Source: Eledone cirrhosa (lineage: Eukaryota). From it: 64,000 nt of DNA. The stretch covers positions 307,086,001 through 307,150,000 of the forward strand of contig OZ024743.1 of assembly GCA_964016885.1 (NCBI GenBank), in the 5' to 3' direction. Both the position numbers and the translations under genes were made by a program. Of this stretch, positions 1 to 64,000 are shown piece by piece (the stretch's first letter is position 1; each line of letters opens with the position of its first letter). The notes beneath the pieces were generated by a model. The model ran no database searches and was not told where the DNA came from. It saw nothing but the letters and a program-made list of their open reading frames with translations.

Positions 1-172
1 GAAGGGCTGTCCCCTCTTTGTTTGCTGTATGGGTCGGTCCCAGCTTAGATGGTGGTCGTGTTATCCATATTCCGTCAGCCCTGTATATTCAAGACAGATC
101 AGGGTATATATTTGCAGGTATGGTCCTGCGTCTACGTTATCCAGAGGGTCTCGCTTGTGGTATTTTCAAGTT

Positions 173-232
<60 letters not shown>

Positions 233-233
<1 letters not shown>

Positions 234-623
234 GAGGGCAATCCCAAAAGTAAGGTCTCCTTCCGATATTGCAACTTTTCCGTTAAAATCCTGTGGATGG
301 TGCTTCGGGAAACCTCAGGAACCAAAATGCAGAGAGCATCCAGAGTGATCCGCCGATCTTTACGCATGTTTTCCTAGGAAGGAGACCTTACTTTTGGGAT
401 TGCTCTCTATATAATAACTGCACGAAATTCGCACTTGGCGGTAGCGTTCAACGGGAGCTCCATTCTCAATGGCTGCCAATCCAAGATTGAGCATCCCAGC
501 GAAGCGCGCGCATGCTTGTTTGGGAGTGAAGGAAGCACCAATGACAACAGTGTTGCCAACAGCCGTACGAACAGTTTCTCTGCATCCCCATCGCTTTGGA
601 GACCTTACTTTTGGGATAACCCT

Positions 624-625
<2 letters not shown>
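233..625 (-). mobile_element. Mariner remnant: 175-bp TIR-bounded mini-element (233-407) abutting the 5' end of a related copy (411-625)
   Basis: TIR CGAGGGCAATCCCAAAAGTAAGGTCTCC at 233, inverted copies ending 407 and 625, all TA-flanked; minus-strand transposase fragments DRRITLDAL..VSRSTIHRILTEKLQYRK and an N-terminal piece ..TAKCEFRAVI. Confidence 0.8.
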
Positions 626-679
<54 letters not shown>

Positions 680-1059
680 ATATTTTACTTTCTTCTTATT
701 TCAGCCTCATAAAACTATTGTTGTTATATAAATCACAAAACCTTCTCCAGGTCATCACATAAAATTCAATGTGTACATGTTATGACTTGATTGCTATAAG
801 TTATAGTTTTGTCTTGTTTTTTACTCCAAGGACAGCGCTTTGGCTTGTGTCAGACGCTGTGACCCCAGGTGGACAAGCAGTACCATCGAAATTACTAAAG
901 CCCGTCTCGACGACTAAACACCTTGGAGATCTGTGTCTTTCGCTTATCTTTTTATTTTTAAACGTTATTTTTTAATTTTCCCCTTTCCAAAAATGTTATA
1001 TTCCACATTGTTTTCGTTCGCTGTCTTTTCTTTGTTGATCATCCTAATTACACACACAC

Positions 1060-1113
<54 letters not shown>

Positions 1114-1236
1114 GGTAAACATTGATGCAATTCAATTCAAGCACTCAACGTACTTTTTCCACATAGGAGTGACGGAGCAAATATCGAATAAGGAAAAGCG
1201 AAGTAGTTTCAGATGTTCAAATCCTTTAATAATAAT

Positions 1237-1310
1237 GCTGTGATATATATTTCAGTGACGACACTGGCCACACTGTTCTGTGTGCGAGTGTCGTGTCATC
1301 ATCAGACAGC
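1237..1310 (-). ncRNA. Type I hammerhead ribozyme
   Basis: GCUGU-CUGAUGA-stem II (GACACU..AGUGUC)-GAAA-UAUAUA-UC-ACAGC; stem I GCUGU/ACAGC. Confidence 0.75.
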
Positions 1311-3124
1311 TTGTTACATAATAAGGTTATGTTTCCGAGGCAATCCAAATTGGATCGACAAGGGAACGGATGAATTGCGTGTTTTTTGGTTTTTCAACCG
1401 CTCCCTTGTGAGTACCAATTCACCCCCACCGGCCTGCGCAAGCGCATGTCCGAAGGAAGTTGACCATTCGCCACCGCAGACTTCAACGAATTTTGCTTAG
1501 TCAGTTCACTCCGTCATCCAAAACAATGGCCCACCAATGCCTGTACCATATTTTACTGCTACCCATCACGGCTGTTGCAGTCAGCCGAGAGCCAGAGGGG
1601 ATGGGAGAGTGTTAGTTCCCTCACTAAGCGTTGACGGTACGACTGACCATCACCTTATAAGGGAAAATAAACTTATTCTAGGTATCATGGTTTTACGTTG
1701 GAAGTTAAGAGTGAGAGTTGGAAATAAAAATTAAAATCCTAAATCAAATATCAGAAATTATAAATTAAACAATTAAGAAATTAACAATTAGAAATTAAAG
1801 AATTAAAAAAATTCTTTTCAGGTGATAATTCGGATTGAGGTGAGTAAATAATATGGAGAGAGATGTTTAAGTAATATTTTCTGAGAGGGATTCTAGTGTC
1901 ACAGTTACTCTATCATATATTGAACGACAGTGTCGTACATTATAACTACAGGGCTCCACAGATTAGTGGATCTGGTACACAGTCCTAATTTCCATCACAT
2001 GGAACAAAATCAAAGAAAAACAGACATAAACTACACAAAAGAAAAGAACAGAACCAATAGTGAATAAATGCAAAAACACAGAGTACATATATGCAAAATG
2101 ATCCATATGATTGTCCATCTGTCCATGTATAGATTGAATTGAGGGGGGCCTCTGTTCAAATGCGATTTGGTGCAGGAAAATAGGGGTTTATCCTATTATT
2201 TGTTTCCGCGTATTTATCCTGCCGAAAGTTACTATTATGCCCGTCCAGTGTAAGGGGTTTCCATCCCCATGGTAGAGGGAATTTCCGGGGTAGCTTATGG
2301 TTGGTTCCTCTCTTCTCCACCATATCGGTTACATCGTAAAGCGCTCAACTAATTGGAGCTAAATTATTAGGGTAAACATTGATGCAATTCAATTCAAGCA
2401 CCCAACGTACTTTTTCCACATAGGAGTGACGGAGTAAATATCGAATAAGGAAAAGCGAAGTAGTTTCAATATGTGGATAGAGTAACTGTGACACTAGAAT
2501 CCCTCTCAGAAAATATTACTTAAACATCTCTCTCCATATTATTTACTCACCTCAATCCGAATTATCACCTGAAAAGAATTTTTTAAATTCTTTTTTTAAT
2601 TCCTTTTTTTAATTCTTTAATTTCTAATTGTTAATTTCTTAATCGTTTAATTTATAATTTCTGATATTTGATTTAGGATTTTAATTTTTATTTCCAACTC
2701 TCACTCTTAACTTCCAACGTAAAACCATGATACCTAGAATAAGTTTATTTTCCCTAATAAGGTGATAGTCAGTCGTACCGTCAACGCTTAGTGAGGGATA
2801 GTATTATGACCTGTAAAAACTAACACTCTCCCATCCCCTCTGGCTCTCGGCTGACTGCCACAGCCGTGATGGGTAGCAGTAAAATATGGTACAGGCATTG
2901 GTGGGCCATTGTTTTGGATGACGGAGTGAACTGACTAAGCAAATTTCGTTGAAGTCTGCGGTGGCGAATGGTCAACTTCCTTCGGACATGCGCTTGCGCA
3001 GGCCGGTGGGGGTGAATTGGTACTCACAAGGGAGCGGTTGAAAAACCAAAAAACACGCAATTCATCCGTTCCCTTGTCGATCCAATTTGGATTGCCTCGG
3101 AAACATAACCTTATTATGTAACAA

Positions 3125-3198
3125 GCTGTCTGATGATGACACGACACTCGCACACAGAACAGTGTGGCCAGTGTCGTCACTGAAATATATATCACAGC
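3125..3198 (+). ncRNA. Type I hammerhead ribozyme (inverted copy of 1237-1310)
   Basis: gctgt ctgatga ... gaaa tatata tc acagc. Confidence 0.75.
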
Positions 3199-3840
3199 AT
3201 TATTATTAAAGGATTTGAACATCTGAAACTACTTCGCTTTTCCTTATTCTATATATATATATATAATATTATATTATATTATATTATATTATATTATATT
3301 ATATTATATTATATTATATTATATTATATTATATTATATTATATTATATTATATTATATTATATTATATTATATTATATTATATTATATTATATTATATT
3401 ATATTATATTATTTATCTTCATGAGAATAGTCTTCCGAAGGTTAAAGTCCTTGCTGTTGAGGACAGAAAGCGCAGCAGATTATAAATATTTGGAGGGAAG
3501 AGATCGATCCAATGTTTTTCAAATTAAATCTATCTGCACTCGTTTCTATACAGGTGATAAGCTTACATGTTGTATCAATCAATCAATTATGATTAACTAT
3601 CGATTATTCACACAATATAGAAAACACCTTCACAGACTGTTAACAAATTTGAAGAACACTTCTTGACAATATTATATCAATCAATCCTCAATAACTCAAT
3701 TTTAAAGGCCATTCTACGTTTTATACTACCCTTTAACCCAATAAACACCCATCTCCTTTTCCTTTTTTTATTTAATCTATAATTTCTTGACAGCGCATAT
3801 TATAACTCACTATATAATATATTTGTTTATATATGTAAGC

Positions 3841-3901
<61 letters not shown>

Positions 3902-4376
3902 TTCAAATATTAATAAATATAGACATTCATGTGATCAAATATATTTTATTATATATATATTTCAGAGGTACTGAGCTGTTTCATCAGTACGTCCTCATCA
4001 GATAAAATAAATTGATGTCTGACACACCTCAACTGTGCTGATGGTTCAATTCCAGTTTTGGCAGTCATATATACATATATATATATATATGTATATAGAT
4101 AGATAGATAAATATACACGGGTGTGTATGATTGTGTATAGAAGATTATATTAATAAGAGGAAATCCAACTTTGTCTGATTTACTCGTTTTATTTACAATC
4201 CTTTAAAATTTATAATGGTATTATAATGATTATATGTGGTGACAGTAATCAAAGTAATCACAGTAATCAAAGTAATCACAGTAATCAAAGTGTGTATACA
4301 TATTTGGGGGACACACTGTATATATATATAGTGTAAGATGGTAATAGGGACGTAATAGGGACGTAAACGAGAGAAG

Positions 4377-4465
4377 AAAAGTTGCCCTTCATCAGCTGTT
4401 TACTACGGATCATAGATGTTTCGGCGCTTAAAACAGGACATCGATCCGCAGCGCGCCCGGGGCCG
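4377..4465 (-). ncRNA. Non-circularly permuted hammerhead ribozyme, copy A
   Basis: Minus strand GCGC..GCUGCGGAUC-GAUGUC^CUGUUU-uaa-GCGC-C-GAAACAUC-uau-GAUCCGUAGU-AAACAG-CUGAUGA-AGGG; stem III GAUGU/ACAUC, stem I CUGUUU/AAACAG. Confidence 0.75.
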
Positions 4466-4823
4466 TTAGGTGCTGCTAGTCATCTCACACCTTTTTTAAA
4501 AAAACAACCCACCTATTTGTTTCTATCATACCTAAACTGTATTTGTTATTTATTCCTATTAGTCCTTTAGGCCTAACATAGACTTCCCCACATTTATTAC
4601 CTGTATAGAAACGATTGTAGATATTAAAGTTAGATTTAATTTTAAAACCTTCGTTCTCTTTACTTTAAATATTTATACTCTGCTGCCCTCACTGTCCTCA
4701 ACAAGAAATTTAAGCTTCGTAAGACTATTTCGGTTGTTGTGAATTCCTTACTTACTCAAAACCTTAAGTGTACATTGAGCTTTTCACACCTTAACAGTGG
4801 GATATTATATTATAAACACTTCC

Positions 4824-4898
<75 letters not shown>

Positions 4899-5210
4899 GA
4901 CAGGGGGGGGGGAGAAAAAATGGCTTCACTTGTGCTTTCAACAAATTTATTTTCTTCACAAAATCCAAAAAGAATTTATACCTTAATATACCTAACTGGA
5001 CCAAGGATTACACACATTTTCCAATATATATATATATATATACATGTCGAATAAATATAGAAATAGATATGCCGAACCATTGCCCTATCACAAAACTGCA
5101 CCAATGATTGCGTAAGGTTCTGCGATGTCAGATGAATAACCATGTAACAGAAGTATATATATAATGGTGATTTAATCCCGTCTTAATTACCATTATTTGA
5201 TATATAGTTT

Positions 5211-5398
5211 TGGATTGGCAGTATCGGTAGAGGGTCGGACGCCATGCTTTGACGCATAGAGTTACGGCCCTTACCATTCTGAGTTCAAATCCCGCCAAGG
5301 TTAACTTTGCCTTTCATCCTTACGGGGTCGATAAAATAAAGTACCAGTAATGCACTGGGTAATTGCTGGCCTTGTGCCAAAAAGTAGAAACAATTATT
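5211..5398 (+). mobile_element. tRNA-derived SINE (octopus-type family)
   Basis: A-box-like TGGCAGTATCGGT, B-box GAGTTCAAATCC, core CCTTTCATCCTTACGGGGTCGATAAAATAAAGTACCAG, tail GAAACAATTAT; many copies in window. Confidence 0.85.
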
Positions 5399-5451
5399 TG
5401 ATATATATATATATATATATATATGTTTGTGTGTGTGTGTCTGTATGTGTC

Positions 5452-5494
<43 letters not shown>

Positions 5495-5639
5495 TGTCGT
5501 AACTCCTGATTGAGTCGTCGGAGCGCCGTATTGACATACGGCGTTTCTTGGGCACTTCAAGCCTGACTGAGCCCATTTCTTTCAGAGAAAGATAGAGAGG
5601 AAATGAGAAAGATATATAGAGGGAAAATCCATCCCCAGT

Positions 5640-5775
5640 ACTAGACTGGTACTTTTTTATCGACCTCGAAAGGGTGAAAGAAAAAGATGACCTCGACGGG
5701 ATTTGAACCCCGAGAACAGAGAGCAGAAACGAATACCATAAAGCATTCTATCCGACGTTATAACGACCCTGTTAA
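5640..5775 (-). mobile_element. Diverged partial SINE
   Basis: ctggtacttttttatcgacc..ggatttgaacc matches the reverse complement of the SINE core. Confidence 0.6.
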
Positions 5776-5903
5776 TTCGTCGCCTATATATATGTGTGTG
5801 TGTGAGTGTTTGTGTGTGTCTGTCTGTGTGTGTGTGTAAGTAATTATAATGAAATATTCTAGTATTAATTTCAGTATATATATATATATATATATATATA
5901 TGC

Positions 5904-6026
<123 letters not shown>

Positions 6027-6139
6027 ATGTATGTATAAATTTATATAATACTTTATTTACGTCAGAATTCCAGATGCCATATGTTTATCGAGTTATGCAA
6101 CTCATCAATGCTTGTCTGTATGTATGTAAACATGTATAA

Positions 6140-6228
<89 letters not shown>

Positions 6229-6293
6229 TGAGTGTGTATGTGTGTGTGATTATTTATTTCAGACGCCATATGCAACTCACTAATGCCTATATG

Positions 6294-6366
<73 letters not shown>

Positions 6367-6745
6367 TAGGCATATTGTACCGACTGTTACATGATTATAC
6401 ATGCATACATATATAACTCTGTTTGTATATACATATATATTTAGGTATAAACTTACAGCTACACAAAAACATACATAATTATACATCTGTACACAGATTC
6501 ATAAATATACACAGATGTTAACAATAGCGCTGCCCCAGCATGGCCCCAACCAGTCGACTGGAACGGGTAAAGGTAAAAATAATAAAATTCACACAATCGT
6601 GATCCTGACACGCACACATACACATATATATATACACACACACACACAGACACACACATAGACATAGACACACGTTTTTATTCAACTGTATGAGACAAAC
6701 GAAATGGAATTGTGCTTACGTACTTGGACACTTCAGAGAGTATTC

Positions 6746-7397
<652 letters not shown>

Positions 7398-7536
7398 ATA
7401 TATATCATAAAGAAACGGGACCCGACGGAGTTGGGTCCGACTATTTATAATATAACTATACTCTACTACCTCAAGTATTGAGTACTCTGTTGAGTAATGG
7501 TCTAAATAGTTTCAAACTGGTTCTATTTTGATTTAC

Positions 7537-7644
<108 letters not shown>

Positions 7645-7984
7645 GTGTGTGTGTAGACTTGGGTGCGCTTTTATTCCGTATATGAGCATAAATAAATTAA
7701 TATTATTAATTTTTGTGAAACTCAACTTTTAATTGTGTGTTATGAAGTTGTTTGTAAAACCACCGATTTATGGGAGAGAATCTTTTTTATATAGAGATAA
7801 CTTATTTATTTAGATAATAGTAGATGAATCACCATCCTTACGGACAACTGACGCTGCAGACTAGGTCCGAACACAGAAGAGCCAAACTCCCACTGCCATC
7901 CCCTCCATCTCTTTCGCCCACTCTATCTCTCTCGCCCTTCCCATCTCTTTCTATTATCAGCAAAAGGGGTTTGCGTTTCCCCGG

Positions 7985-8292
7985 AGGATGGTAAGGGAAG
8001 AGCCATTCCATCTCGCGAGACTCACACCTGCGGCTAGCCAGCTCAGTGCCTATGATGGTAAGTATGGAGGTAACCCTAGGGCCAAGGGCACTAGAAGTCT
8101 CCCCTGCTAGGGGCTCGACTGCAAACCTGTCGGAGAGCGACCGATCCTTGGGAAGTTTATCCTCCTCAGCCTGAAGTGCAGCAGAACTTAGGTTAGTCAC
8201 AGACTGCACCAGGTTGCCGCTGGAGAATGTGTCGCTGCAAGTGGCATCCCAAACGAGGAGTTTCACACCGCGGAACGGGTAGATGGTCATAC
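7985..8292 (-). mobile_element. CRE-like (RLE-type) non-LTR fragment
   Basis: MTIYPFRGVKLLVWDATCSDTF.. homologous to the 35286-35867 ORF. Confidence 0.7.
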
Positions 8293-8750
8293 CGATTTAT
8301 TTAACATACATTTACAGTCACGATGACTCATGACTAAGATAACAGGTGCAATCCATTGGAAGGGCTTCCGTCCTATTTCGCGGATAAAGTTAGAATCGAG
8401 ATCAAGCTATGGTACCAACGCTTATCCTAAATACCACACAGGAAGGTAGAACCTGGAACCTCCACAGGATATATATACATTTTTAGGCAGTATATTTTGT
8501 CATGCAATTGGTCTGTAGTTTTCGTCGTGAGTAGCTTTGTTTTGGGGAAGGGGCATACAAGCTTGGTTTCTGCCAATGTAAACCAGATTTGAATATTTTA
8601 ATTTCCATCCAGAGTTTGCTAGGTAAGGTGAGTAAAGGTCGATAACATACTCTCGATAGAATCTATGTATGTATTATGTATGTATGTATGTATGTATGTA
8701 TGTATGTATGTATGTATGTATGTATGTATGTATGTATGTATGTATGTATG

Positions 8751-9365
8751 TCAGCCACCAGTTGGTGCTACTGGTAACATGTATCCCAGTACAACCTGTC
8801 CCATGGTCAGGTCGTTGGCGACTAAACTGGCAACCCCACCAATGTTTCTTGGTGAGGAGGGTGACTTTGGACATCCTGCGGGACTAAAAGCAAAACCTGT
8901 CAAAAGGCAAAGGAGCTCTTAAGAGTCAATGGCCATCCAAAATCACCGGGAGAGATGACCCCTTAGCCTTTGTCAAGTCAGAATTCTAGGAGAAGGAAAA
9001 CTCTGATATAACACCTGCAACCCTGATGGTATCCAATGATGTTGACTTGTTCTTCTTTTTGGTAAATATCATCTTGGTTAAGAGAGTAGGACTGGCTTTG
9101 TGCAGTGCCTTTGCTCACTATAAAAGCTTCACGGCACAGGCATTGCTTTATGTCTGGAGATCTCTCTGCACTTGTCATCACATGGCACCATGGGCCCAGC
9201 ACTATGTGTCAATAATTGTCACAAGTGTAGTGTTTGTACCAGAGTTTTCAAGTCGCTGGCTGGACTAAAAAGCCACACTCGTTCAGCGCATCGGTAGGGG
9301 TTCTCCTACATGGATATAAAGTAGTGGCCGTACTCGAAAACGAATTGGCAGCCACCATGTATGTA
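8751..9365 (+). mobile_element. Internally deleted, bipartite RTE derivative between (ATGT)n tracts
   Basis: 5' part GCTACTGGTAACATGT..CCCAGTACAACC shared with 14170 and 45790-45830(-); 3' part encodes last Zn finger (RVFKSLAGLKSHTRSAHR) then GCAGCCACC(ATGT)n. Confidence 0.65.
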
Positions 9366-10044
9366 TGTATGTGTTTGTGTGTGTATATGTGTATGTATGT
9401 GTGTGTGTGTGTCTCTGTATGTATGTATGGATGGATGGATTATGTATGTATGTGCGAGTATGCGTGTATATGTTGTGCGTTTATGTATGTGTATGTATGC
9501 ATATATGTATACATATATATCTATGTATGTATGTATGTATGTATGTATGTATGTATGTATGTATGTATGTATGCCGCCGCCATCACCATCACCAGCGTCG
9601 GGTCTTAAGAAAACAACTTTAATAATAATTTTTCTGCTTTTGGCACGGATCCAGCGACTGGCCCAGCGCATCACTGGTACTCTCTTTTGTTGACTCCGTG
9701 GGGATGAAAGGCAAGGTTGACCTCGGAGGGATTTGAGCTCAGAGCGTGGAGGGCCGTGACTCTATGCTGTAAAGCAATTATAATAATACTGGACTGTAGT
9801 ACGATCGGCTTCAACTATACAAACTCTTGAAAGTCAACAGTTGACATAATCTTGTAATCTTGTATCAGTAATGACGGTAATATATATATATATATATGTG
9901 TGTGTGTAAGTGAGTAGAGTAGCGTGTGTGTGTTTGTTTGTATGTATGAGTGTTGCTGTGTGCGCGCATATGTATGCGCGTGTGTGTATGTCGTACGTAT
10001 AAGTGTCAATAAGTGATTTTCTTTTTTTTTTTTTTTTTTTTGCG

Positions 10045-13000
10045 CGCGGGGACAGAAATAATCGGGCTGGATGCCCGATCGCGCAGTTAAACCACTGGGA
10101 GTGAAGAACCCCTAGCCCTTGTCAGGGCATTCTTCTAGGAGAAGGCATCTCAGGAAACTGGGTTAACTCCGACATAAAACCTGCGGCTCAGTAGTTACCG
10201 ATGATGTTGATCTTTTCTTCTTTTCGGGTTATAGTTACTGTCGCTCAGGGAGTGGGATTGGCTCAGTGCACAGTCTTTCCAATTCAATGATGTTCCAGAA
10301 CAATATAAAAGAGATAATTGGCAATTTAGGTTCTGGAACAAAAAAAAAGATCATTGGCAATAAGGGCAGGGGCCCCAGGTTATCACAGCCTGGGCCCGCT
10401 CGTCATCGTGCCATTGTAATAGAGCCAAACAAGGCATTTAGTCTTGGCTGCTGGAACGTACGGACGCTGCTTGACAGGGATTCCTTGGGGCGTCCTGAAC
10501 GAAGGACCGCTCATGTTGCAAAGGAGCTTCGACGTTACGATCTTGACATCGTGGCTTTATCTGAGACGAGGCTAGCTGGAAATGGTCATCTTACGGAATT
10601 TTGTGGAGAATATACATTCTTCTGGAAAGGAAGAGATGAAGGAACCAGAAGAGAGGCTGGGGTAGGATTTGCTGTTAAGACTGTGCTTGTGAACAAATTA
10701 GAAGAATTCCCAGTAGGGATTAGTGAGCGTCTTATGTCCATGAGAGTTCCGCTGGACAAGGGAAGATATGCTACCCTGGTGAGTGTGTATGCTCCAACTA
10801 TGAGTTCTGTCGATGAGGAAAAGGTGTCCTTTTACCATGCCTTGAAAGGTGTTTTAAGAAATATCCCTCAGGCAGACAAAGTCATCGTGCTTGGTGACTT
10901 TAATGCTAGAGTGGGTAGGTATTTTAACACATGGAATGTAATCGGAAGGCATGGGGTGGGAAAGTGTAACAGCAATGGTATGCTCCTGTTGCAGATGTGT
11001 GAGGAGCTGGATCTGTGTGTTACCAACACCATGTTCCAACAAAAGAACAAATTCAAGACCACATGGATGCATCCTGCATCTAAGGAATGGCATCTTTTGG
11101 ACTACGTCCTAGTCAGGATGCGTGACAGACAGGATGTGCAGTGTGTTCGTGTTCTTCGTGGAGCTGAGTGCTGGACGGACCACCCCCTGGTACGCGCAAA
11201 AGTGAAACTAATCACTAAACGTAAAATCCGGGCTCCTGGTGTTGCCCTGCCCAAAAGATTGAATGCTGCTCGTCTTAAGGATAAAAATGTGAAGAGGACA
11301 TTGGAAGAAGAGATGCAGGCTGCAGATCTTGGTGAGGATTGGCCGACCCTTAAAAAGTCGGTTTATGATGTAGGCAGGCGTGTTCTGGGATTGGCGCAGA
11401 GGAAACATCAGGACTGGTTTGATGAGAACGATGTACATATAGAAGACTTGTTGGCTGATAAGAGGCGTGCTCTGTCACGCTACTTGACGGCAAAACCACA
11501 GGAGAGGAATACGTTGCATGAGGAACTCAGGGATGTAAAATCACGTGTTAGGCGGAGTCTTTCTCAGATGAAGGATCAGTGGTGGAGTGAGAAGGCTGGT
11601 GAGATACAAACTGCGTCTGATTCCAATAACACAAAACTGTTGTACAGTCTCTTGCGTGAGGTTTATGGACCGTCTTCTTCTCTGGTGACACCGCTTCGCA
11701 GCAAGGATGGCAAAGAACTTCTTCGTGACTCACAAGGAATTCTACGAAGGTGGCGAGAACACTTTGATGATCTTTTGAATCAGCCGTCTGTCGTCAGTGA
11801 AGATTTCCTCAATCTCATTCCAAAAAGTCCTGTGAAAGTAGCTCTCGCAGAACCTCCGACGCTTGTGGAGGTTGCAGTGGCTATTTCGCAGCTGAACAGT
11901 GGAAAATCTCAAGGTATGGATGGCATACATGCTGAGCTCCTTCAATATGGTGGTGAGAGACTCCTGCAACATCTTCACTCTTTGTTTGGCAGGATATGGG
12001 CTAATGAATCCGTACCTGAGGACTGGAGAGATGCAGTAATGGTGGTCTTGTACAAGGGAAAGGGTAACAGGAACGATTGTGGGAACTACAGAGGTATATC
12101 ATTGCTTTCTGTCGTAGGGAAAGTTTTATGTAGGGTGCTTCTGGACCGTCTGCTGACACACATTTCAGATTGTGTTCTTCCTGAAAGTCAATCTGGTTTT
12201 CGTGCTGGACGCGGCACTACTGATATGATCTTCTCAGCTAGACAGCTCCAGGAGAAGTGCATGGAACAAGGCTTGGATCTATATCAGGTTTTTGTCGATC
12301 TGACAAAAGCTTTCGATACTGTTAACAGAGATGCATTATGGAAGGTTCTCCAGAAACTTGGTTGCCCTGATAAGTTCCTTGCTTTAGTTAGGTCTTTCCA
12401 TGATGACATGAAGGCTTGGGTTAATGTCGGGGGTAACATGTCGGAGCCTATCTCAGTAAAAAATGAAGTGAAACAGGGGGATATTCCAGCACCGACCCTG
12501 TTTGCCATATACTTTGCAATGGTTTTCTGTATTGCATTCAGGAATTGCGAGCATGGTGTTTACATCCGATATCGAACCCCAGGCAGCATATTTAACATCA
12601 GGCGCTTTGCTGCGAAGACAAAAGTATTTACATCAATCATAAGAGACCTCTTGTATGCAGATGATTGCGATCTTGTAGCGCACACAGAGAGTGATATGCA
12701 GCACATTTTGAATGCATTTTCTGACGCTTGCACTGCCCTAGGTCTGACTGTCAGTCTCAGGAAAACCGTCGTCATGTACCAACCTGCCCCTGGTAAGCAG
12801 TACACTGAACCAAACATCTATGTGTATGGCAAACGACTTGGAGTGGTTGATCAGTTTGTCTACCTGGGAAGCACTGTCAATCGATACAGCAACCTTGACA
12901 GTGAAATCTCACTTAGGATTAGGAAAGCAAGTGATGCTTTCGGAAAGCTAGAAAGGCGACTCTGGGGTCGGCGAGACATATGCAGGAGGACAAAGGTAAA

Positions 13001-14014
13001 GGTGTACAGGGCATGTGTGCTCTCTTGTCTTCTTTATGCCTGCGAGACCTGGGTCACATATCGACACCACCTTAAGCAATTGGAGCGTTTCCATCAGATG
13101 TGTCTCAGACGGATCCATGGCGTTCACTGGAGGGACCACATCAGTGATGTCGAGATTTTGGAAAGTTCTATGTGTGACAGTATAGAAGCTCTTGTGCTTA
13201 AGCAACGACTCCGTTGGAGTGGTCACCTTGCCAGGATGAAGGATTCTAGAATACCAAAACAACTCTTTTATGGAGAGTTGGTTAAAGGAAAACGACCGCC
13301 ACATAAACTTTCTCTGAAAGACGCTAACATCTCTGCTGATACATGGGAGAATATTGCTGCTGATCGTAATAAATGGAGAAAGACTGTATATGAGGGAAAA
13401 GTTGCCTTTGAGGCATCTCGAATCGCATACGAGAAAGTAAAGCGGGATGTGAGGAAGGGCATTGCTGTTGCACTTCCAGACGGCGAGGGTCCTCCTATGG
13501 TGCTGACATGCAGCGTATGTGCGAGACTCTGCCTAAGCAAAGCTGGACTCGAAAGTCATCTTCGCAGTCATAAAGTAAGACGAGTGGTTGACTACCAGGC
13601 TGCTGTTGGAGATGCTACTCATCATGCTTGCCAAACATGTGGTAGAGAATGTAAATCAGCAGGAGGGCTCAAGCGACATGCAAAAGTACACGAACTCCAA
13701 CCACAGCCGACTATTCCCAGTGAATGTTTTGGTTGCCGACTCTGTGCAAGACATTTTAGATCATTGGCTGGGCTAAAAAGCCACATTCGATCGCAGCGCT
13801 GTTAGTTGCTATCGTGTGTGTGTGTGTGTGTGTGTGTAGATATGCTTATGTGTGTGCGTGTGTGTGTATATATATATGTATATGTATATTATTATTGTTG
13901 TTGTCGTTATTATTATTATTGTTGTTATTATTATTATTATTATTATTATTGTTATTAATGTATGTGTGTGTGTATATGTGTGTGTGAGTGTGTGTGTGTG
14001 TGTGTATGTGTATG

Positions 14015-14045
<31 letters not shown>

Positions 14046-14152
14046 ATTTCTTTTTTTTTTTTATCTCCTCGTGCAATGGCCATACTCGATAACGAGAGGG
14101 CAGCCATCATGTATGTATGTATGTATGTATGTATTCATGTATGTATGTATGT
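10045..14152 (+). mobile_element. Near full-length RTE-clade LINE
   Basis: About 240-bp 5' UTR, single long ORF, 3' terminus GGCCATACTCGATAACGAGAGGGCAGCCATC(ATGT)n at 14077-14152; microsatellites interrupt the 3' UTR. Confidence 0.9.
10287..13805 (+). CDS. RTE ORF: APE endonuclease, reverse transcriptase, three C2H2 zinc fingers
   Basis: Open frame 10266-13805 (first ATG 10287); APE motifs WNVRTL, LSETR, GDFNA, LDY, TDH; RT motifs NYRGISLL, FVDLTKAFD, VKQG, YADD, YLG; C-terminal CSVC..HLRSH, CQTC..HAKVH, CRLC..H. Confidence 0.93.
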   Translation: MMFQNNIKEIIGNLGSGTKKKIIGNKGRGPRLSQPGPARHRAIVIEPNKAFSLGCWNVRTLLDRDSLGRPERRTAHVAKELRRYDLDIVALSETRLAGNGHLTEFCGEYTFFWKGRDEGTRREAGVGFAVKTVLVNKLEEFPVGISERLMSMRVPLDKGRYATLVSVYAPTMSSVDEEKVSFYHALKGVLRNIPQADKVIVLGDFNARVGRYFNTWNVIGRHGVGKCNSNGMLLLQMCEELDLCVTNTMFQQKNKFKTTWMHPASKEWHLLDYVLVRMRDRQDVQCVRVLRGAECWTDHPLVRAKVKLITKRKIRAPGVALPKRLNAARLKDKNVKRTLEEEMQAADLGEDWPTLKKSVYDVGRRVLGLAQRKHQDWFDENDVHIEDLLADKRRALSRYLTAKPQERNTLHEELRDVKSRVRRSLSQMKDQWWSEKAGEIQTASDSNNTKLLYSLLREVYGPSSSLVTPLRSKDGKELLRDSQGILRRWREHFDDLLNQPSVVSEDFLNLIPKSPVKVALAEPPTLVEVAVAISQLNSGKSQGMDGIHAELLQYGGERLLQHLHSLFGRIWANESVPEDWRDAVMVVLYKGKGNRNDCGNYRGISLLSVVGKVLCRVLLDRLLTHISDCVLPESQSGFRAGRGTTDMIFSARQLQEKCMEQGLDLYQVFVDLTKAFDTVNRDALWKVLQKLGCPDKFLALVRSFHDDMKAWVNVGGNMSEPISVKNEVKQGDIPAPTLFAIYFAMVFCIAFRNCEHGVYIRYRTPGSIFNIRRFAAKTKVFTSIIRDLLYADDCDLVAHTESDMQHILNAFSDACTALGLTVSLRKTVVMYQPAPGKQYTEPNIYVYGKRLGVVDQFVYLGSTVNRYSNLDSEISLRIRKASDAFGKLERRLWGRRDICRRTKVKVYRACVLSCLLYACETWVTYRHHLKQLERFHQMCLRRIHGVHWRDHISDVEILESSMCDSIEALVLKQRLRWSGHLARMKDSRIPKQLFYGELVKGKRPPHKLSLKDANISADTWENIAADRNKWRKTVYEGKVAFEASRIAYEKVKRDVRKGIAVALPDGEGPPMVLTCSVCARLCLSKAGLESHLRSHKVRRVVDYQAAVGDATHHACQTCGRECKSAGGLKRHAKVHELQPQPTIPSECFGCRLCARHFRSLAGLKSHIRSQRC

Positions 14153-14157
14153 GTGAT

Positions 14158-17100
14158 CAGGTCGCTCTCGAGCGCTACTGGTAACATGTAACCCAGTACA
14201 ACCTATTGCATGGTCGGGTCTTCGGTGACTAAACCGACAACCCCACTAGGATTGCTTGGTTAGGAGGGTGATATTTGAACACCCCGCGGGATGAAAAGCA
14301 GAGTCTACAGCCATGGGATTGGCTATAAAAATAACTCTTACTAACAAAATTGAGCATTCCTAGGGTATCAACGAAAGAATAATGAGTCTACGTGTTCCAT
14401 TGACTGGTAATCGTTTTATGACAATCATTTCTGCATACGCACCGACATTAACCTGTAGTCAAGAATTGATTTTAGGTTTCTACCAGGATCTTAGAGTTAT
14501 ACTTTCCTCCAAACCTAGAGATGATCCTTTTGTTTGGTGATTTAATGCTCGTGTAGGTCGTGATCATAATATCTGGGGAGCAATACGACCATAATAATAA
14601 TGGATTACATCTTTTTCAACTTTGTACAAAATTTGTATTCGTGATTTGCAACACATTTTTTCCAACAAAAAGAAATTCATGAAGTCACATGACACATCTT
14701 AGATCAAAACACGGCCATATATTAGATTACATCATCACTAGAAAATAAGTTTTTCAAGATATTTGCTCAGTAAACATAATGCGTAGAACAAAGTGTGTGA
14801 CAGATCATTCCCTTTTAAGAGGTAAATTAAAGCTACAAATAAAGCAAAATTAAGATTGGTTGGGATTAAGGTTCCTAAACCTATTGACATATCAAAATTG
14901 GACAGTGTTGAGGTTGGTGAAAACTTAGTTCGTGCCTGAAATGGAGTTTGATGAAACGTGGGAGAGGTTTAAGAGTATATAGTATACTCAGTTGGAGGTA
15001 ACACGTTAGGATTCAAGAAAAAGAAACAGGAATTTGTTCTACGAAAAATAAAAAAAAATTGGCATCCTTCTGCAACAAAAGCAAGAACTGTGTTTCAAAA
15101 TGTTTAAAACGAGCCAGGCAGAGTTACCAGCAGCCAAAGCAATTGAAAGCAACATTACAACAGAAGAATGAACAATAAGTGGTGGGCTTCAGAAACTCAA
15201 AGTGCATATGATAGGAAAAATTCAAGGGCACTCTACAACCTCATTAATCAAGTTTTGTGGCCTAATTCCTCAAACGTGGTTCCTGTATTGTAGAGGGATG
15301 GTGGTATTTTGTACAAAGATGCTGATGGTATTATGAAGCGATGGCAGGAACATTTCACTGATTTGTTTAATAACCCATCAGAAAAGGATTTAGAGGTAAT
15401 TAACAGTCTCGACCAGGCAGAAATAATTGCAGAGATGATGTAATTGCCTTCACTGACTGAAGTAGAATTGGCAATTGTAGGAATAAATAGGAGTAAGGTT
15501 CCTGGTCTACATGGGATTCCAATTGAGATTTTAAGATATGTAGGAGGCGTTATTACTTCTCAGGCTTTCTCTTTGATATTACGAATTTGGGAGGGTGGCT
15601 ATATACTCCAAGATTGGATAGATGCAATTATAATATCCTTGTACAAGGGCAAAGAATCTACAGCAATATACGACTATCGTGGTATCAGTGTGACTGAAGC
15701 CACAAGTAAGGTTCTTGTCAAGTTATTGCTTAACAGATTGTTGACTTGCATCTGTTGCTCGGTTCTACCAGAGTGTCAGTGTGGGTTCAGATCGGGTCGC
15801 AGCATTATGGTCATGATAGTCACTGCACGCCAATTGCAGAAGTGCTTTGAACATAGGGTTCCACTGCATCAGCTCTTTATAGATCTTACCAAGGCTTTTG
15901 ATACTGTGAATCGAGATTCTTTGTGGATAATTCTCGGGAAACTTAGTTGTCCCCAGTCTTCGTGGATTTGTTTAGGTGGTTTCACAAGGACACAAAAGGA
16001 AGAGTTAATCTCTGAGTCGATCAAAATTGAAAATGGTGTGAAACAGAAGAACATACCATCACCAACACTAGTCTCCATCTATTTTGCAGCCTGTTTGAGC
16101 TATGCATTTAAGGAGTTCAATGTGGGGTTTACTTGGGATTTCGGACATCTGGCAAACTTTTTAACTTGCGCCGCTTTCACGCTAAATCAAAAGCTTTTCA
16201 AGACATTATCCTTGAGTTGTATGCAAATGATGCTGATCTTGTTGCACATAATGAAGAAGACATGCAGCTCATAATGGATTATTTTTCTAGGGCTTGTCAT
16301 GTTTTTGGACTTACTATCAGCCACACAAAAACTGAATTAATGTTCACTCCGCCTCCAGGCGAGACTCATATTGAGCTAAACATAAATTAATGGTACCCGG
16401 CTGAATGTATTAGATAGGTTCACATATCTTGGAAGCATTATCAGGAAGGATAGATCATTTGATGCGGAAATCAATTAGAGAATTCAAAATGCCACTTCAG
16501 CATCTGGAAAACTAAAGAAAAGGGTAAGGACAGATCGGAGCCTTCATCTAGTTACTAAAATACGTGTGTACAGAGCATGCATGCTACCTGTATTACTGTA
16601 TGGATCTGAGGTATGGACAACCTATAGGCGGCACATAAAATGGTTAGAAAGGTTTCATGGAAACTGCCTTTAGGAATTAAGTGGATATCTTTGACACCAG
16701 ATACAGAAATATTGAGGAGTGCTGGATATATTGAAAGGTTGATTGTTTACAGCCAGATGCGTTGGACTGGTCATGGTATCAGGATGGACGATACCAGGTT
16801 GCCCAAGAGAGCTTTTACATAAAAGGAGGCCAAATCATAAAACAAAGAAACGATTCAAAGATGTGGTTATGGATAATTTGAAGATTCTCGATATATGTAT
16901 TAGAAATCGGAAATCCTTAGCAAAGAACAGAATGGGTTGACGTAGCATGATTAAAGATGGTTGCGAGAAGTTTGAGATAAAACGCATCAAACATGCAGAG
17001 CTCAAAAGATCCTTATGAAAGGGAGTAAACAGAAATTCAGGAAGATTTCAATCCAAAATTTAGATGTAATATGTGTGAAAGAGTACTGCTTTCTAGAGTT

Positions 17101-17420
17101 GGTCTCGTTAATCACCCAAAATGGCGTGTGGTTGGCGAGACACAGGCCGACTATGATGATCTTTTGTTGCAGAGGCCAGTTAATTATATTTGTCATGACT
17201 GTAGAAAAATCTGTTGTTCTCAAAGTGGTCTGACCAGCCACTGTAATCGACATGATCAGGGCTGAAATATTCGTTTTAAGTGTAGTATCTGTGAGAAAAC
17301 ATGCAGCTCTGGGACAGGTCTTAAGAGCCACGTACGTGCCCACAATCGGGTACTTATTGACGACGTTTGAAGATATGGCAATATTCTGAAACGAATCAGC
17401 AATCATCACGTATGTACATA
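14158..17420 (+). pseudogene. Degenerate RTE LINE of the same group, APE N-terminus deleted
   Basis: Frameshifted pieces DYRGISV, FIDLTKAFDTV, NGVKQ, YANDADLVAH, QMRWTGH, CHDC..H zinc fingers; shared 5' motif and decayed ATGT tail. Confidence 0.85.
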
Positions 17421-17687
17421 TGTATGTATGGATGCATAAATGTATATATGGATGTATGTACGTGTGTATGTCTGTATGTGTGTATGTATGCATGTCTGTA
17501 TGTATGCTTGTATGTATGTTTATATGTTTATATGTTTATATATGTTTATATGTATATATGTTTATAAGAACAACTTCCTAAATAACCTAAATTCCACCAT
17601 AAAAAAAAACTTTAATAAAAGTAGGAATATCTTAGTACTACCTGATAAAACTAAAAACATATATAGCCTAGATTATGATACATATAG

Positions 17688-17880
17688 GGCGGTGGATTGG
17701 CAGTATCGGTAGAGGGTCAGGCGCCATGGTTTGCAGCAAAGAGTTACGGCCCTTTATGGTCTGAGTTCAAATTCCGCCGAGGTTAACTTTGTCTTTCATC
17801 CTTACGGGGGTCGATAAAATAAAGTACCAGTAATACACTGGGATAATTGCTGGCCTTGTGCCAAAAGTAGAAACAATTAT
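17688..17880 (+). mobile_element. tRNA-derived SINE inserted in a PLE-like coding remnant (about 17560-18035)
   Basis: Full SINE consensus; flanks read PDKTKNIYSLDYDTY and continue after the SINE with LYKELYRNYKK, similar to 26372-26593. Confidence 0.8.
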
Positions 17881-18049
17881 GATATATATAGAGAATTTAT
17901 ATATAAAGAACTTTATAGGAACTACAAAAAAACATCTCATAAAAAGCTGGATGACATAAATATTGAAGCCCGTAGTTTAATATGTAATTTAGGACTAGAG
18001 AGGTATACTCAACCTTACACCACTAATCCCCCAACTTACTAGTAGTGTA

Positions 18050-18942
18050 TACGAAAACGTATGTGTATATGTGCATGTGTGTTCATGTCTGTGTATATGT
18101 TTGTGTGCGTATTGTTGAGTGAATTTGTGCGTCTGTATGTGTGGAGGGTGTACATTTATGTGTGTGTGTGCGAATGTGTTTGAATCCGTGTTTATGTGGA
18201 TGTGTGTGTGTGTGGAGGGATGAACATTTACATGTATGTGTGATTCTTTTGGGATCTAAGTTTAAGTGAATGTGTGTGTGTATGTGAGTCTGTGTGTATG
18301 TGAGTCTGTGTGTGTCTGTGTGTATGTGCGTTTATGTATGTGTGTATATGTGTGCGTATGTTTGTGTGTATGTATGTGTGTGTATGTGAATGTGTGTGTG
18401 TGTATGTGTAGATGCATGTGTGTATGTATGTGAATGTATGTGCATGCATGTGTGTATGTGTATGTACATGTGAAAGTGTGTATGTATGTATGTATTTATA
18501 TACGTGTGTGTGTGTGTATGTATATGTGTGTGTATATGTATGTACCATATGGAACATAGTGACACACCTTTCAAAATCCCTTGAATTGTTGTTACACCCC
18601 CCTCCCTAACGCTGACCCCCCCCCTCCCCCGCCCTGCCTCCACTCACGCACACACACATACACAAACACATATACATGCACACGCACACACTCATAATAA
18701 TGTACAGACAGAAACACACACAAACACATACACATACACACACACATTCATAATCTAGACACACAAACACACGCATACATGCACACAAACTGTGTCTGAA
18801 AGTGTTTGAGGGTGGGATTAGTGAGTAACTATATATGTGTGTGCGTTTATTTATATATGTATATGTGTGTATATATATACATGTGTGTGTATATATATAT
18901 GTATACGTATATATATGTATATATATATATATACATATATAC

Positions 18943-18973
<31 letters not shown>

Positions 18974-19137
18974 CATATATATATGTATATATATGTACAT
19001 ATATATATGTATATATATGTACATATATATATGTATATATATGTACATATATATATGTATATATATGTACATATATATATGTATATATATGTATATGTAT
19101 ATATGTATATATATATGTGTATATATATATATATATA

Positions 19138-19178
<41 letters not shown>

Positions 19179-19308
19179 ATTATAGATTTATACATATATA
19201 CATATATACATATATACATACACACACACAACACACACACATATATATATATATACATATATACATATATATATATATATACATATACACATACATATAT
19301 ATATATAC

Positions 19309-19341
<33 letters not shown>

Positions 19342-20327
19342 GTAGGTGGGAGTGTGAGAAGCCACCAACAATATTTAATTTTCTATTGTTGTCAATTATT
19401 ATTATTTTTTATTGTCCAAATTTGTTTCCTAATTAAACTTTTGTCTTCGGTCTCGCTGCTTATGGTGGTGGTGGTGGTGGTGGTGGTGGTGGTGGTGGTG
19501 GTGGTGGTGGTGGTGGTGGTGGTATTGGTGGTGGTGGTGGTGGTGGTGATGGTGGTGGTATTGGTGGTGTGGCGGCGGTTGTGGTGGTGGTGGTGGTGGT
19601 GGTTGTGGTGGTGGTGGTAGCGGTAGTGGCGGTGGCGATGGTGGTGGTAGCGGTGGTGGTGGTGGCGATGGTGGTGGTGGCAGTGTTGGTGGCAGTGGTG
19701 GTGGTAGCGGTGGTGGTGGTAGCGGTGGTGGTGGTGGCAGTGGTGGTGGTAGCGGTGGTGGTGGTGGTGGCAGTGGTGGTGGCAGTGGTGGTGGTAGCGG
19801 TGGTGGTGGTGGCGATGGTGGTGGTGGCAGTGGTGGTGGTGGCGATGGTGGTGGTGGCAGTGGTGGTGGTAGCGGTGGTGGTGGTGGCAGTGGTGGTGGT
19901 AGCGGTGGTGGTGGTGGTGGTGGTGGCAGTGGTGGTGGCAGTGGTGGTGGTAGCGGTGGTGGTGGTGGCGATGGTGGTGGTGGCAGTGGTGGTGGAGTTG
20001 TTCCAAGCAGTACTTAATCAAGTTTGCTATTCCCCAACCATAAAAGAGAGATTGTTGTTGAAGTTGAAATTAATTTGAAAAAAAGACTAAAAGTGGTGAC
20101 AGAATGGACTCTATAAACGATGTATTGAACTCTAGTGAACACTGAATATTGGGTATTGAATATTGTGGGATGTTTAGTGGGGCTTGAGGTACGGGGATGG
20201 GGAGGGGATGTAATAGATAATGAAGATGATATAGGAGAGAGATGAAGTCTGGGAGATGGGGGAGCGAGAGGGGCGAGAAGAAAAAAAAGGGCGGGAGAGA
20301 TTATAGAAGATAGAAAGACTAAGAGAG

Positions 20328-20391
<64 letters not shown>

Positions 20392-20479
20392 CGAGTGGGA
20401 GGCAGAGAGAGACAGACAGAGACAGAGACTGATAGAATAGATAGAGAGAGATTGATAGATTGATAGATAGAGAGAGAGT

Positions 20480-20534
<55 letters not shown>

Positions 20535-20808
20535 ATAAAGCGAGAGAGAGACAGATACAAAAAGGGAGGGAGGGGAGAGATGAAAAAGATGGGAGGGTGG
20601 GGATGAGAGGAGAAAAAAGAGAAAGAGAGGATAAAGAATAGAGAAAGACGAGAGAATGGAGGGATGGGGTGGCAGACTATAACAATGGAACAGTAAAATG
20701 ACTAAATAATTGTAAGAGCAGACGACAATGTTTAGTTTTATGAATGAAGGTATTGGAGAGAGGCAGGGGGATAGGGGTGTGTGAGAGAGAGAGTGAGTGA
20801 GAGTGTGT

Positions 20809-20863
<55 letters not shown>

Positions 20864-20909
20864 TGAAAGAGAGAGAGAGAGAGAGAGGGGTGAGTGAGTG
20901 TGTGTGTGT

Positions 20910-20949
<40 letters not shown>

Positions 20950-21009
20950 GAAAAAGAGCGGGGGGAGAGGGAGAGAGAAAGGTGGAGAGAAAAGAAGAGA
21001 AAGAGAGAA

Positions 21010-21073
<64 letters not shown>

Positions 21074-21700
21074 TGTGTATGTGTGAGGGAAAGAGTGAGA
21101 GGGAGAGGGAACAATAGATAGAGAGAGGAGGGTTAGTGTGTGTGAGAGAGGGAGAAAGAGTGAGAGAGAGGAGAGAGAGAGCGAGTTAAATAGATAGATA
21201 GAGGGAGAGAGCGAGAGAGAGAAGACAAAATACACAGTTACCATTGGTTGACCATTCTGTTGTAGGAGAGAGAGGGGGAGAGAGAAGTGGAGAGAGATAA
21301 ATAGATAGATGAATAGAGATAGAGTATGAGAGAGAGAGGGGTGTAAAGGAAGAGAGCGAGAGAGAAATAGATAGATAGAGAGAGGGGAAAAGTGTGAGTG
21401 TGAGAGGGAGAAGAGTGACAGAGTGGAGAGAGAGGAAAATAGAGAGAGGGAGATAAATAGATAGACAGAGAGAGGGGGAAAGTGTGTGTGTGAGAGGGAG
21501 AAGAGTGACAGAGTGGAGAGAGAGGAAAATAGAGAGAGGGAGATAAATAGATAGACAGAGAGAGGGGTAAAGTGTGAGTGTGAGAGGGAGAAGAGTGACA
21601 GAGTGGGGAGAGAAGAAAATAGAGAGAGGGAGATAAATAGATAGAGAGAGAAAAAGAGAGAGAGGAGACAAAATACCATTGGTTGACCGTTCTGTTATAT
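18050..21700. repeat. Compound microsatellite block: (TG)/(CA), (TA), (GGT)n at 19462-19995, (GA)/(GATA) and about 90-bp purine-rich tandem units at 21360-21660
   Basis: Directly visible low-complexity arrays. Confidence 0.95.
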
Positions 21701-22041
21701 TTAAGCTGTAGGACACAAGAAATCTATTGTAGCATACATCCCCCTCACCTCAATCTCCACCAATAATCTTTGTTACTGATTAGGTGGGATCCTCCGTCAG
21801 TTTAGACGAGGAGTACATGTTTGTTGTTTTATTTGAGGTATTGTTTTTCTTTTTGTCAACACAGTGTGTGTGTATGTTTGTGTGAGTGTGTGAGGATGTC
21901 TGTGAGCATGTGTGTGCATGTGTATATAAATATATATATGTGTGTGTGTGTGTGTTCATCTTCTATTGTGCATGTGTAAGTGCCGGCGTTTGATTCGAAA
22001 CTTGGTCTGAATGAAATGCGCTTATAAATGTTATCTATCAA

Positions 22042-22090
<49 letters not shown>

Positions 22091-22199
22091 AAATAAATAT
22101 ATATATATATATATAAGAGAGTATTGAAGTTTGCTTGAAGCATTGTGGAATAATAGGTAAATATCTTTAAGTCGTTTGGAAGCCTCGACAATGCAAATG

Positions 22200-23280
22200 G
22201 GTAAATCTCCGGGTAACAAGATCCGGTGGGGGAGAGAGAGATGTAAGTGGGTGTACGTTGAGATGCGTGGTGTGTATAAGACGTGTAGAGGAATGAAGGA
22301 AAGAGTATAAAGGATAAAATAAAAATAAGAACACGAGAGAGAGTTACCTTGGGAGAGATTTAATTGTCCCTATATATTTCGGATTCACATCCATCAACTG
22401 GGGGTTTTTTCCGGGGTGGGGGAAAGGTTGTCTGTCGGAAAGGTGCGAAACGCGTCCTCCGCTGTTTGTTGTTTTGAATATCTGAGGTATTCAGCAGAGC
22501 GCGCGTGCGCGTGAAATGGGATCGGTCGGGCAGAGGTCAGCGGCCGAATGTGGGAGTGGGGTGACGCTAGCTGTCAGTCCATTCTCTGCTTGTTTGTTAA
22601 ATGTTACTGTGTGTGTGTGTGCGTGTGTTGTTGTCTCGCTTGAGTGTGGTGTGTGTGTGTGCGTGTGTTGTTGCCGTGTTCCTCTGTATTGGCAGTGTAG
22701 TATGTTCGTATGGTGGAATGCTACTGTGTGTATGTGCGTGTGCGTGTGTAGTTGTCTCGTTTGTGTGTGTGCGTGTGTTGCTGCATCGTTTGTTAATTTA
22801 AACCAGCCACCTCATTTCGCTTCTCTCGGATCGATTGTTTATTTGCGGGGCCAGGCGTTTGATAAAAAGCGCTTCCTTGATACGTAACGTGCCGACGTTT
22901 CTTTCAGTCGCTAGAATTGTGACAATGGGCCTTCCGTCTTTGTTTCCGCATTTGTCTATGTGTTTCCGGAAAGACGAGGCCCTGGTTTTAGTGTGTTCCT
23001 TGATCCGGATGTGCAAAAGTCGGATTGTGCTACCTATATAGTATTGGTTGCACCTGTCACATTCTATCTTATACACGACGTATGTGCGTAGGCAACAGTT
23101 CGCATGGCGTATCGGGCAGTCTCTGAGGGAGCACGCGTCAGTTGATTTCCCGGGTTTCCTGGAGAGGCATCTTCGCAGGGAGGGGCCCGAGTGGGCCAGG
23201 TGGATATCGAAGCCCTCCCTCCGTATAGCCTTGCGGATAGCCTTGCGGATAGCGTTGGTGGTAAATTGAGATGAGCAGAA
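22200..23280 (-). mobile_element. Penelope-like element 3' part: GIY-YIG endonuclease and 3' UTR
   Basis: ORF 22798-23298: [47 protein letters not shown]; decayed HHR at 22367-22404. Confidence 0.85.
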
Positions 23281-23389
23281 CAAACAAACATTAAACAATC
23301 ATTTAAATAAATTAAAAAACGTCTACCTGTTCATAATGGTATTTATTATATATATAGAGATTTATATATATATATATATATATATATAA

Positions 23390-26300
23390 ATTAATAAAAA
23401 GAATTATTAATAACAAAGAACAAGTTCCTTATATTAAAAAATTCATCATTTTACGATCGTTTCTAGAATATATATGTGTGTTAGTATGTATATCATATAG
23501 ATCTATGTAAAAATATTACAAACTATCAGAGGAAATATACATACCTTCACATATATATGCTGTCTTCAGAAATAATGATATTTGTTTATTGAAAAAAACC
23601 AACAAAGATTTAATATAATAGGTCTGTTTGGGAACAGGTTTTGAATTGACCAATAGAAAAGTAGTAAGTGGTGAAGTTGATAGAATAGTAGTAGTAGAAA
23701 TTTAATTTAGGGGTAGAGGAATGCAGACTTAAGTTTTGAATGGAAAGAATACTTTGAATTGAAAAGTATACTTTGGGGATGAAAAGAGGTCAAGCCGGTG
23801 AAAGGTACACGAAAATTTGATGTTATTAAAGAATAATGCTAATGTTAAAATCGAAGGAGAATAAAATTTTAGGGTAAAGGTGTTAGTGAGAAATACCAAT
23901 CTTATTTAAAACACAAGGAATTTAGATCTATGACAAGAAATTAAATTGATTGATAGGTATACTTATAGGGATAAATTTATATTAATTCATATGGATGTGA
24001 TAAATAAAAGTTAGATGTTATTAAAGAATGTTGTTAAAAACGAAGGAAAATAAAATGTTGGGATAAATGTATTAGTGAGAGATACCAAACTTATATAGAC
24101 TACAAGGAATTTAGATTCATAACAGGAAATTAAAATAGTTTATATGTATACTTATAGGTATTAATTTTAGGAAAAGAGAGCTGTAAAAGGGAAATAAAAA
24201 TATGAAGTTCTCTGTAGTAAAATACTAATTATAGGTTAACTAAATTAAAAAAACTAATTATAATGTGTAAAATATAAGTGTAAGGTGTATATTAATTAGG
24301 TTTATAATATTTGAAAGTTCTTCTAATTCTATGATTGCAAGATATAATTAATTCTTGTCGCTTATTTAATAGGATATCCTTAGATTTCATTATTTCAAAA
24401 AGTTCCTGGGAACATAATCTACACTCATATCTGTTATTTTGATAAGGGGTGGCCCTTTTGAGCACACTCCAGGTCAGGTTGTAATCGATATTCTTTTTTC
24501 TATAATTATTAATTGTTTCAGCCAAGGATGTTGTATTAGCTAATGCGGCATTTTTAAAACTATGTTTGTGGGTATTAAATCTTACTTTAAATTGGTTAGA
24601 AGTAGCTCCTATATATGAATAAGTTGAGTCCTAATTGCTAATTTTACATTTATATACTGTTATTAATAAGACAATTTCCCTTTAATGGGCAATTTCTTTT
24701 GTTTCTACAGTTACAACCATTCGTGAATATTATATCAGGGGAGTTAGTCAAATTTGGTGTGGAATTTACTCGACTTGTTATATGTGAAGGAGATGGTGGT
24801 TTGTTGCGGTTTATTTTAGTATTATGGTTGGTTTCATGTGTTGGTGGTATATTCGTGTTTTCTTTTACATTTATATGCATTGCACGCACTTATATTTTGT
24901 TGTATATTTTTGGTAGTGGAGTAGAAAAATTTGACAGTTGATCTATTTAAAATTTGATAGTATTTATGGTTTGGCGGGAAGTTTTTCTCTAGGATAGTAA
25001 AAAAAAATTGTAGGGATATTATCTTTAATTTGTAGATTAAATGGAGCATTATACCAAGTATCTCGTCTATTACGGTTTCGATGTTGTTTTTTATATTTAT
25101 ACGATGTATCAGGATGTTTACTAAGAGAGTTACTATTAGTGAATTTATTATATATATGTTTAGTTAGATTAACTGATTTAGGTGTTTTAGTCTGATTATT
25201 AGGAATTTGGTTAGTAATGTTATTAACGTATATTGGAGTATTAGGATTAATGGGTTTTTGAAAGTTATATTTTATGTGAGAAGAGGTAGAGAAATTAAGT
25301 TTTAAGTTGGTATTTTTGGGTGTAGTGTGAGTGGCTTTTAGGTGTGTGTTTTTCATTTGGTGTTTGTTGGTAATATGTGCAAGGTATATAGACTAATTTG
25401 TTTTTGTGGCCGCTTCTAGCTAAAGCTTCGTTATAAAAGGGCGCATTTTTATCGAATACATCCTGGTTAGATGAAAGGTTAGAAATTCTGAGTGAGATAT
25501 TATATGCTAGGTTTTTAAGGATAGATCTAGGGTGATTGGATTGTGAGTGTATGTTATGTAAGTTTTGGTTAGGTTTATGGTAAGGTTGGTAGATACCCGT
25601 AGATAAGTCTAAAGTTATATCTAGGAAATTAACTACTTTAATGGTGTTTTCAAATGTAATAGTGAGACTATAATAGTCTTTGGGGAAAGTTCTAAGTTTT
25701 TTATTTTTTTCAATTTCTGATAGGCTAAGGTTAGTGGAAAGAAGAAGACAGTCATCACGATATAAATCACCTTTAAGGTGGGGAAAAGAAGCATTTATGT
25801 TAAGTATAAGAAGGGGCCCACAAGATCGGTAATTTGGGCAGAATCATTAGAGCCCATAGTAATGTCGAATAGATTACTATATGTATTTCTGGTCCAGTAT
25901 TCCTTCTGAAATTCCAGTAGTGTTTGTCTAGCGTGCGTGATAATAATAATTATCAGCCATAATTAAGTTTGATCTATTTTTGGCAAATATCAAGGCTTTG
26001 TTCAGGAGTATGGGTGATATAGAGGGATAATAAGCATCTATATCAAATTGTAGAAATGAAGCAGATGATTTATTTCTAATATTAGTAAACCAGTTAATTA
26101 CTTGGGATGTGTTTTCCCAGAGTGGTAAATTAACGTGTTTTCTTAATTGTGGGATGACTCTGTCTAAAAAAATTTTACTAATGATGCCAATGTCAGATTT
26201 GGAAGGGCATATAAGTCTTATAGAAGGATTAGAGTTAAAGTTAGATTTGTGATCTTTCAGATTAAAGTGTGGTTTTTTCAGTGCCAAAGGTTCAGTTCTG

Positions 26301-26600
26301 TCTTCAATATTGAGTTTACTTACTATGTTGTGTATTTTGTTGTTGATATTGGTAAGTGCCGCATTATTTGTTTATTTATAATTTTTCCTGAGTTCTTTAT
26401 AAATGAACTCATTGTAATTATCAATATCCATGTTGTATAGATTTCCAGTTTTGTTAGAGTGGACGTGGACTTTGTTAGATTTTTTTAGATCCAATAGGGT
26501 ACAGTCAAGATCCTTTTGAAAATTAGATTTATATTTCTTAAATTTGAGGTGTTTGATTAAGTTAAAAAGGTCTTTCTCGAAGTTTTCAAGCAAGGAGTTG
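23390..26600 (-). mobile_element. Degenerate Penelope-like element (RT, linker, GIY-YIG, 3' pLTR)
   Basis: RT pieces RLICPSKSDIG, FLQFDIDAYYPSI, ITMGS, LYRDDCL (about 25750); WYNAPFN; CNCRNKRNCPLKGNCL; YIGATSN; CRLCSQE..LLNKRQE..CNH. Confidence 0.88.
23444..23577 (-). ncRNA. Type I hammerhead with long stem II
   Basis: CAUUAUUU-CUGAAGA-about 100 nt-GAAA-CGAUCG-UA-AAAUGAUG; 8-bp stem I. Confidence 0.65.
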
Positions 26601-26626
26601 TGTGGTGGGATCTTATATGTAGTGAA

Positions 26627-26668
<42 letters not shown>

Positions 26669-26752
26669 AAAAGTTATGAAACGAAAGGAGCTGTGTGGTT
26701 ACTAAAAACAAGGTTTAGGATGGTGGTTAGGACGGAACAGGAGAGAGGAAGA

Positions 26753-26846
26753 AAGGAGTTTCCTTCGTCAGCTGTAAATGTATCCCGAACCGATGTTTCG
26801 GCGCTGAATTACAGGATATCGGTGTAGTTCGGGTGCGCCCGAGGCC
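26753..26846 (-). ncRNA. Non-circularly permuted hammerhead, copy B
   Basis: GCGC-a-CCCGAA-cuaca-CCGAUAUC^CUGUAA-uuca-GCGC-C-GAAACAUCGG-UUCGGG-auacau-UUACAG-CUGACGA-AGG; one A.C mismatch in stem III. Confidence 0.7.
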
Positions 26847-27017
26847 TTTTATTAATCAAAAGGCCAGTTAGAAAAGGAGAGAGAAAAAGAGAGACCAAAG
26901 GAGAGAGAACGGGAAAGAGAGGGAAAGGCGGAAAAGCAGGGAGAAAAGATGAGGAGAGAGGAAGAGGGGGGAAAATAGGAAAGGAATGGAAGAAAAAATG
27001 TGTACAGATCCCATCGT

Positions 27018-27092
<75 letters not shown>

Positions 27093-27101
<9 letters not shown>

Positions 27102-27560
27102 AAGTTAAATAAAAAGTCAAATGTTTAAAATTTAGCTTCGTTTATTACTGCTATATATATTTCGGTGACAGCCATCTTTGGCTGTGACCTCTTCAGGCAG
27201 TCCGAATTAGTGTGGTATAGACAAGTACATATGTTGTTGAGGTGTATAATTTTGTCAATACTCTGATATGCCCAGTTCCTGGTTGGGTTGTTATTTCACT
27301 GAGGAACTGGAATCATGATTTCACTGAGGAACTGGAATCATGATTCCAGTTCCTCAGTGAAATAACAACCCAACCAGGAACTGGGCATATCAGAGTATTG
27401 ACAAAATTATACACCTCAACAACATATGTACTTGTCTATACCACACTAATTCGGACTGCCTGAAGAGGTCACAGCCAAAGATGGCTGTCACCGAAATATA
27501 TATATCAGTAATAAACGAAGCTAAATTTTAAACATTTGACTTTTTATTTAACTTTATTTT
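27093..27560. repeat. Near-perfect palindrome (centre 27340/27341) of a PLE pLTR with an HHR in each arm
   Basis: Arms are reverse complements; HHR ACUGC-CUGAAGA-GGUcACAGCC..GGCUGUcACC-GAAA-UAUAUA-UA-GCAGU at 27147-27201(-) and 27455-27509(+). Confidence 0.85.
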
Positions 27561-27652
27561 ACATTACTCCGGAGTAACCAGACCAACCTGCGCACTTCGT
27601 CGAGTGCTCCAGCCTCCATACTCAGGTGTTGGTATACAACCAACATATACTC

Positions 27653-27793
<141 letters not shown>

Positions 27794-27951
27794 TATTTAC
27801 GTATCGAGAAAGAGAAAAAAAGGGGAGGATAGGTGATACATATAGTTATTTGCCAAGTAGCGTATGCCAAAGGTGCTCGATACTAGTACCGGCAGTATTA
27901 AATATTCGAAGTGTTAATATTTAGTGGGCTAGAGAGTTAGCAGAGCGTAAG

Positions 27952-28953
27952 CACGTGGGAAAGTAAAAAATCGGAGAATAGACCGTTAAAACATGTTTAT
28001 TTAAAACAGCACCTACGTACGTTTCGCCCAGTTGGGCTTCTCAAGGGCATAAATAATCAAAAGTGTTCCTTATATTGCTCGGAAAGAGTTTTGGGGGTTA
28101 AATCCACATCAAGGTTCATTGCTCGCAAAAATATCTTGTTTTGATTTTGCAGCAGGTCAAGGGAGGTAACTCTGGCCGGTGTTAGGGCAGTCTTTCCCGG
28201 ACAAATTTTTTTTTTGTTTTTGCCGCATCTGTTTGTCTGAGGCTGGGTCTGGTATGCAAGGATTGTTTCCTGGGTGTTATTTTGCATCGCCTGCCCGCCG
28301 GGGTGTTAAGACTTGTTGCAGGGAGATCCGGTGTACGGTTTCACTCCTCATCCTTAACCCATCTGAAGAAGGATATTTTTAAGCGATGTGTACAACTTAT
28401 CGCTGTTTCAGCTCTGCTGTTGATGAGCTCGTGGGGTGCAGTTATGATGTGGTAGAGCTCCATGAGGCAAAGATCGCATTTCCTCTTGAAGTTGTACGGT
28501 GCAGCCTGCCGACAATCTCCCAGTGCGACAATCTCCTTCTTCAGATGGGTTAAGGATGAGGAGTGAAACCGTACACCGGATCTCCCTGCAACAAGTCTTA
28601 ACACCCCGGCGGGCAGGCGATGCAAAATAACACCCAGGAAACAATCCTTGCATACCAGACCCAGCCTCAGACAAACAGATGCGGCAAATAAAAAAAAAAA
28701 TTTGTCCGGGAAAGACTGCCCTAGCACCGGCCAGAGTTACCTCCCTTAACCTGCTGCAAAATAAAAACAAGATATTTTTGCGAGCAATGAACCTTGATGT
28801 GGATTTAACCCCAAAAACTTTTTCCGAGCAATATAAGGAACACTTTTGATTATTTATGCCCTTGAGAAGCCCAACTGGGCGAAACGTACGTAGGTGCTGT
28901 TTTAAATAAACATGTTTTAACGGTCTATTCTCCGATTTTTTACTTTCCCACGT
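27952..28953. mobile_element. PLE 3' fragment with inverted duplication
   Basis: 27952-28371 inverted at 28535-28953; spacer encodes GIY-YIG C-terminus CDLCLMELYHII..LINSRAE..CTHR on the minus strand; UUGAGAA-type HHRs at 28012-28046(-) and 28858-28896(+). Confidence 0.8.
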
Positions 28954-29021
28954 ATATATATATATATATATATACGTCAGTATACATATATTCATGTACG
29001 TATACATACATACACACTTAG

Positions 29022-29061
<40 letters not shown>

Positions 29062-29065
<4 letters not shown>

Positions 29066-30167
29066 ACCAAAAACATAAAACAAAATATAAGTGCCTATAA
29101 TGCATATAAATATAAAAAAAACCATGAGTATACCACCAGTACATCAAACTAACCATAATATCTCCTCAGGTACAGGATTCACGAAAAGTTGTAACTGTAG
29201 AAACAAGGCAAACTGTCCATTAAAAGGAAATTGCCTTGTTAATAACATAGTATATAAATGTAAAGTTAACACTAAGGACTCAATTTATTCATATATAGGA
29301 GCTACCTCTAACAATTTTAAGGTAAGATTTAATACCCACAAACATAGTTTTAAAAATGCCGCACTAGCTAATACAACATCTCTAGCTGAAATAATTAATA
29401 GTTATAGAAAGAGGAATATAGAATATGACCTGACCTGGAGTGTGCTCAAAAGGGCCACCCCTTATCAAAATAGTAGAAATGAATGTAGATTATGTTCCCA
29501 AGAACTTTTCGAAATAATGAAATCTAAGGATATCCTATTAAATAAGCGACAGGAATTAATAATATCGTGTAATCATAAACTGAGAAAAACATATAAATAT
29601 TATAAACCTAATTAATATACACTTTAGAAATTAATATATAAATTATTTTTAATTTAGTTAACCTGTAATTAATATTCTACTACTGATGAACTACATAATT
29701 CTGCTTTAAATATTATAAACCTAATTAATATACACTTTAGAAATTAATATATAAACTATTTTTAATTTAGTTAACCTATAATTAATATTCTACTACTGAT
29801 GAACTACATAATTTAATTTTGCTTTCCTTCTTACAAATATCATTTCCTAAAACTGATACCATTAAGTAAACATATATAATGCTTTAACTTCAGGTTATGA
29901 CTCTATGTTCCTTGAAAACTATATATATTTACTATTTCTCACTAATAAATTTAATCCCCCCCCCCAATAATTATATGTATATATAAGTGTGTATGTGTGT
30001 GTATATATATGTGTATGTATGTGTGCATGTATGTGTGTATATATATATGTATATATGTATGTATATATGTGTGTATATATATATATATATATGTGCATAT
30101 ATATATATATATATGTGTGTATGTGTGTGTATGTGTATATATATGTATATATATATATATAAGTGTA

Positions 30168-30250
<83 letters not shown>

Positions 30251-31146
30251 ATGTGTATATATGTGTATATATATATGTATATATATATATATAAGTATAT
30301 ATATAGATATATATATATATTATTTTCATATTCTTTTAATTTCCCCTTATCTTTAACAGCACTTTTCAACTGCATCTAACTCTTATTTATCATATCTATA
30401 TGTATTAGTATAATTTTATCAATATAAATATGCCCATCAATTAAATTAATTTTATATTCTTTTCATAGATATATTTTTTTCACTAACATTCTTATCTTAA
30501 AACTTTGGTCACCTTAGATATTTGTATTGGCATTACTATTTTATAACAGCAACTGCTTGTATACCTTTTACTCACCACCTGACCTATTTTCACCCCTAAA
30601 ATAAGCTTCAATTACTACTATTTTACCATTTGGCCAATTATTAACTTTCTATTGGTTAATTCTAAACCTCTTACCAAACAGACAGAATATATTAGATCTT
30701 TGTTGGTTTTATTCAATGAACAAATAAAATTATTTCTGAGGTCAGCATAAGACCTATTTCTTCCCTAAAATAATCCTTCATTCATAATATTCTTTTCCAT
30801 CCAAAACTGAAATCTACCTTCCTCTACCCATAATTTAAGGTTCTTCTAATACTATATTACTATCTTGACCCTCACTATCTCCTGATTGGTCAATTCAAAA
30901 CCTGTTCCCAAACAGACCTATTGTATTGAATCTTTGTTATTTTCAATAAACAAATATCATTATTTCTGAAGACAGCATATATATGTGTAGGTATGTATAT
31001 TCCCTCTGATAGTTTTGTATAAATATTGTACATAGATCTATAGAATATGCATACCAACTCTAACACATATATATCCTAGAAACGATCGTAAAATGATGAA
31101 TTTTTTTTAATATAAGGAACTGTTTCTTTGTTTATTCATTATTTTA

Positions 31147-31150
<4 letters not shown>
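29062..31150 (+). mobile_element. PLE 3' part (GIY-YIG ORF 29091-29615 and 3' UTR), diverged inverted relative of 23390-24900
   Basis: CNCRNKANCPLKGNCL, IVYKC, YIGATSNNFKVRFNTH, CRLCSQE, LLNKRQE; HHR at 30958-31098. Confidence 0.88.
30958..31098 (+). ncRNA. Type I hammerhead with long stem II
   Basis: cattattt ctgaaga c-ag-c-atatatatgtg..cacatatatat-c-ct-a gaaa cgatcg ta aaatgatg. Confidence 0.7.
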
Positions 31151-31230
<80 letters not shown>

Positions 31231-31233
<3 letters not shown>

Positions 31234-31797
31234 CTAAGTGTGTATGTATGTATACGTACATGAATATATGTATACTGACGTACAGTAGTATGTATATATA
31301 TACATACATGCACACATATATATATGCACATATCGGTTTACCGAACATTTATTATAATGCTCGGTTTGTTTGTAAACAAACAAACAGCCCGAATTACGCC
31401 GTACAGTCTTTAGGCAACCACGTCACCTTTTTGTTCAACACTGACACAGGAACGATGTACTAGTTTCAAGCGTATTAGCTATCGTCAGCATCGTATACCT
31501 TCCTGCCAGATGGTTGAACGTCTGAAAGTATATACTTTCCTTATGCATATTAACGGCTGAGCAGCCTAATTTGCATATCGATTGAGTTTAGTCGGCCGGG
31601 CAAACCGAAAACGATAAATGGAATAGAATGAAACGAAATTTCATTTCTCACTCTTAGTACGGCAGTTACTTAAATGTAAGTATGTATGTATGTATACGTA
31701 CATACAGATATGTATACAGACGTACAGTAGTATGTATATATATATACATACATGCACACATATATTCACGTATCGGTTTACCGAACATTTATTATTA
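31231..31797 (-). mobile_element. About 440-bp HHR-containing unit in partial tandem (retrozyme- or pLTR-like)
   Basis: 31243-31355 repeated about 442 bp downstream; HHR ACGAUG-CUGACGA-UAGC..GCUU-GAAA-CUAG-UA-CAUCGU at 31452-31494; second locus 44575-45200. Confidence 0.7.
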
Positions 31798-31917
31798 CTC
31801 CAAGAATACCCTGCATGAGAATTCTCACGAACTCGCTACCCACAATACAGAGTACTCACAACCTCTAACTGGATTACCTAAAACGAAAACTTGTTAAAAA
31901 TTAGAAATTAGAAGTTA

Positions 31918-31999
31918 GGATTATCCATCATCAGTTGTCTATTAGGCGTCATAGCCATTTCTTCGCGTTAAAGACAAGATACCTCAGCCTAGGGTGAAA
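31918..31999 (-). ncRNA. Non-circularly permuted hammerhead, copy C
   Basis: UCAC-cc-UAGGC-ug-AGGUAUC^UUGUCU-uuaac-GCGA-A-GAAAUGGCU-augac-GCCUA-au-AGACAA-CUGAUGA-U; stem I UUGUCU/AGACAA. Confidence 0.65.
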
Positions 32000-33257
32000 C
32001 AATAACTAAAGTAAGTTATTGGGATAAAAAGAAGTGGGTGGAGAAAGAGAAGGACATGTAAACAGACATGATGGGTGAAACAACGTAAAGAGAGGATAAA
32101 AGGAAAAAATCAAGTCAATAATTCATTTCGAGCATAAGAACGGGCGAATTTTGACGAGGAGATTTTGAATATTGAAAGTTTTTAGTTAGTTACAGTAATG
32201 GATTGTAAATTGGTCTTATTGTATTCTTATTCATGGATTAGAGTTGTTCTACAGCGAGATTTTCTAACGGTTTAATTTCCGGAAGTGAATATGAGATCCA
32301 AAATTAAGGGGCGCTAATGTGTAAGGGGAGGTAACTAGCTCATTAAATTAAACTATTTAAATTCTTTGCTCTAATAGACATTATATAGTGTCACAATTGA
32401 ATCCCTTTCACATAATGTTATATATTTATATTTAATTTTAAATACAGTCTATTCTCCCATAATATATTAAAGGTTTCATTAGATTGTTATCTATCCATTA
32501 CTAGACAAGATATAAGTTATGGAACAATGTATAGGTGTTTACATGTCCAATTAGTTAAATCCCTTATGTTAATAATTTAATCCTTTATATACAATTTATA
32601 TATTTAATTATAAATGTATATATAATTCATTATCACATATTACATTTAATGTCTCTACATATTATATATCCATTACTGTATATATTATAAGTAATCTAAA
32701 GTAATTATAATTGTTTCTACTTTAGGCACAATGCCAGCAATTACCCAGTGCATTACTGGTACTTTATTTTATCGACCCCGTAAGGATGAAAGGTAAAGTC
32801 AACCTCGGCGGGATTTGAACTCAGATCGTAAAGGGACGTAACTAAAGTAATTATAATAAAAGGTGGTGACTATATGTTTATTTCGAATAGTTATTGTAGA
32901 GTATAAGGTTTGAAATAAATAGGAGTTGTGTAGAGGAAAGAGCAGATCAAAGAGTGTGATGCTGTGGGGGAAGAAAAGTCCTAGAGGTGAAGTGTTAATG
33001 GTGGTGAGGAATTCAAATCTGACATTGATATATACTAGCGGCTAGGTTTAAAGCTATGGAATGAGTGTCGGTAGTGGTGCTGGCATGAGGAAAACACCTC
33101 TGATTTTTTATTTAGGAGGTCTAGTTTCGAAAAGATTATAGTACGGGTCTCTAGAAGACAGAGGTTACATAATTTATTCGGTGGTTTATACCTACTATTT
33201 CCCATTGAAGTGTGTATGGTCTATTCCTAGTTTTCAGAGAGTGTATGTAGCGAGATA

Positions 33258-34343
33258 TGTTTCTTTTATTTGCCACCAGGGCATCAAAAGTGGGACAAGT
33301 ACAATGGGGGGAGTTTACAAAACAAGGCGTCCTCAATAAGGAGGAGGCAATAACAATATATAAAAATAAAATAAAATATAACAAAAAATAAAATTTATAA
33401 CAAAGTCCTCAATAGAGAGGAGGCGCCTTGGGGGGTCGCACACACCCCCGAAAAAAGTGTGCAACCCTTCCCCTCAGGAGCACAGAGAAGGGGTGCTCTC
33501 TTGGTCTTTCATCTTCCTCACCTATAGTCTGATGTAGAGTGAAGGCCCATTCACACGGGCCATTCTCGCCACTTTCACCCATCCTTCATTGAAACGGCTG
33601 GGGTGCAGCACCTCTCTCCCATCCTGATCCTTCTTCCGAAATGATATCGGAAGAAACGGACCAGTTGTTGGCCAGAGAGAAAGGTGTCTGACCTCAGTCC
33701 TTTCAGACGCGTCCACCATACAACTTCTTTCGCCATGGCTATTACGCACAGAAACACCGCCTCTCCTTCGTTTTTGAAGAGGGGAGGCGGCTTGATCGTT
33801 ACAATAGACTCGGTGGTCAACCGGATCGGTCCCACCCTTGACACCAGTTGTTCGACATAGCCCCACAGATCGGCAATGCCCGAGCAGTGTACCAATGCGT
33901 GTGCAACGGTTTCCTCGTCGCACACGCATCTGGGACAGATCTTTTTCGATGGGTCCCTACCCGGGCGCCGGTGTCTGTAGAACCTTTCTCGAACGGGCAG
34001 AGCTCTTCTGTAGCATTGCCAGGCCAGGGACCTCTGGAAGTTATCCATGGGTCCCGGGCTGAATGTCCTACCGAACAGGTTGGCCAGTTCGTCTTCCTCC
34101 ATGCCTAGGGCTTCTCCGAGGGCGTCGTCGCACCTGCTAACCACCAGCCCTCTATAGAATGACGAGGTGGATTCTCCACTGACAGCCGGGTCCGCCTGCC
34201 AGAGAGCCGTGAGCGCCTGGGCACACTCGGTGTGCCAGGCGCCCAGTTTTCTCGGTCTTTGCTTGACCCAGGATTGCAGCTCGGTGAGTGAGACGAGTCT
34301 GGGAAAGGCTCGCCCCACAAACGGGGCCCACACCGGTTGACCG
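33258..34343 (-). mobile_element. 5'-truncated Tx1/L1-like LINE with 17-bp TSD
   Basis: TSD GTGTATGTAGCGAGATA at 33241-33257 and 34344-34360; ORF 33575-34333 with CPRC..EETVAHALVHC zinc knuckle; 3' AATAAA. Confidence 0.85.
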
Positions 34344-34629
34344 GTGTATGTAGCGAGATAATTAAGTGGGGTTGGCTAGATTGTGTTTTTTAAAAGAATG
34401 GGGATGCGAGTTGTATCTCGTCTTGAAGCAGTTCGAAGTAGAGCCAATATAAGTTTTAGAAGAGTTGTTTGTGTTGACCGCACAAGAGTAAATGATGTCT
34501 TTGATTAAGCAATTATTACCTAAGGGGCAAGTTCTATTTGATCTACAGTTATATTTATTCTGGATGTTAGCTTGTTAAATTGATATATATTTATATATAT
34601 ATATATATATCAATTTATATATATCAATT

Positions 34630-34708
<79 letters not shown>

Positions 34709-35329
34709 GCGTGTCAATCTATCTACCTATCTGTCTATCTGTTTGTCCAGCTGAGGAAGATAAACAGATGGAAGACGGGAACACCTACAAAGCGTGTTCC
34801 TGGTGTTGAGGGTTGTTTTATCCACGGGGTGTAAAACAACCCTGCAGTAACGTTCCCCCTATTGGGGATTTTAATTGTTATTTTATTATATATAGTTTAT
34901 TGTTATTTATTAATGTTAAAGTTATATGATTTTTATGTAAAAACCCCCGCCGTCACGTTTTGTAATGTCCCATTTTTGTACGCCCCTGTGGCAAATAAAG
35001 AAAGATATCTATCTGTATGTCATATCTTCTTCAACCATTTCACAACTATTTCCCACGACAATCAATTGTCACTTCTGAGACAGTTATCATTCAAACACCT
35101 TGCAAATAAGGTTTGCAATCTTCTTAGAGGATAATATTTTTACTTAACGTTTTCTTTATGGGTGAGGTTATGTTTTCAAATAATTGTCTTCAAAAGGTCG
35201 AAATTTCTCTTTATGATCCATACTTTTAAGGTAATGAGTGATTGACACGTGTTGTATCAATGCATGTATATGATAGTGCACATACTTAAATATGGAATGT
35301 TACCTGATGCCCCCGCACCCACACACACA

Positions 35330-36895
35330 CAGCTCCGGCGGACAGGATGAAGAAGGCGTTTCCCCGGAGGACGGCAAGGGAGACGCGCTGGAAAAGCCAC
35401 TCCAACTCGCGGGGTTCACACCTGCGGCTGGCCAGCTCAGCACCTATGGTGGTGAGTAGGGAGGTAGCCCTAGGGCCGAGGACACCAGAAGTTCCTACTG
35501 CCAGAGGTACAACCGCAAACCTGTCAGAGAGCGACCGGTATTTGAGGAGTTTGGCCTTCTCAGCCCAACGTGCAGCAGAACCTGGGTTAGTCGCAGACTG
35601 CACCAGGTTGCGGCTGCAGAAAGTGTCGGTGCAAGTGGTATCCCAGACGAGGGGTTTGTCACCGCGGAACGGGAAGATGGTCATGCCATCTGGCCTTTTG
35701 CCGTCCCCTCGGTCCAGCCCCAAGCCATGCTTTATGACCTCGTTGAGGGCAGCATGGCGTGGAAGGCGGCCGGCACTGTGGCGACAGGAAATCGGTGGAG
35801 GCCGAAAGAGTCCACGGTGGATCCACAGCGACATTGGTGTGGCTCGCAGATCCGGACGCCGAGCCACAAGAAAAGTCCGATGCGCAGGCTATTGTTGTCT
35901 AGCTTCGTATCAGTGGAGAATGAGGGCAGGGCATGGGATGAGGCACCACTATGGGGTTTGGGAGGCCGCACGAAAGCAGGCAAGGCGGTGCTGGTCGATC
36001 TGGTGCGTGAGCCTGTCTGAGGCCAGGCTGCACTGGATGGCATCCCAAGTGCTTTGGGGGGACTTGACATCAACAGGGGGAAAAGGAGGAGGGACGTCTA
36101 CTGGGATAAGTCCCAGCCGGTCCCACATCTCAGAGGCGGCCTCACATTCTCTGAACACAGAGGGCTCTATTGTGTTTTGAAGAACCCTGCTAACGAGGAC
36201 GCGGCACAAGGTTACCGACGAAAGATACGCCGGCAAAGCCAGCGAGATTGGGGGCCGGAAGCCAAGGCCGCCATACCTGACAGGTAAAGTGGCCTGTTGC
36301 CATCTAATGTCGCCAAACTTGACGTTGCATATCTCCTCGGCTGCTGCTCCGATACAAGTATCGAGGTCAGCGAAGAGAGATGTGTGGGTGTAACACGGAG
36401 CGCTGCGAAAGGTATAGAGGGGCTTCGTCATGGCGAAGCAGTTCCTCAACAAAAAGAGAGCTGGGTGGCCGTCGATCAAGCCCAGTCGGCTCGTGAGTGT
36501 CTGGAGTTGTTGAAGCCTGGACTTTATGGTGGGGCGGATGGCCGGCGGGTGGATCGGTGATCCTAGGATGAGGACATCCTCTTTGGGGGTCACCTGTACC
36601 TGGTGGAGAATGGACCGCACGTCCGAGACGGAGGCTGCAAAGCTCTCAGCATCATGGCTGACATTCACCACCTCCGACTTGACCGAGTTGACCTGGAGGC
36701 CGATTCCCGCCAGAGCAGGAACCACCGATTGTAGGTCATGGCAGACAGTCTATACGGGCCCGCTCAACGTAGCATCATCCAGATACCAAACGTTGAGAAG
36801 GGCCGTGATACTCCGGGCGATGAGGTCTATACCAAGGACAAACAGGAGGGGTCCCAAAGGGTCGCCCTGTTGGACCCCAGTAGCAGAAGGTATGA
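35330..36895 (-). mobile_element. CRE-like non-LTR retrotransposon (RT and restriction-like endonuclease), frameshifted
   Basis: QQGDPLGPLLF and YLDD near 36770-36875, QATLPVRYGGLG, CRCG..H, DGKRPDGMT..WDTTC..KLLKY..FQRVSLAVLRGNA. Confidence 0.82.
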
Positions 36896-36914
36896 CCGTA
36901 AGAAAAAAGTGTAG

Positions 36915-37327
36915 CAGTGGATTGGCAGAATCAGTAGAACGTCGGACACCCTGCTTAGCGGCATAGAGTTACGACCCTTTGCGTTCTGAGTTAAAATACC
37001 GCCGAGGTTAGCTTTACCTTTCATCCTTACGGGGTCGATAAAATAAAGCACCAGTAATGTACTGGGATCGATTTAATCGACATCTTCCCCCTTCAAATTG
37101 CTAGTCTTGTGCCTAAAGTAGAAACAATTATTATAGGCGGTGGTTTGGCAGTATCGGTAGAACGTCAGACGCCGTGCATTGCAGCATCGAGTTATGGCCC
37201 TTTCCGTGTTGAGTGCAAACCCCGCCGATGTTCGCTTTGCCTTTCATCCTTACATGGTTGATAAAATAAAGTACCAGTAATGCACTGGGGTAATTGTTGG
37301 CCTTGTGCCAAAAGTAGAAACAATTAT
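36915..37327 (+). mobile_element. Two tandem tRNA-derived SINE copies
   Basis: Two consecutive matches to the SINE consensus (36915-37131, 37136-37327). Confidence 0.85.
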
Positions 37328-38169
37328 TATCATTTTTATTTTGTTATATTTGGGGCTGCTCATGTTTCTAGTATTGCCAATAAAAAGAAACACGGGAAAC
37401 GCATCATAAAACAAGAGACAAGATGGAGTAACAAATTAAGACCAGAAAGAAGATTACATAAAAGAACGAATAGGCTATGTAGCCGGTAAACTCTAAAGGG
37501 ACGCAACACACATTGCTATAGAGTTTCACCAGCCTCTTCCTTCTGTTGTCTGTATCTGCTTATGTATTTACGTGTAGGTGTGTGCGTATGTAACTAAAGC
37601 GTAACGTACGTTACGAATGGACGACTAAATGATTTTAACTTGTTTTTTTTAACTATTGATGGTGGAAAAGATTTCAAATTGTCTAAACCAAAGGTTCTCA
37701 ACGGGGGGCATATGCACCTCCGGGGCGTTTCGGAACTCCAGGGTGTGTGTGGGAGCAAAGGGGCGTTAGGGGGCGTTTGGAGCTTTAGGGGGAAATGGAA
37801 GGTTCTTTACTTTGGTAAGTTTTATAAGCCATAATTGTATGTCTTTGAGACAGCCAGTGTGAATGCATTTGAATGAGCATGCAGACAGTATAACTCTGGT
37901 TTGACCGAGGCTGTGAGCAGGTGTGCAGGCGTGTCTAGACATTAACCGGCAATTGAGATCCTAACAAGGGAAAAACCCACAGTCAACTGGGTCAAGGACA
38001 CTTCAATCGCAGCCAGTTAGAATCTTGTCTTTCATTCACCGATAACAATGTATTTCTGAAATTATTTCTGAAATTATTGACTCAACCGTAACGAGTTAAC
38101 ACTATGTAGATCTATTTTATTCCCTATTGTATAAATAATATTACAAATAAAAAAAGGAAAAAAACACAG

Positions 38170-38505
38170 AAGCGGGTAGCACACACATCTAGGACCACAT
38201 ACAACACATAAGGAGGTAACACACACGTATAGGACCACATACAACACACAGGCAGGTAATACATACATTTAGGACCACATACAACACATAAGCAGGTAAT
38301 ACAAACATCTACGACAACATACAACACATAATCAGGTAATACAAACATCTAGGACCACATGCAACACATAAGGAGGTAATACAAGCAGGTAATACATACA
38401 GCTGGGACCACATGCAATTCATAAGCAGGTAATACATATATCTAGGACTGCATACAACACACAGGCAGGTAATACATACATCTAGGACCAAATACAACAC
38501 ACATT
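38170..38505. repeat. About 40-bp minisatellite inside the hAT element
   Basis: About 8 units of TAGGACCACATACAACACATAAGCAGGTAATACATACATC. Confidence 0.85.
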
Positions 38506-39768
38506 GTATCATGCGCTACGGACGACGCAAGAGCAATGGTTGGCCAACATAAGGGTTTCGTCACTCTTCTGAAGAGAGAAAATCTATCTGTATTTGTTGT
38601 TCATTGTGTCATTCATCGACAACACTTGGCTGCGAAGAAACTCAGCAAGCCGCTGAGCAAGTCTTGCAGGTGGCCATTGATGTCATCAATTTTATCAAAC
38701 AGCATTTCCTCAATGAACGAATTTTCCGGCAACCGGCAACTTGACGAAGAATTCGTCAAGTTGCTCCTTCATAATGAAGTGAGGTGGCTTTCAAAGGGCA
38801 AGTACTCTCTTCTTTGAACTGTTCGACTCTATCATTGAGTTTCTGCGAGGACGCAACACAGAACTGTACAAGAAAACCCTCGATGTGAGGCAAGACTGCG
38901 CCTACCTCACCGACATCTTCGACAAATGCAATAGCGTCATTTTGGCTTTGCAGGGGAAGAAGATCACCTTGCTTAAAGCAAGGAATGCTGTGAAAACATT
39001 CCTGGCCTAATTGAATGTCATCGAAAGGAATCTTTGTTGACGGGAATTCTATAATTTTCCTAGTGTCGCCAATGTTCAAAACATTGTAAGCGATGACCAA
39101 CTCCAAATTTATACCGCTCACCTCCGTGCGCTACAAGACAACATGAGAGAACGTTTTGTCGACCTTTTGCCGATGGACATCCCAATGTGGGTAGCAGATC
39201 CCTTCATAGCTAACGTCGATGATTTGGACGTTACATTTCAGGAAGAATTCATTGAACTTCAAGCAGATGACATGATCAAAATTAGATTTCCCAAAATAGG
39301 TGAACCCTTTTTTTTATGCAAGAGCAAATTCAGCGTCGATTTCCACACCTACATGCAGAGGCTAAGATTTGCTCTGCCTTTTCCAAGCTCATACTTAGTC
39401 AAGAGGAGGTTTGGTGCTGATTCCAGACTGCACAGTAAGGCTCGCAACCGCTACAATGTAATTACACGTGGAGATCTCCGGCTACATCTTACGAAAATCC
39501 AGCCTGACGTCAAAGAGTTAGCTAGACTCCATAAAGTTCAAGGGTCCCATTGAAATGAGGTCAAAGTTAAAGTAAGTTGATTTATCCAAAAACTTAGATA
39601 TGCTATTGTTACAAAGCAAACTAACAATTTTTTTACTTGTAGTTGCAGTCTGACTGGACTGGAAACCATCTACTACAATTCACTTATTCATTTTATAGCA
39701 AAATACTGGTGTGTATAAGTATAAACAGGAGAGACGTGGTTTGTGTGTATAATATTTAATCAACAATT

Positions 39769-40072
39769 TGTGGTTATATAGAACAGTATAGTTGATATGT
39801 CAATGAATAGATGAAAGAATGAAACAAAGTTATTAGTTACCGTTTGGTTGCCAGGCGAACGCGCCTGGCCGAAGACGCCTGGTCGAAGGCCAGGAGCCGA
39901 AAGGTCAAATGAGAGATAGGGAGCTTAAAGTTATTCCCTTTATAGGGTTGGAACGGAAGTGACAGAAAGGGTTCTGCCACCAACGGGAAGTAACTCCAAC
40001 TACTTCCTGTCTAGAGAACGTTAATCTATTGGTGATGTGAGTGTCACAACAAGGGAGGCAACTCCTGCTACA
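39769..40072 (-). mobile_element. Possible solo LTR nested in the hAT element
   Basis: Minus strand TGTAGCAGG..TATAACCACA with TATA-like CTATAAAG; flanking duplication imperfect. Confidence 0.35.
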
Positions 40073-40779
40073 ATTTGTTGTATATATTTTACCATTTACT
40101 AATAAATATACACTCCCGCGCGGTCATGAAACCTCTTCCGTGGTCTCTAAGCTCACAAAGTAGAGGGGACATCAAGTTAGATATCAACATTTATTCTGTC
40201 CGTTTCATTAAAGGAAAAATTGGAAAGCTTTGAAATGATATAATTGCCACTTTCTTCCAGATAAGAGCACTCTTGGGATAAACAGAGTTGCTCTTGTATA
40301 AATGTTCAAAATAGCTAGTATCGCCTGGTGGGAATATAACAAATTCAACTGGTCCTTATTCATAAAAAAGAACAAACATTTATGTTCCTTTTTTTGAAAT
40401 TTATATATTTCCTTTCAAGGAATGTATTTATACTCTCAGCTGGTATCTTTGAAATATTGTTAATCAATTTTTTAGTAATCTACTGATATCAATATCAGTA
40501 GTATATTGAAAAATGGAAAAAAATAGGCTGGGGTGGGGGCGTTTCGTGATTTCGAGGGACAAAAGGGGGCTTTTGGCTTAAATGGGTTGAGAACCTGTGG
40601 TCTAAACAATTGTCTTAACTAGGACTGCAACTCATGGTGTCTGACACTCTTACCGGTTACATAGCTTCTTCCAACACAGAACAAAGATATTAGCTGTTCT
40701 TCAATGCTACTGTTGAACGAACAGATGACGATGGTCATCAGAAGCAAAACATAATGAGGTTGTTTGCTTGCAAACGAAT

Positions 40780-41569
40780 GGGTGGATTGGCAGTATCGGT
40801 AGAGCGTCAGACACCATGCTTTGCAGCATAGAGTTACGGCCCTTTGCGTCCTAAGTTCAAATTCCGCCGAGGTTAGCTTTGCCTTTCATCCTTACCGGGG
40901 TTGATAAAATAAAGCACCAGTAATGCACTGGTAAATGCTGGCCTTGTGTCAAAAGTAGAAAGCCAGTAGGCTGGAAAGATTGAGAGACAGAGGAACACCC
41001 TCCTGGGGTGGTCTTCGAGATGTGGGTGGGTTGGGTTTGTGGGGTTCCTATGATTTTTTTTGTTTATTTGTTTTCTTAATTTTTTTACTCGATTGCATGT
41101 AAATCCCCACTGTCCCCGTCTTTGTATTGTTCTCTATGTTCGGCCCTTGTGAGCAATCATAAAGAAATCATTATTATTATTATTAGGGCAGTGAATTGCC
41201 TGTGTCGGTAGGGCGTCGGACACCATGCTTCGCGGCATAGAGTTACGGTCCTTTACGGTCTGAGTTCAAATACCACTGATGTTAGCTTTGCTTTTCATCC
41301 TTACGGGGTCGATAAATAAAGCACTAGTAATGCACTGGGGTCGATTAAATCGAGTTGAAGGGGAGAGGAGGGTCGATTAAATCGACCCTCCTCTCCCCTT
41401 CAACTCGCTGACCTTGTGCCTAAAGTAGAAACAATTATTCAATATAAATTACATTTACGTTATCCGCTATGTGAGAACCAAAAATCAAATTCTAATTTTG
41501 TTTTTATATATACATTGCTTTTCTCCAAAACGTTGTTTTTTTTTTTTTGTTTTTTTTTTTAGTTTTTTT

Positions 41570-41600
<31 letters not shown>

Positions 41601-41963
41601 GGTATTTTGTTTTTTTCGTTTCTTTCGCTTCTCTCTCTCTCTCGCTCTATCTTTCTATTTCATCTTTTATTTCTCATTTTATCTTCTGATGAAGAAAACA
41701 TAAAGACTCTTTTCCTACTATATCAAACATGAAACTAATATATTTCTTCATTGTACTGTGTTTTGGCATATATATATATAATTGTTTCTACGTTAGGCAC
41801 AAGGCCAGCAATTACCCAGTGCATTACTGGTACTTTATTTTATCGACCCCGTAAGGATGAAAGGCAAAGTCAACCTCGGCGGGATTTGAACTCGGAATGG
41901 CAAGGGCCGTAACTCTATACATCAAAGCATGGCGTCCGACCCTCTACCAATACTGCCAATCCA
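40780..41963. mobile_element. Three SINE copies (40780-40961 +, 41186-41438 +, 41778-41963 -)
   Basis: Matches to the same SINE consensus. Confidence 0.85.
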
Positions 41964-42390
41964 CATAATGATGATGATGATGGCTGCAACTCGATTTCGA
42001 GTGACGCCATCGCCTGATTCTTGAGAATGAGCATCACGGACGTAGCTTTGTAGTCCTGCAAGGGCCTTGCCTATGGCCATATTAAAATGTTATATCAATT
42101 GATGCTTGTGCTTGAAGCTCGGGGCCTATTGCAGTTTGTTTTGGTGGGCTTATTCGTATCAGTCACCAATCAGATCCGCGAAGACTAGGCTATTTTGAGG
42201 CACCCTTTACTCACCTCGTCGTAACTACATGTCTGGGTTATGGGAGTTTTCTTGTGAGCTAACAGAGTCAGGCATTGCTCCATCTCTCTCCTAGGGGCCC
42301 ACTTATATCGCAATTAACCATCATATCTGGTGGCCGCATCGCTATCCGCCACATGCGACCCGTTCTCTAGTAGAATAGCTCTGCCGAGAA

Positions 42391-42479
<89 letters not shown>

Positions 42480-42482
<3 letters not shown>

Positions 42483-42562
42483 AATTTATTGTCACGAAAA
42501 ATGACATAAAATATCGCGGAAAAATTCCGCGAAAAACTGGAACCGCGAATGTCGGGGATACA

Positions 42563-42564
<2 letters not shown>
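42480..42564. mobile_element. Single terminus of a pogo/Tigger-like DNA element
   Basis: Reverse complement TA-CAGTGTATCCCCGACATTCGCGG resembles Tigger-type TIRs; partner end not found. Confidence 0.4.
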
Positions 42565-42596
<32 letters not shown>

Positions 42597-42598
42597 TC

Positions 42599-42699
<101 letters not shown>

Positions 42700-42832
42700 T
42701 GTGTGTATGTATGTATATATATATATATATATATATGGAAAGTTATATTTAACTACCAAATCAACTTTTCAAATGCAAGTCGAAGTTGAAAAGGTATGTC
42801 GAATCTATCTATTTATAAGACTGTTTATATTG

Positions 42833-42898
42833 TATTTTGTCTGAAGAAGGCATAACATATTTTTAATATGATATCCCTGAAATATATATAATGAAATA
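42833..42898 (+). ncRNA. Type I hammerhead; family also at 50060-50124(+) and 63785-63850(-)
   Basis: UAUUUUGU-CUGAAGA-AGG..CCU-GAAA-UAUAUA-UA-AUGAAAUA. Confidence 0.65.
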
Positions 42899-43004
42899 AA
42901 TATGGTTTTATAAATATAATTTCCATTTATTTAATATCGTATATATATATATACTTAAGTGTTATAAACAAACAGAAAATGTAAACAGATACACAAGAAC
43001 GTAT

Positions 43005-43043
<39 letters not shown>

Positions 43044-43117
43044 CGTTATTCCGGGTTGAATCGGAGGTAACCACAGTAAGTAAGGTACTCAATACATAGC
43101 AGAGTATAAAAGTTTTA

Positions 43118-43215
43118 ATATAGATGAGATTCTACAGGACTAGAACTGTTTCATTCATTAGAAATCATCAGATGATTTCTAATGAATGAAACAGTTCTAG
43201 TCCTGTAGAATCTCA

Positions 43216-43222
<7 letters not shown>
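43118..43222. repeat. Perfect palindrome centred on an HHR core
   Basis: gatgagattctacaggactagaactgtttcattcattagaaatcatc-a-gatgatttctaatgaatgaaacagttctagtcctgtagaatctcatc. Confidence 0.85.
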
Positions 43223-43298
<76 letters not shown>

Positions 43299-43453
43299 AT
43301 GTATATATGTTCTTGTGTATCTGTTTACATTTTGTGTTTGTTTATAACACTTAACTGCGTCAAACAAATTATTTTATCGATCTCTGTGTCTCTAACAGCT
43401 AAGTTAAGTGTTATAAACAAACAGAAAATGTAAACAGATACACAAGAACGTAT

Positions 43454-43557
<104 letters not shown>

Positions 43558-44574
43558 ATGTATATATGTTCATGTGTATCTGTTTACATTTTGTGTTTGT
43601 TTATAACACTTAACTTAGCTGTTAGAGACACAGAGATCGATAAAATAATTTTCAGACTTAAAAGATGATTTGATATTATTGATTAAATTCCTTCGAAACG
43701 GTGCACAATCTTGGCCACAATAAAAAGAGTGAAGCGAGTAAAAGAAAAAAGAAACAGTTATATTGGCTAGGGTTATCGTAGACACTCCTAAAACGATGGG
43801 ATGGTCACGGCTGGAGTGCCTCTGACAATATTTCTTCTGAATATGTGTTGACCTTGGCCTACAGTAACAATAACAACAAAGACAACAGCCAGGAGTAAAT
43901 TCAGATGAAAAACGGGAAAGTAAGAGGTTTAAATATAAAAGGAGTTATTTGAACACTTTGATGTATAAACTGGCAACCATTTTAGGTATGCAAATATTGG
44001 AACAACATCAAAAACTACATTATAGTATATTGCGTCAAACAAACGAGGAAAAGTAGACATGGTTACATCACCTGCTAGAAATAGAAGCCTCTCCTTCCTC
44101 ACTTCCATTTTACGTTAATAAGAGAATTACGCCCGGCTCTCAGGAAAAACGATACACTACGAGGGTCGACTAAAAAATTCATAAGCTGATCAATCTTCTC
44201 TCATGGAAAGTTCAAATGAGGTGTTTTTTACAACGTAGTCCCTGGAACAAAAAACAATAGTGGTGGTGGTGGTGGTGGTGGTGGTGGTGGTAGTGGTAGT
44301 GCTGATAATGATGATGGGTCAACGATAAAGAAAGTTGTCCAATTTTAATATCCTATTTACTATAGCATCATTTCCCATATTCTGTACCTCTGTGGGTGAA
44401 CACCCGCGACCCGTTCTTTTGTAGAGCAGCTCTACCGAGAAATATATATATAGATACATACATACATAAAAATACACACATACACCTACATATACATATA
44501 CATCTATATGCATGTTCATATATATACATACATGTGTATATATATGGTATGGTCCCGTAACTCATGATAGAGTA

Positions 44575-45306
<732 letters not shown>

Positions 45307-45319
45307 TATATACAGACTG

Positions 45320-45838
45320 TATGGTGGCTGCAAACTCTGCTAAGAGTACTGCAATCGCTTGTCAGGTTATAGAGTTTGGCGCACTTTTAGGCTACGGCCA
45401 GCCACACGAACCTGTAACATATCCTGAACAAGCAATGCCTGTGCTTTGAAGGTTTTTTAAGTGGTGAAAGGCCTTGCACTTGACCAATCCCACTCTCTGA
45501 ACATTGAAAACACTACTCGAAACGGCGAACTAGTCAACGTCATCGGATGCTTCCGAAACCGCAGGTTTTTTTCAGAGTTTCCCTCTCTTAGAAAGGTGTT
45601 GCGACAACAACTGGGAGCCTTTCACTTCCAGGTGACAAAAAAAAACAGTATTTGGATGGCCGTTGGCTCTGCTGAGTTCTCCGCCCTTCACCGTGTCTTG
45701 TATTTCATTCCGCAGGGTGTCCAAAGATCACCCTCCTCACCAAGCAAGCTTGTTGGGGTTGCCAGTTTAGTCTCGGACGACCCGACCATGGGGTTGTACT
45801 GGGTTACATGTTACCAGTAGCACTCGAGAGCGACCTAG

Positions 45839-45917
<79 letters not shown>

Positions 45918-46062
45918 GTAGTGTTTGTGCCAGAGTTTTCAAGTCGCTGGCTGGACTAAAAAGTCACACTCGTTCAGCGCATCGGTAGGGGTTCTCCTAC
46001 ATGGATATAAAGTAGTGGCCGTACTCGAAACGAGTTGGCAGCCACCATGTATGTATGTATAT
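45320..46062. mobile_element. RTE 5' end on minus strand (45320-45838) and RTE 3' tip on plus strand (45917-46062)
   Basis: 45780-45835 is the reverse complement of the 14160 5' motif; 45917-46060 is nearly identical to 9226-9368. Confidence 0.7.
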
Positions 46063-47179
46063 ATGCAAAACCAATGCTACCATTGAAACAAACTAGGAAG
46101 CACCCTATGACACAAAACGCAGAAATATGCATTAGTGAACCGTAAAAGAACAATTTTATTCAAATTTGTATAATTAAAGTATAATTAAACAGTAAAGATC
46201 TTTGTTGTGTAGCAACATTGTGGAAATATCCAAAGTGCTGGAGAGGATGGTACGGTGTTTTGACCAGTCAAATGATTTGGTGTGAGTGTATGCGGACTGT
46301 ATATTGAAGCACACTGCGTTATAAAATGTTTTTCAGCTTTTTTTTTCTCTTTTTTGCCTAGCCCTGCGACCTAACAGGTATTGCACAAATCCCTAGTGAC
46401 ACCAATACCCAACTGAAGATAGCGAGTTTGGCTTTTACACCTACTTCCCTTCTTCTGATCACTGAATGCTGAATTTGGCGCATTACTGAATCAGCTCCTG
46501 CATCTTCCACGCAACAACTCAGGCCTTCAAATTTGAGAGGAGTTCCCGTTCCCCCCGCGACCCGAAGGTAGTCATGTTCCGCCCTGTAATTTTTTTTCTG
46601 TGGCCCTATCTTATGTCCCATAGCATGTGACACTACGATTGACTGCCTAAGTTACCGGTACCTTCGTCCACCTGGTATATATTGGTAATATCGTGATGAT
46701 TTTATTGCTCAACATAATAAAAAAAATTACGGATTAGTTGAGCCGTTAGAATATCTGTCCCAGCTATCAAAGTATTGGGTTCGGTCAAGTTTCCTTTTCC
46801 TCCTTTCGAGGTTGATAAATAAACTGTATCGTAAAATAACTAACTTTCTCCTAATTAAGTTGCTATTCTGGACATAACTTAACAAAAGTATAATAATGGA
46901 AGATATTTTTAGATCATTATAGACATTTTAAATCTGTCTTCTATCATAGAACTAGAAGTGGTTTCATGAGATTTGATACGAAGGCCAAACGCTACGTACT
47001 TCACTTCTCAATCTTAGATGAACAGAGAAAAATCCAATATGAAACAGCTTCCCATTTCCTTTTAAATACAATGTTGAGGAGTTTATCAATATTTTGTGTG
47101 ATCAGAAAGCGTCAGACATATAATTCCCTAAAGCTTTTTAGACCTGGCTAAAATGTTTCCAAAAAAGTTACTTAGTATA

Positions 47180-47711
47180 CGAGGGGGCTTCAAAAAGTTC
47201 GTGGATAAAGTACATAGCTAAAAGTCATATGCAGAGACTTTGATTTCATTGCACCTGTACGTTCTCGTACTACGTACTAACGTGTCATAACATGTTCTAA
47301 CATGAACCTTTAAATGCATGTTGCAACGCGGCGCCGCCAGTCGGAAGTCAGTACCCACTCAAGCAACATGGCCTTCATCAAAATTGAATCCAGGACAAAC
47401 ATCAAATTCAAGGTGAAGTTTCCTGGAGCAAGTTTATGGGGACAATGTCCCAAAGAAATCAACAAACTACAAAATTGATACGTCGTTCCAGAAATGGAAG
47501 GGGTGAGGTTGAAGATGAGCCCCAGTTGAAGGTGTAAAACAAAAGCTGCTTTGAGATAGTTTAAATCGCATGGCGCCCAGATTTACACGGATGGACTTAA
47601 AGGCTGGTATCAACGCTTGCATAAGTGTTTTGGCCTAGATCGAGCATATGTTGAAAAATAAACCGTTTTTTCCAACTCCCCTTTTACCACGAACTTTTTG
47701 AAGTCCCCTCG
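47180..47711 (+). mobile_element. Internally deleted mariner element
   Basis: TA-CGAGGGGGCTTCAAAAAGTTCGTGG ... CCACGAACTTTTTGAAGTCCCCTCG-TA; residual transposase N- and C-terminal pieces. Confidence 0.88.
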
Positions 47712-48211
47712 TATGGACTGTTCAACTAAAATAATAGAAAATAAGAAAAATTCAAGGGAGGTAACTCTAAGGTTCTGTTATTTCCCTTGAAACAAAGGGA
47801 GATAATTGAATTTTTTTCATCCACTTATTTCTGAGAGGGTTGTGGGAGTATGATCCTCAAACAGCTCCTTCCAACGGGTCCTGTCAGAAACAATCGTTTC
47901 CAACTGATCCGGCAGGGTCCCCAAGTTTGACCATCCCAGCTCATAGAACATCTTGATTGGGATCAACCCCTGGGTCTCCTGTCGTTTGGTTTTGCCCGTA
48001 AAATATGTTCAGCGATTATTTCCTGTTTATGGTATATGTAAGTAATATATTTTTATATTCTGAATGCTTTTTTCCTGTCATATGTATTACATTATATAAT
48101 TAATATTGTTTTCTATAATATTCTTGTATAAGTGAGCTTTGGAATGTTGTTCTTTTATTATTTTCTTTTTCCAAACTCACTTCTATTGAGCGCTTTACAG
48201 AACAAGGAAAT

Positions 48212-48766
<555 letters not shown>

Positions 48767-48851
48767 TATGGAGAATCCACCTATATTATATATATATATA
48801 TAATATAGGTGGATTCTCCGTATATATATTATATATATATATATATATAAT

Positions 48852-49191
48852 GGAAGCACATGGCTTAGTGGTTAGAGCATTGGCCTTGCAATCGAAAGGT
48901 TGAGAGTTCAATTCTCAGACCGGGTGATGTGTTGTTTCCTTGAGCAAGACACTTTATTTCACATTGCTCCAGTTTACTCAGCTGTAGAAATGAGATGATA
49001 GGACTGGGGTCCCTATCATTCCACACAAAGTGGTCGTGGAGGTGCCACGGCAAAAAAGCACCCAGCACTCATTGTAAATGAGGTTGGTGTAAGGAAGGGC
49101 ATCCAGCTATAGAAATCAAGCCAGAATCAGTTCCCGTTCCACCCTTGCAAGCAGGGAAAAGCGGACGTAAAAAAAATGATAATGATGATGA
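48852..49191 (+). mobile_element. Second tRNA-derived SINE family with LINE-derived tail
   Basis: TGGCTTAGTGGTTAGAGC A box, GAGTTCAATTC B box, CCTTGAGCAAGACACTT core; tail 49025-49190 matches the LINE 3' UTR at 56625-56890. Confidence 0.85.
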
Positions 49192-49942
49192 TATATATAT
49201 ATATATATCGAGAATCCACCTATATATTATATATATATATGTGTGTGTGTGTGTAGGATAACAAGGTATCATTTAAGGTAATCCAGTTGGAGGTTGTGAG
49301 TTCCCTTTTGTACGGCCGACCATGTTATTCTTCACTTCTTTACTATATATATATATATATATATATATTAATGTAAGTATGGCAACGCGCACACATATAT
49401 ATAAACATATATATGTATATACATACACACACCTATACATATACATATGTACGTATAGGTTATATCGAACATTAACAATAATGTTCGATTCGTTTGTAAA
49501 CGAACGTCCCGATTTGAAGCTGTTCCGTGCCGGTGATCGATCGTCACCTGTTTGTTCAATACTGGCTTTGAGGAACAATCACCATGTTTCTGGGTCATTA
49601 CCCCTCATCAGGACTGTATACTTCTGCCAGTCGGTTGAACGGTTGAGGAACATTCCTGTCTTAACGACATCACAACTTTCTCCGCTTGGCCTGTTTCCCC
49701 CCTTTTGGAACTTTTCCCCCGTTGATGGGCGTGAGCCCGAAATATTGGGATTAAATCTCTACTACGGTAACCCTTCTACCTTTGTTTTGTTTTCATCTTT
49801 GTCTCTCTCAATTTTCACTTTCACCTGTTTTTCCTATCTATATTTCACTTCCTACCTCGAGATTTCCCTTTGCATTGTTGTGGCTTTCTTAAATACGTAT
49901 TTTTACACATTTCACAATGCTTCAAGCAAACTTTAACACCCT

Positions 49943-49980
<38 letters not shown>

Positions 49981-50163
49981 TATCCTGATGTCTTCCAAAA
50001 ATAACGGTCGCATTTTGAAAGGGTACGTCAATGTTTATTTATAAAACTGGTATATATTGTATTTTGTCTGATGAAGGCATACCATAATTTAACTTGGTAT
50101 CCTTGAAATATGTATAATGAAATAAATATGGTTTTATAAATATAGTTTCCATTTGTTAATATC

Positions 50164-50209
<46 letters not shown>

Positions 50210-50252
50210 ATGGAGCTGCGGCGCTGCAAATGGGTTACATATGAAAAAGTTT

Positions 50253-50326
50253 GTCCTCATCAGTGGCCTTCCAACCATCGTAGGCATTTCGTCGCATTAA
50301 AGGCCATATACCTCAGGTTGGTGCGA
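50253..50326 (-). ncRNA. Non-circularly permuted hammerhead, copy D1
   Basis: UCGCA-CCAACC-ug-AGGUAUA^UGGCCUU-uaa-UGCGA-C-GAAAUGCCU-acgau-GGUUGG-AAGGCCA-CUGAUGA-G; all helices pair fully. Confidence 0.8.
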
Positions 50327-50874
50327 GCAACGGCTAAAAAAAGTCGTTGGGACACGTAAATAAAGGGGACGCTAGGGTAAACAGACAAACTGGTTTAAGC
50401 AGCAGAAAGTGATGAAGAAGAAACAAGTCCCAGATTTCTATGAATATAAATTCGGTGGAATCGTGAACGAGAGAATAAAGACCATCAAACCTGGTTGAAA
50501 TGTGAGCAAGGAAGGAATTTCGCACAGGTCTAACGGGAGGAAGAAGGGGTCTGGTCTGCGAATTCGGTAAACATAAGTTCTGTGAAGCCGCCGACGAGAA
50601 AGAGAGAAAAAAAATTCATACCGGCTTGGCCAAGTGTCCGCGAGAAAAGGATTACGGACAGGTCAAACGGGAAGAAAGGGGAGGAGGAGAGGTAGTGACA
50701 GAGAGTGAGTGAGTGAAAGGTGAGGAAGAGGCTAACAGAGAGAGAGAGAGACTGCTAGAAAGGGTAAAGATCAAAGAACGAAACAGACTGGTGGCAGCGG
50801 AGGAAAAAATATATGTGTAAATATGATAATAATGGAGCTGCGGCGCTGCAAATGGGTTACATATGAAAAAGTTT

Positions 50875-50948
50875 GTCCTCATCAGTGGCCTTCCAACCGT
50901 CGTAGGCATTTCGTCGCATTAAAGGCCATATACCTCAGGTTGGTGCGA
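50875..50948 (-). ncRNA. Non-circularly permuted hammerhead, copy D2
   Basis: Same as D1 with one linker substitution. Confidence 0.8.
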
Positions 50949-51235
50949 GCAACGGCTAAAAAAAGTCGTTGGGACACGTAAATAAAGGGGACGCTAGGGT
51001 AAACAGACAAAATGGTTTAAGCAGCAGAAAGTGATGAAGAAGAAACCTCTCTCTCTCGTCTGCGACTTCACAGAACTTATATTTACCGAATTCGCAGACC
51101 AGACCCCTTCTTCCTCCCGTTAGACCTGTGCGAAATTCCTTCCTTGCTCACATTTCAACCAGGTTTGATGGTCTTTATTCTCTCGTTCACGATTCCACCG
51201 AATTTATATTCATAGAAATCTGGGACTTGTTCTTT

Positions 51236-51578
51236 CTGCCTGAAGGAGCACCTGCACTTGATGTCGTCCCAGTTACGTTGGACGTTTGTATACTGGGGGA
51301 CAGGGAGGCCTTCGCTGGTCCACAGGCCAGAGCCTGCTCCAGTTCTTGGATCACGTCATGTTCTACCGTCATTCTGAGGATCTCGCTGATGAGGGTGCTA
51401 CTGGAGGAGATTGAGGAGAAGTAAACCAGCAGTGCCATATCTAATGCGTATCGGAGGCTGCGGTCACCGAACCTCACAGGGAGCTTCGCCTGTTGCCAGC
51501 CAGTGCTGTCGAAATTGACATCACAAATGAGTTCCGCACTGCGCCGCATGGTGGCATCGAGTTCACCGAGGCGATCTG
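51236..51578 (-). mobile_element. CRE-like RT-region fragment
   Basis: ICDVNFDSTGWQQAKLPVRFG homologous to ICNVKFGDIRWQQATLPVRYGG in 35949-36725. Confidence 0.7.
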
Positions 51579-51911
51579 ACCTAGGTGTAGAATCTGTCCC
51601 ACTCCTCCCTTTCTCCTTTGTTTCTTCCTTTGTCTCGTAGTCCTGGCTCTTTTCTCACCTTTTTATTTCATTTATGGCAATTATACACCTTTCCAATGCT
51701 GCTCTTTTCTTTTTTATGTTTATATAACGCTACTACAAAATAAAATTGTCATTTGTAAGAAGAAAAAAACGTAAGAGGACACAAAGCTGTAATCTCTCAG
51801 TTGGTTAGCAAAACTGTCGAGTCAACTGGCTGTGACTTTATCAGTGCAGTTAATGTGATGGGGGAGGAGACTAGAAACATGAAATCAAGAAAGTGAATCT
51901 AAATTTAATAG

Positions 51912-53200
51912 ATAATTGTTTCTACTATTGGCATAAGGCCAGCAATTACCCAGTACATTACTGGTACTTTATTTTATCGACCCCGTAAGGATGAAAGGCA
52001 AAGTCAACCTCGGCGGGATTTGAACTCAGATCGTAAAGGGACGTAACTCTGCTGGAAAGCATGGCGTCCGACTCTCTACCGATACTGCCAATCCACCACC
52101 GCTAAATTTAATAGATAATGTTGCATAGGATGTATTTTTAGCCAAATTTTCACTGTCATTAAACAATTGAATAAACTTTCTCTGTTAGCAAACAATTGCA
52201 TATTGACCTGTTATGCATTTATAAACACATGCATTGTTAGAGGAGATTAGGACAGCTTTTTGTTGTTTTAAAACCAGACACTGCCGCCTGACAGAGGAGA
52301 AGAAACTGCCAAACACCGGGGTTTCACAGACCTAAGGAAGAAGCCCTGTAAGGGGGAGTGACTGTATAGAGTGACTGTATAGAGTCTATCACCCCTCCCT
52401 CTCATTCTTTCTCTTTGTTATTTAATTTCTTCTTTCATTTCATTACTTTTCTTTTTCTTCTATTCTTCATTTCCTTATTGCTTTGTAAAAATGTTTCTGT
52501 AAATAAAAATACTTCGAAATTAAAAATAAATAAATATATAAGGGCTCGTGGACTAGCAGAATCGGTAGAGCATCGGGGGAAAATGTTTTGAAGTATGTTG
52601 TTATAGTTCTTTATATTCTGAGTTCAAATCACGCCGTAGTCAACTTTGCCTTTCATCCTTGCAGTGTCGATAAAATAAAGTACCAGTAACGCACAGGGGT
52701 AGATTTAATCTACTTTCTCTCCTTCTTTTCTAATTGATGGCCTTGTGACAAAAGTATAACCAATTATTTAGGGCGATGGATGAGCAGAATCGGTAGATCA
52801 TCGGACACCGTGCTTTGCTGTGTTTTATTACGACTTTCTACCTTTTACCATCCAGGTAAACTTTACCTTTCGTCCTTCCGGGGGTCGATAAAATAATGGT
52901 TTCTGATTTAAGCACAAAGCCAACAATTTGGGGGAAGGGAAAAGTCGACCCCAGTGAATTGTTGATACTTTATTTTATCGACCCTGTAAGGATAAAAGAC
53001 GAAGATAACCTCGGAGAGAATTGAACTCAGAACTTATAGGAACGTTACTATATGCCGCGAAGCATGTTGTCCGACGCTTAACCGATACTACTAATTCACC
53101 ATCTGAGTCGATAAAGTAATAATACTAATCACATACTGAGGTCAATGTAATAGACTTCCCCCCTCTGTTACCAAATTGCTGACCATGTGCCTAAATTAGA
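51912..53200. mobile_element. SINE cluster (51912-52101 -, 52542-52770 +, 52771-52893 +, 52896-53103 -)
   Basis: Matches to the SINE core, variable divergence. Confidence 0.8.
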
Positions 53201-53625
53201 ATTCTTCATTTAAACATATATCATTGAATATCTGGTTAATATGTTCCAATTTCACTTTTTACCATTGTTTAGTTTCATAGCAATATAATGTCTAATTATT
53301 AATGTATTTTGGAACATTGTATGATCTAAAGTCCATTCTAACAATGATATTTCAACGGTTTATCTTCTGCATGATAACATTGGAAATGGCGGTAGATACT
53401 GCTGGAGGGGATGGGAGTAAAAGAGCATGGGAACAATGTTTACATTTGATGTTTTTTAATGTTTTTTCTTAGTTAGAGGTTTAAAAGTATTTGGGTGATG
53501 ACGTCGGAGTAAGGTTTTGTATTACATAAAACATTGCGTGACAGTTTTGCGCTATAGGATATGTCAGGCGAGTATTCGACACTAAAATCAGTTAACTAGA
53601 TTCCTTTACTGGGGCACGGCATACT

Positions 53626-54973
53626 TTTACTGGTTTCTGTCATTAGACTGTGGCCATGCTGGGGCACTGCCTTCTGTCACTGGTGTCTGTCATTAGACTG
53701 TAGCCATGCTGGGGCACTGCATTCTTTTACTGGTTTCTGTCATTAGACTGTGGCCATGCTGGGGCACTGCCTTCTGTCACTGGTGTCTGTCATTAGACTG
53801 TAGCCATGCTGGGGCACTGCATTCTTTTACTGGTTTCTGTCATTAGACTGTGGCCATGCTGGGGCACTGCCTTCTGTCACTGGTGTCTGTCATTAGACTG
53901 TGGCCATGCTGGGGCACTGCCTTCTGTCACTGGTGTCTGTCATTAGACTGTAGCCATGCTGGGGCACTGCATTCTTTTACTGGTTTCTGTCATTAGACTG
54001 TAGCCATGCTGGGGTACTGCCTTCTGTCACTGGTGTCTGTCATTAGACTGTAGCCATGCTGGGGCACTGCATTCTTTTACTGGTTTCTGTCATTAGACTG
54101 TGGCCATGCTGGGGCACTGCCTTCTGTCACTGGTGTCTGTCATTAGACTGTGGCCATGCTGGGGCACTGCCTTCTGTCACTGGTGTCTGTCATTAGACTG
54201 TAGCCATGCTGGGGCACTGCATTCTTTTACTGGTTTCTGTCATTAGACTGTAGCCATGCTGGGGTACTGCCTTCTGTCACTGGTGTCTGTCATTAGACTG
54301 TAGCCATGCTGGGGCACTGCATTCTTTTACTGGTTTCTGTCATTAGACTGTGGCCATGCTGGGGCACTGCCTTCTGTCACTGGTGTCTGTCATTAGACTG
54401 TAGCCATGCTGGGGCACTGCATTCTTTTACTGGTTTCTGTCATTAGACTGTGGCCATGCTGGGGCACTGCCTTCTGTCACTGGTGTCTGTCATTAGACTG
54501 TAGCCATGCTGGGGCACTGCATTCTTTTACTGGTTTCTGTCATTAGACTGTGGCCATGCTAGGGCACTGCCTTCTGTCACTGGTGTCTGTCATTAGACTG
54601 TAGCCATGCTGGGGCACTGCATTCTTTTACTGGTTTCTGTCATTAGACTGTAGCCATGCTGGGGTACTGCCTTCTGTCACTGGTGTCTGTCATTAGACTG
54701 TAGCCATGCTGGGGCACTGCATTCTTTTACTGGTTTCTGTCATTAGACTGTGGCCATGCTGGGGCACTGCCTTCTGTCACTGGTGTCTGTCATTAGACTG
54801 TAGCCATGCTGGGGCACTGCATTCTTTTACTGGTTTCTGTCATTAGACTGTAGCCATGCTGGGGTACCGCATTTTTTTACTGGCTTCTGTCATTAGACTG
54901 TGGCCATACTGGGACACTGCTTTTTGTCACTGGTTTCTGTCATTAGACTGTGGGCAAGCTGGGGCACTGCCTT
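53626..54973. repeat. 50-bp minisatellite, 27 units, alternating A/B variants
   Basis: TGGT(T/G)TCTGTCATTAGACTGT(G/A)GCCATGCTGGGGCACTGC.. recurs exactly every 50 bp from 53631 to 54931. Confidence 0.97.
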
Positions 54974-55053
54974 AAAAGGATTTTTAGTCGATCATATCAT
55001 CTTCTGAACTTAATTGTTAAGTCTGGTACATATTTTAACTCTATACCACAAAG

Positions 55054-55210
55054 TATGTTGTCCGACGCTCTACCGATTACTGCCAATCCAGCCGTCAATA
55101 ATAATTGTTTCTACTTTAGGCACAAGGCCAGCAATTACCCAGTGCATTACTGGTACTTTATTTTATCGACCCCGTAAGGATGAAAGGCAAAGTCAACCTC
55201 GGCGTATTTG
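55054..55210 (-). mobile_element. SINE fragments
   Basis: Reverse complement of SINE head (55054-55095) and tail/core (55100-55210). Confidence 0.75.
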
Positions 55211-55405
55211 GGGTGAATAATAATGGCTTCTGATTTAGGCACAAGGCCAACAATTGTATATATATATATATATATACACGCACAAATATATATTTATATG
55301 TTGTTATACTTTGGGAAGGTCAACATACCTTTTCAGATAAGAAATCTTGCAAAAGAAATATAAAAACGAAGTATATATACATATATATGTGTGTGTGTAT
55401 GTATG

Positions 55406-56016
<611 letters not shown>

Positions 56017-56217
56017 TATATATATATATATATATAATATACACATATATATATATATATAATATAAACGTTATTCACATACACATACGCACACATATAC
56101 AAAACACACACATACACACAGATTAGATAATAGAAAATAGAGGACCAATTCGATTCGATGATGTCACCCCAATCCAGTTTATTGTAACCGCAGATTATTC
56201 GAGATATATATATACAT

Positions 56218-56520
<303 letters not shown>

Positions 56521-56551
56521 ATGTGCACATCGCTATTTCAGAGCACCAATC

Positions 56552-56623
<72 letters not shown>

Positions 56624-56626
<3 letters not shown>

Positions 56627-59600
56627 TCATCATCATCATCATCATCACCGTTTTTCCATGCTAGCATGGGTTAGACGGGTTGTCCTGTTGTGGGCAGTGT
56701 CTGGTCGGCTGACCATGCCTTGCTCATACAGGAACTGATTCTGGCTCGATTTCTACAGCTGGATGCCCTTCCTAACACCAACCTCATTTACAGTGAGTGC
56801 TGGGTGCTTTTTTCTGTGGTGCCTACACGTCCACTTTACAGTGTGGGCTGGGTGCTTTTTTGCCGTGGCACCTCCACGACCACTTTGCAGTGGGAGGGTG
56901 TTGGGGCATATTGTCTATATGCTTCAGCTTGTACCCATGGAAGGTTGGGTACTCTGTATTACTGCGTGACGCCAGAGGTCACGGTCGTGTGTCATTGCTT
57001 TTGAGAAGTGTAATTGGGTAAGGTCGGCTTTTATCACTTCATCCCAGGTCTTCTTTGGTCTCCCCACTCCAAGGTTTCCATTGACTTCTAGTGCTCTGCA
57101 CCTTTTTATGCAGCTGTCATCCTTCATACGCATCACATGTCCATACCAACGCAACCGCCTCTCCTGCACACAGCATTTGATTCCTCTTATGCTCAGTCTC
57201 TCTCTCAATTAATTTATGTTTTGCCGTTCGCGTATTACATATCCATCGGAGCATGCAGGCTTCGTTTCTTTCTAATCTACGTAAGTCTTCCACCTTCAAT
57301 GCCCAGGTCTCACTACCATGTAACATTGCTGTTCGGATACACGCATCATACAGTCTGCCTTTCATTTTAAGGGAGAAGCCTTTTGCAACTAGCAGTAGTT
57401 CCCTGAACTTCTTCCATCCCGTTCTTACCCTAGTTATTGTACTTTCTGAACACCCTCCTCCACTGCTAATTCGGTCACCTACGTAGCAGAAGCTGTCTAC
57501 TGTTTCTACAGAGCCCTTCCAGAGATTGGTGGTACTTGTTTCCTGTGGCCGTTTGCTGCTTGCTGTCCCAGCACAGCTGCTACATGTGAAGCCTACATTC
57601 TTAATTAAGCTTCCTGAGATCCCGCTACATCTCTTGTGTACCCATTGTTAGCATTTGGGGCAGAGAATGGAGTTCCTACCTACACCTTTCCTACATACTG
57701 AGCAAGACCATTTCCCTGAGGGGATTTGGGTTCAGTTTTCTCGTCTATTTACAAGGACCTTAGTCTTTGTCATGTTGACTTTGAGACCCTTTCTTTCTAG
57801 TCCCTGCTTCCAAGTTTGGAATTTCTTCTCTAGTTCTACCATAGATTCAGCTATAAGTGCGAGGTCATCAGCATACAGGAGTTCCCATGGGCAGCCGGTC
57901 TTAGACTCCTCCGTTATTGCCTGCAGGACTATGATGAACAGGAGAGGGCTAAGAACAGAGCCCTGGTGGACACCAACGTGTACGCTAAATTCCTCGCTAT
58001 ACTCATTGCTAATCCTAACTTTGCTGACTGCTCCCCCATACATGGATTGTACAGCTTTCACAAGCCATTCATCTACTCCTAGTTTTCTAAGAGCCCACCA
58101 GATTATAGCATGTGGAACTCTGTCAAAGGCTTTCTCGAGATCGACGAACGCCAGGTAGGGTGGCTTACTTTTAGCTAGGTACTTTTCCTGTAACTGCCTC
58201 ACAAAGAAGAGGTGCCTCTTCCTGGTACAAACCCAAATTGCATCTCATCTAGTTTCACCCGGTCCCTAATCAACTGTGCTATAACTCTTTCTGTTACTTT
58301 CATGACCTGGTCCATCAGCTTTATACCTCTATAGTGTCCTCTATCTGGTGCATCACCTTTACCTTTGTAGCAGTTGACAATGATGCTACTGCACCAATCT
58401 TTTGGTATGACACCTTCTAGTATTACCTGGTTAACAATACGTGTGGTTATAGTGTGACCTACAGACCCAGATGCCTTCAGCATCTCGGCAGCTATACCCG
58501 ATGGACCGGTTGCCTTCCCCATCTTCATATCTTTGATTGCCTTACTTACTACGCTGCTGCTGACTAGTACTGCTGGCCCCTCTATAGGGTCTACTTGGGG
58601 TAGGGTCTCTTCTTCCCATGCATTCTCCTCATTTAGTAATCTATCATAATGGCTCTTCCACGCATCTTTCTTCTCAGCACTTGTGAGAGCAAACTCACCT
58701 TTATCATTCCGGATACACTTCTCTCCAATGACATCACAATTCTCTCTGACACACTGCTTCGCAATCTTGAACACCTCCTGTTTCTGGTCCTCACGTTGCA
58801 AAACATGCTTGAATTTTCTATACTCTGCTTCCCTCCTAGCTAAGTATACTTACTTGACGTCTAGCTTCCCTCTTGGTTTCTATGTAATGTAGCCTGCTTC
58901 CCCCGTTCTTCCATTCTTTCCATGCCTGTCTCTTGGCCTTAACTGCCTCATCTACCTTATTGTTCCACCACCAAGTCACTCTCCTCCTGCTTGTGGTCTT
59001 ACTCCAGCCACAGATCTCATCCGTCGCCTCTAGTAAGTTATTTTTTAGTAACTCCCAGTGCTCTTCTACATTGAATGTCTGTATCTGTTCTTCTTTACTG
59101 TCGTAGGCGTTGAGTAAAATATCGTTAAATCTGTTACTGGCTGAGGGGTCTTTCAGCTTCCAGATCTTTCTTCTCCAGGTTGGCCTCTGTTTCCAGGTTC
59201 GTCTAGTTCTGACCGTGAGGTCGCTGACAACTAAGCTATGTTGGGAGGTACATTCCTCACTAGGGAAGGCATCTGTCACGTCCTCTGATGAGGATAAAAT
59301 CTATCTGACTAGAATGCTCCCCTGATCTATAGGTGATCAGGTGGTTGTCGGGTTTTTTGAAGTTTGTGTTACATATCGACATGTCATTGGCGTCGCAGAA
59401 TTCTAGAAGTCTGAATCCTTCTTCATTTCTTGTGCCAACCCCATGGCCTCCATGGACTCTATTGAAGCCGTCACAGTGTTTACCTACGTGTCCGTTAAAA
59501 TCTCCTGCGATGATTAGGAAGTCATTGTCGTTTGTTAGAGCAGTAGTGTGCATTAGGGACTCGTAAAACCTATCCTTAAGTTCGTCTGGCAACCCCGATT

Positions 59601-60400
59601 GGGGTGCGTAAGCTGATATTATTGTGGTAATTGTTTTATTCAGGACTAGTCAGAGTTTAATGATTCTTGCATTTACCCTGTACACTGAGATTACTTTATC
59701 TACCCACTTGTCAGCTAGTAGTATACCTACACCACCCATCCCATCGTCATTTCCCACCCAGAAAAATTTGTAGCACTGACTTTTTCCTACAAGGACTCTA
59801 GCAGACTCTCCTCTCCATCTAGTCTCTTGCACACAGCATACATCAATTTCCTTTCGCTCTAGCATCTCTACGATTTCTCCTGCTCCTCCTTTCATTGTGC
59901 TTACACTGATGGTACGAACTCTGAGTTTTGGGCATTTGTCGACATTCGTAGGGAAGGGTCGATTTTTGCAGGGGTGTGTGTGTGCTTCCTGTCTCTGAAT
60001 TGGAGCTTCATATGGGTGCTTGGTAGCTCGCGGATTCATATTCATTTTCATCTATTAATTCAGAGTTGCTCCAATTTATTCTCAGCTCATCCATACATAA
60101 CGGTAGGAAAATTCAGGGCTAGAAGAACAGTGGTGGTGGTAATAATGGCAGTGTGTGTTGGGCTGGGACGGGGGAGGAGAGAGTTAGGTAGTAGTAAAAA
60201 TGACGGGGTTTGTTGGGGTTGGTAGTGGGGGGGGGGCATGCTGAGGTTTGATTGGTCGAATAGGCTATGGTGGTGTGAGGGGGTGGGTGGGAGGGAAATT
60301 GTGAGGTAGGTAGCCAAGTCATGGCCTGTAGCATCTGATGGCAAAATAGACAGATAGAGAGGCAGCATGGTAGAGAAAATGAGGGTAAAAAAAATAAATG
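56624..60400 (-). pseudogene. Degenerate near full-length RTE-type LINE (second family) with (ATG)n tail
   Basis: Frameshifted pieces VQETRW, AGDFNGHVG, QIDFIL, YRGIKL, FVDLEKAFD, GVHQGSVLSP, YADD, RRLRWYGHV. Confidence 0.9.
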
Positions 60401-60678
60401 TGTTGTGGAAGCTAGCGAAGTGATAAATACAGCAATAATTGTGAGCAGAACATTTGCAATTGGGGAAATAGAGGGATACCTGAAAGATTTGTATGGATGG
60501 CTGGCTGGAACGTGGTTAAGCAGCTCTAGTGATTTATTTTAGCCTTTCAGAGTCAATATATATATATCTGTGTATGTATGTATGTATGTATGTAAAAGGT
60601 AAACAGAAATAACAACACAACCGGTACAGTATATGGAAGGAATATATTAGGTTAACGATTGAAATAGCAGGAAGAGGG

Positions 60679-60714
60679 CCTTAACGTTTCGGACGCTAGT
60701 CCTTCATCAGAAGA
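60679..60714 (-). ncRNA. Minimal type I hammerhead
   Basis: UCUU-CUGAUGA-A-GGAC-UAGC-GUCC-GAAACGUU-AAGG. Confidence 0.65.
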
Positions 60715-61291
60715 AAGAATGGGAAATTAGAAAGATTGAAGCGACGGGTGGAGCGGAATCAGTAAAAAGGTCCATGCATGTTGCCATCTCTTGGAAAACT
60801 ATTGATGCTAACGTTTTGTGTATGATATATTTTCTTTAGAAAAGTGGATGATGGAGTGCATCTACCTGAAATGGAAAAAAAAAAGAAAAAAATCGTTTTA
60901 TATATAGAGCTATACGTGTGCACGTGCGTGTGCCCGTGTATGTGTGTTATTATGCGTCTGTACGAAGCTAAAAGGATGTGTGTGTGTATATATAACTAAA
61001 AGAGTGTGTGAGTGCTTGTAAGTACGAAGCTGCGAGCAAAAGTATGTTAATATAAGGGTGTGTGTGTATACAGAGCTGTGGGGGGGGGGGGGAGTAGAGG
61101 TGTGAGTGGGTATTTAGTAGGTCTGTATCAGCTGTGAGAGTATATGTTTCTGACCATAAGAGACCCATCTAGGGGTGAAAGAACAAACGCATGTGTGGTA
61201 ACTGACGGGGTAAATGTGACGAGGCAAAGGGTAGAGAAGTAAGCACGAAAGAATGTGTAATATTAAAGAAATTGGCGAGGGGAGTTGATTG

Positions 61292-61449
<158 letters not shown>

Positions 61450-62074
61450 AAACATCACGGACGCTCTATCTTAAAATTATTTTTGAAAAGCATTAGAAAT
61501 GCGCAACCGGTAAAACTTAAAACCAAAACTGAATACTAACCAATACTATTACTAATTTTCACTTATTCCTAATTAAACTATTTTTCACTGTGAACAATTT
61601 GTCAGCATTTTCTTTTCCGTTTACCAATATATATATATATATATATCGTTTCTGAATTTGTTTAGCAAGATTCTTTATCTGAAATCGTGTGTTGAAACCG
61701 ATATTGTTATACTTTGGGAGGGTCATGTTGCCAAAAATAGAATCTACACACAGAAAAGATGCAATGTTTAGACAAATTACAGAGGCAATAAACATAAAAG
61801 AATTACAACCAAAATTAAATAGAAAATATGAGTGGAACAGCAACATCACAACTTACAATTAAGGACAAAATGAAAACACACACACACATAGAACAAACAA
61901 CCAACCAATAGCATGTAAATAAATAAATAAATAAACAAATAGATAAATGAACATAAACACACACAGACACCCGGATGTGGCGCATGCGCAAACTGAGCAC
62001 ACAACACACACACAGAAACAAAATGGCGTAGGACAGAACAAAGGAGAGGCACAGAAACAAAGAAAGGAATCCCC

Positions 62075-62119
62075 AGTCACTGAAGAGGTCACAGAGTGTG
62101 TGACGAAAGGACTATGACT
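62075..62119 (+). ncRNA. Type I hammerhead in a pLTR-like unit (about 61690-62420)
   Basis: AGUCA-CUGAAGA-G-GUCAC..GUGAC-GAAA-GGAC-UA-UGACU. Confidence 0.7.
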
Positions 62120-62253
62120 ATATATAAACAACTATCTGGTTGTGGAACCAACCAACCAACCAGAAATTTATAAATTTATAAATATATAATAAATTGAAGT
62201 GAAAGCAACTGGTGCGTGTGTTTCTTATTGGCAACATGACCCTCCCAAAGTAT

Positions 62254-62314
<61 letters not shown>

Positions 62315-62879
62315 CATATATATATATATTGTTACACTTCGGGAGGATCCACATGTTTTCAGATAAGAAATTTTGTAACAGAAATAGAAAACGAAGTATA
62401 TACGTGTACACACACACTTACATACGACCTTGAAATGATGAAAAACAAAGTTGTCCTTGGTAAGATTTGAACACAGAACGCAGAAAGTCGAGACGAATAC
62501 CACAAAACATTCTATCCGATGTTATAATGAATCTGCCAATTTGGCACCTAATTTAGGGATGATATGAAAGTATTGTTCGGTTTTTAACCAATAATATCGA
62601 ACTGAAAGAAATCAGAAGTTAAATCTGGTTTCACATCAAAAAAGGTTTCACATATTCGTAGTAAGAAGAGTTCATGATTTTAAATATCTCGAATATTCTT
62701 TTGAAATTTATCCAAAAGATTGCAACACTCTGTAACTTACTCAACTATTGTGGCATATTGAGCTAGAGTCGTTTGCCACAGATTCTGGTTGAGTCCAGCA
62801 TTATGTGGCTAAACGGAAGCTAAAAGCTCATCCAATAGATTGTACATGTAATTCAAAGGATCAGGCTCTTCACAATAAC

Positions 62880-63185
62880 GTCTTTGGAGTAGCGTAGGAT
62901 GCGTAGCTTGAAGATCAGAGTCACTCCAGGTAGAGCCACTACTTATCCGAATTGAGTGACTACAGCCCCAATATTATGGACATGTGGTAAGAATCGCTGG
63001 ACAGATTTTACGGGCAAAAGCTAACGGTCGGGAACCCAGTGGTAGACCCCGAATATATCGGCTGGATAATTCCATCAGCTTGACTAATCTAGCTTGAGAA
63101 TCTAGCCGGATCAATTGGAGATGGTTGCTTCTGACAGGACCCGTTGGATGGTGTGTTTGAGGACTCTTCCCCCCACCCCCACCCC
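62880..63185 (+). mobile_element. Old RTE 3' fragment
   Basis: Similar to 7080-7360 (gttgcttctgacaggacccg shared). Confidence 0.65.
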
Positions 63186-63435
63186 AAGTATATTATATTA
63201 TATTATATTGTATTACATATAGTATTATAATTCCCGCTCTATATAACCACCTTTGTTTAGCTCTAGTTTTTTGCTTTGGATTATATTTGTAATATGGTTC
63301 AAAATGTTATCCACCTCCTTAGTGATTTTTATTATATATTTTTACCCATAATCTTCCAATACTTTAGTGTATGTACACTCCATATTCTTCGGAGTTTTCG
63401 GCTTGTATTGGCCGATAGTGCTTCTTGTGGTTTTG

Positions 63436-63480
63436 ATTGCCCTGATGAGTCCTTAATAGGACGAAACATTGTTGGCTAAT
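63436..63480 (+). ncRNA. Canonical-core type I hammerhead
   Basis: GCC-CUGAUGA-GUCCU-UAAU-AGGAC-GAAA-CAUUG-UU-GGC. Confidence 0.75.
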
Positions 63481-63623
63481 AAAGACTTTTGATGTATTGA
63501 AGGCTTCTTTGTTTTATTTTCATAATTCTTCGGCTCTGTTTAATTACATTGAGCTATACCTTTTACTGTCATTTCTATAATACGAAGAGGGTGTTTAACT
63601 CCAACACGCTCCAGTATTTTAAT

Positions 63624-63658
<35 letters not shown>

Positions 63659-64000
63659 AAGTTTTATTTAAATTGTTGGGTTACAACGAGTAAATATTTA
63701 TAACTGATATAAAAGCACTCAACAAGTATTTGGAGTATATTTACGATATTAAATAAATGGAAACTATATTTATAAAACCATATTTATTTCATTATATATA
63801 TTTCAGGGATATCATATTAAAAATATGGTATGCCTTCATCAGACAAAATACAATATAAACAGTCTTATAAATAGATAGATTTGACATACCTTACACTTCA
63901 ACTTCCATTTAAAAAGTTGATTTGGTAGTGAAAAATGTTAGGGATAGTTATAGAGAAAAAAAAAAAAAAAGAAAAGAAAGAAAGAAAGAAAACGAAGAAA

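Follow-up and report, generated by a model that had tools for sequence, protein, structure and literature searches.

A rewired hammerhead motif, predicted to be self-cleaving, at the 3' end of a Penelope-like repeat in Eledone cirrhosa

The window analyzed here, a 64,000-nucleotide stretch of the Eledone cirrhosa genome (GenBank assembly GCA_964016885.1, contig OZ024743.1, forward-strand positions 307,086,001 to 307,150,000), carries on its minus strand, at 4457-4389, all of the core letters of a hammerhead together with stems I and III (Table 1). A preliminary description of this DNA had taken the sequence for a permuted hammerhead with a GUC triplet and a predicted cut between 4437 and 4436, and every element that it listed is present. 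CUGANGA (here CUGAUGA), GAAA, and a UH cleavage site are all in place, and the three blocks follow one another in the order cleavage site-GAAA-CUGAUGA (S-G-C), not in the circular order S-C-G that Rfam types I to III require. No Rfam match was obtained for the motif, either at the gathering threshold or at E ≤ 10, and the same was true of the other motifs in the window. Stems I and III are as they had been described, stem I with 6/6 pairs and stem III (4442-4438 with 4419-4415) with 5/5 pairs, including the U-A pair; both adjoin the core and both covary, with compensating changes at 6/6 and 4/5 pairs, respectively. The conservation of the core expected of genomic copies was also found, in that the catalytic letters are kept over unrelated families; U16.1-A15.1 is invariant (13/13 copies), as is GAAA in alignment A2, where it was also a search criterion.

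The stem II that lies under G12 and A13 is provided mainly by a strand upstream of the cleavage site, which we call x, rather than by the strand that follows CUGANGA. A GCGC/GCGC helix had been proposed just before C-GAAA; the helix itself held up, but its length had to be revised to 5 bp, and its predicted energy is -8.4 kcal/mol, compared with -4.1 for the classical stem II partner. Between x and stem I lies the 10-bp extension helix, again as originally proposed, which is separated from its neighbors by gaps of 0-1 nt in well-kept copies and which reaches a pair probability of 0.84-0.98 in a nested folding model, with about 0.6 for stem III. Taken alone, the stretch with the motif folds no better than its shuffles (z = 0.06), as is expected when a pseudoknotted RNA is scored by a nested model. 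The small hairpin that had been placed after the core can be formed in 52/83 family copies, with a GNRA loop in 31/83, but it did not survive as a conserved element, as it uses the last A of CUGAUGA and pairing after the core in 19 representatives is not above that of shuffles (mean z, -0.49).

Table 1. Positions of the motif at 4457-4389, of the repeat that carries it, and of the other motif-bearing insertions in the window
Feature	Position	Strand	Basis
Family A repeat copy, 5'-truncated (3' end of a ~700-nt noncoding Penelope-like unit)	4331..4468	-	Similarity spans 4468-4319 only; full units in L007, L019, L024
Strand x, 5' partner in stem II, upstream of cleavage block	4453..4457	-	5/5 pairs with 4427-4423; compensates across families
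Extension helix, 5' strand; link between stems II and I, continuous with stem III	4443..4452	-	10 bp with 4411-4402; 5/6 pairs compensate
Stem III 3' strand plus GUC triplet; predicted cut 4437/4436	4437..4442	-	Sequence GAUG-UC; cut site placed by analogy
Stem I, 5' strand	4431..4436	-	6/6 with 4401-4396; 6/6 pairs compensate
UAA linker, stem I to stem II	4428..4430	-	3-5 nt, mostly UAA/UUAA, among representatives
Stem II 3' strand (x'), ending in C11.1	4423..4427	-	Sequence, 13-copy alignment
GAAA core (4422-4419) plus stem III 5' strand	4415..4422	-	Sequence, alignment
Extension helix, 3' strand, abutting stem I	4402..4411	-	Pair probability, representatives
Stem I 3' strand plus CUGAUGA core (4395-4389)	4389..4401	-	Sequence
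AG after core: G10.1 (sole contiguous part of stem II) and a possible bulged A	4387..4388	-	Putative role
Fixed 3' tail of element, with 11-nt local duplication	4331..4386	-	Repeat analysis, copy comparison
(TA)n insertion target	4317..4330	.	Copies end in (TA)n
Second motif, A-like subfamily, other stem I and extension letters; predicted cut before 26814	26760..26840	-	Sequence
Third motif, family with U10.1-A11.1; predicted cut before 31977	31925..32000	-	Sequence
Family B insertion: 622-nt unit, partial tandem, two motifs (predicted cuts before 50928 and 50306), inverted piece 51047-51237	50200..51237	-	Repeat comparison

The motif belongs to a repeat family, family A, with 43 matches (40 scored of 1,059 candidates in the 3.0-Gb genome). 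It had been assigned to a noncoding unit of about 500 bp bounded by (TA)n, a claim that the comparison of copies did not sustain: similarity to the family runs from the (TA)n at about 4330 to 4468, it stops at 4467-4468, and the sequence beyond, up to 4825, has no match in the other 29 family loci. The copy is therefore 5'-truncated, about 30 nt before the predicted cut, and the 500-bp stretch is not the element. Longer copies of family A show a noncoding unit of ~700 nt, with partial tandems and inverted pieces; at one locus (L165, 1776-3197), many short repeats come after a family A unit, each made of a 36-nt segment taken from the region upstream of the ribozyme. With the rest of its unit missing and the ribozyme sequence intact, the window copy is probably an inert fossil.

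A (TA)n target, partial tandems, an inverted 5'-truncated copy, and a one-sided tail characterize family A, and the same insertion pattern has been described for Penelope-like elements (PMC8557442). These traits do not name the Penelope-like clade because they are shared with Neptune and Hydra elements. Family B has a 622-nt unit in arrays of up to at least four units with (TA)n flanks, and its 3' ends lie at a constant distance past the predicted cut, about 70 or 119 nt. In having noncoding tandem units, one hammerhead per unit, and probable mobilization by Penelope-like elements, these repeats resemble the non-LTR retrozymes (Cervera and de la Pena 2020, PMC7229834; Li, Clavereau, Pollet 2026 preprint), but the hammerheads of the latter are of type I and their units mostly measure 170-400 nt, whereas the motif-bearing units here measure 620-760 nt and carry a rewired fold of S-G-C order.

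In a strict three-block scan open to any block order, the window yielded 3 compact motifs, each of them S-G-C, against 0.06 compact S-G-C motifs per window in 100 dinucleotide shuffles, only 1/100 of which had one; a looser scan found 5 motifs from 4 families. Several other repeats lie in the same stretch. Just upstream of the motif at 26814, at ~27100-27560, is a long, almost perfect inverted repeat whose center carries a 25-nt duplication, set between (TA)n and (TC)n. Another common repeat, on the minus strand at 3950-4110, has two close CTGATGA words and passes the block scan solely via AT-rich pairing. A minisatellite occupies 53609-54973 (27 copies of 50 nt, 90% matches), and a plus-strand fragment of a Penelope-like C-terminal GIY-YIG nuclease at 55519-55755 is cut off by (TA)n and has a Pfam match below the cut-off.

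Over the whole genome, a loose pattern gave 3,485 matches against 468 for its reversed control and a second pattern gave 170 against 12, and well over ten families with different helix letters were present among the matches listed and fetched. The motif, a predicted self-cutting hammerhead RNA, is present in the genome in thousands of copies. A scan of metagenome contigs yielded 17 loci, of which 12 have stems I and III; the other 5, without stem I, were taken as chance matches.

The natural variation among these copies bears directly on the wiring of stem II. In an alignment of 13 copies chosen for equal spacing and scored for a five-part structure, 91.3% of the cells were paired and 19/23 pairs had changed on both sides (0/500 shuffles), and controls in which the strands were slid gave 33-50% paired. 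The x helix was 87.7% paired, with compensation at 3/5 pairs; the classical stem II was 40% paired (90/500 shuffles). When x scores within families were compared with those across families, the own score was higher both in 18 genome representatives, which include one accidental second B1 copy (11.7 versus 9.0, p = 1e-4), and in 9 metagenome representatives (15.0 versus 10.1, p = 5e-5), and for the classical stem II the corresponding p values were 0.50 and 0.88. With a single fixed register, used for 20 of 29 clusters (9 were dropped, as stems I and III failed in that register, and the clusters are not independent), p was 5e-5 for stem I, stem III, and the extension, 0.008 for x, and 0.98 for the classical stem II. 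None of these p values represents an independent test, because the families are related and the registers were set by hand. Across unrelated families, in the genome and on metagenome contigs alike, four helices compensate and the core letters are fixed, which agrees with the selection on the fold that had been proposed from the window alone. As judged by this covariation, stem II is built mainly with the strand 5' of the cleavage site and not with the strand after CUGAUGA.

The S-G-C order has given its name to type SGC hammerheads (HRIMA-1 and variants; Eckert, Friedrich, Weinberg, Weinberg 2023, PMC10085705), RNAs that cleave in vitro at 0.007-0.19 per min and that, in that study, come only from metatranscriptomes and from no genome of a known organism. 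The block order, the core letters, a link of ~3 nt between stems I and II, and a helix clamping the far ends of these two stems are common to type SGC and the motif described here. In the published RNAs, however, stem II (5 bp in SGC-1) follows CUGANGA, and CUGANGA and its stem II strand were assumed to be inseparable, as block C (PMC10085705). Here, an intact block C, with at least 3 bp after CUGANGA, is lacking, the strands of stem II and of the clamp lie 5' of the cut site, stem III is joined to both strands of the clamp, and the motif occurs as genomic DNA, in thousands of copies. On sequence evidence, the wiring is a circular permutation of the published type SGC in which the strands for stem II and for the clamp between stems I and II have moved from the 3' to the 5' end; the chain appears to be opened right after CUGANGA, such that 0-2 bp of stem II stay contiguous. 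The rewired RNA is predicted to work like a hammerhead but lacks one defining feature of published SGC RNAs.

Alternatively, the motif could be an ordinary type SGC RNA whose contiguous stem II is very short, at 1-2 bp and a bulged A; the x helix would then be an accessory or storage pairing outside the active fold. The letters AG directly follow the core in 63/68 family A copies, where 2 bp of stem II could be contested by a contiguous GG; the first pair beside the core covaries in the B-type families (G-C in 74/88 B1 copies, A-U in 11/24 B2 copies, U-A in a small family); and a bulge at this position is common among Penelope hammerheads (PMC4209133) and is also present in SGC-1. Against this, no contiguous stem II pair is possible in 5/9 metagenome representatives, and x extends up to the C before GAAA in 8/9. 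Furthermore, among 155 motifs whose short stems I and III are perfect, none matches the published SGC descriptors as we re-implemented them, and only 11 have the 3 bp of contiguous classical stem II that make up a relaxed SGC form; a 4-bp helix to the upstream strand is found in 134/155, a count that has no control of its own. We consider this reading quite unlikely.

Rewired hammerheads also occur in Naiads. We read by eye the last 330-450 nt of 45 of the Naiad consensus sequences in the supplement of Craig 2021 and found the design in 9/45 (Bfor, Chem-3, Amil, Aacu, Anas, Movir-2, Obim, Ovul, and Esco) and not in the remaining 36; stem I is just 2 bp in Bfor, and the motif has decayed in Esco. 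In the original report, Naiads were described as being without a canonical hammerhead, and 8 were flagged "HHR_half_core" (Craig et al. 2021, PMC8557442), including two that bear the design, Ovul and Esco. Read by eye, the 3' ends suggest that Naiads swap ribozyme class by lineage. Other ends have what we take to be a classical hammerhead with a long stem II (nematodes), a twister-like motif (bivalves and Movir-1), or an HDV-like motif (hemichordates and Clytia 1-2). Families A and B share with the Naiads (TA)n targets, partial tandems, inverted 5'-truncated copies, and a tail at one end, in addition to the motif itself; they differ in having no ORF and no shown Naiad parent, and the fold is not described in the cited part of the Naiad report (PMC8557442).

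One metagenome contig (L364) places the motif next to coding sequence. Its predicted cut site lies 46 nt after the stop of an ORF, and it encodes an N-terminal GIY-YIG-like region (BLASTP E value of 5e-6 to a nuclease from the genome of the window) and, downstream of that region and in two overlapping frames, a reverse transcriptase (RT) with the Naiad DKA motif. An N-terminal GIY-YIG and an RT with DKA are the marks of a Naiad; L364 has both, and family A has neither. Pfam recognized none of the L364 ORFs. RT C-termini also lie just upstream of the motif in two further loci, L376, with the same motif, and L378.

In the E. cirrhosa genome, no ORF tied to family A or B was found in or beside their units. 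Naiad-like RTs are present as remnants, nearly all of the best of them with stops, and a degenerate motif lies about 530 nt downstream of 1 of 30 such remnants. A Naiad protein-motif pattern gave 2 matches, one a decayed remnant, with no motif adjoining, and the pattern for the published octopus Naiad motif gave 0 matches in this genome; a further locus (L312) holds a decayed look-alike of the octopus motif, without an ORF. Of the protein searches made via GIY-YIG to obtain a Naiad query, one had no match; in another, the 150 matches listed were at the C terminus or in short fragments, and the 6 that were inspected were not Naiad-like. Intact elements with a C-terminal nuclease are abundant, and in a GIY-YIG family search the fetched long ORFs with a nuclease had it at the C terminus and shared nothing with family A or B units. 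A high-copy RT family, represented by G000:C28:7498290 and about 70 similar matches, has open frames of up to about 780 amino acids in many members; it is a candidate helper of the young B family, and no sequence shared by the two was found.

A Penelope-like 3' end at another locus (L054, 258-990, plus strand) has a C-terminal nuclease and a minimal hammerhead of classical order, so both wirings coexist in this genome. The minimal type I hammerheads known from Penelope pseudo-LTRs (Cervera and de la Pena 2014, PMC4209133) resemble the rewired motif in their place near the element 3' end, in a possible bulge after CUGANGA, and in the dimer action proposed for them, but they have the classical order, a long contiguous stem II, and a weak stem III.

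The traces of cutting that can be read from genomic 5' ends are mixed, with a pile-up in family A that is absent from family B. Among 30 insertions of family A, 9 start 0-30 nt after the predicted cut, 6 read through it, 8 start further downstream, and 7 are without the region; among 30 insertions of family B, 21 read through the cut, 1 ends at it, and 8 end 38-105 nt after it. The cluster in family A may stem from microhomology between UAA and (TA)n or from stalling of the RT at the hairpin.

We can outline how the rewired RNA might act. The extension and stem III would fold first as one hairpin, with the cut site, x', and a single stem I strand in its loop of ~20 nt and the partners of these two strands hanging from its base. 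Docking of loop to base would probably be easier between neighboring units than within one. In most well-kept representatives, the extension and stem III are joined on one side by a linker of 0-3 nt, such that a monomer would have to bend sharply, whereas docking between units would avoid the strain; the same strain was noted by Eckert et al. for some SGC RNAs (PMC10085705). With docking between units, only tandem transcripts would be cut; cutting that depends on a dimer is established in other animal hammerheads (PMC4209133, PMC7229834). From this model of the fold, we lean toward cutting by a dimer or between units, regard cutting by a monomer as possible but doubtful, and think it unlikely that there would be no cutting at all. 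The cut RNA would perhaps be circularized by a host ligase, as has been shown for type I retrozymes, and would return to (TA)n through the RT and GIY-YIG nuclease of a helper Penelope-like element; circularization and copying back have been proposed for retrozymes (PMC7229834; preprint 10.64898/2026.07.22.740005).

The motif might instead derive from a hammerhead and no longer cut, being kept as a binding or template-switch signal for a Penelope-like RT. Such a role would fit the family B arrays, which mostly read through the site, and the apparent strain of ring closure in a monomer; in vitro cutting is poor for minimal Penelope hammerheads (PMC4209133), and 8/9 predicted Xenopus retrozymes did not cut (preprint 10.64898/2026.07.22.740005). 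However, unrelated families whose helices turn over have retained the catalytic letters, the U-A pair, and a base other than G at the cut site. Moreover, the motifs that other Naiads have at the same place, which by eye look twister-like or HDV-like, point to cutting as the shared job. We think a noncutting signal very unlikely. A chance juxtaposition copied along by a repeat family, without structural selection, could account for an isolated stretch that folds like its shuffles, for the missing Rfam match, and for copies of one repeat that are not independent, but it is scarcely credible and was ruled out by covariation across families, as the spacing is the same, and the paired letters differ, in families that are unrelated and in distant contigs from metagenomes. 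Our preferred reading, which we hold to be likely, is that the sequence in the window is a truncated copy of a Penelope-like repeat whose 3' end is a rewired hammerhead, predicted to cut after GUC and likely to trim tandem transcripts of the element to unit length.

A search of the open-access literature found no description of the rewired wiring, of an animal SGC hammerhead, or of a Naiad hammerhead fold; the name type-SGC was found in one open-access paper, and PMC13725137, in the passage concerned, merely cites the type. Noncircular permutations of the hammerhead were previously known only from environmental RNA and DNA, and a further-rewired form can now be placed in animal chromosomes at high copy, where the natural variation among copies defines every helix. 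This breaks with the published view of CUGANGA and the stem II strand after it as a single block. The balance of the evidence tips somewhat toward a seventh natural hammerhead wiring, beyond the six block orders proposed as complete, that would act as an inter-unit dimer and cut only tandem transcripts, and that would be the ribozyme so far missed in the Naiads of ctenophores, cnidarians, and cephalopods, having seeded thousands of noncoding repeats in this genome. Such a wiring would explain why hammerhead searches failed on Naiads and would weaken the argument that Naiads proliferate without a ribozyme, and descriptors built for type I must miss a class of retrozyme-like repeats.

Follow-up and report, generated by a model that had tools for sequence, protein, structure and literature searches.

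A decayed hammerhead motif of non-circularly permuted order beside a Hydra-type endonuclease in Eledone cirrhosa

The closest described relatives of the motif reported here come from Eckert et al. (2023, PMC10085705), who named the SGC order of hammerhead blocks and, in the text available, reported it from metatranscriptomes only. Both SGC and CSG RNAs cleave in vitro, at 0.004-0.19 per min. The authors assumed that CUGAnGA is inseparable from the adjoining strand of stem II, and their descriptors demand CUGAUGAG or CUGAUGAUG followed by at least two further stem II pairs (PMC10085705). The hammerheads described from the pseudo-LTRs of Penelope-like elements (PLEs) are of type I (CGS), with circular order, a short palindromic stem III and a dependence on dimers, and those of metazoans cleave poorly in vitro (Cervera and de la Pena 2014, PMC4209133). 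In one reconstituted active PLE (PAc), hammerhead mutants had no effect on insertion in vitro, no RNA-seq ends fell at the hammerhead cut site, and the hammerhead cleaves with protein only (PMC11167929). Every Hydra family with a listed ribozyme has type I (PMC8557442 File S2). Naiad elements were reported without canonical hammerheads, eight of them being flagged as a 'half core' ('HHR_half_core', including Naiad_Ovul and Naiad-3_Nbra), and from this absence came the suggestion that hammerheads may be no more than parasites of PLEs (PMC8557442). The literature covered, with bioRxiv supplements and most subscription papers outside its scope, gave no description of a permuted hammerhead, whether from PLEs or from the genomes of animals; the accessible part of 10.64898/2026.07.22.740005 deals with type I only, and that of PMC13725137 describes no permuted hammerhead in either setting.

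We analysed a window of 64,000 nt from Eledone cirrhosa (GCA_964016885.1, OZ024743.1:307,086,001-307,150,000, forward strand), in which positions 31921-32027 of the minus strand (copy C) read as a decayed, non-circularly permuted and predicted self-cleaving hammerhead, likely at the 3' end of a Hydra-type PLE and belonging to a family otherwise found at Naiad tails. We give this reading a probability of roughly two in three. It rests on the S-G-C order with an intact core, on six helices that change sequence between copies, and on the placement of the motif in the 3' UTR of Naiad ORFs; against it stands the opening of the core between A9 and 10.1, which falls outside the assumptions made by Eckert et al. 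(PMC10085705).

Order and predicted fold of copy C

Read 5' to 3' on the minus strand, copy C presents the cleavage site, then GAAA (31961-31958) and then CUGAUGA (31934-31928), that is S-G-C, an order unobtainable by rotating hammerhead types I-III. Block S (31972-31983) comprises the 3' strand of stem III, the AUC triplet and the 5' strand of stem I; its cleavage block, UGAGGUAU-C, has U16.1 at 31979 and C17 at 31978, and by analogy with the RNAs of Eckert et al. (PMC10085705) the predicted cut lies between 31978 and 31977. The UUAA linker and block G follow at 31954-31971 (stem II 3' strand, GAAA and stem III 5' strand), and block C at 31928-31940 joins the 3' strand of stem I to the CUGAUGA core. 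Stem I pairs UUGUCU (31977-31972) with AGACAA (31940-31935). All core nucleotides are intact and the three stems are present, the sole core feature lacking being G10.1-C11.1: this pair is U-A in either of two registers, because the leader U at 31998 also pairs with A11.1.

Three further helices, Z, H and X, complete the predicted fold. Stem II is made with a 5' leader strand (31993-31998) whose partner is 31967-31962. Hairpin H (32000-32021, 8 bp) stands between this leader strand and helix Z, whose 5' strand (32022-32027) forms six Watson-Crick pairs with 31926-31921, starting one nucleotide past A9; a shuffled 3' flank equals this helix with P 0.031, and the helix is present in the nested fold too. 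The 5' strand of helix X, followed by UGA, occupies 31984-31991 on the non-bulged side of a K-turn-like loop, the partner side being 31953-31943. Helix X sits between the leader strand of stem II and the 3' strand of stem I, thereby connecting these two stems at their far ends. Taken from the pairing pattern, the architecture would be that of a hammerhead in which a helix carrying both RNA ends, together with a hairpin, takes the place of the A9-10.1 link.

Copy C itself is probably dead as a ribozyme. It has a G.G mismatch in stem III (31955/31982), A.C and C.C mismatches in the leader-formed stem II, and a C.A mismatch at the end of the extension helix (helix X), where the base at 31942 that would give a C-G pair makes up about 99% of the read depth from other copies. 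Four of five pairs remain in stem III and four of six in stem II, and each is the weakest among eight copies (-3.1 against -3.8 to -7.6 kcal/mol for stem III and -4.4 against -10.0 to -16.6 kcal/mol for stem II). In our judgement it is unlikely that this copy still cleaves well.

The initial annotation had proposed a permuted hammerhead here, and the motif is real: every part it named is found in the sequence, including the two stem I strands, the UUAA linker, the extension UAGGC/GCCUA and the upstream hairpin (32021-32000). Its extent, 31918-32024, gives way to 31921-32027 for the full structure, and it had neither recognised the published type SGC in this order nor noticed helix Z, the K-turn-like loop or the formation of stem II with the leader. 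The replacement of a G-C by a U-A pair at 10.1-11.1 is a fair description of copy C against copy B, with the U after A9 opposite A11.1, but it is not the sole register. The decay it suggested is borne out by the weak stems and a broken neighbouring endonuclease, although the mismatches exceed the two it had counted.

Type SGC of PMC10085705 (HRIMA-1 and a variant) has in common with copy C the S-G-C order, a short linker that connects stem I with stem II, an extra helix running into stem I and a full core. In that type, stem II and the extra helix continue 3' of CUGAnGA, whereas here both come from the 5' leader; helices Z and H and the K-turn-like loop are added here, and the copies lie in chromosomal retrotransposons. 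We file copy C as an SGC variant, because its order is SGC but its block C is interrupted, stem II pairing with the 5' leader. Type CSG (CSG-1 and CSG-2, from soil metagenome DNA) has the same closed wiring in rotated form and a UUAA-containing linker; its block C is intact and its ends lie elsewhere, and the accessible parts of PMC10085705 report no host element. Going by their layout, which is that of Naiad consensi from the nematode region of a published set, CSG-1 and CSG-2 (PMC10085705 Supplementary Figure 10) may be nematode Naiad tails. With type I of PLE pseudo-LTRs copy C shares the position at the 3' end and the tolerance of an extra base between A9 and 10.1 (PMC4209133), and in Hydra type I the 10.1/11.1 pair, non-G-C in copy C, is likewise not always G-C, U.U occurring as well (PMC8557442 File S2). 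By contrast, the order is S, G, C rather than C, G, S, and the permuted form is pseudoknotted with a stem III that is extended and non-palindromic. A type I scan of the window gave at least nine other sites, copy C not being among them, and Rfam placed no hammerhead at copy C among the 150 of 192 window matches listed.

Permuted copies in the window and in Naiad elements

A two-helix SGC descriptor (the three blocks, at least five pairs in stem I and at least four in stem III) finds five sites in the window, with cores at 31934, 50263, 50885, 26771 and 4395; 300 local dinucleotide shuffles yield 0.04 sites on average. Besides copy C these are, all on the minus strand, copy B1 (50252-50354), which has the same fold and K-turn-like loop with stronger helices; copy B2 (50874-50976), in tandem with B1 and 97.5% identical to it over 238 nt; copy D (26759-26862), a short non-coding piece flanked by (TA)n runs; and copy A (4379-4460), which matches the descriptor and could be parsed into the fold. 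Copy C aligns with the 50.3-kb copy over about 105 nt, leader included, with a score of 50 against a shuffled maximum of 28, in agreement with the homology first proposed between them. The five window copies and three metagenome loci (L127, L149 and L186) make up the eight parsed copies; the near-duplicate B2 stays outside the counts, which leaves seven distinct copies.

All eight parsed copies retain CUGAnGA, G12-A14 (GAAA), the A15.1-U16.1 pair and H17, while the helix sequences vary freely. Across the seven distinct copies, stem I pairs within its own copy at 41/42 positions, against a fraction of 0.45 when strands are swapped between copies (0/5000 swaps as good), and stem III at 31/35 against 0.72 (17/5000). 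The corresponding values are 37/42 against 0.57 for the leader-formed stem II (5/5000) and 28/28 against 0.45 for helix X (2/5000), own-copy pairing of II, X and Z being inflated because their strands were picked by searching for the best pairing.

The base after A9 is unable to pair with C11.1 in five of the seven copies, and a leader G pairs instead; copy B requires the G after A9 for pairing with 11.1, and in copy C either U works. G10.1-C11.1 is formable in the other six distinct copies. Helix Z abuts hairpin H in 5/7 copies, the best Z of copies A and D lying far from stem II, and its per-copy shuffle P (0.031, 0.11, 0.07, 0.16, 0.002, 0.40 and 0.34) is below 0.05 in two of seven. Stem III runs on into helix X, via the K-turn-like loop in C, B1 and B2 and via bulges elsewhere. 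These three copies match the sequence pattern of the K-turn consensus (a 3-nt bulge with tandem G.A/A.G), and the five other parsed copies lack it. Nested folding z-scores are unremarkable (-1.6 to +0.3), by a method blind to pseudoknots. In B1 and B2 the 3' strand of the hairpin can pair over 11 bases with the 3' strand of helix X; this pairing could be a competing fold, acting as an off-switch of the ribozyme.

About 190 metagenome stretches match a degenerate reverse transcriptase (RT) motif; the 120 retrieved all have Naiad-like RT at the motif. Of these, 51 were testable, since at least some 250 nt follow their RT, and the remaining 69 (less than 850 nt after the motif) were dropped. Three of the 51, namely L127, L149 and L186, carry the fold in sense orientation in the 3' UTR; type I and the antisense fold scored zero in the same 51 loci, and shuffles gave 0.05 per set. 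The Naiad ORF of L186 is nearly complete: a GIY-YIG domain at the N-terminus, bearing CX2-5CxxC and CCHH, is followed by CxC, DKA and a C-terminal RT, and the ribozyme core of this locus lies about 180 nt past the stop codon. In L127 only DKA and the C-terminal RT are visible, and L149 is cut at its 5' side and has a long C-terminal extension. All three loci draw only 0-1 stem II pairs from the strand directly after CUGAnGA. The other 48 have no hammerhead in the sequence available; truncation affects some of them, yet the UTRs of several are long, so that many Naiads do lack a hammerhead and the fold is patchy among them. Rfam assigned no ribozyme family in 20 Naiad-like loci that included the three. 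In an RT tree (40 rows, C-terminal 200 aa), the three loci fall in one 15-row group (90/90, not starred) together with ribozyme-less loci; because L186 is a long branch, we draw no history from it.

In L149 (140-1765 in RT orientation) the Naiad-like RT ORF extends by about 340 aa before the permuted ribozyme begins. Judged from its Cys and His boxes, this extension may be a ubiquitin-specific cysteine protease domain. A loose scan of all 120 loci gave two antisense matches, L122 and L224, which apparently are one element; L122 lacks the hairpin. A motif scan of 120 of about 350 viral-contig stretches gave one that passes the loose two-helix test; since it has neither the hairpin nor strong helices, these stretches served as a negative control. 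The two control matches to the loose descriptor are without hairpin H, and the RT motif had no match in viral contigs.

We then turned to the 54 Naiad consensi of PMC8557442 File S5, read by eye around CUGAnGA, a procedure that misses cores split by line breaks. At least 15 of the 54 have a permuted fold in this reading, nine of them SGC and six CSG. Clear leader-type SGC folds are seen in Naiad_Amil, Aacu, Anas, Obim and Ovul and in four other entries, with II and X, plus Z and H where the flank sufficed; two entries, Bfor and one other, are weaker. The CSG rotation is clear in Naiad-1, -2 and -3_Nbra and three others, in the nematode part of the file. The octopus consensi Naiad_Obim and Naiad_Ovul have the K-turn-like loop and a leader hairpin sequence like those of C and B, and several consensi of the spider and ostracod region have a core after a run of C for which no fold was reached by eye. 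The permuted fold is thus firm in the Naiad clade and, with copy C, probably present in two clades.

The neighbouring endonuclease and the element carrying copy C

Upstream of copy C on the same strand lies a GIY-YIG endonuclease in two parts: an N-terminal part (34361-34574), whose CxCx5C linker is degenerate and which contains one in-frame stop, and a frameshifted C-terminal part (33035-33257) with CxxC...E...N...CxH and a stop codon. They are split by a 1.09-kb 3' fragment of an L1/Tx1-like LINE (33258-34343, minus strand; zf-RVT, E 7.8e-05), flanked by a 17-bp target duplication at 33241-33257 and 34344-34360. The GIY-YIG remnant had been placed at 33050-34535, which holds for the strand, but only about 430 nt (34574-34361 and 33257-33035) are endonuclease. 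The profile match (PF01541, E 0.0036) is under Pfam's cut-off; the N-terminal half is 56% identical (E 5e-23) and the C-terminal half 38% identical (E 5e-09) to the endonuclease at 29091-29612. The features of the Hydra clade (PMC8557442) are found here, namely the CxCx5C linker (its first Cys being Tyr), CxxC and CxH around E/N, no CCHH and position at the ORF end, and by eye the protein is like the Hydra-1_Ajap endonuclease. This copy retains no RT, the domain in which the clade has a DKT motif, and homology searches found no relatives of the Hydra-type endonucleases. On the minus strand no CUGAnGA occurs between the endonuclease stop codon and 31934, so the type I hammerhead of a Hydra element is missing from this interval. 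Nowhere in the window is there a remnant of Naiad coding sequence, the best tblastn match having E 0.024.

Between endonuclease and element end lies a probable multi-copy 3' UTR (31900-33034, minus strand), interrupted by a SINE-like high-copy repeat (about 32696-32841, plus strand) that is missing from another copy. Four public runs were aligned to the locus at 80% likeness; aligned records start at 31899-31902, and the element seems to end near 31900. One contig (X3-10, 871 nt) runs from 32216-32695 directly into 32842-33213, and so represents another copy, SINE-free, which reaches from the C-terminus of the endonuclease to a point 190 nt short of the ribozyme. Mean depth in one run (X1) is 2,500-8,300 in UTR and endonuclease bins off the inserts and 13,000-25,000 in the two ribozyme bins, compared with 13.8 million in the SINE and 0.2-0.4 million in the LINE, about 100-fold over the LINE flanks. 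Outside the inserts, depth is at a similar level from endonuclease to ribozyme, with no hole at 32163-32215, and a subfamily at a depth of 270-300 in another run (X3) is visible at 31942/32132 and at 32312, on both sides of this interval. Three records reach up to 32162 and include the ribozyme wholly or for the most part. We consider it likely that the GIY-YIG endonuclease and the copy C ribozyme belong to the same element.

The most serious alternative leaves the fold and its function unchanged and concerns its carrier: copy C would be the tail, truncated on its 5' side (about 32162-31900), of an unseen family, Naiad or non-autonomous, that landed in a Hydra 3' UTR, with the GIY-YIG sequence a chance neighbour and the ribozyme confined to Naiads. 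Four records stop at 32158-32162 with 51-247 leftover unaligned letters, and none of the records listed bridges the roughly 54 nt of 32163-32215, although this stretch is covered. The published Hydra families with a listed ribozyme are all type I (PMC8557442), as are the ends of the two other Hydra elements of the window (24.3 and 29.6 kb); by eye, C and B are like the two octopus Naiads in leader and hairpin; and the window is dense with nested inserts. On the other hand, the even depth and the X3 subfamily on either side of the gap argue for continuity, no minus-strand CUGAnGA offers the Hydra element another ribozyme between stop codon and copy C, other Hydra UTRs of the window match this one in length (the 24.3-kb element has about 0.7 kb up to its core), and a Naiad coding sequence is missing from the window. 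We regard a truncated tail as an unlikely, if serious, contender.

A Hydra-type element with a permuted ribozyme at its 3' end thus remains our preferred reading, and the placement at a PLE 3' end, as initially annotated, holds; the SINE-free copy and the similar depth make it probable that the GIY-YIG neighbour is part of the same element. The accompanying idea that one PLE lineage uses the permuted ribozyme in place of type I does not hold: the fold is common in Naiads, a distantly related clade whose 3' UTRs share the ribozyme family of copy C (PMC8557442 consensi), whereas the coding neighbour of copy C is Hydra-type, and type I closes the window's other Hydra elements. The fold thus extends beyond a single lineage. 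Outside the ribozyme, the copy C UTR matches none of the other UTRs compared, similarity between UTRs being confined to the ribozymes. A short motif common to copy C and the 28-kb Hydra UTRs was dropped, as it did not rise above shuffles.

Predicted mechanism, significance and other hammerheads

In the structure that we infer, stem III would lead through the K-turn-like or bulged loop into helix X and on to stem I, stem II would be made with the 5' leader, and helix Z and hairpin H would fill the A9-10.1 link. Whereas minimal type I forms depend on dimers, intact family members would be expected to work as monomers, because their stem III is non-palindromic and extended. Folding would have to wait for transcription of the tail, because CUGAUGA comes last. 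By analogy with SGC, the cut would fall after C17 (H17), about 80 nt before the element end, and cutting at successive pseudo-LTRs could release unit-length RNA from tandem read-through transcripts. Helices Z, II, X and III would keep the two products together, which might favour re-ligation, giving circles as proposed in PMC4209133. As for its history, the ribozyme-bearing tail may have moved between Naiad and Hydra elements in the lineage of this genome.

Self-cleavage could also have been lost from the family, leaving a hammerhead-derived RNA that binds protein or initiates reverse transcription at the 3' end. The PAc hammerhead is dispensable in vitro and needs protein to cleave (PMC11167929), metazoan PLE hammerheads are poor cleavers (PMC4209133), the A9-10.1 link is opened, and many Naiads are without the core. 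We nevertheless hold this to be quite improbable, since CUGAnGA, GAAA, A15.1-U16.1 and H17 are kept in every parsed copy and would be needless for a purely structural role. That ordinary hammerheads arise when these strands pair across two tandem copies, or with some other RNA, making the single-copy pseudoknot an artefact, is least credible of all: B1 and B2 are in tandem, type I PLE hammerheads act as dimers (PMC4209133) and nested z-scores are unremarkable, but tandems of circular order yield S-C-G and never S-G-C, the strands are non-palindromic and each pairs within its own copy, and lone SGC and CSG RNAs cleave in vitro (PMC10085705).

Returning to a self-cleaving permuted family, the wider proposition, which we favour only by a narrow measure, is that animal retrotransposons carry an active S-G-C hammerhead with its core opened at A9/10.1 and a leader-formed stem II, some with a K-turn, outside the scheme of six orders. 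This would be the missing Naiad ribozyme, with CSG as its nematode rotation, and it would have been swapped onto Hydra elements, so that PLE ribozymes would be exchangeable 3' modules and non-circular permutations abundant in animal genomes. If true, this corrects the published statements that genomes of known organisms lack non-circularly permuted hammerheads (PMC10085705) and that Naiads are without hammerheads (PMC8557442); it would also account for the 'half-core' cases that the authors of PMC8557442 could not fold, and explain why the descriptors of both groups missed these ribozymes. A natural hammerhead opened inside its core would be a direct test of the limits to rewiring a three-way junction. 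Both wirings on related elements in one genome would offer a test of the role of the ribozyme in Penelope-like retrotransposition, and would allow monomer and dimer cleavage, circularisation and the origin of non-circular permutation to be compared.

The 64-kb window holds at least nine type I hammerheads besides the five permuted ones, Rfam giving one type I (63436-63480) among the window matches listed. In the type I ends of two Hydra-type elements, 23450-23580 (minus strand) and 30955-31100 (plus strand), the stem II region measures about 100 nt, which greatly exceeds that of the Hydra families listed in PMC8557442 File S2. Cores at 3130 (plus) and 1305 (minus) belong to identical inverted copies with the order GAAA, cleavage site, CUGAUGA; these are type II-like, with stems I and III capped, an uncommon arrangement among animal repeats. 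Positions 24292-26698 (minus) hold a Hydra-type PLE whose RT and endonuclease frames are broken, and permuted copy D precedes it across a (TA)n run. Positions 27953-28953 are an inverted duplication of a Hydra-type 3' end, with a hammerhead-like site whose first core block is altered. An intact-looking LINE ORF of 1212 aa lies at 10167-13805 (plus), in which endonuclease, RT and C-terminal zinc fingers are seen by eye. Long near-perfect palindromes at 27092-27564, 43366-43651, 48215-48608 and 56262-56622 are probably inverted pseudo-LTR junctions or assembly fold-backs.
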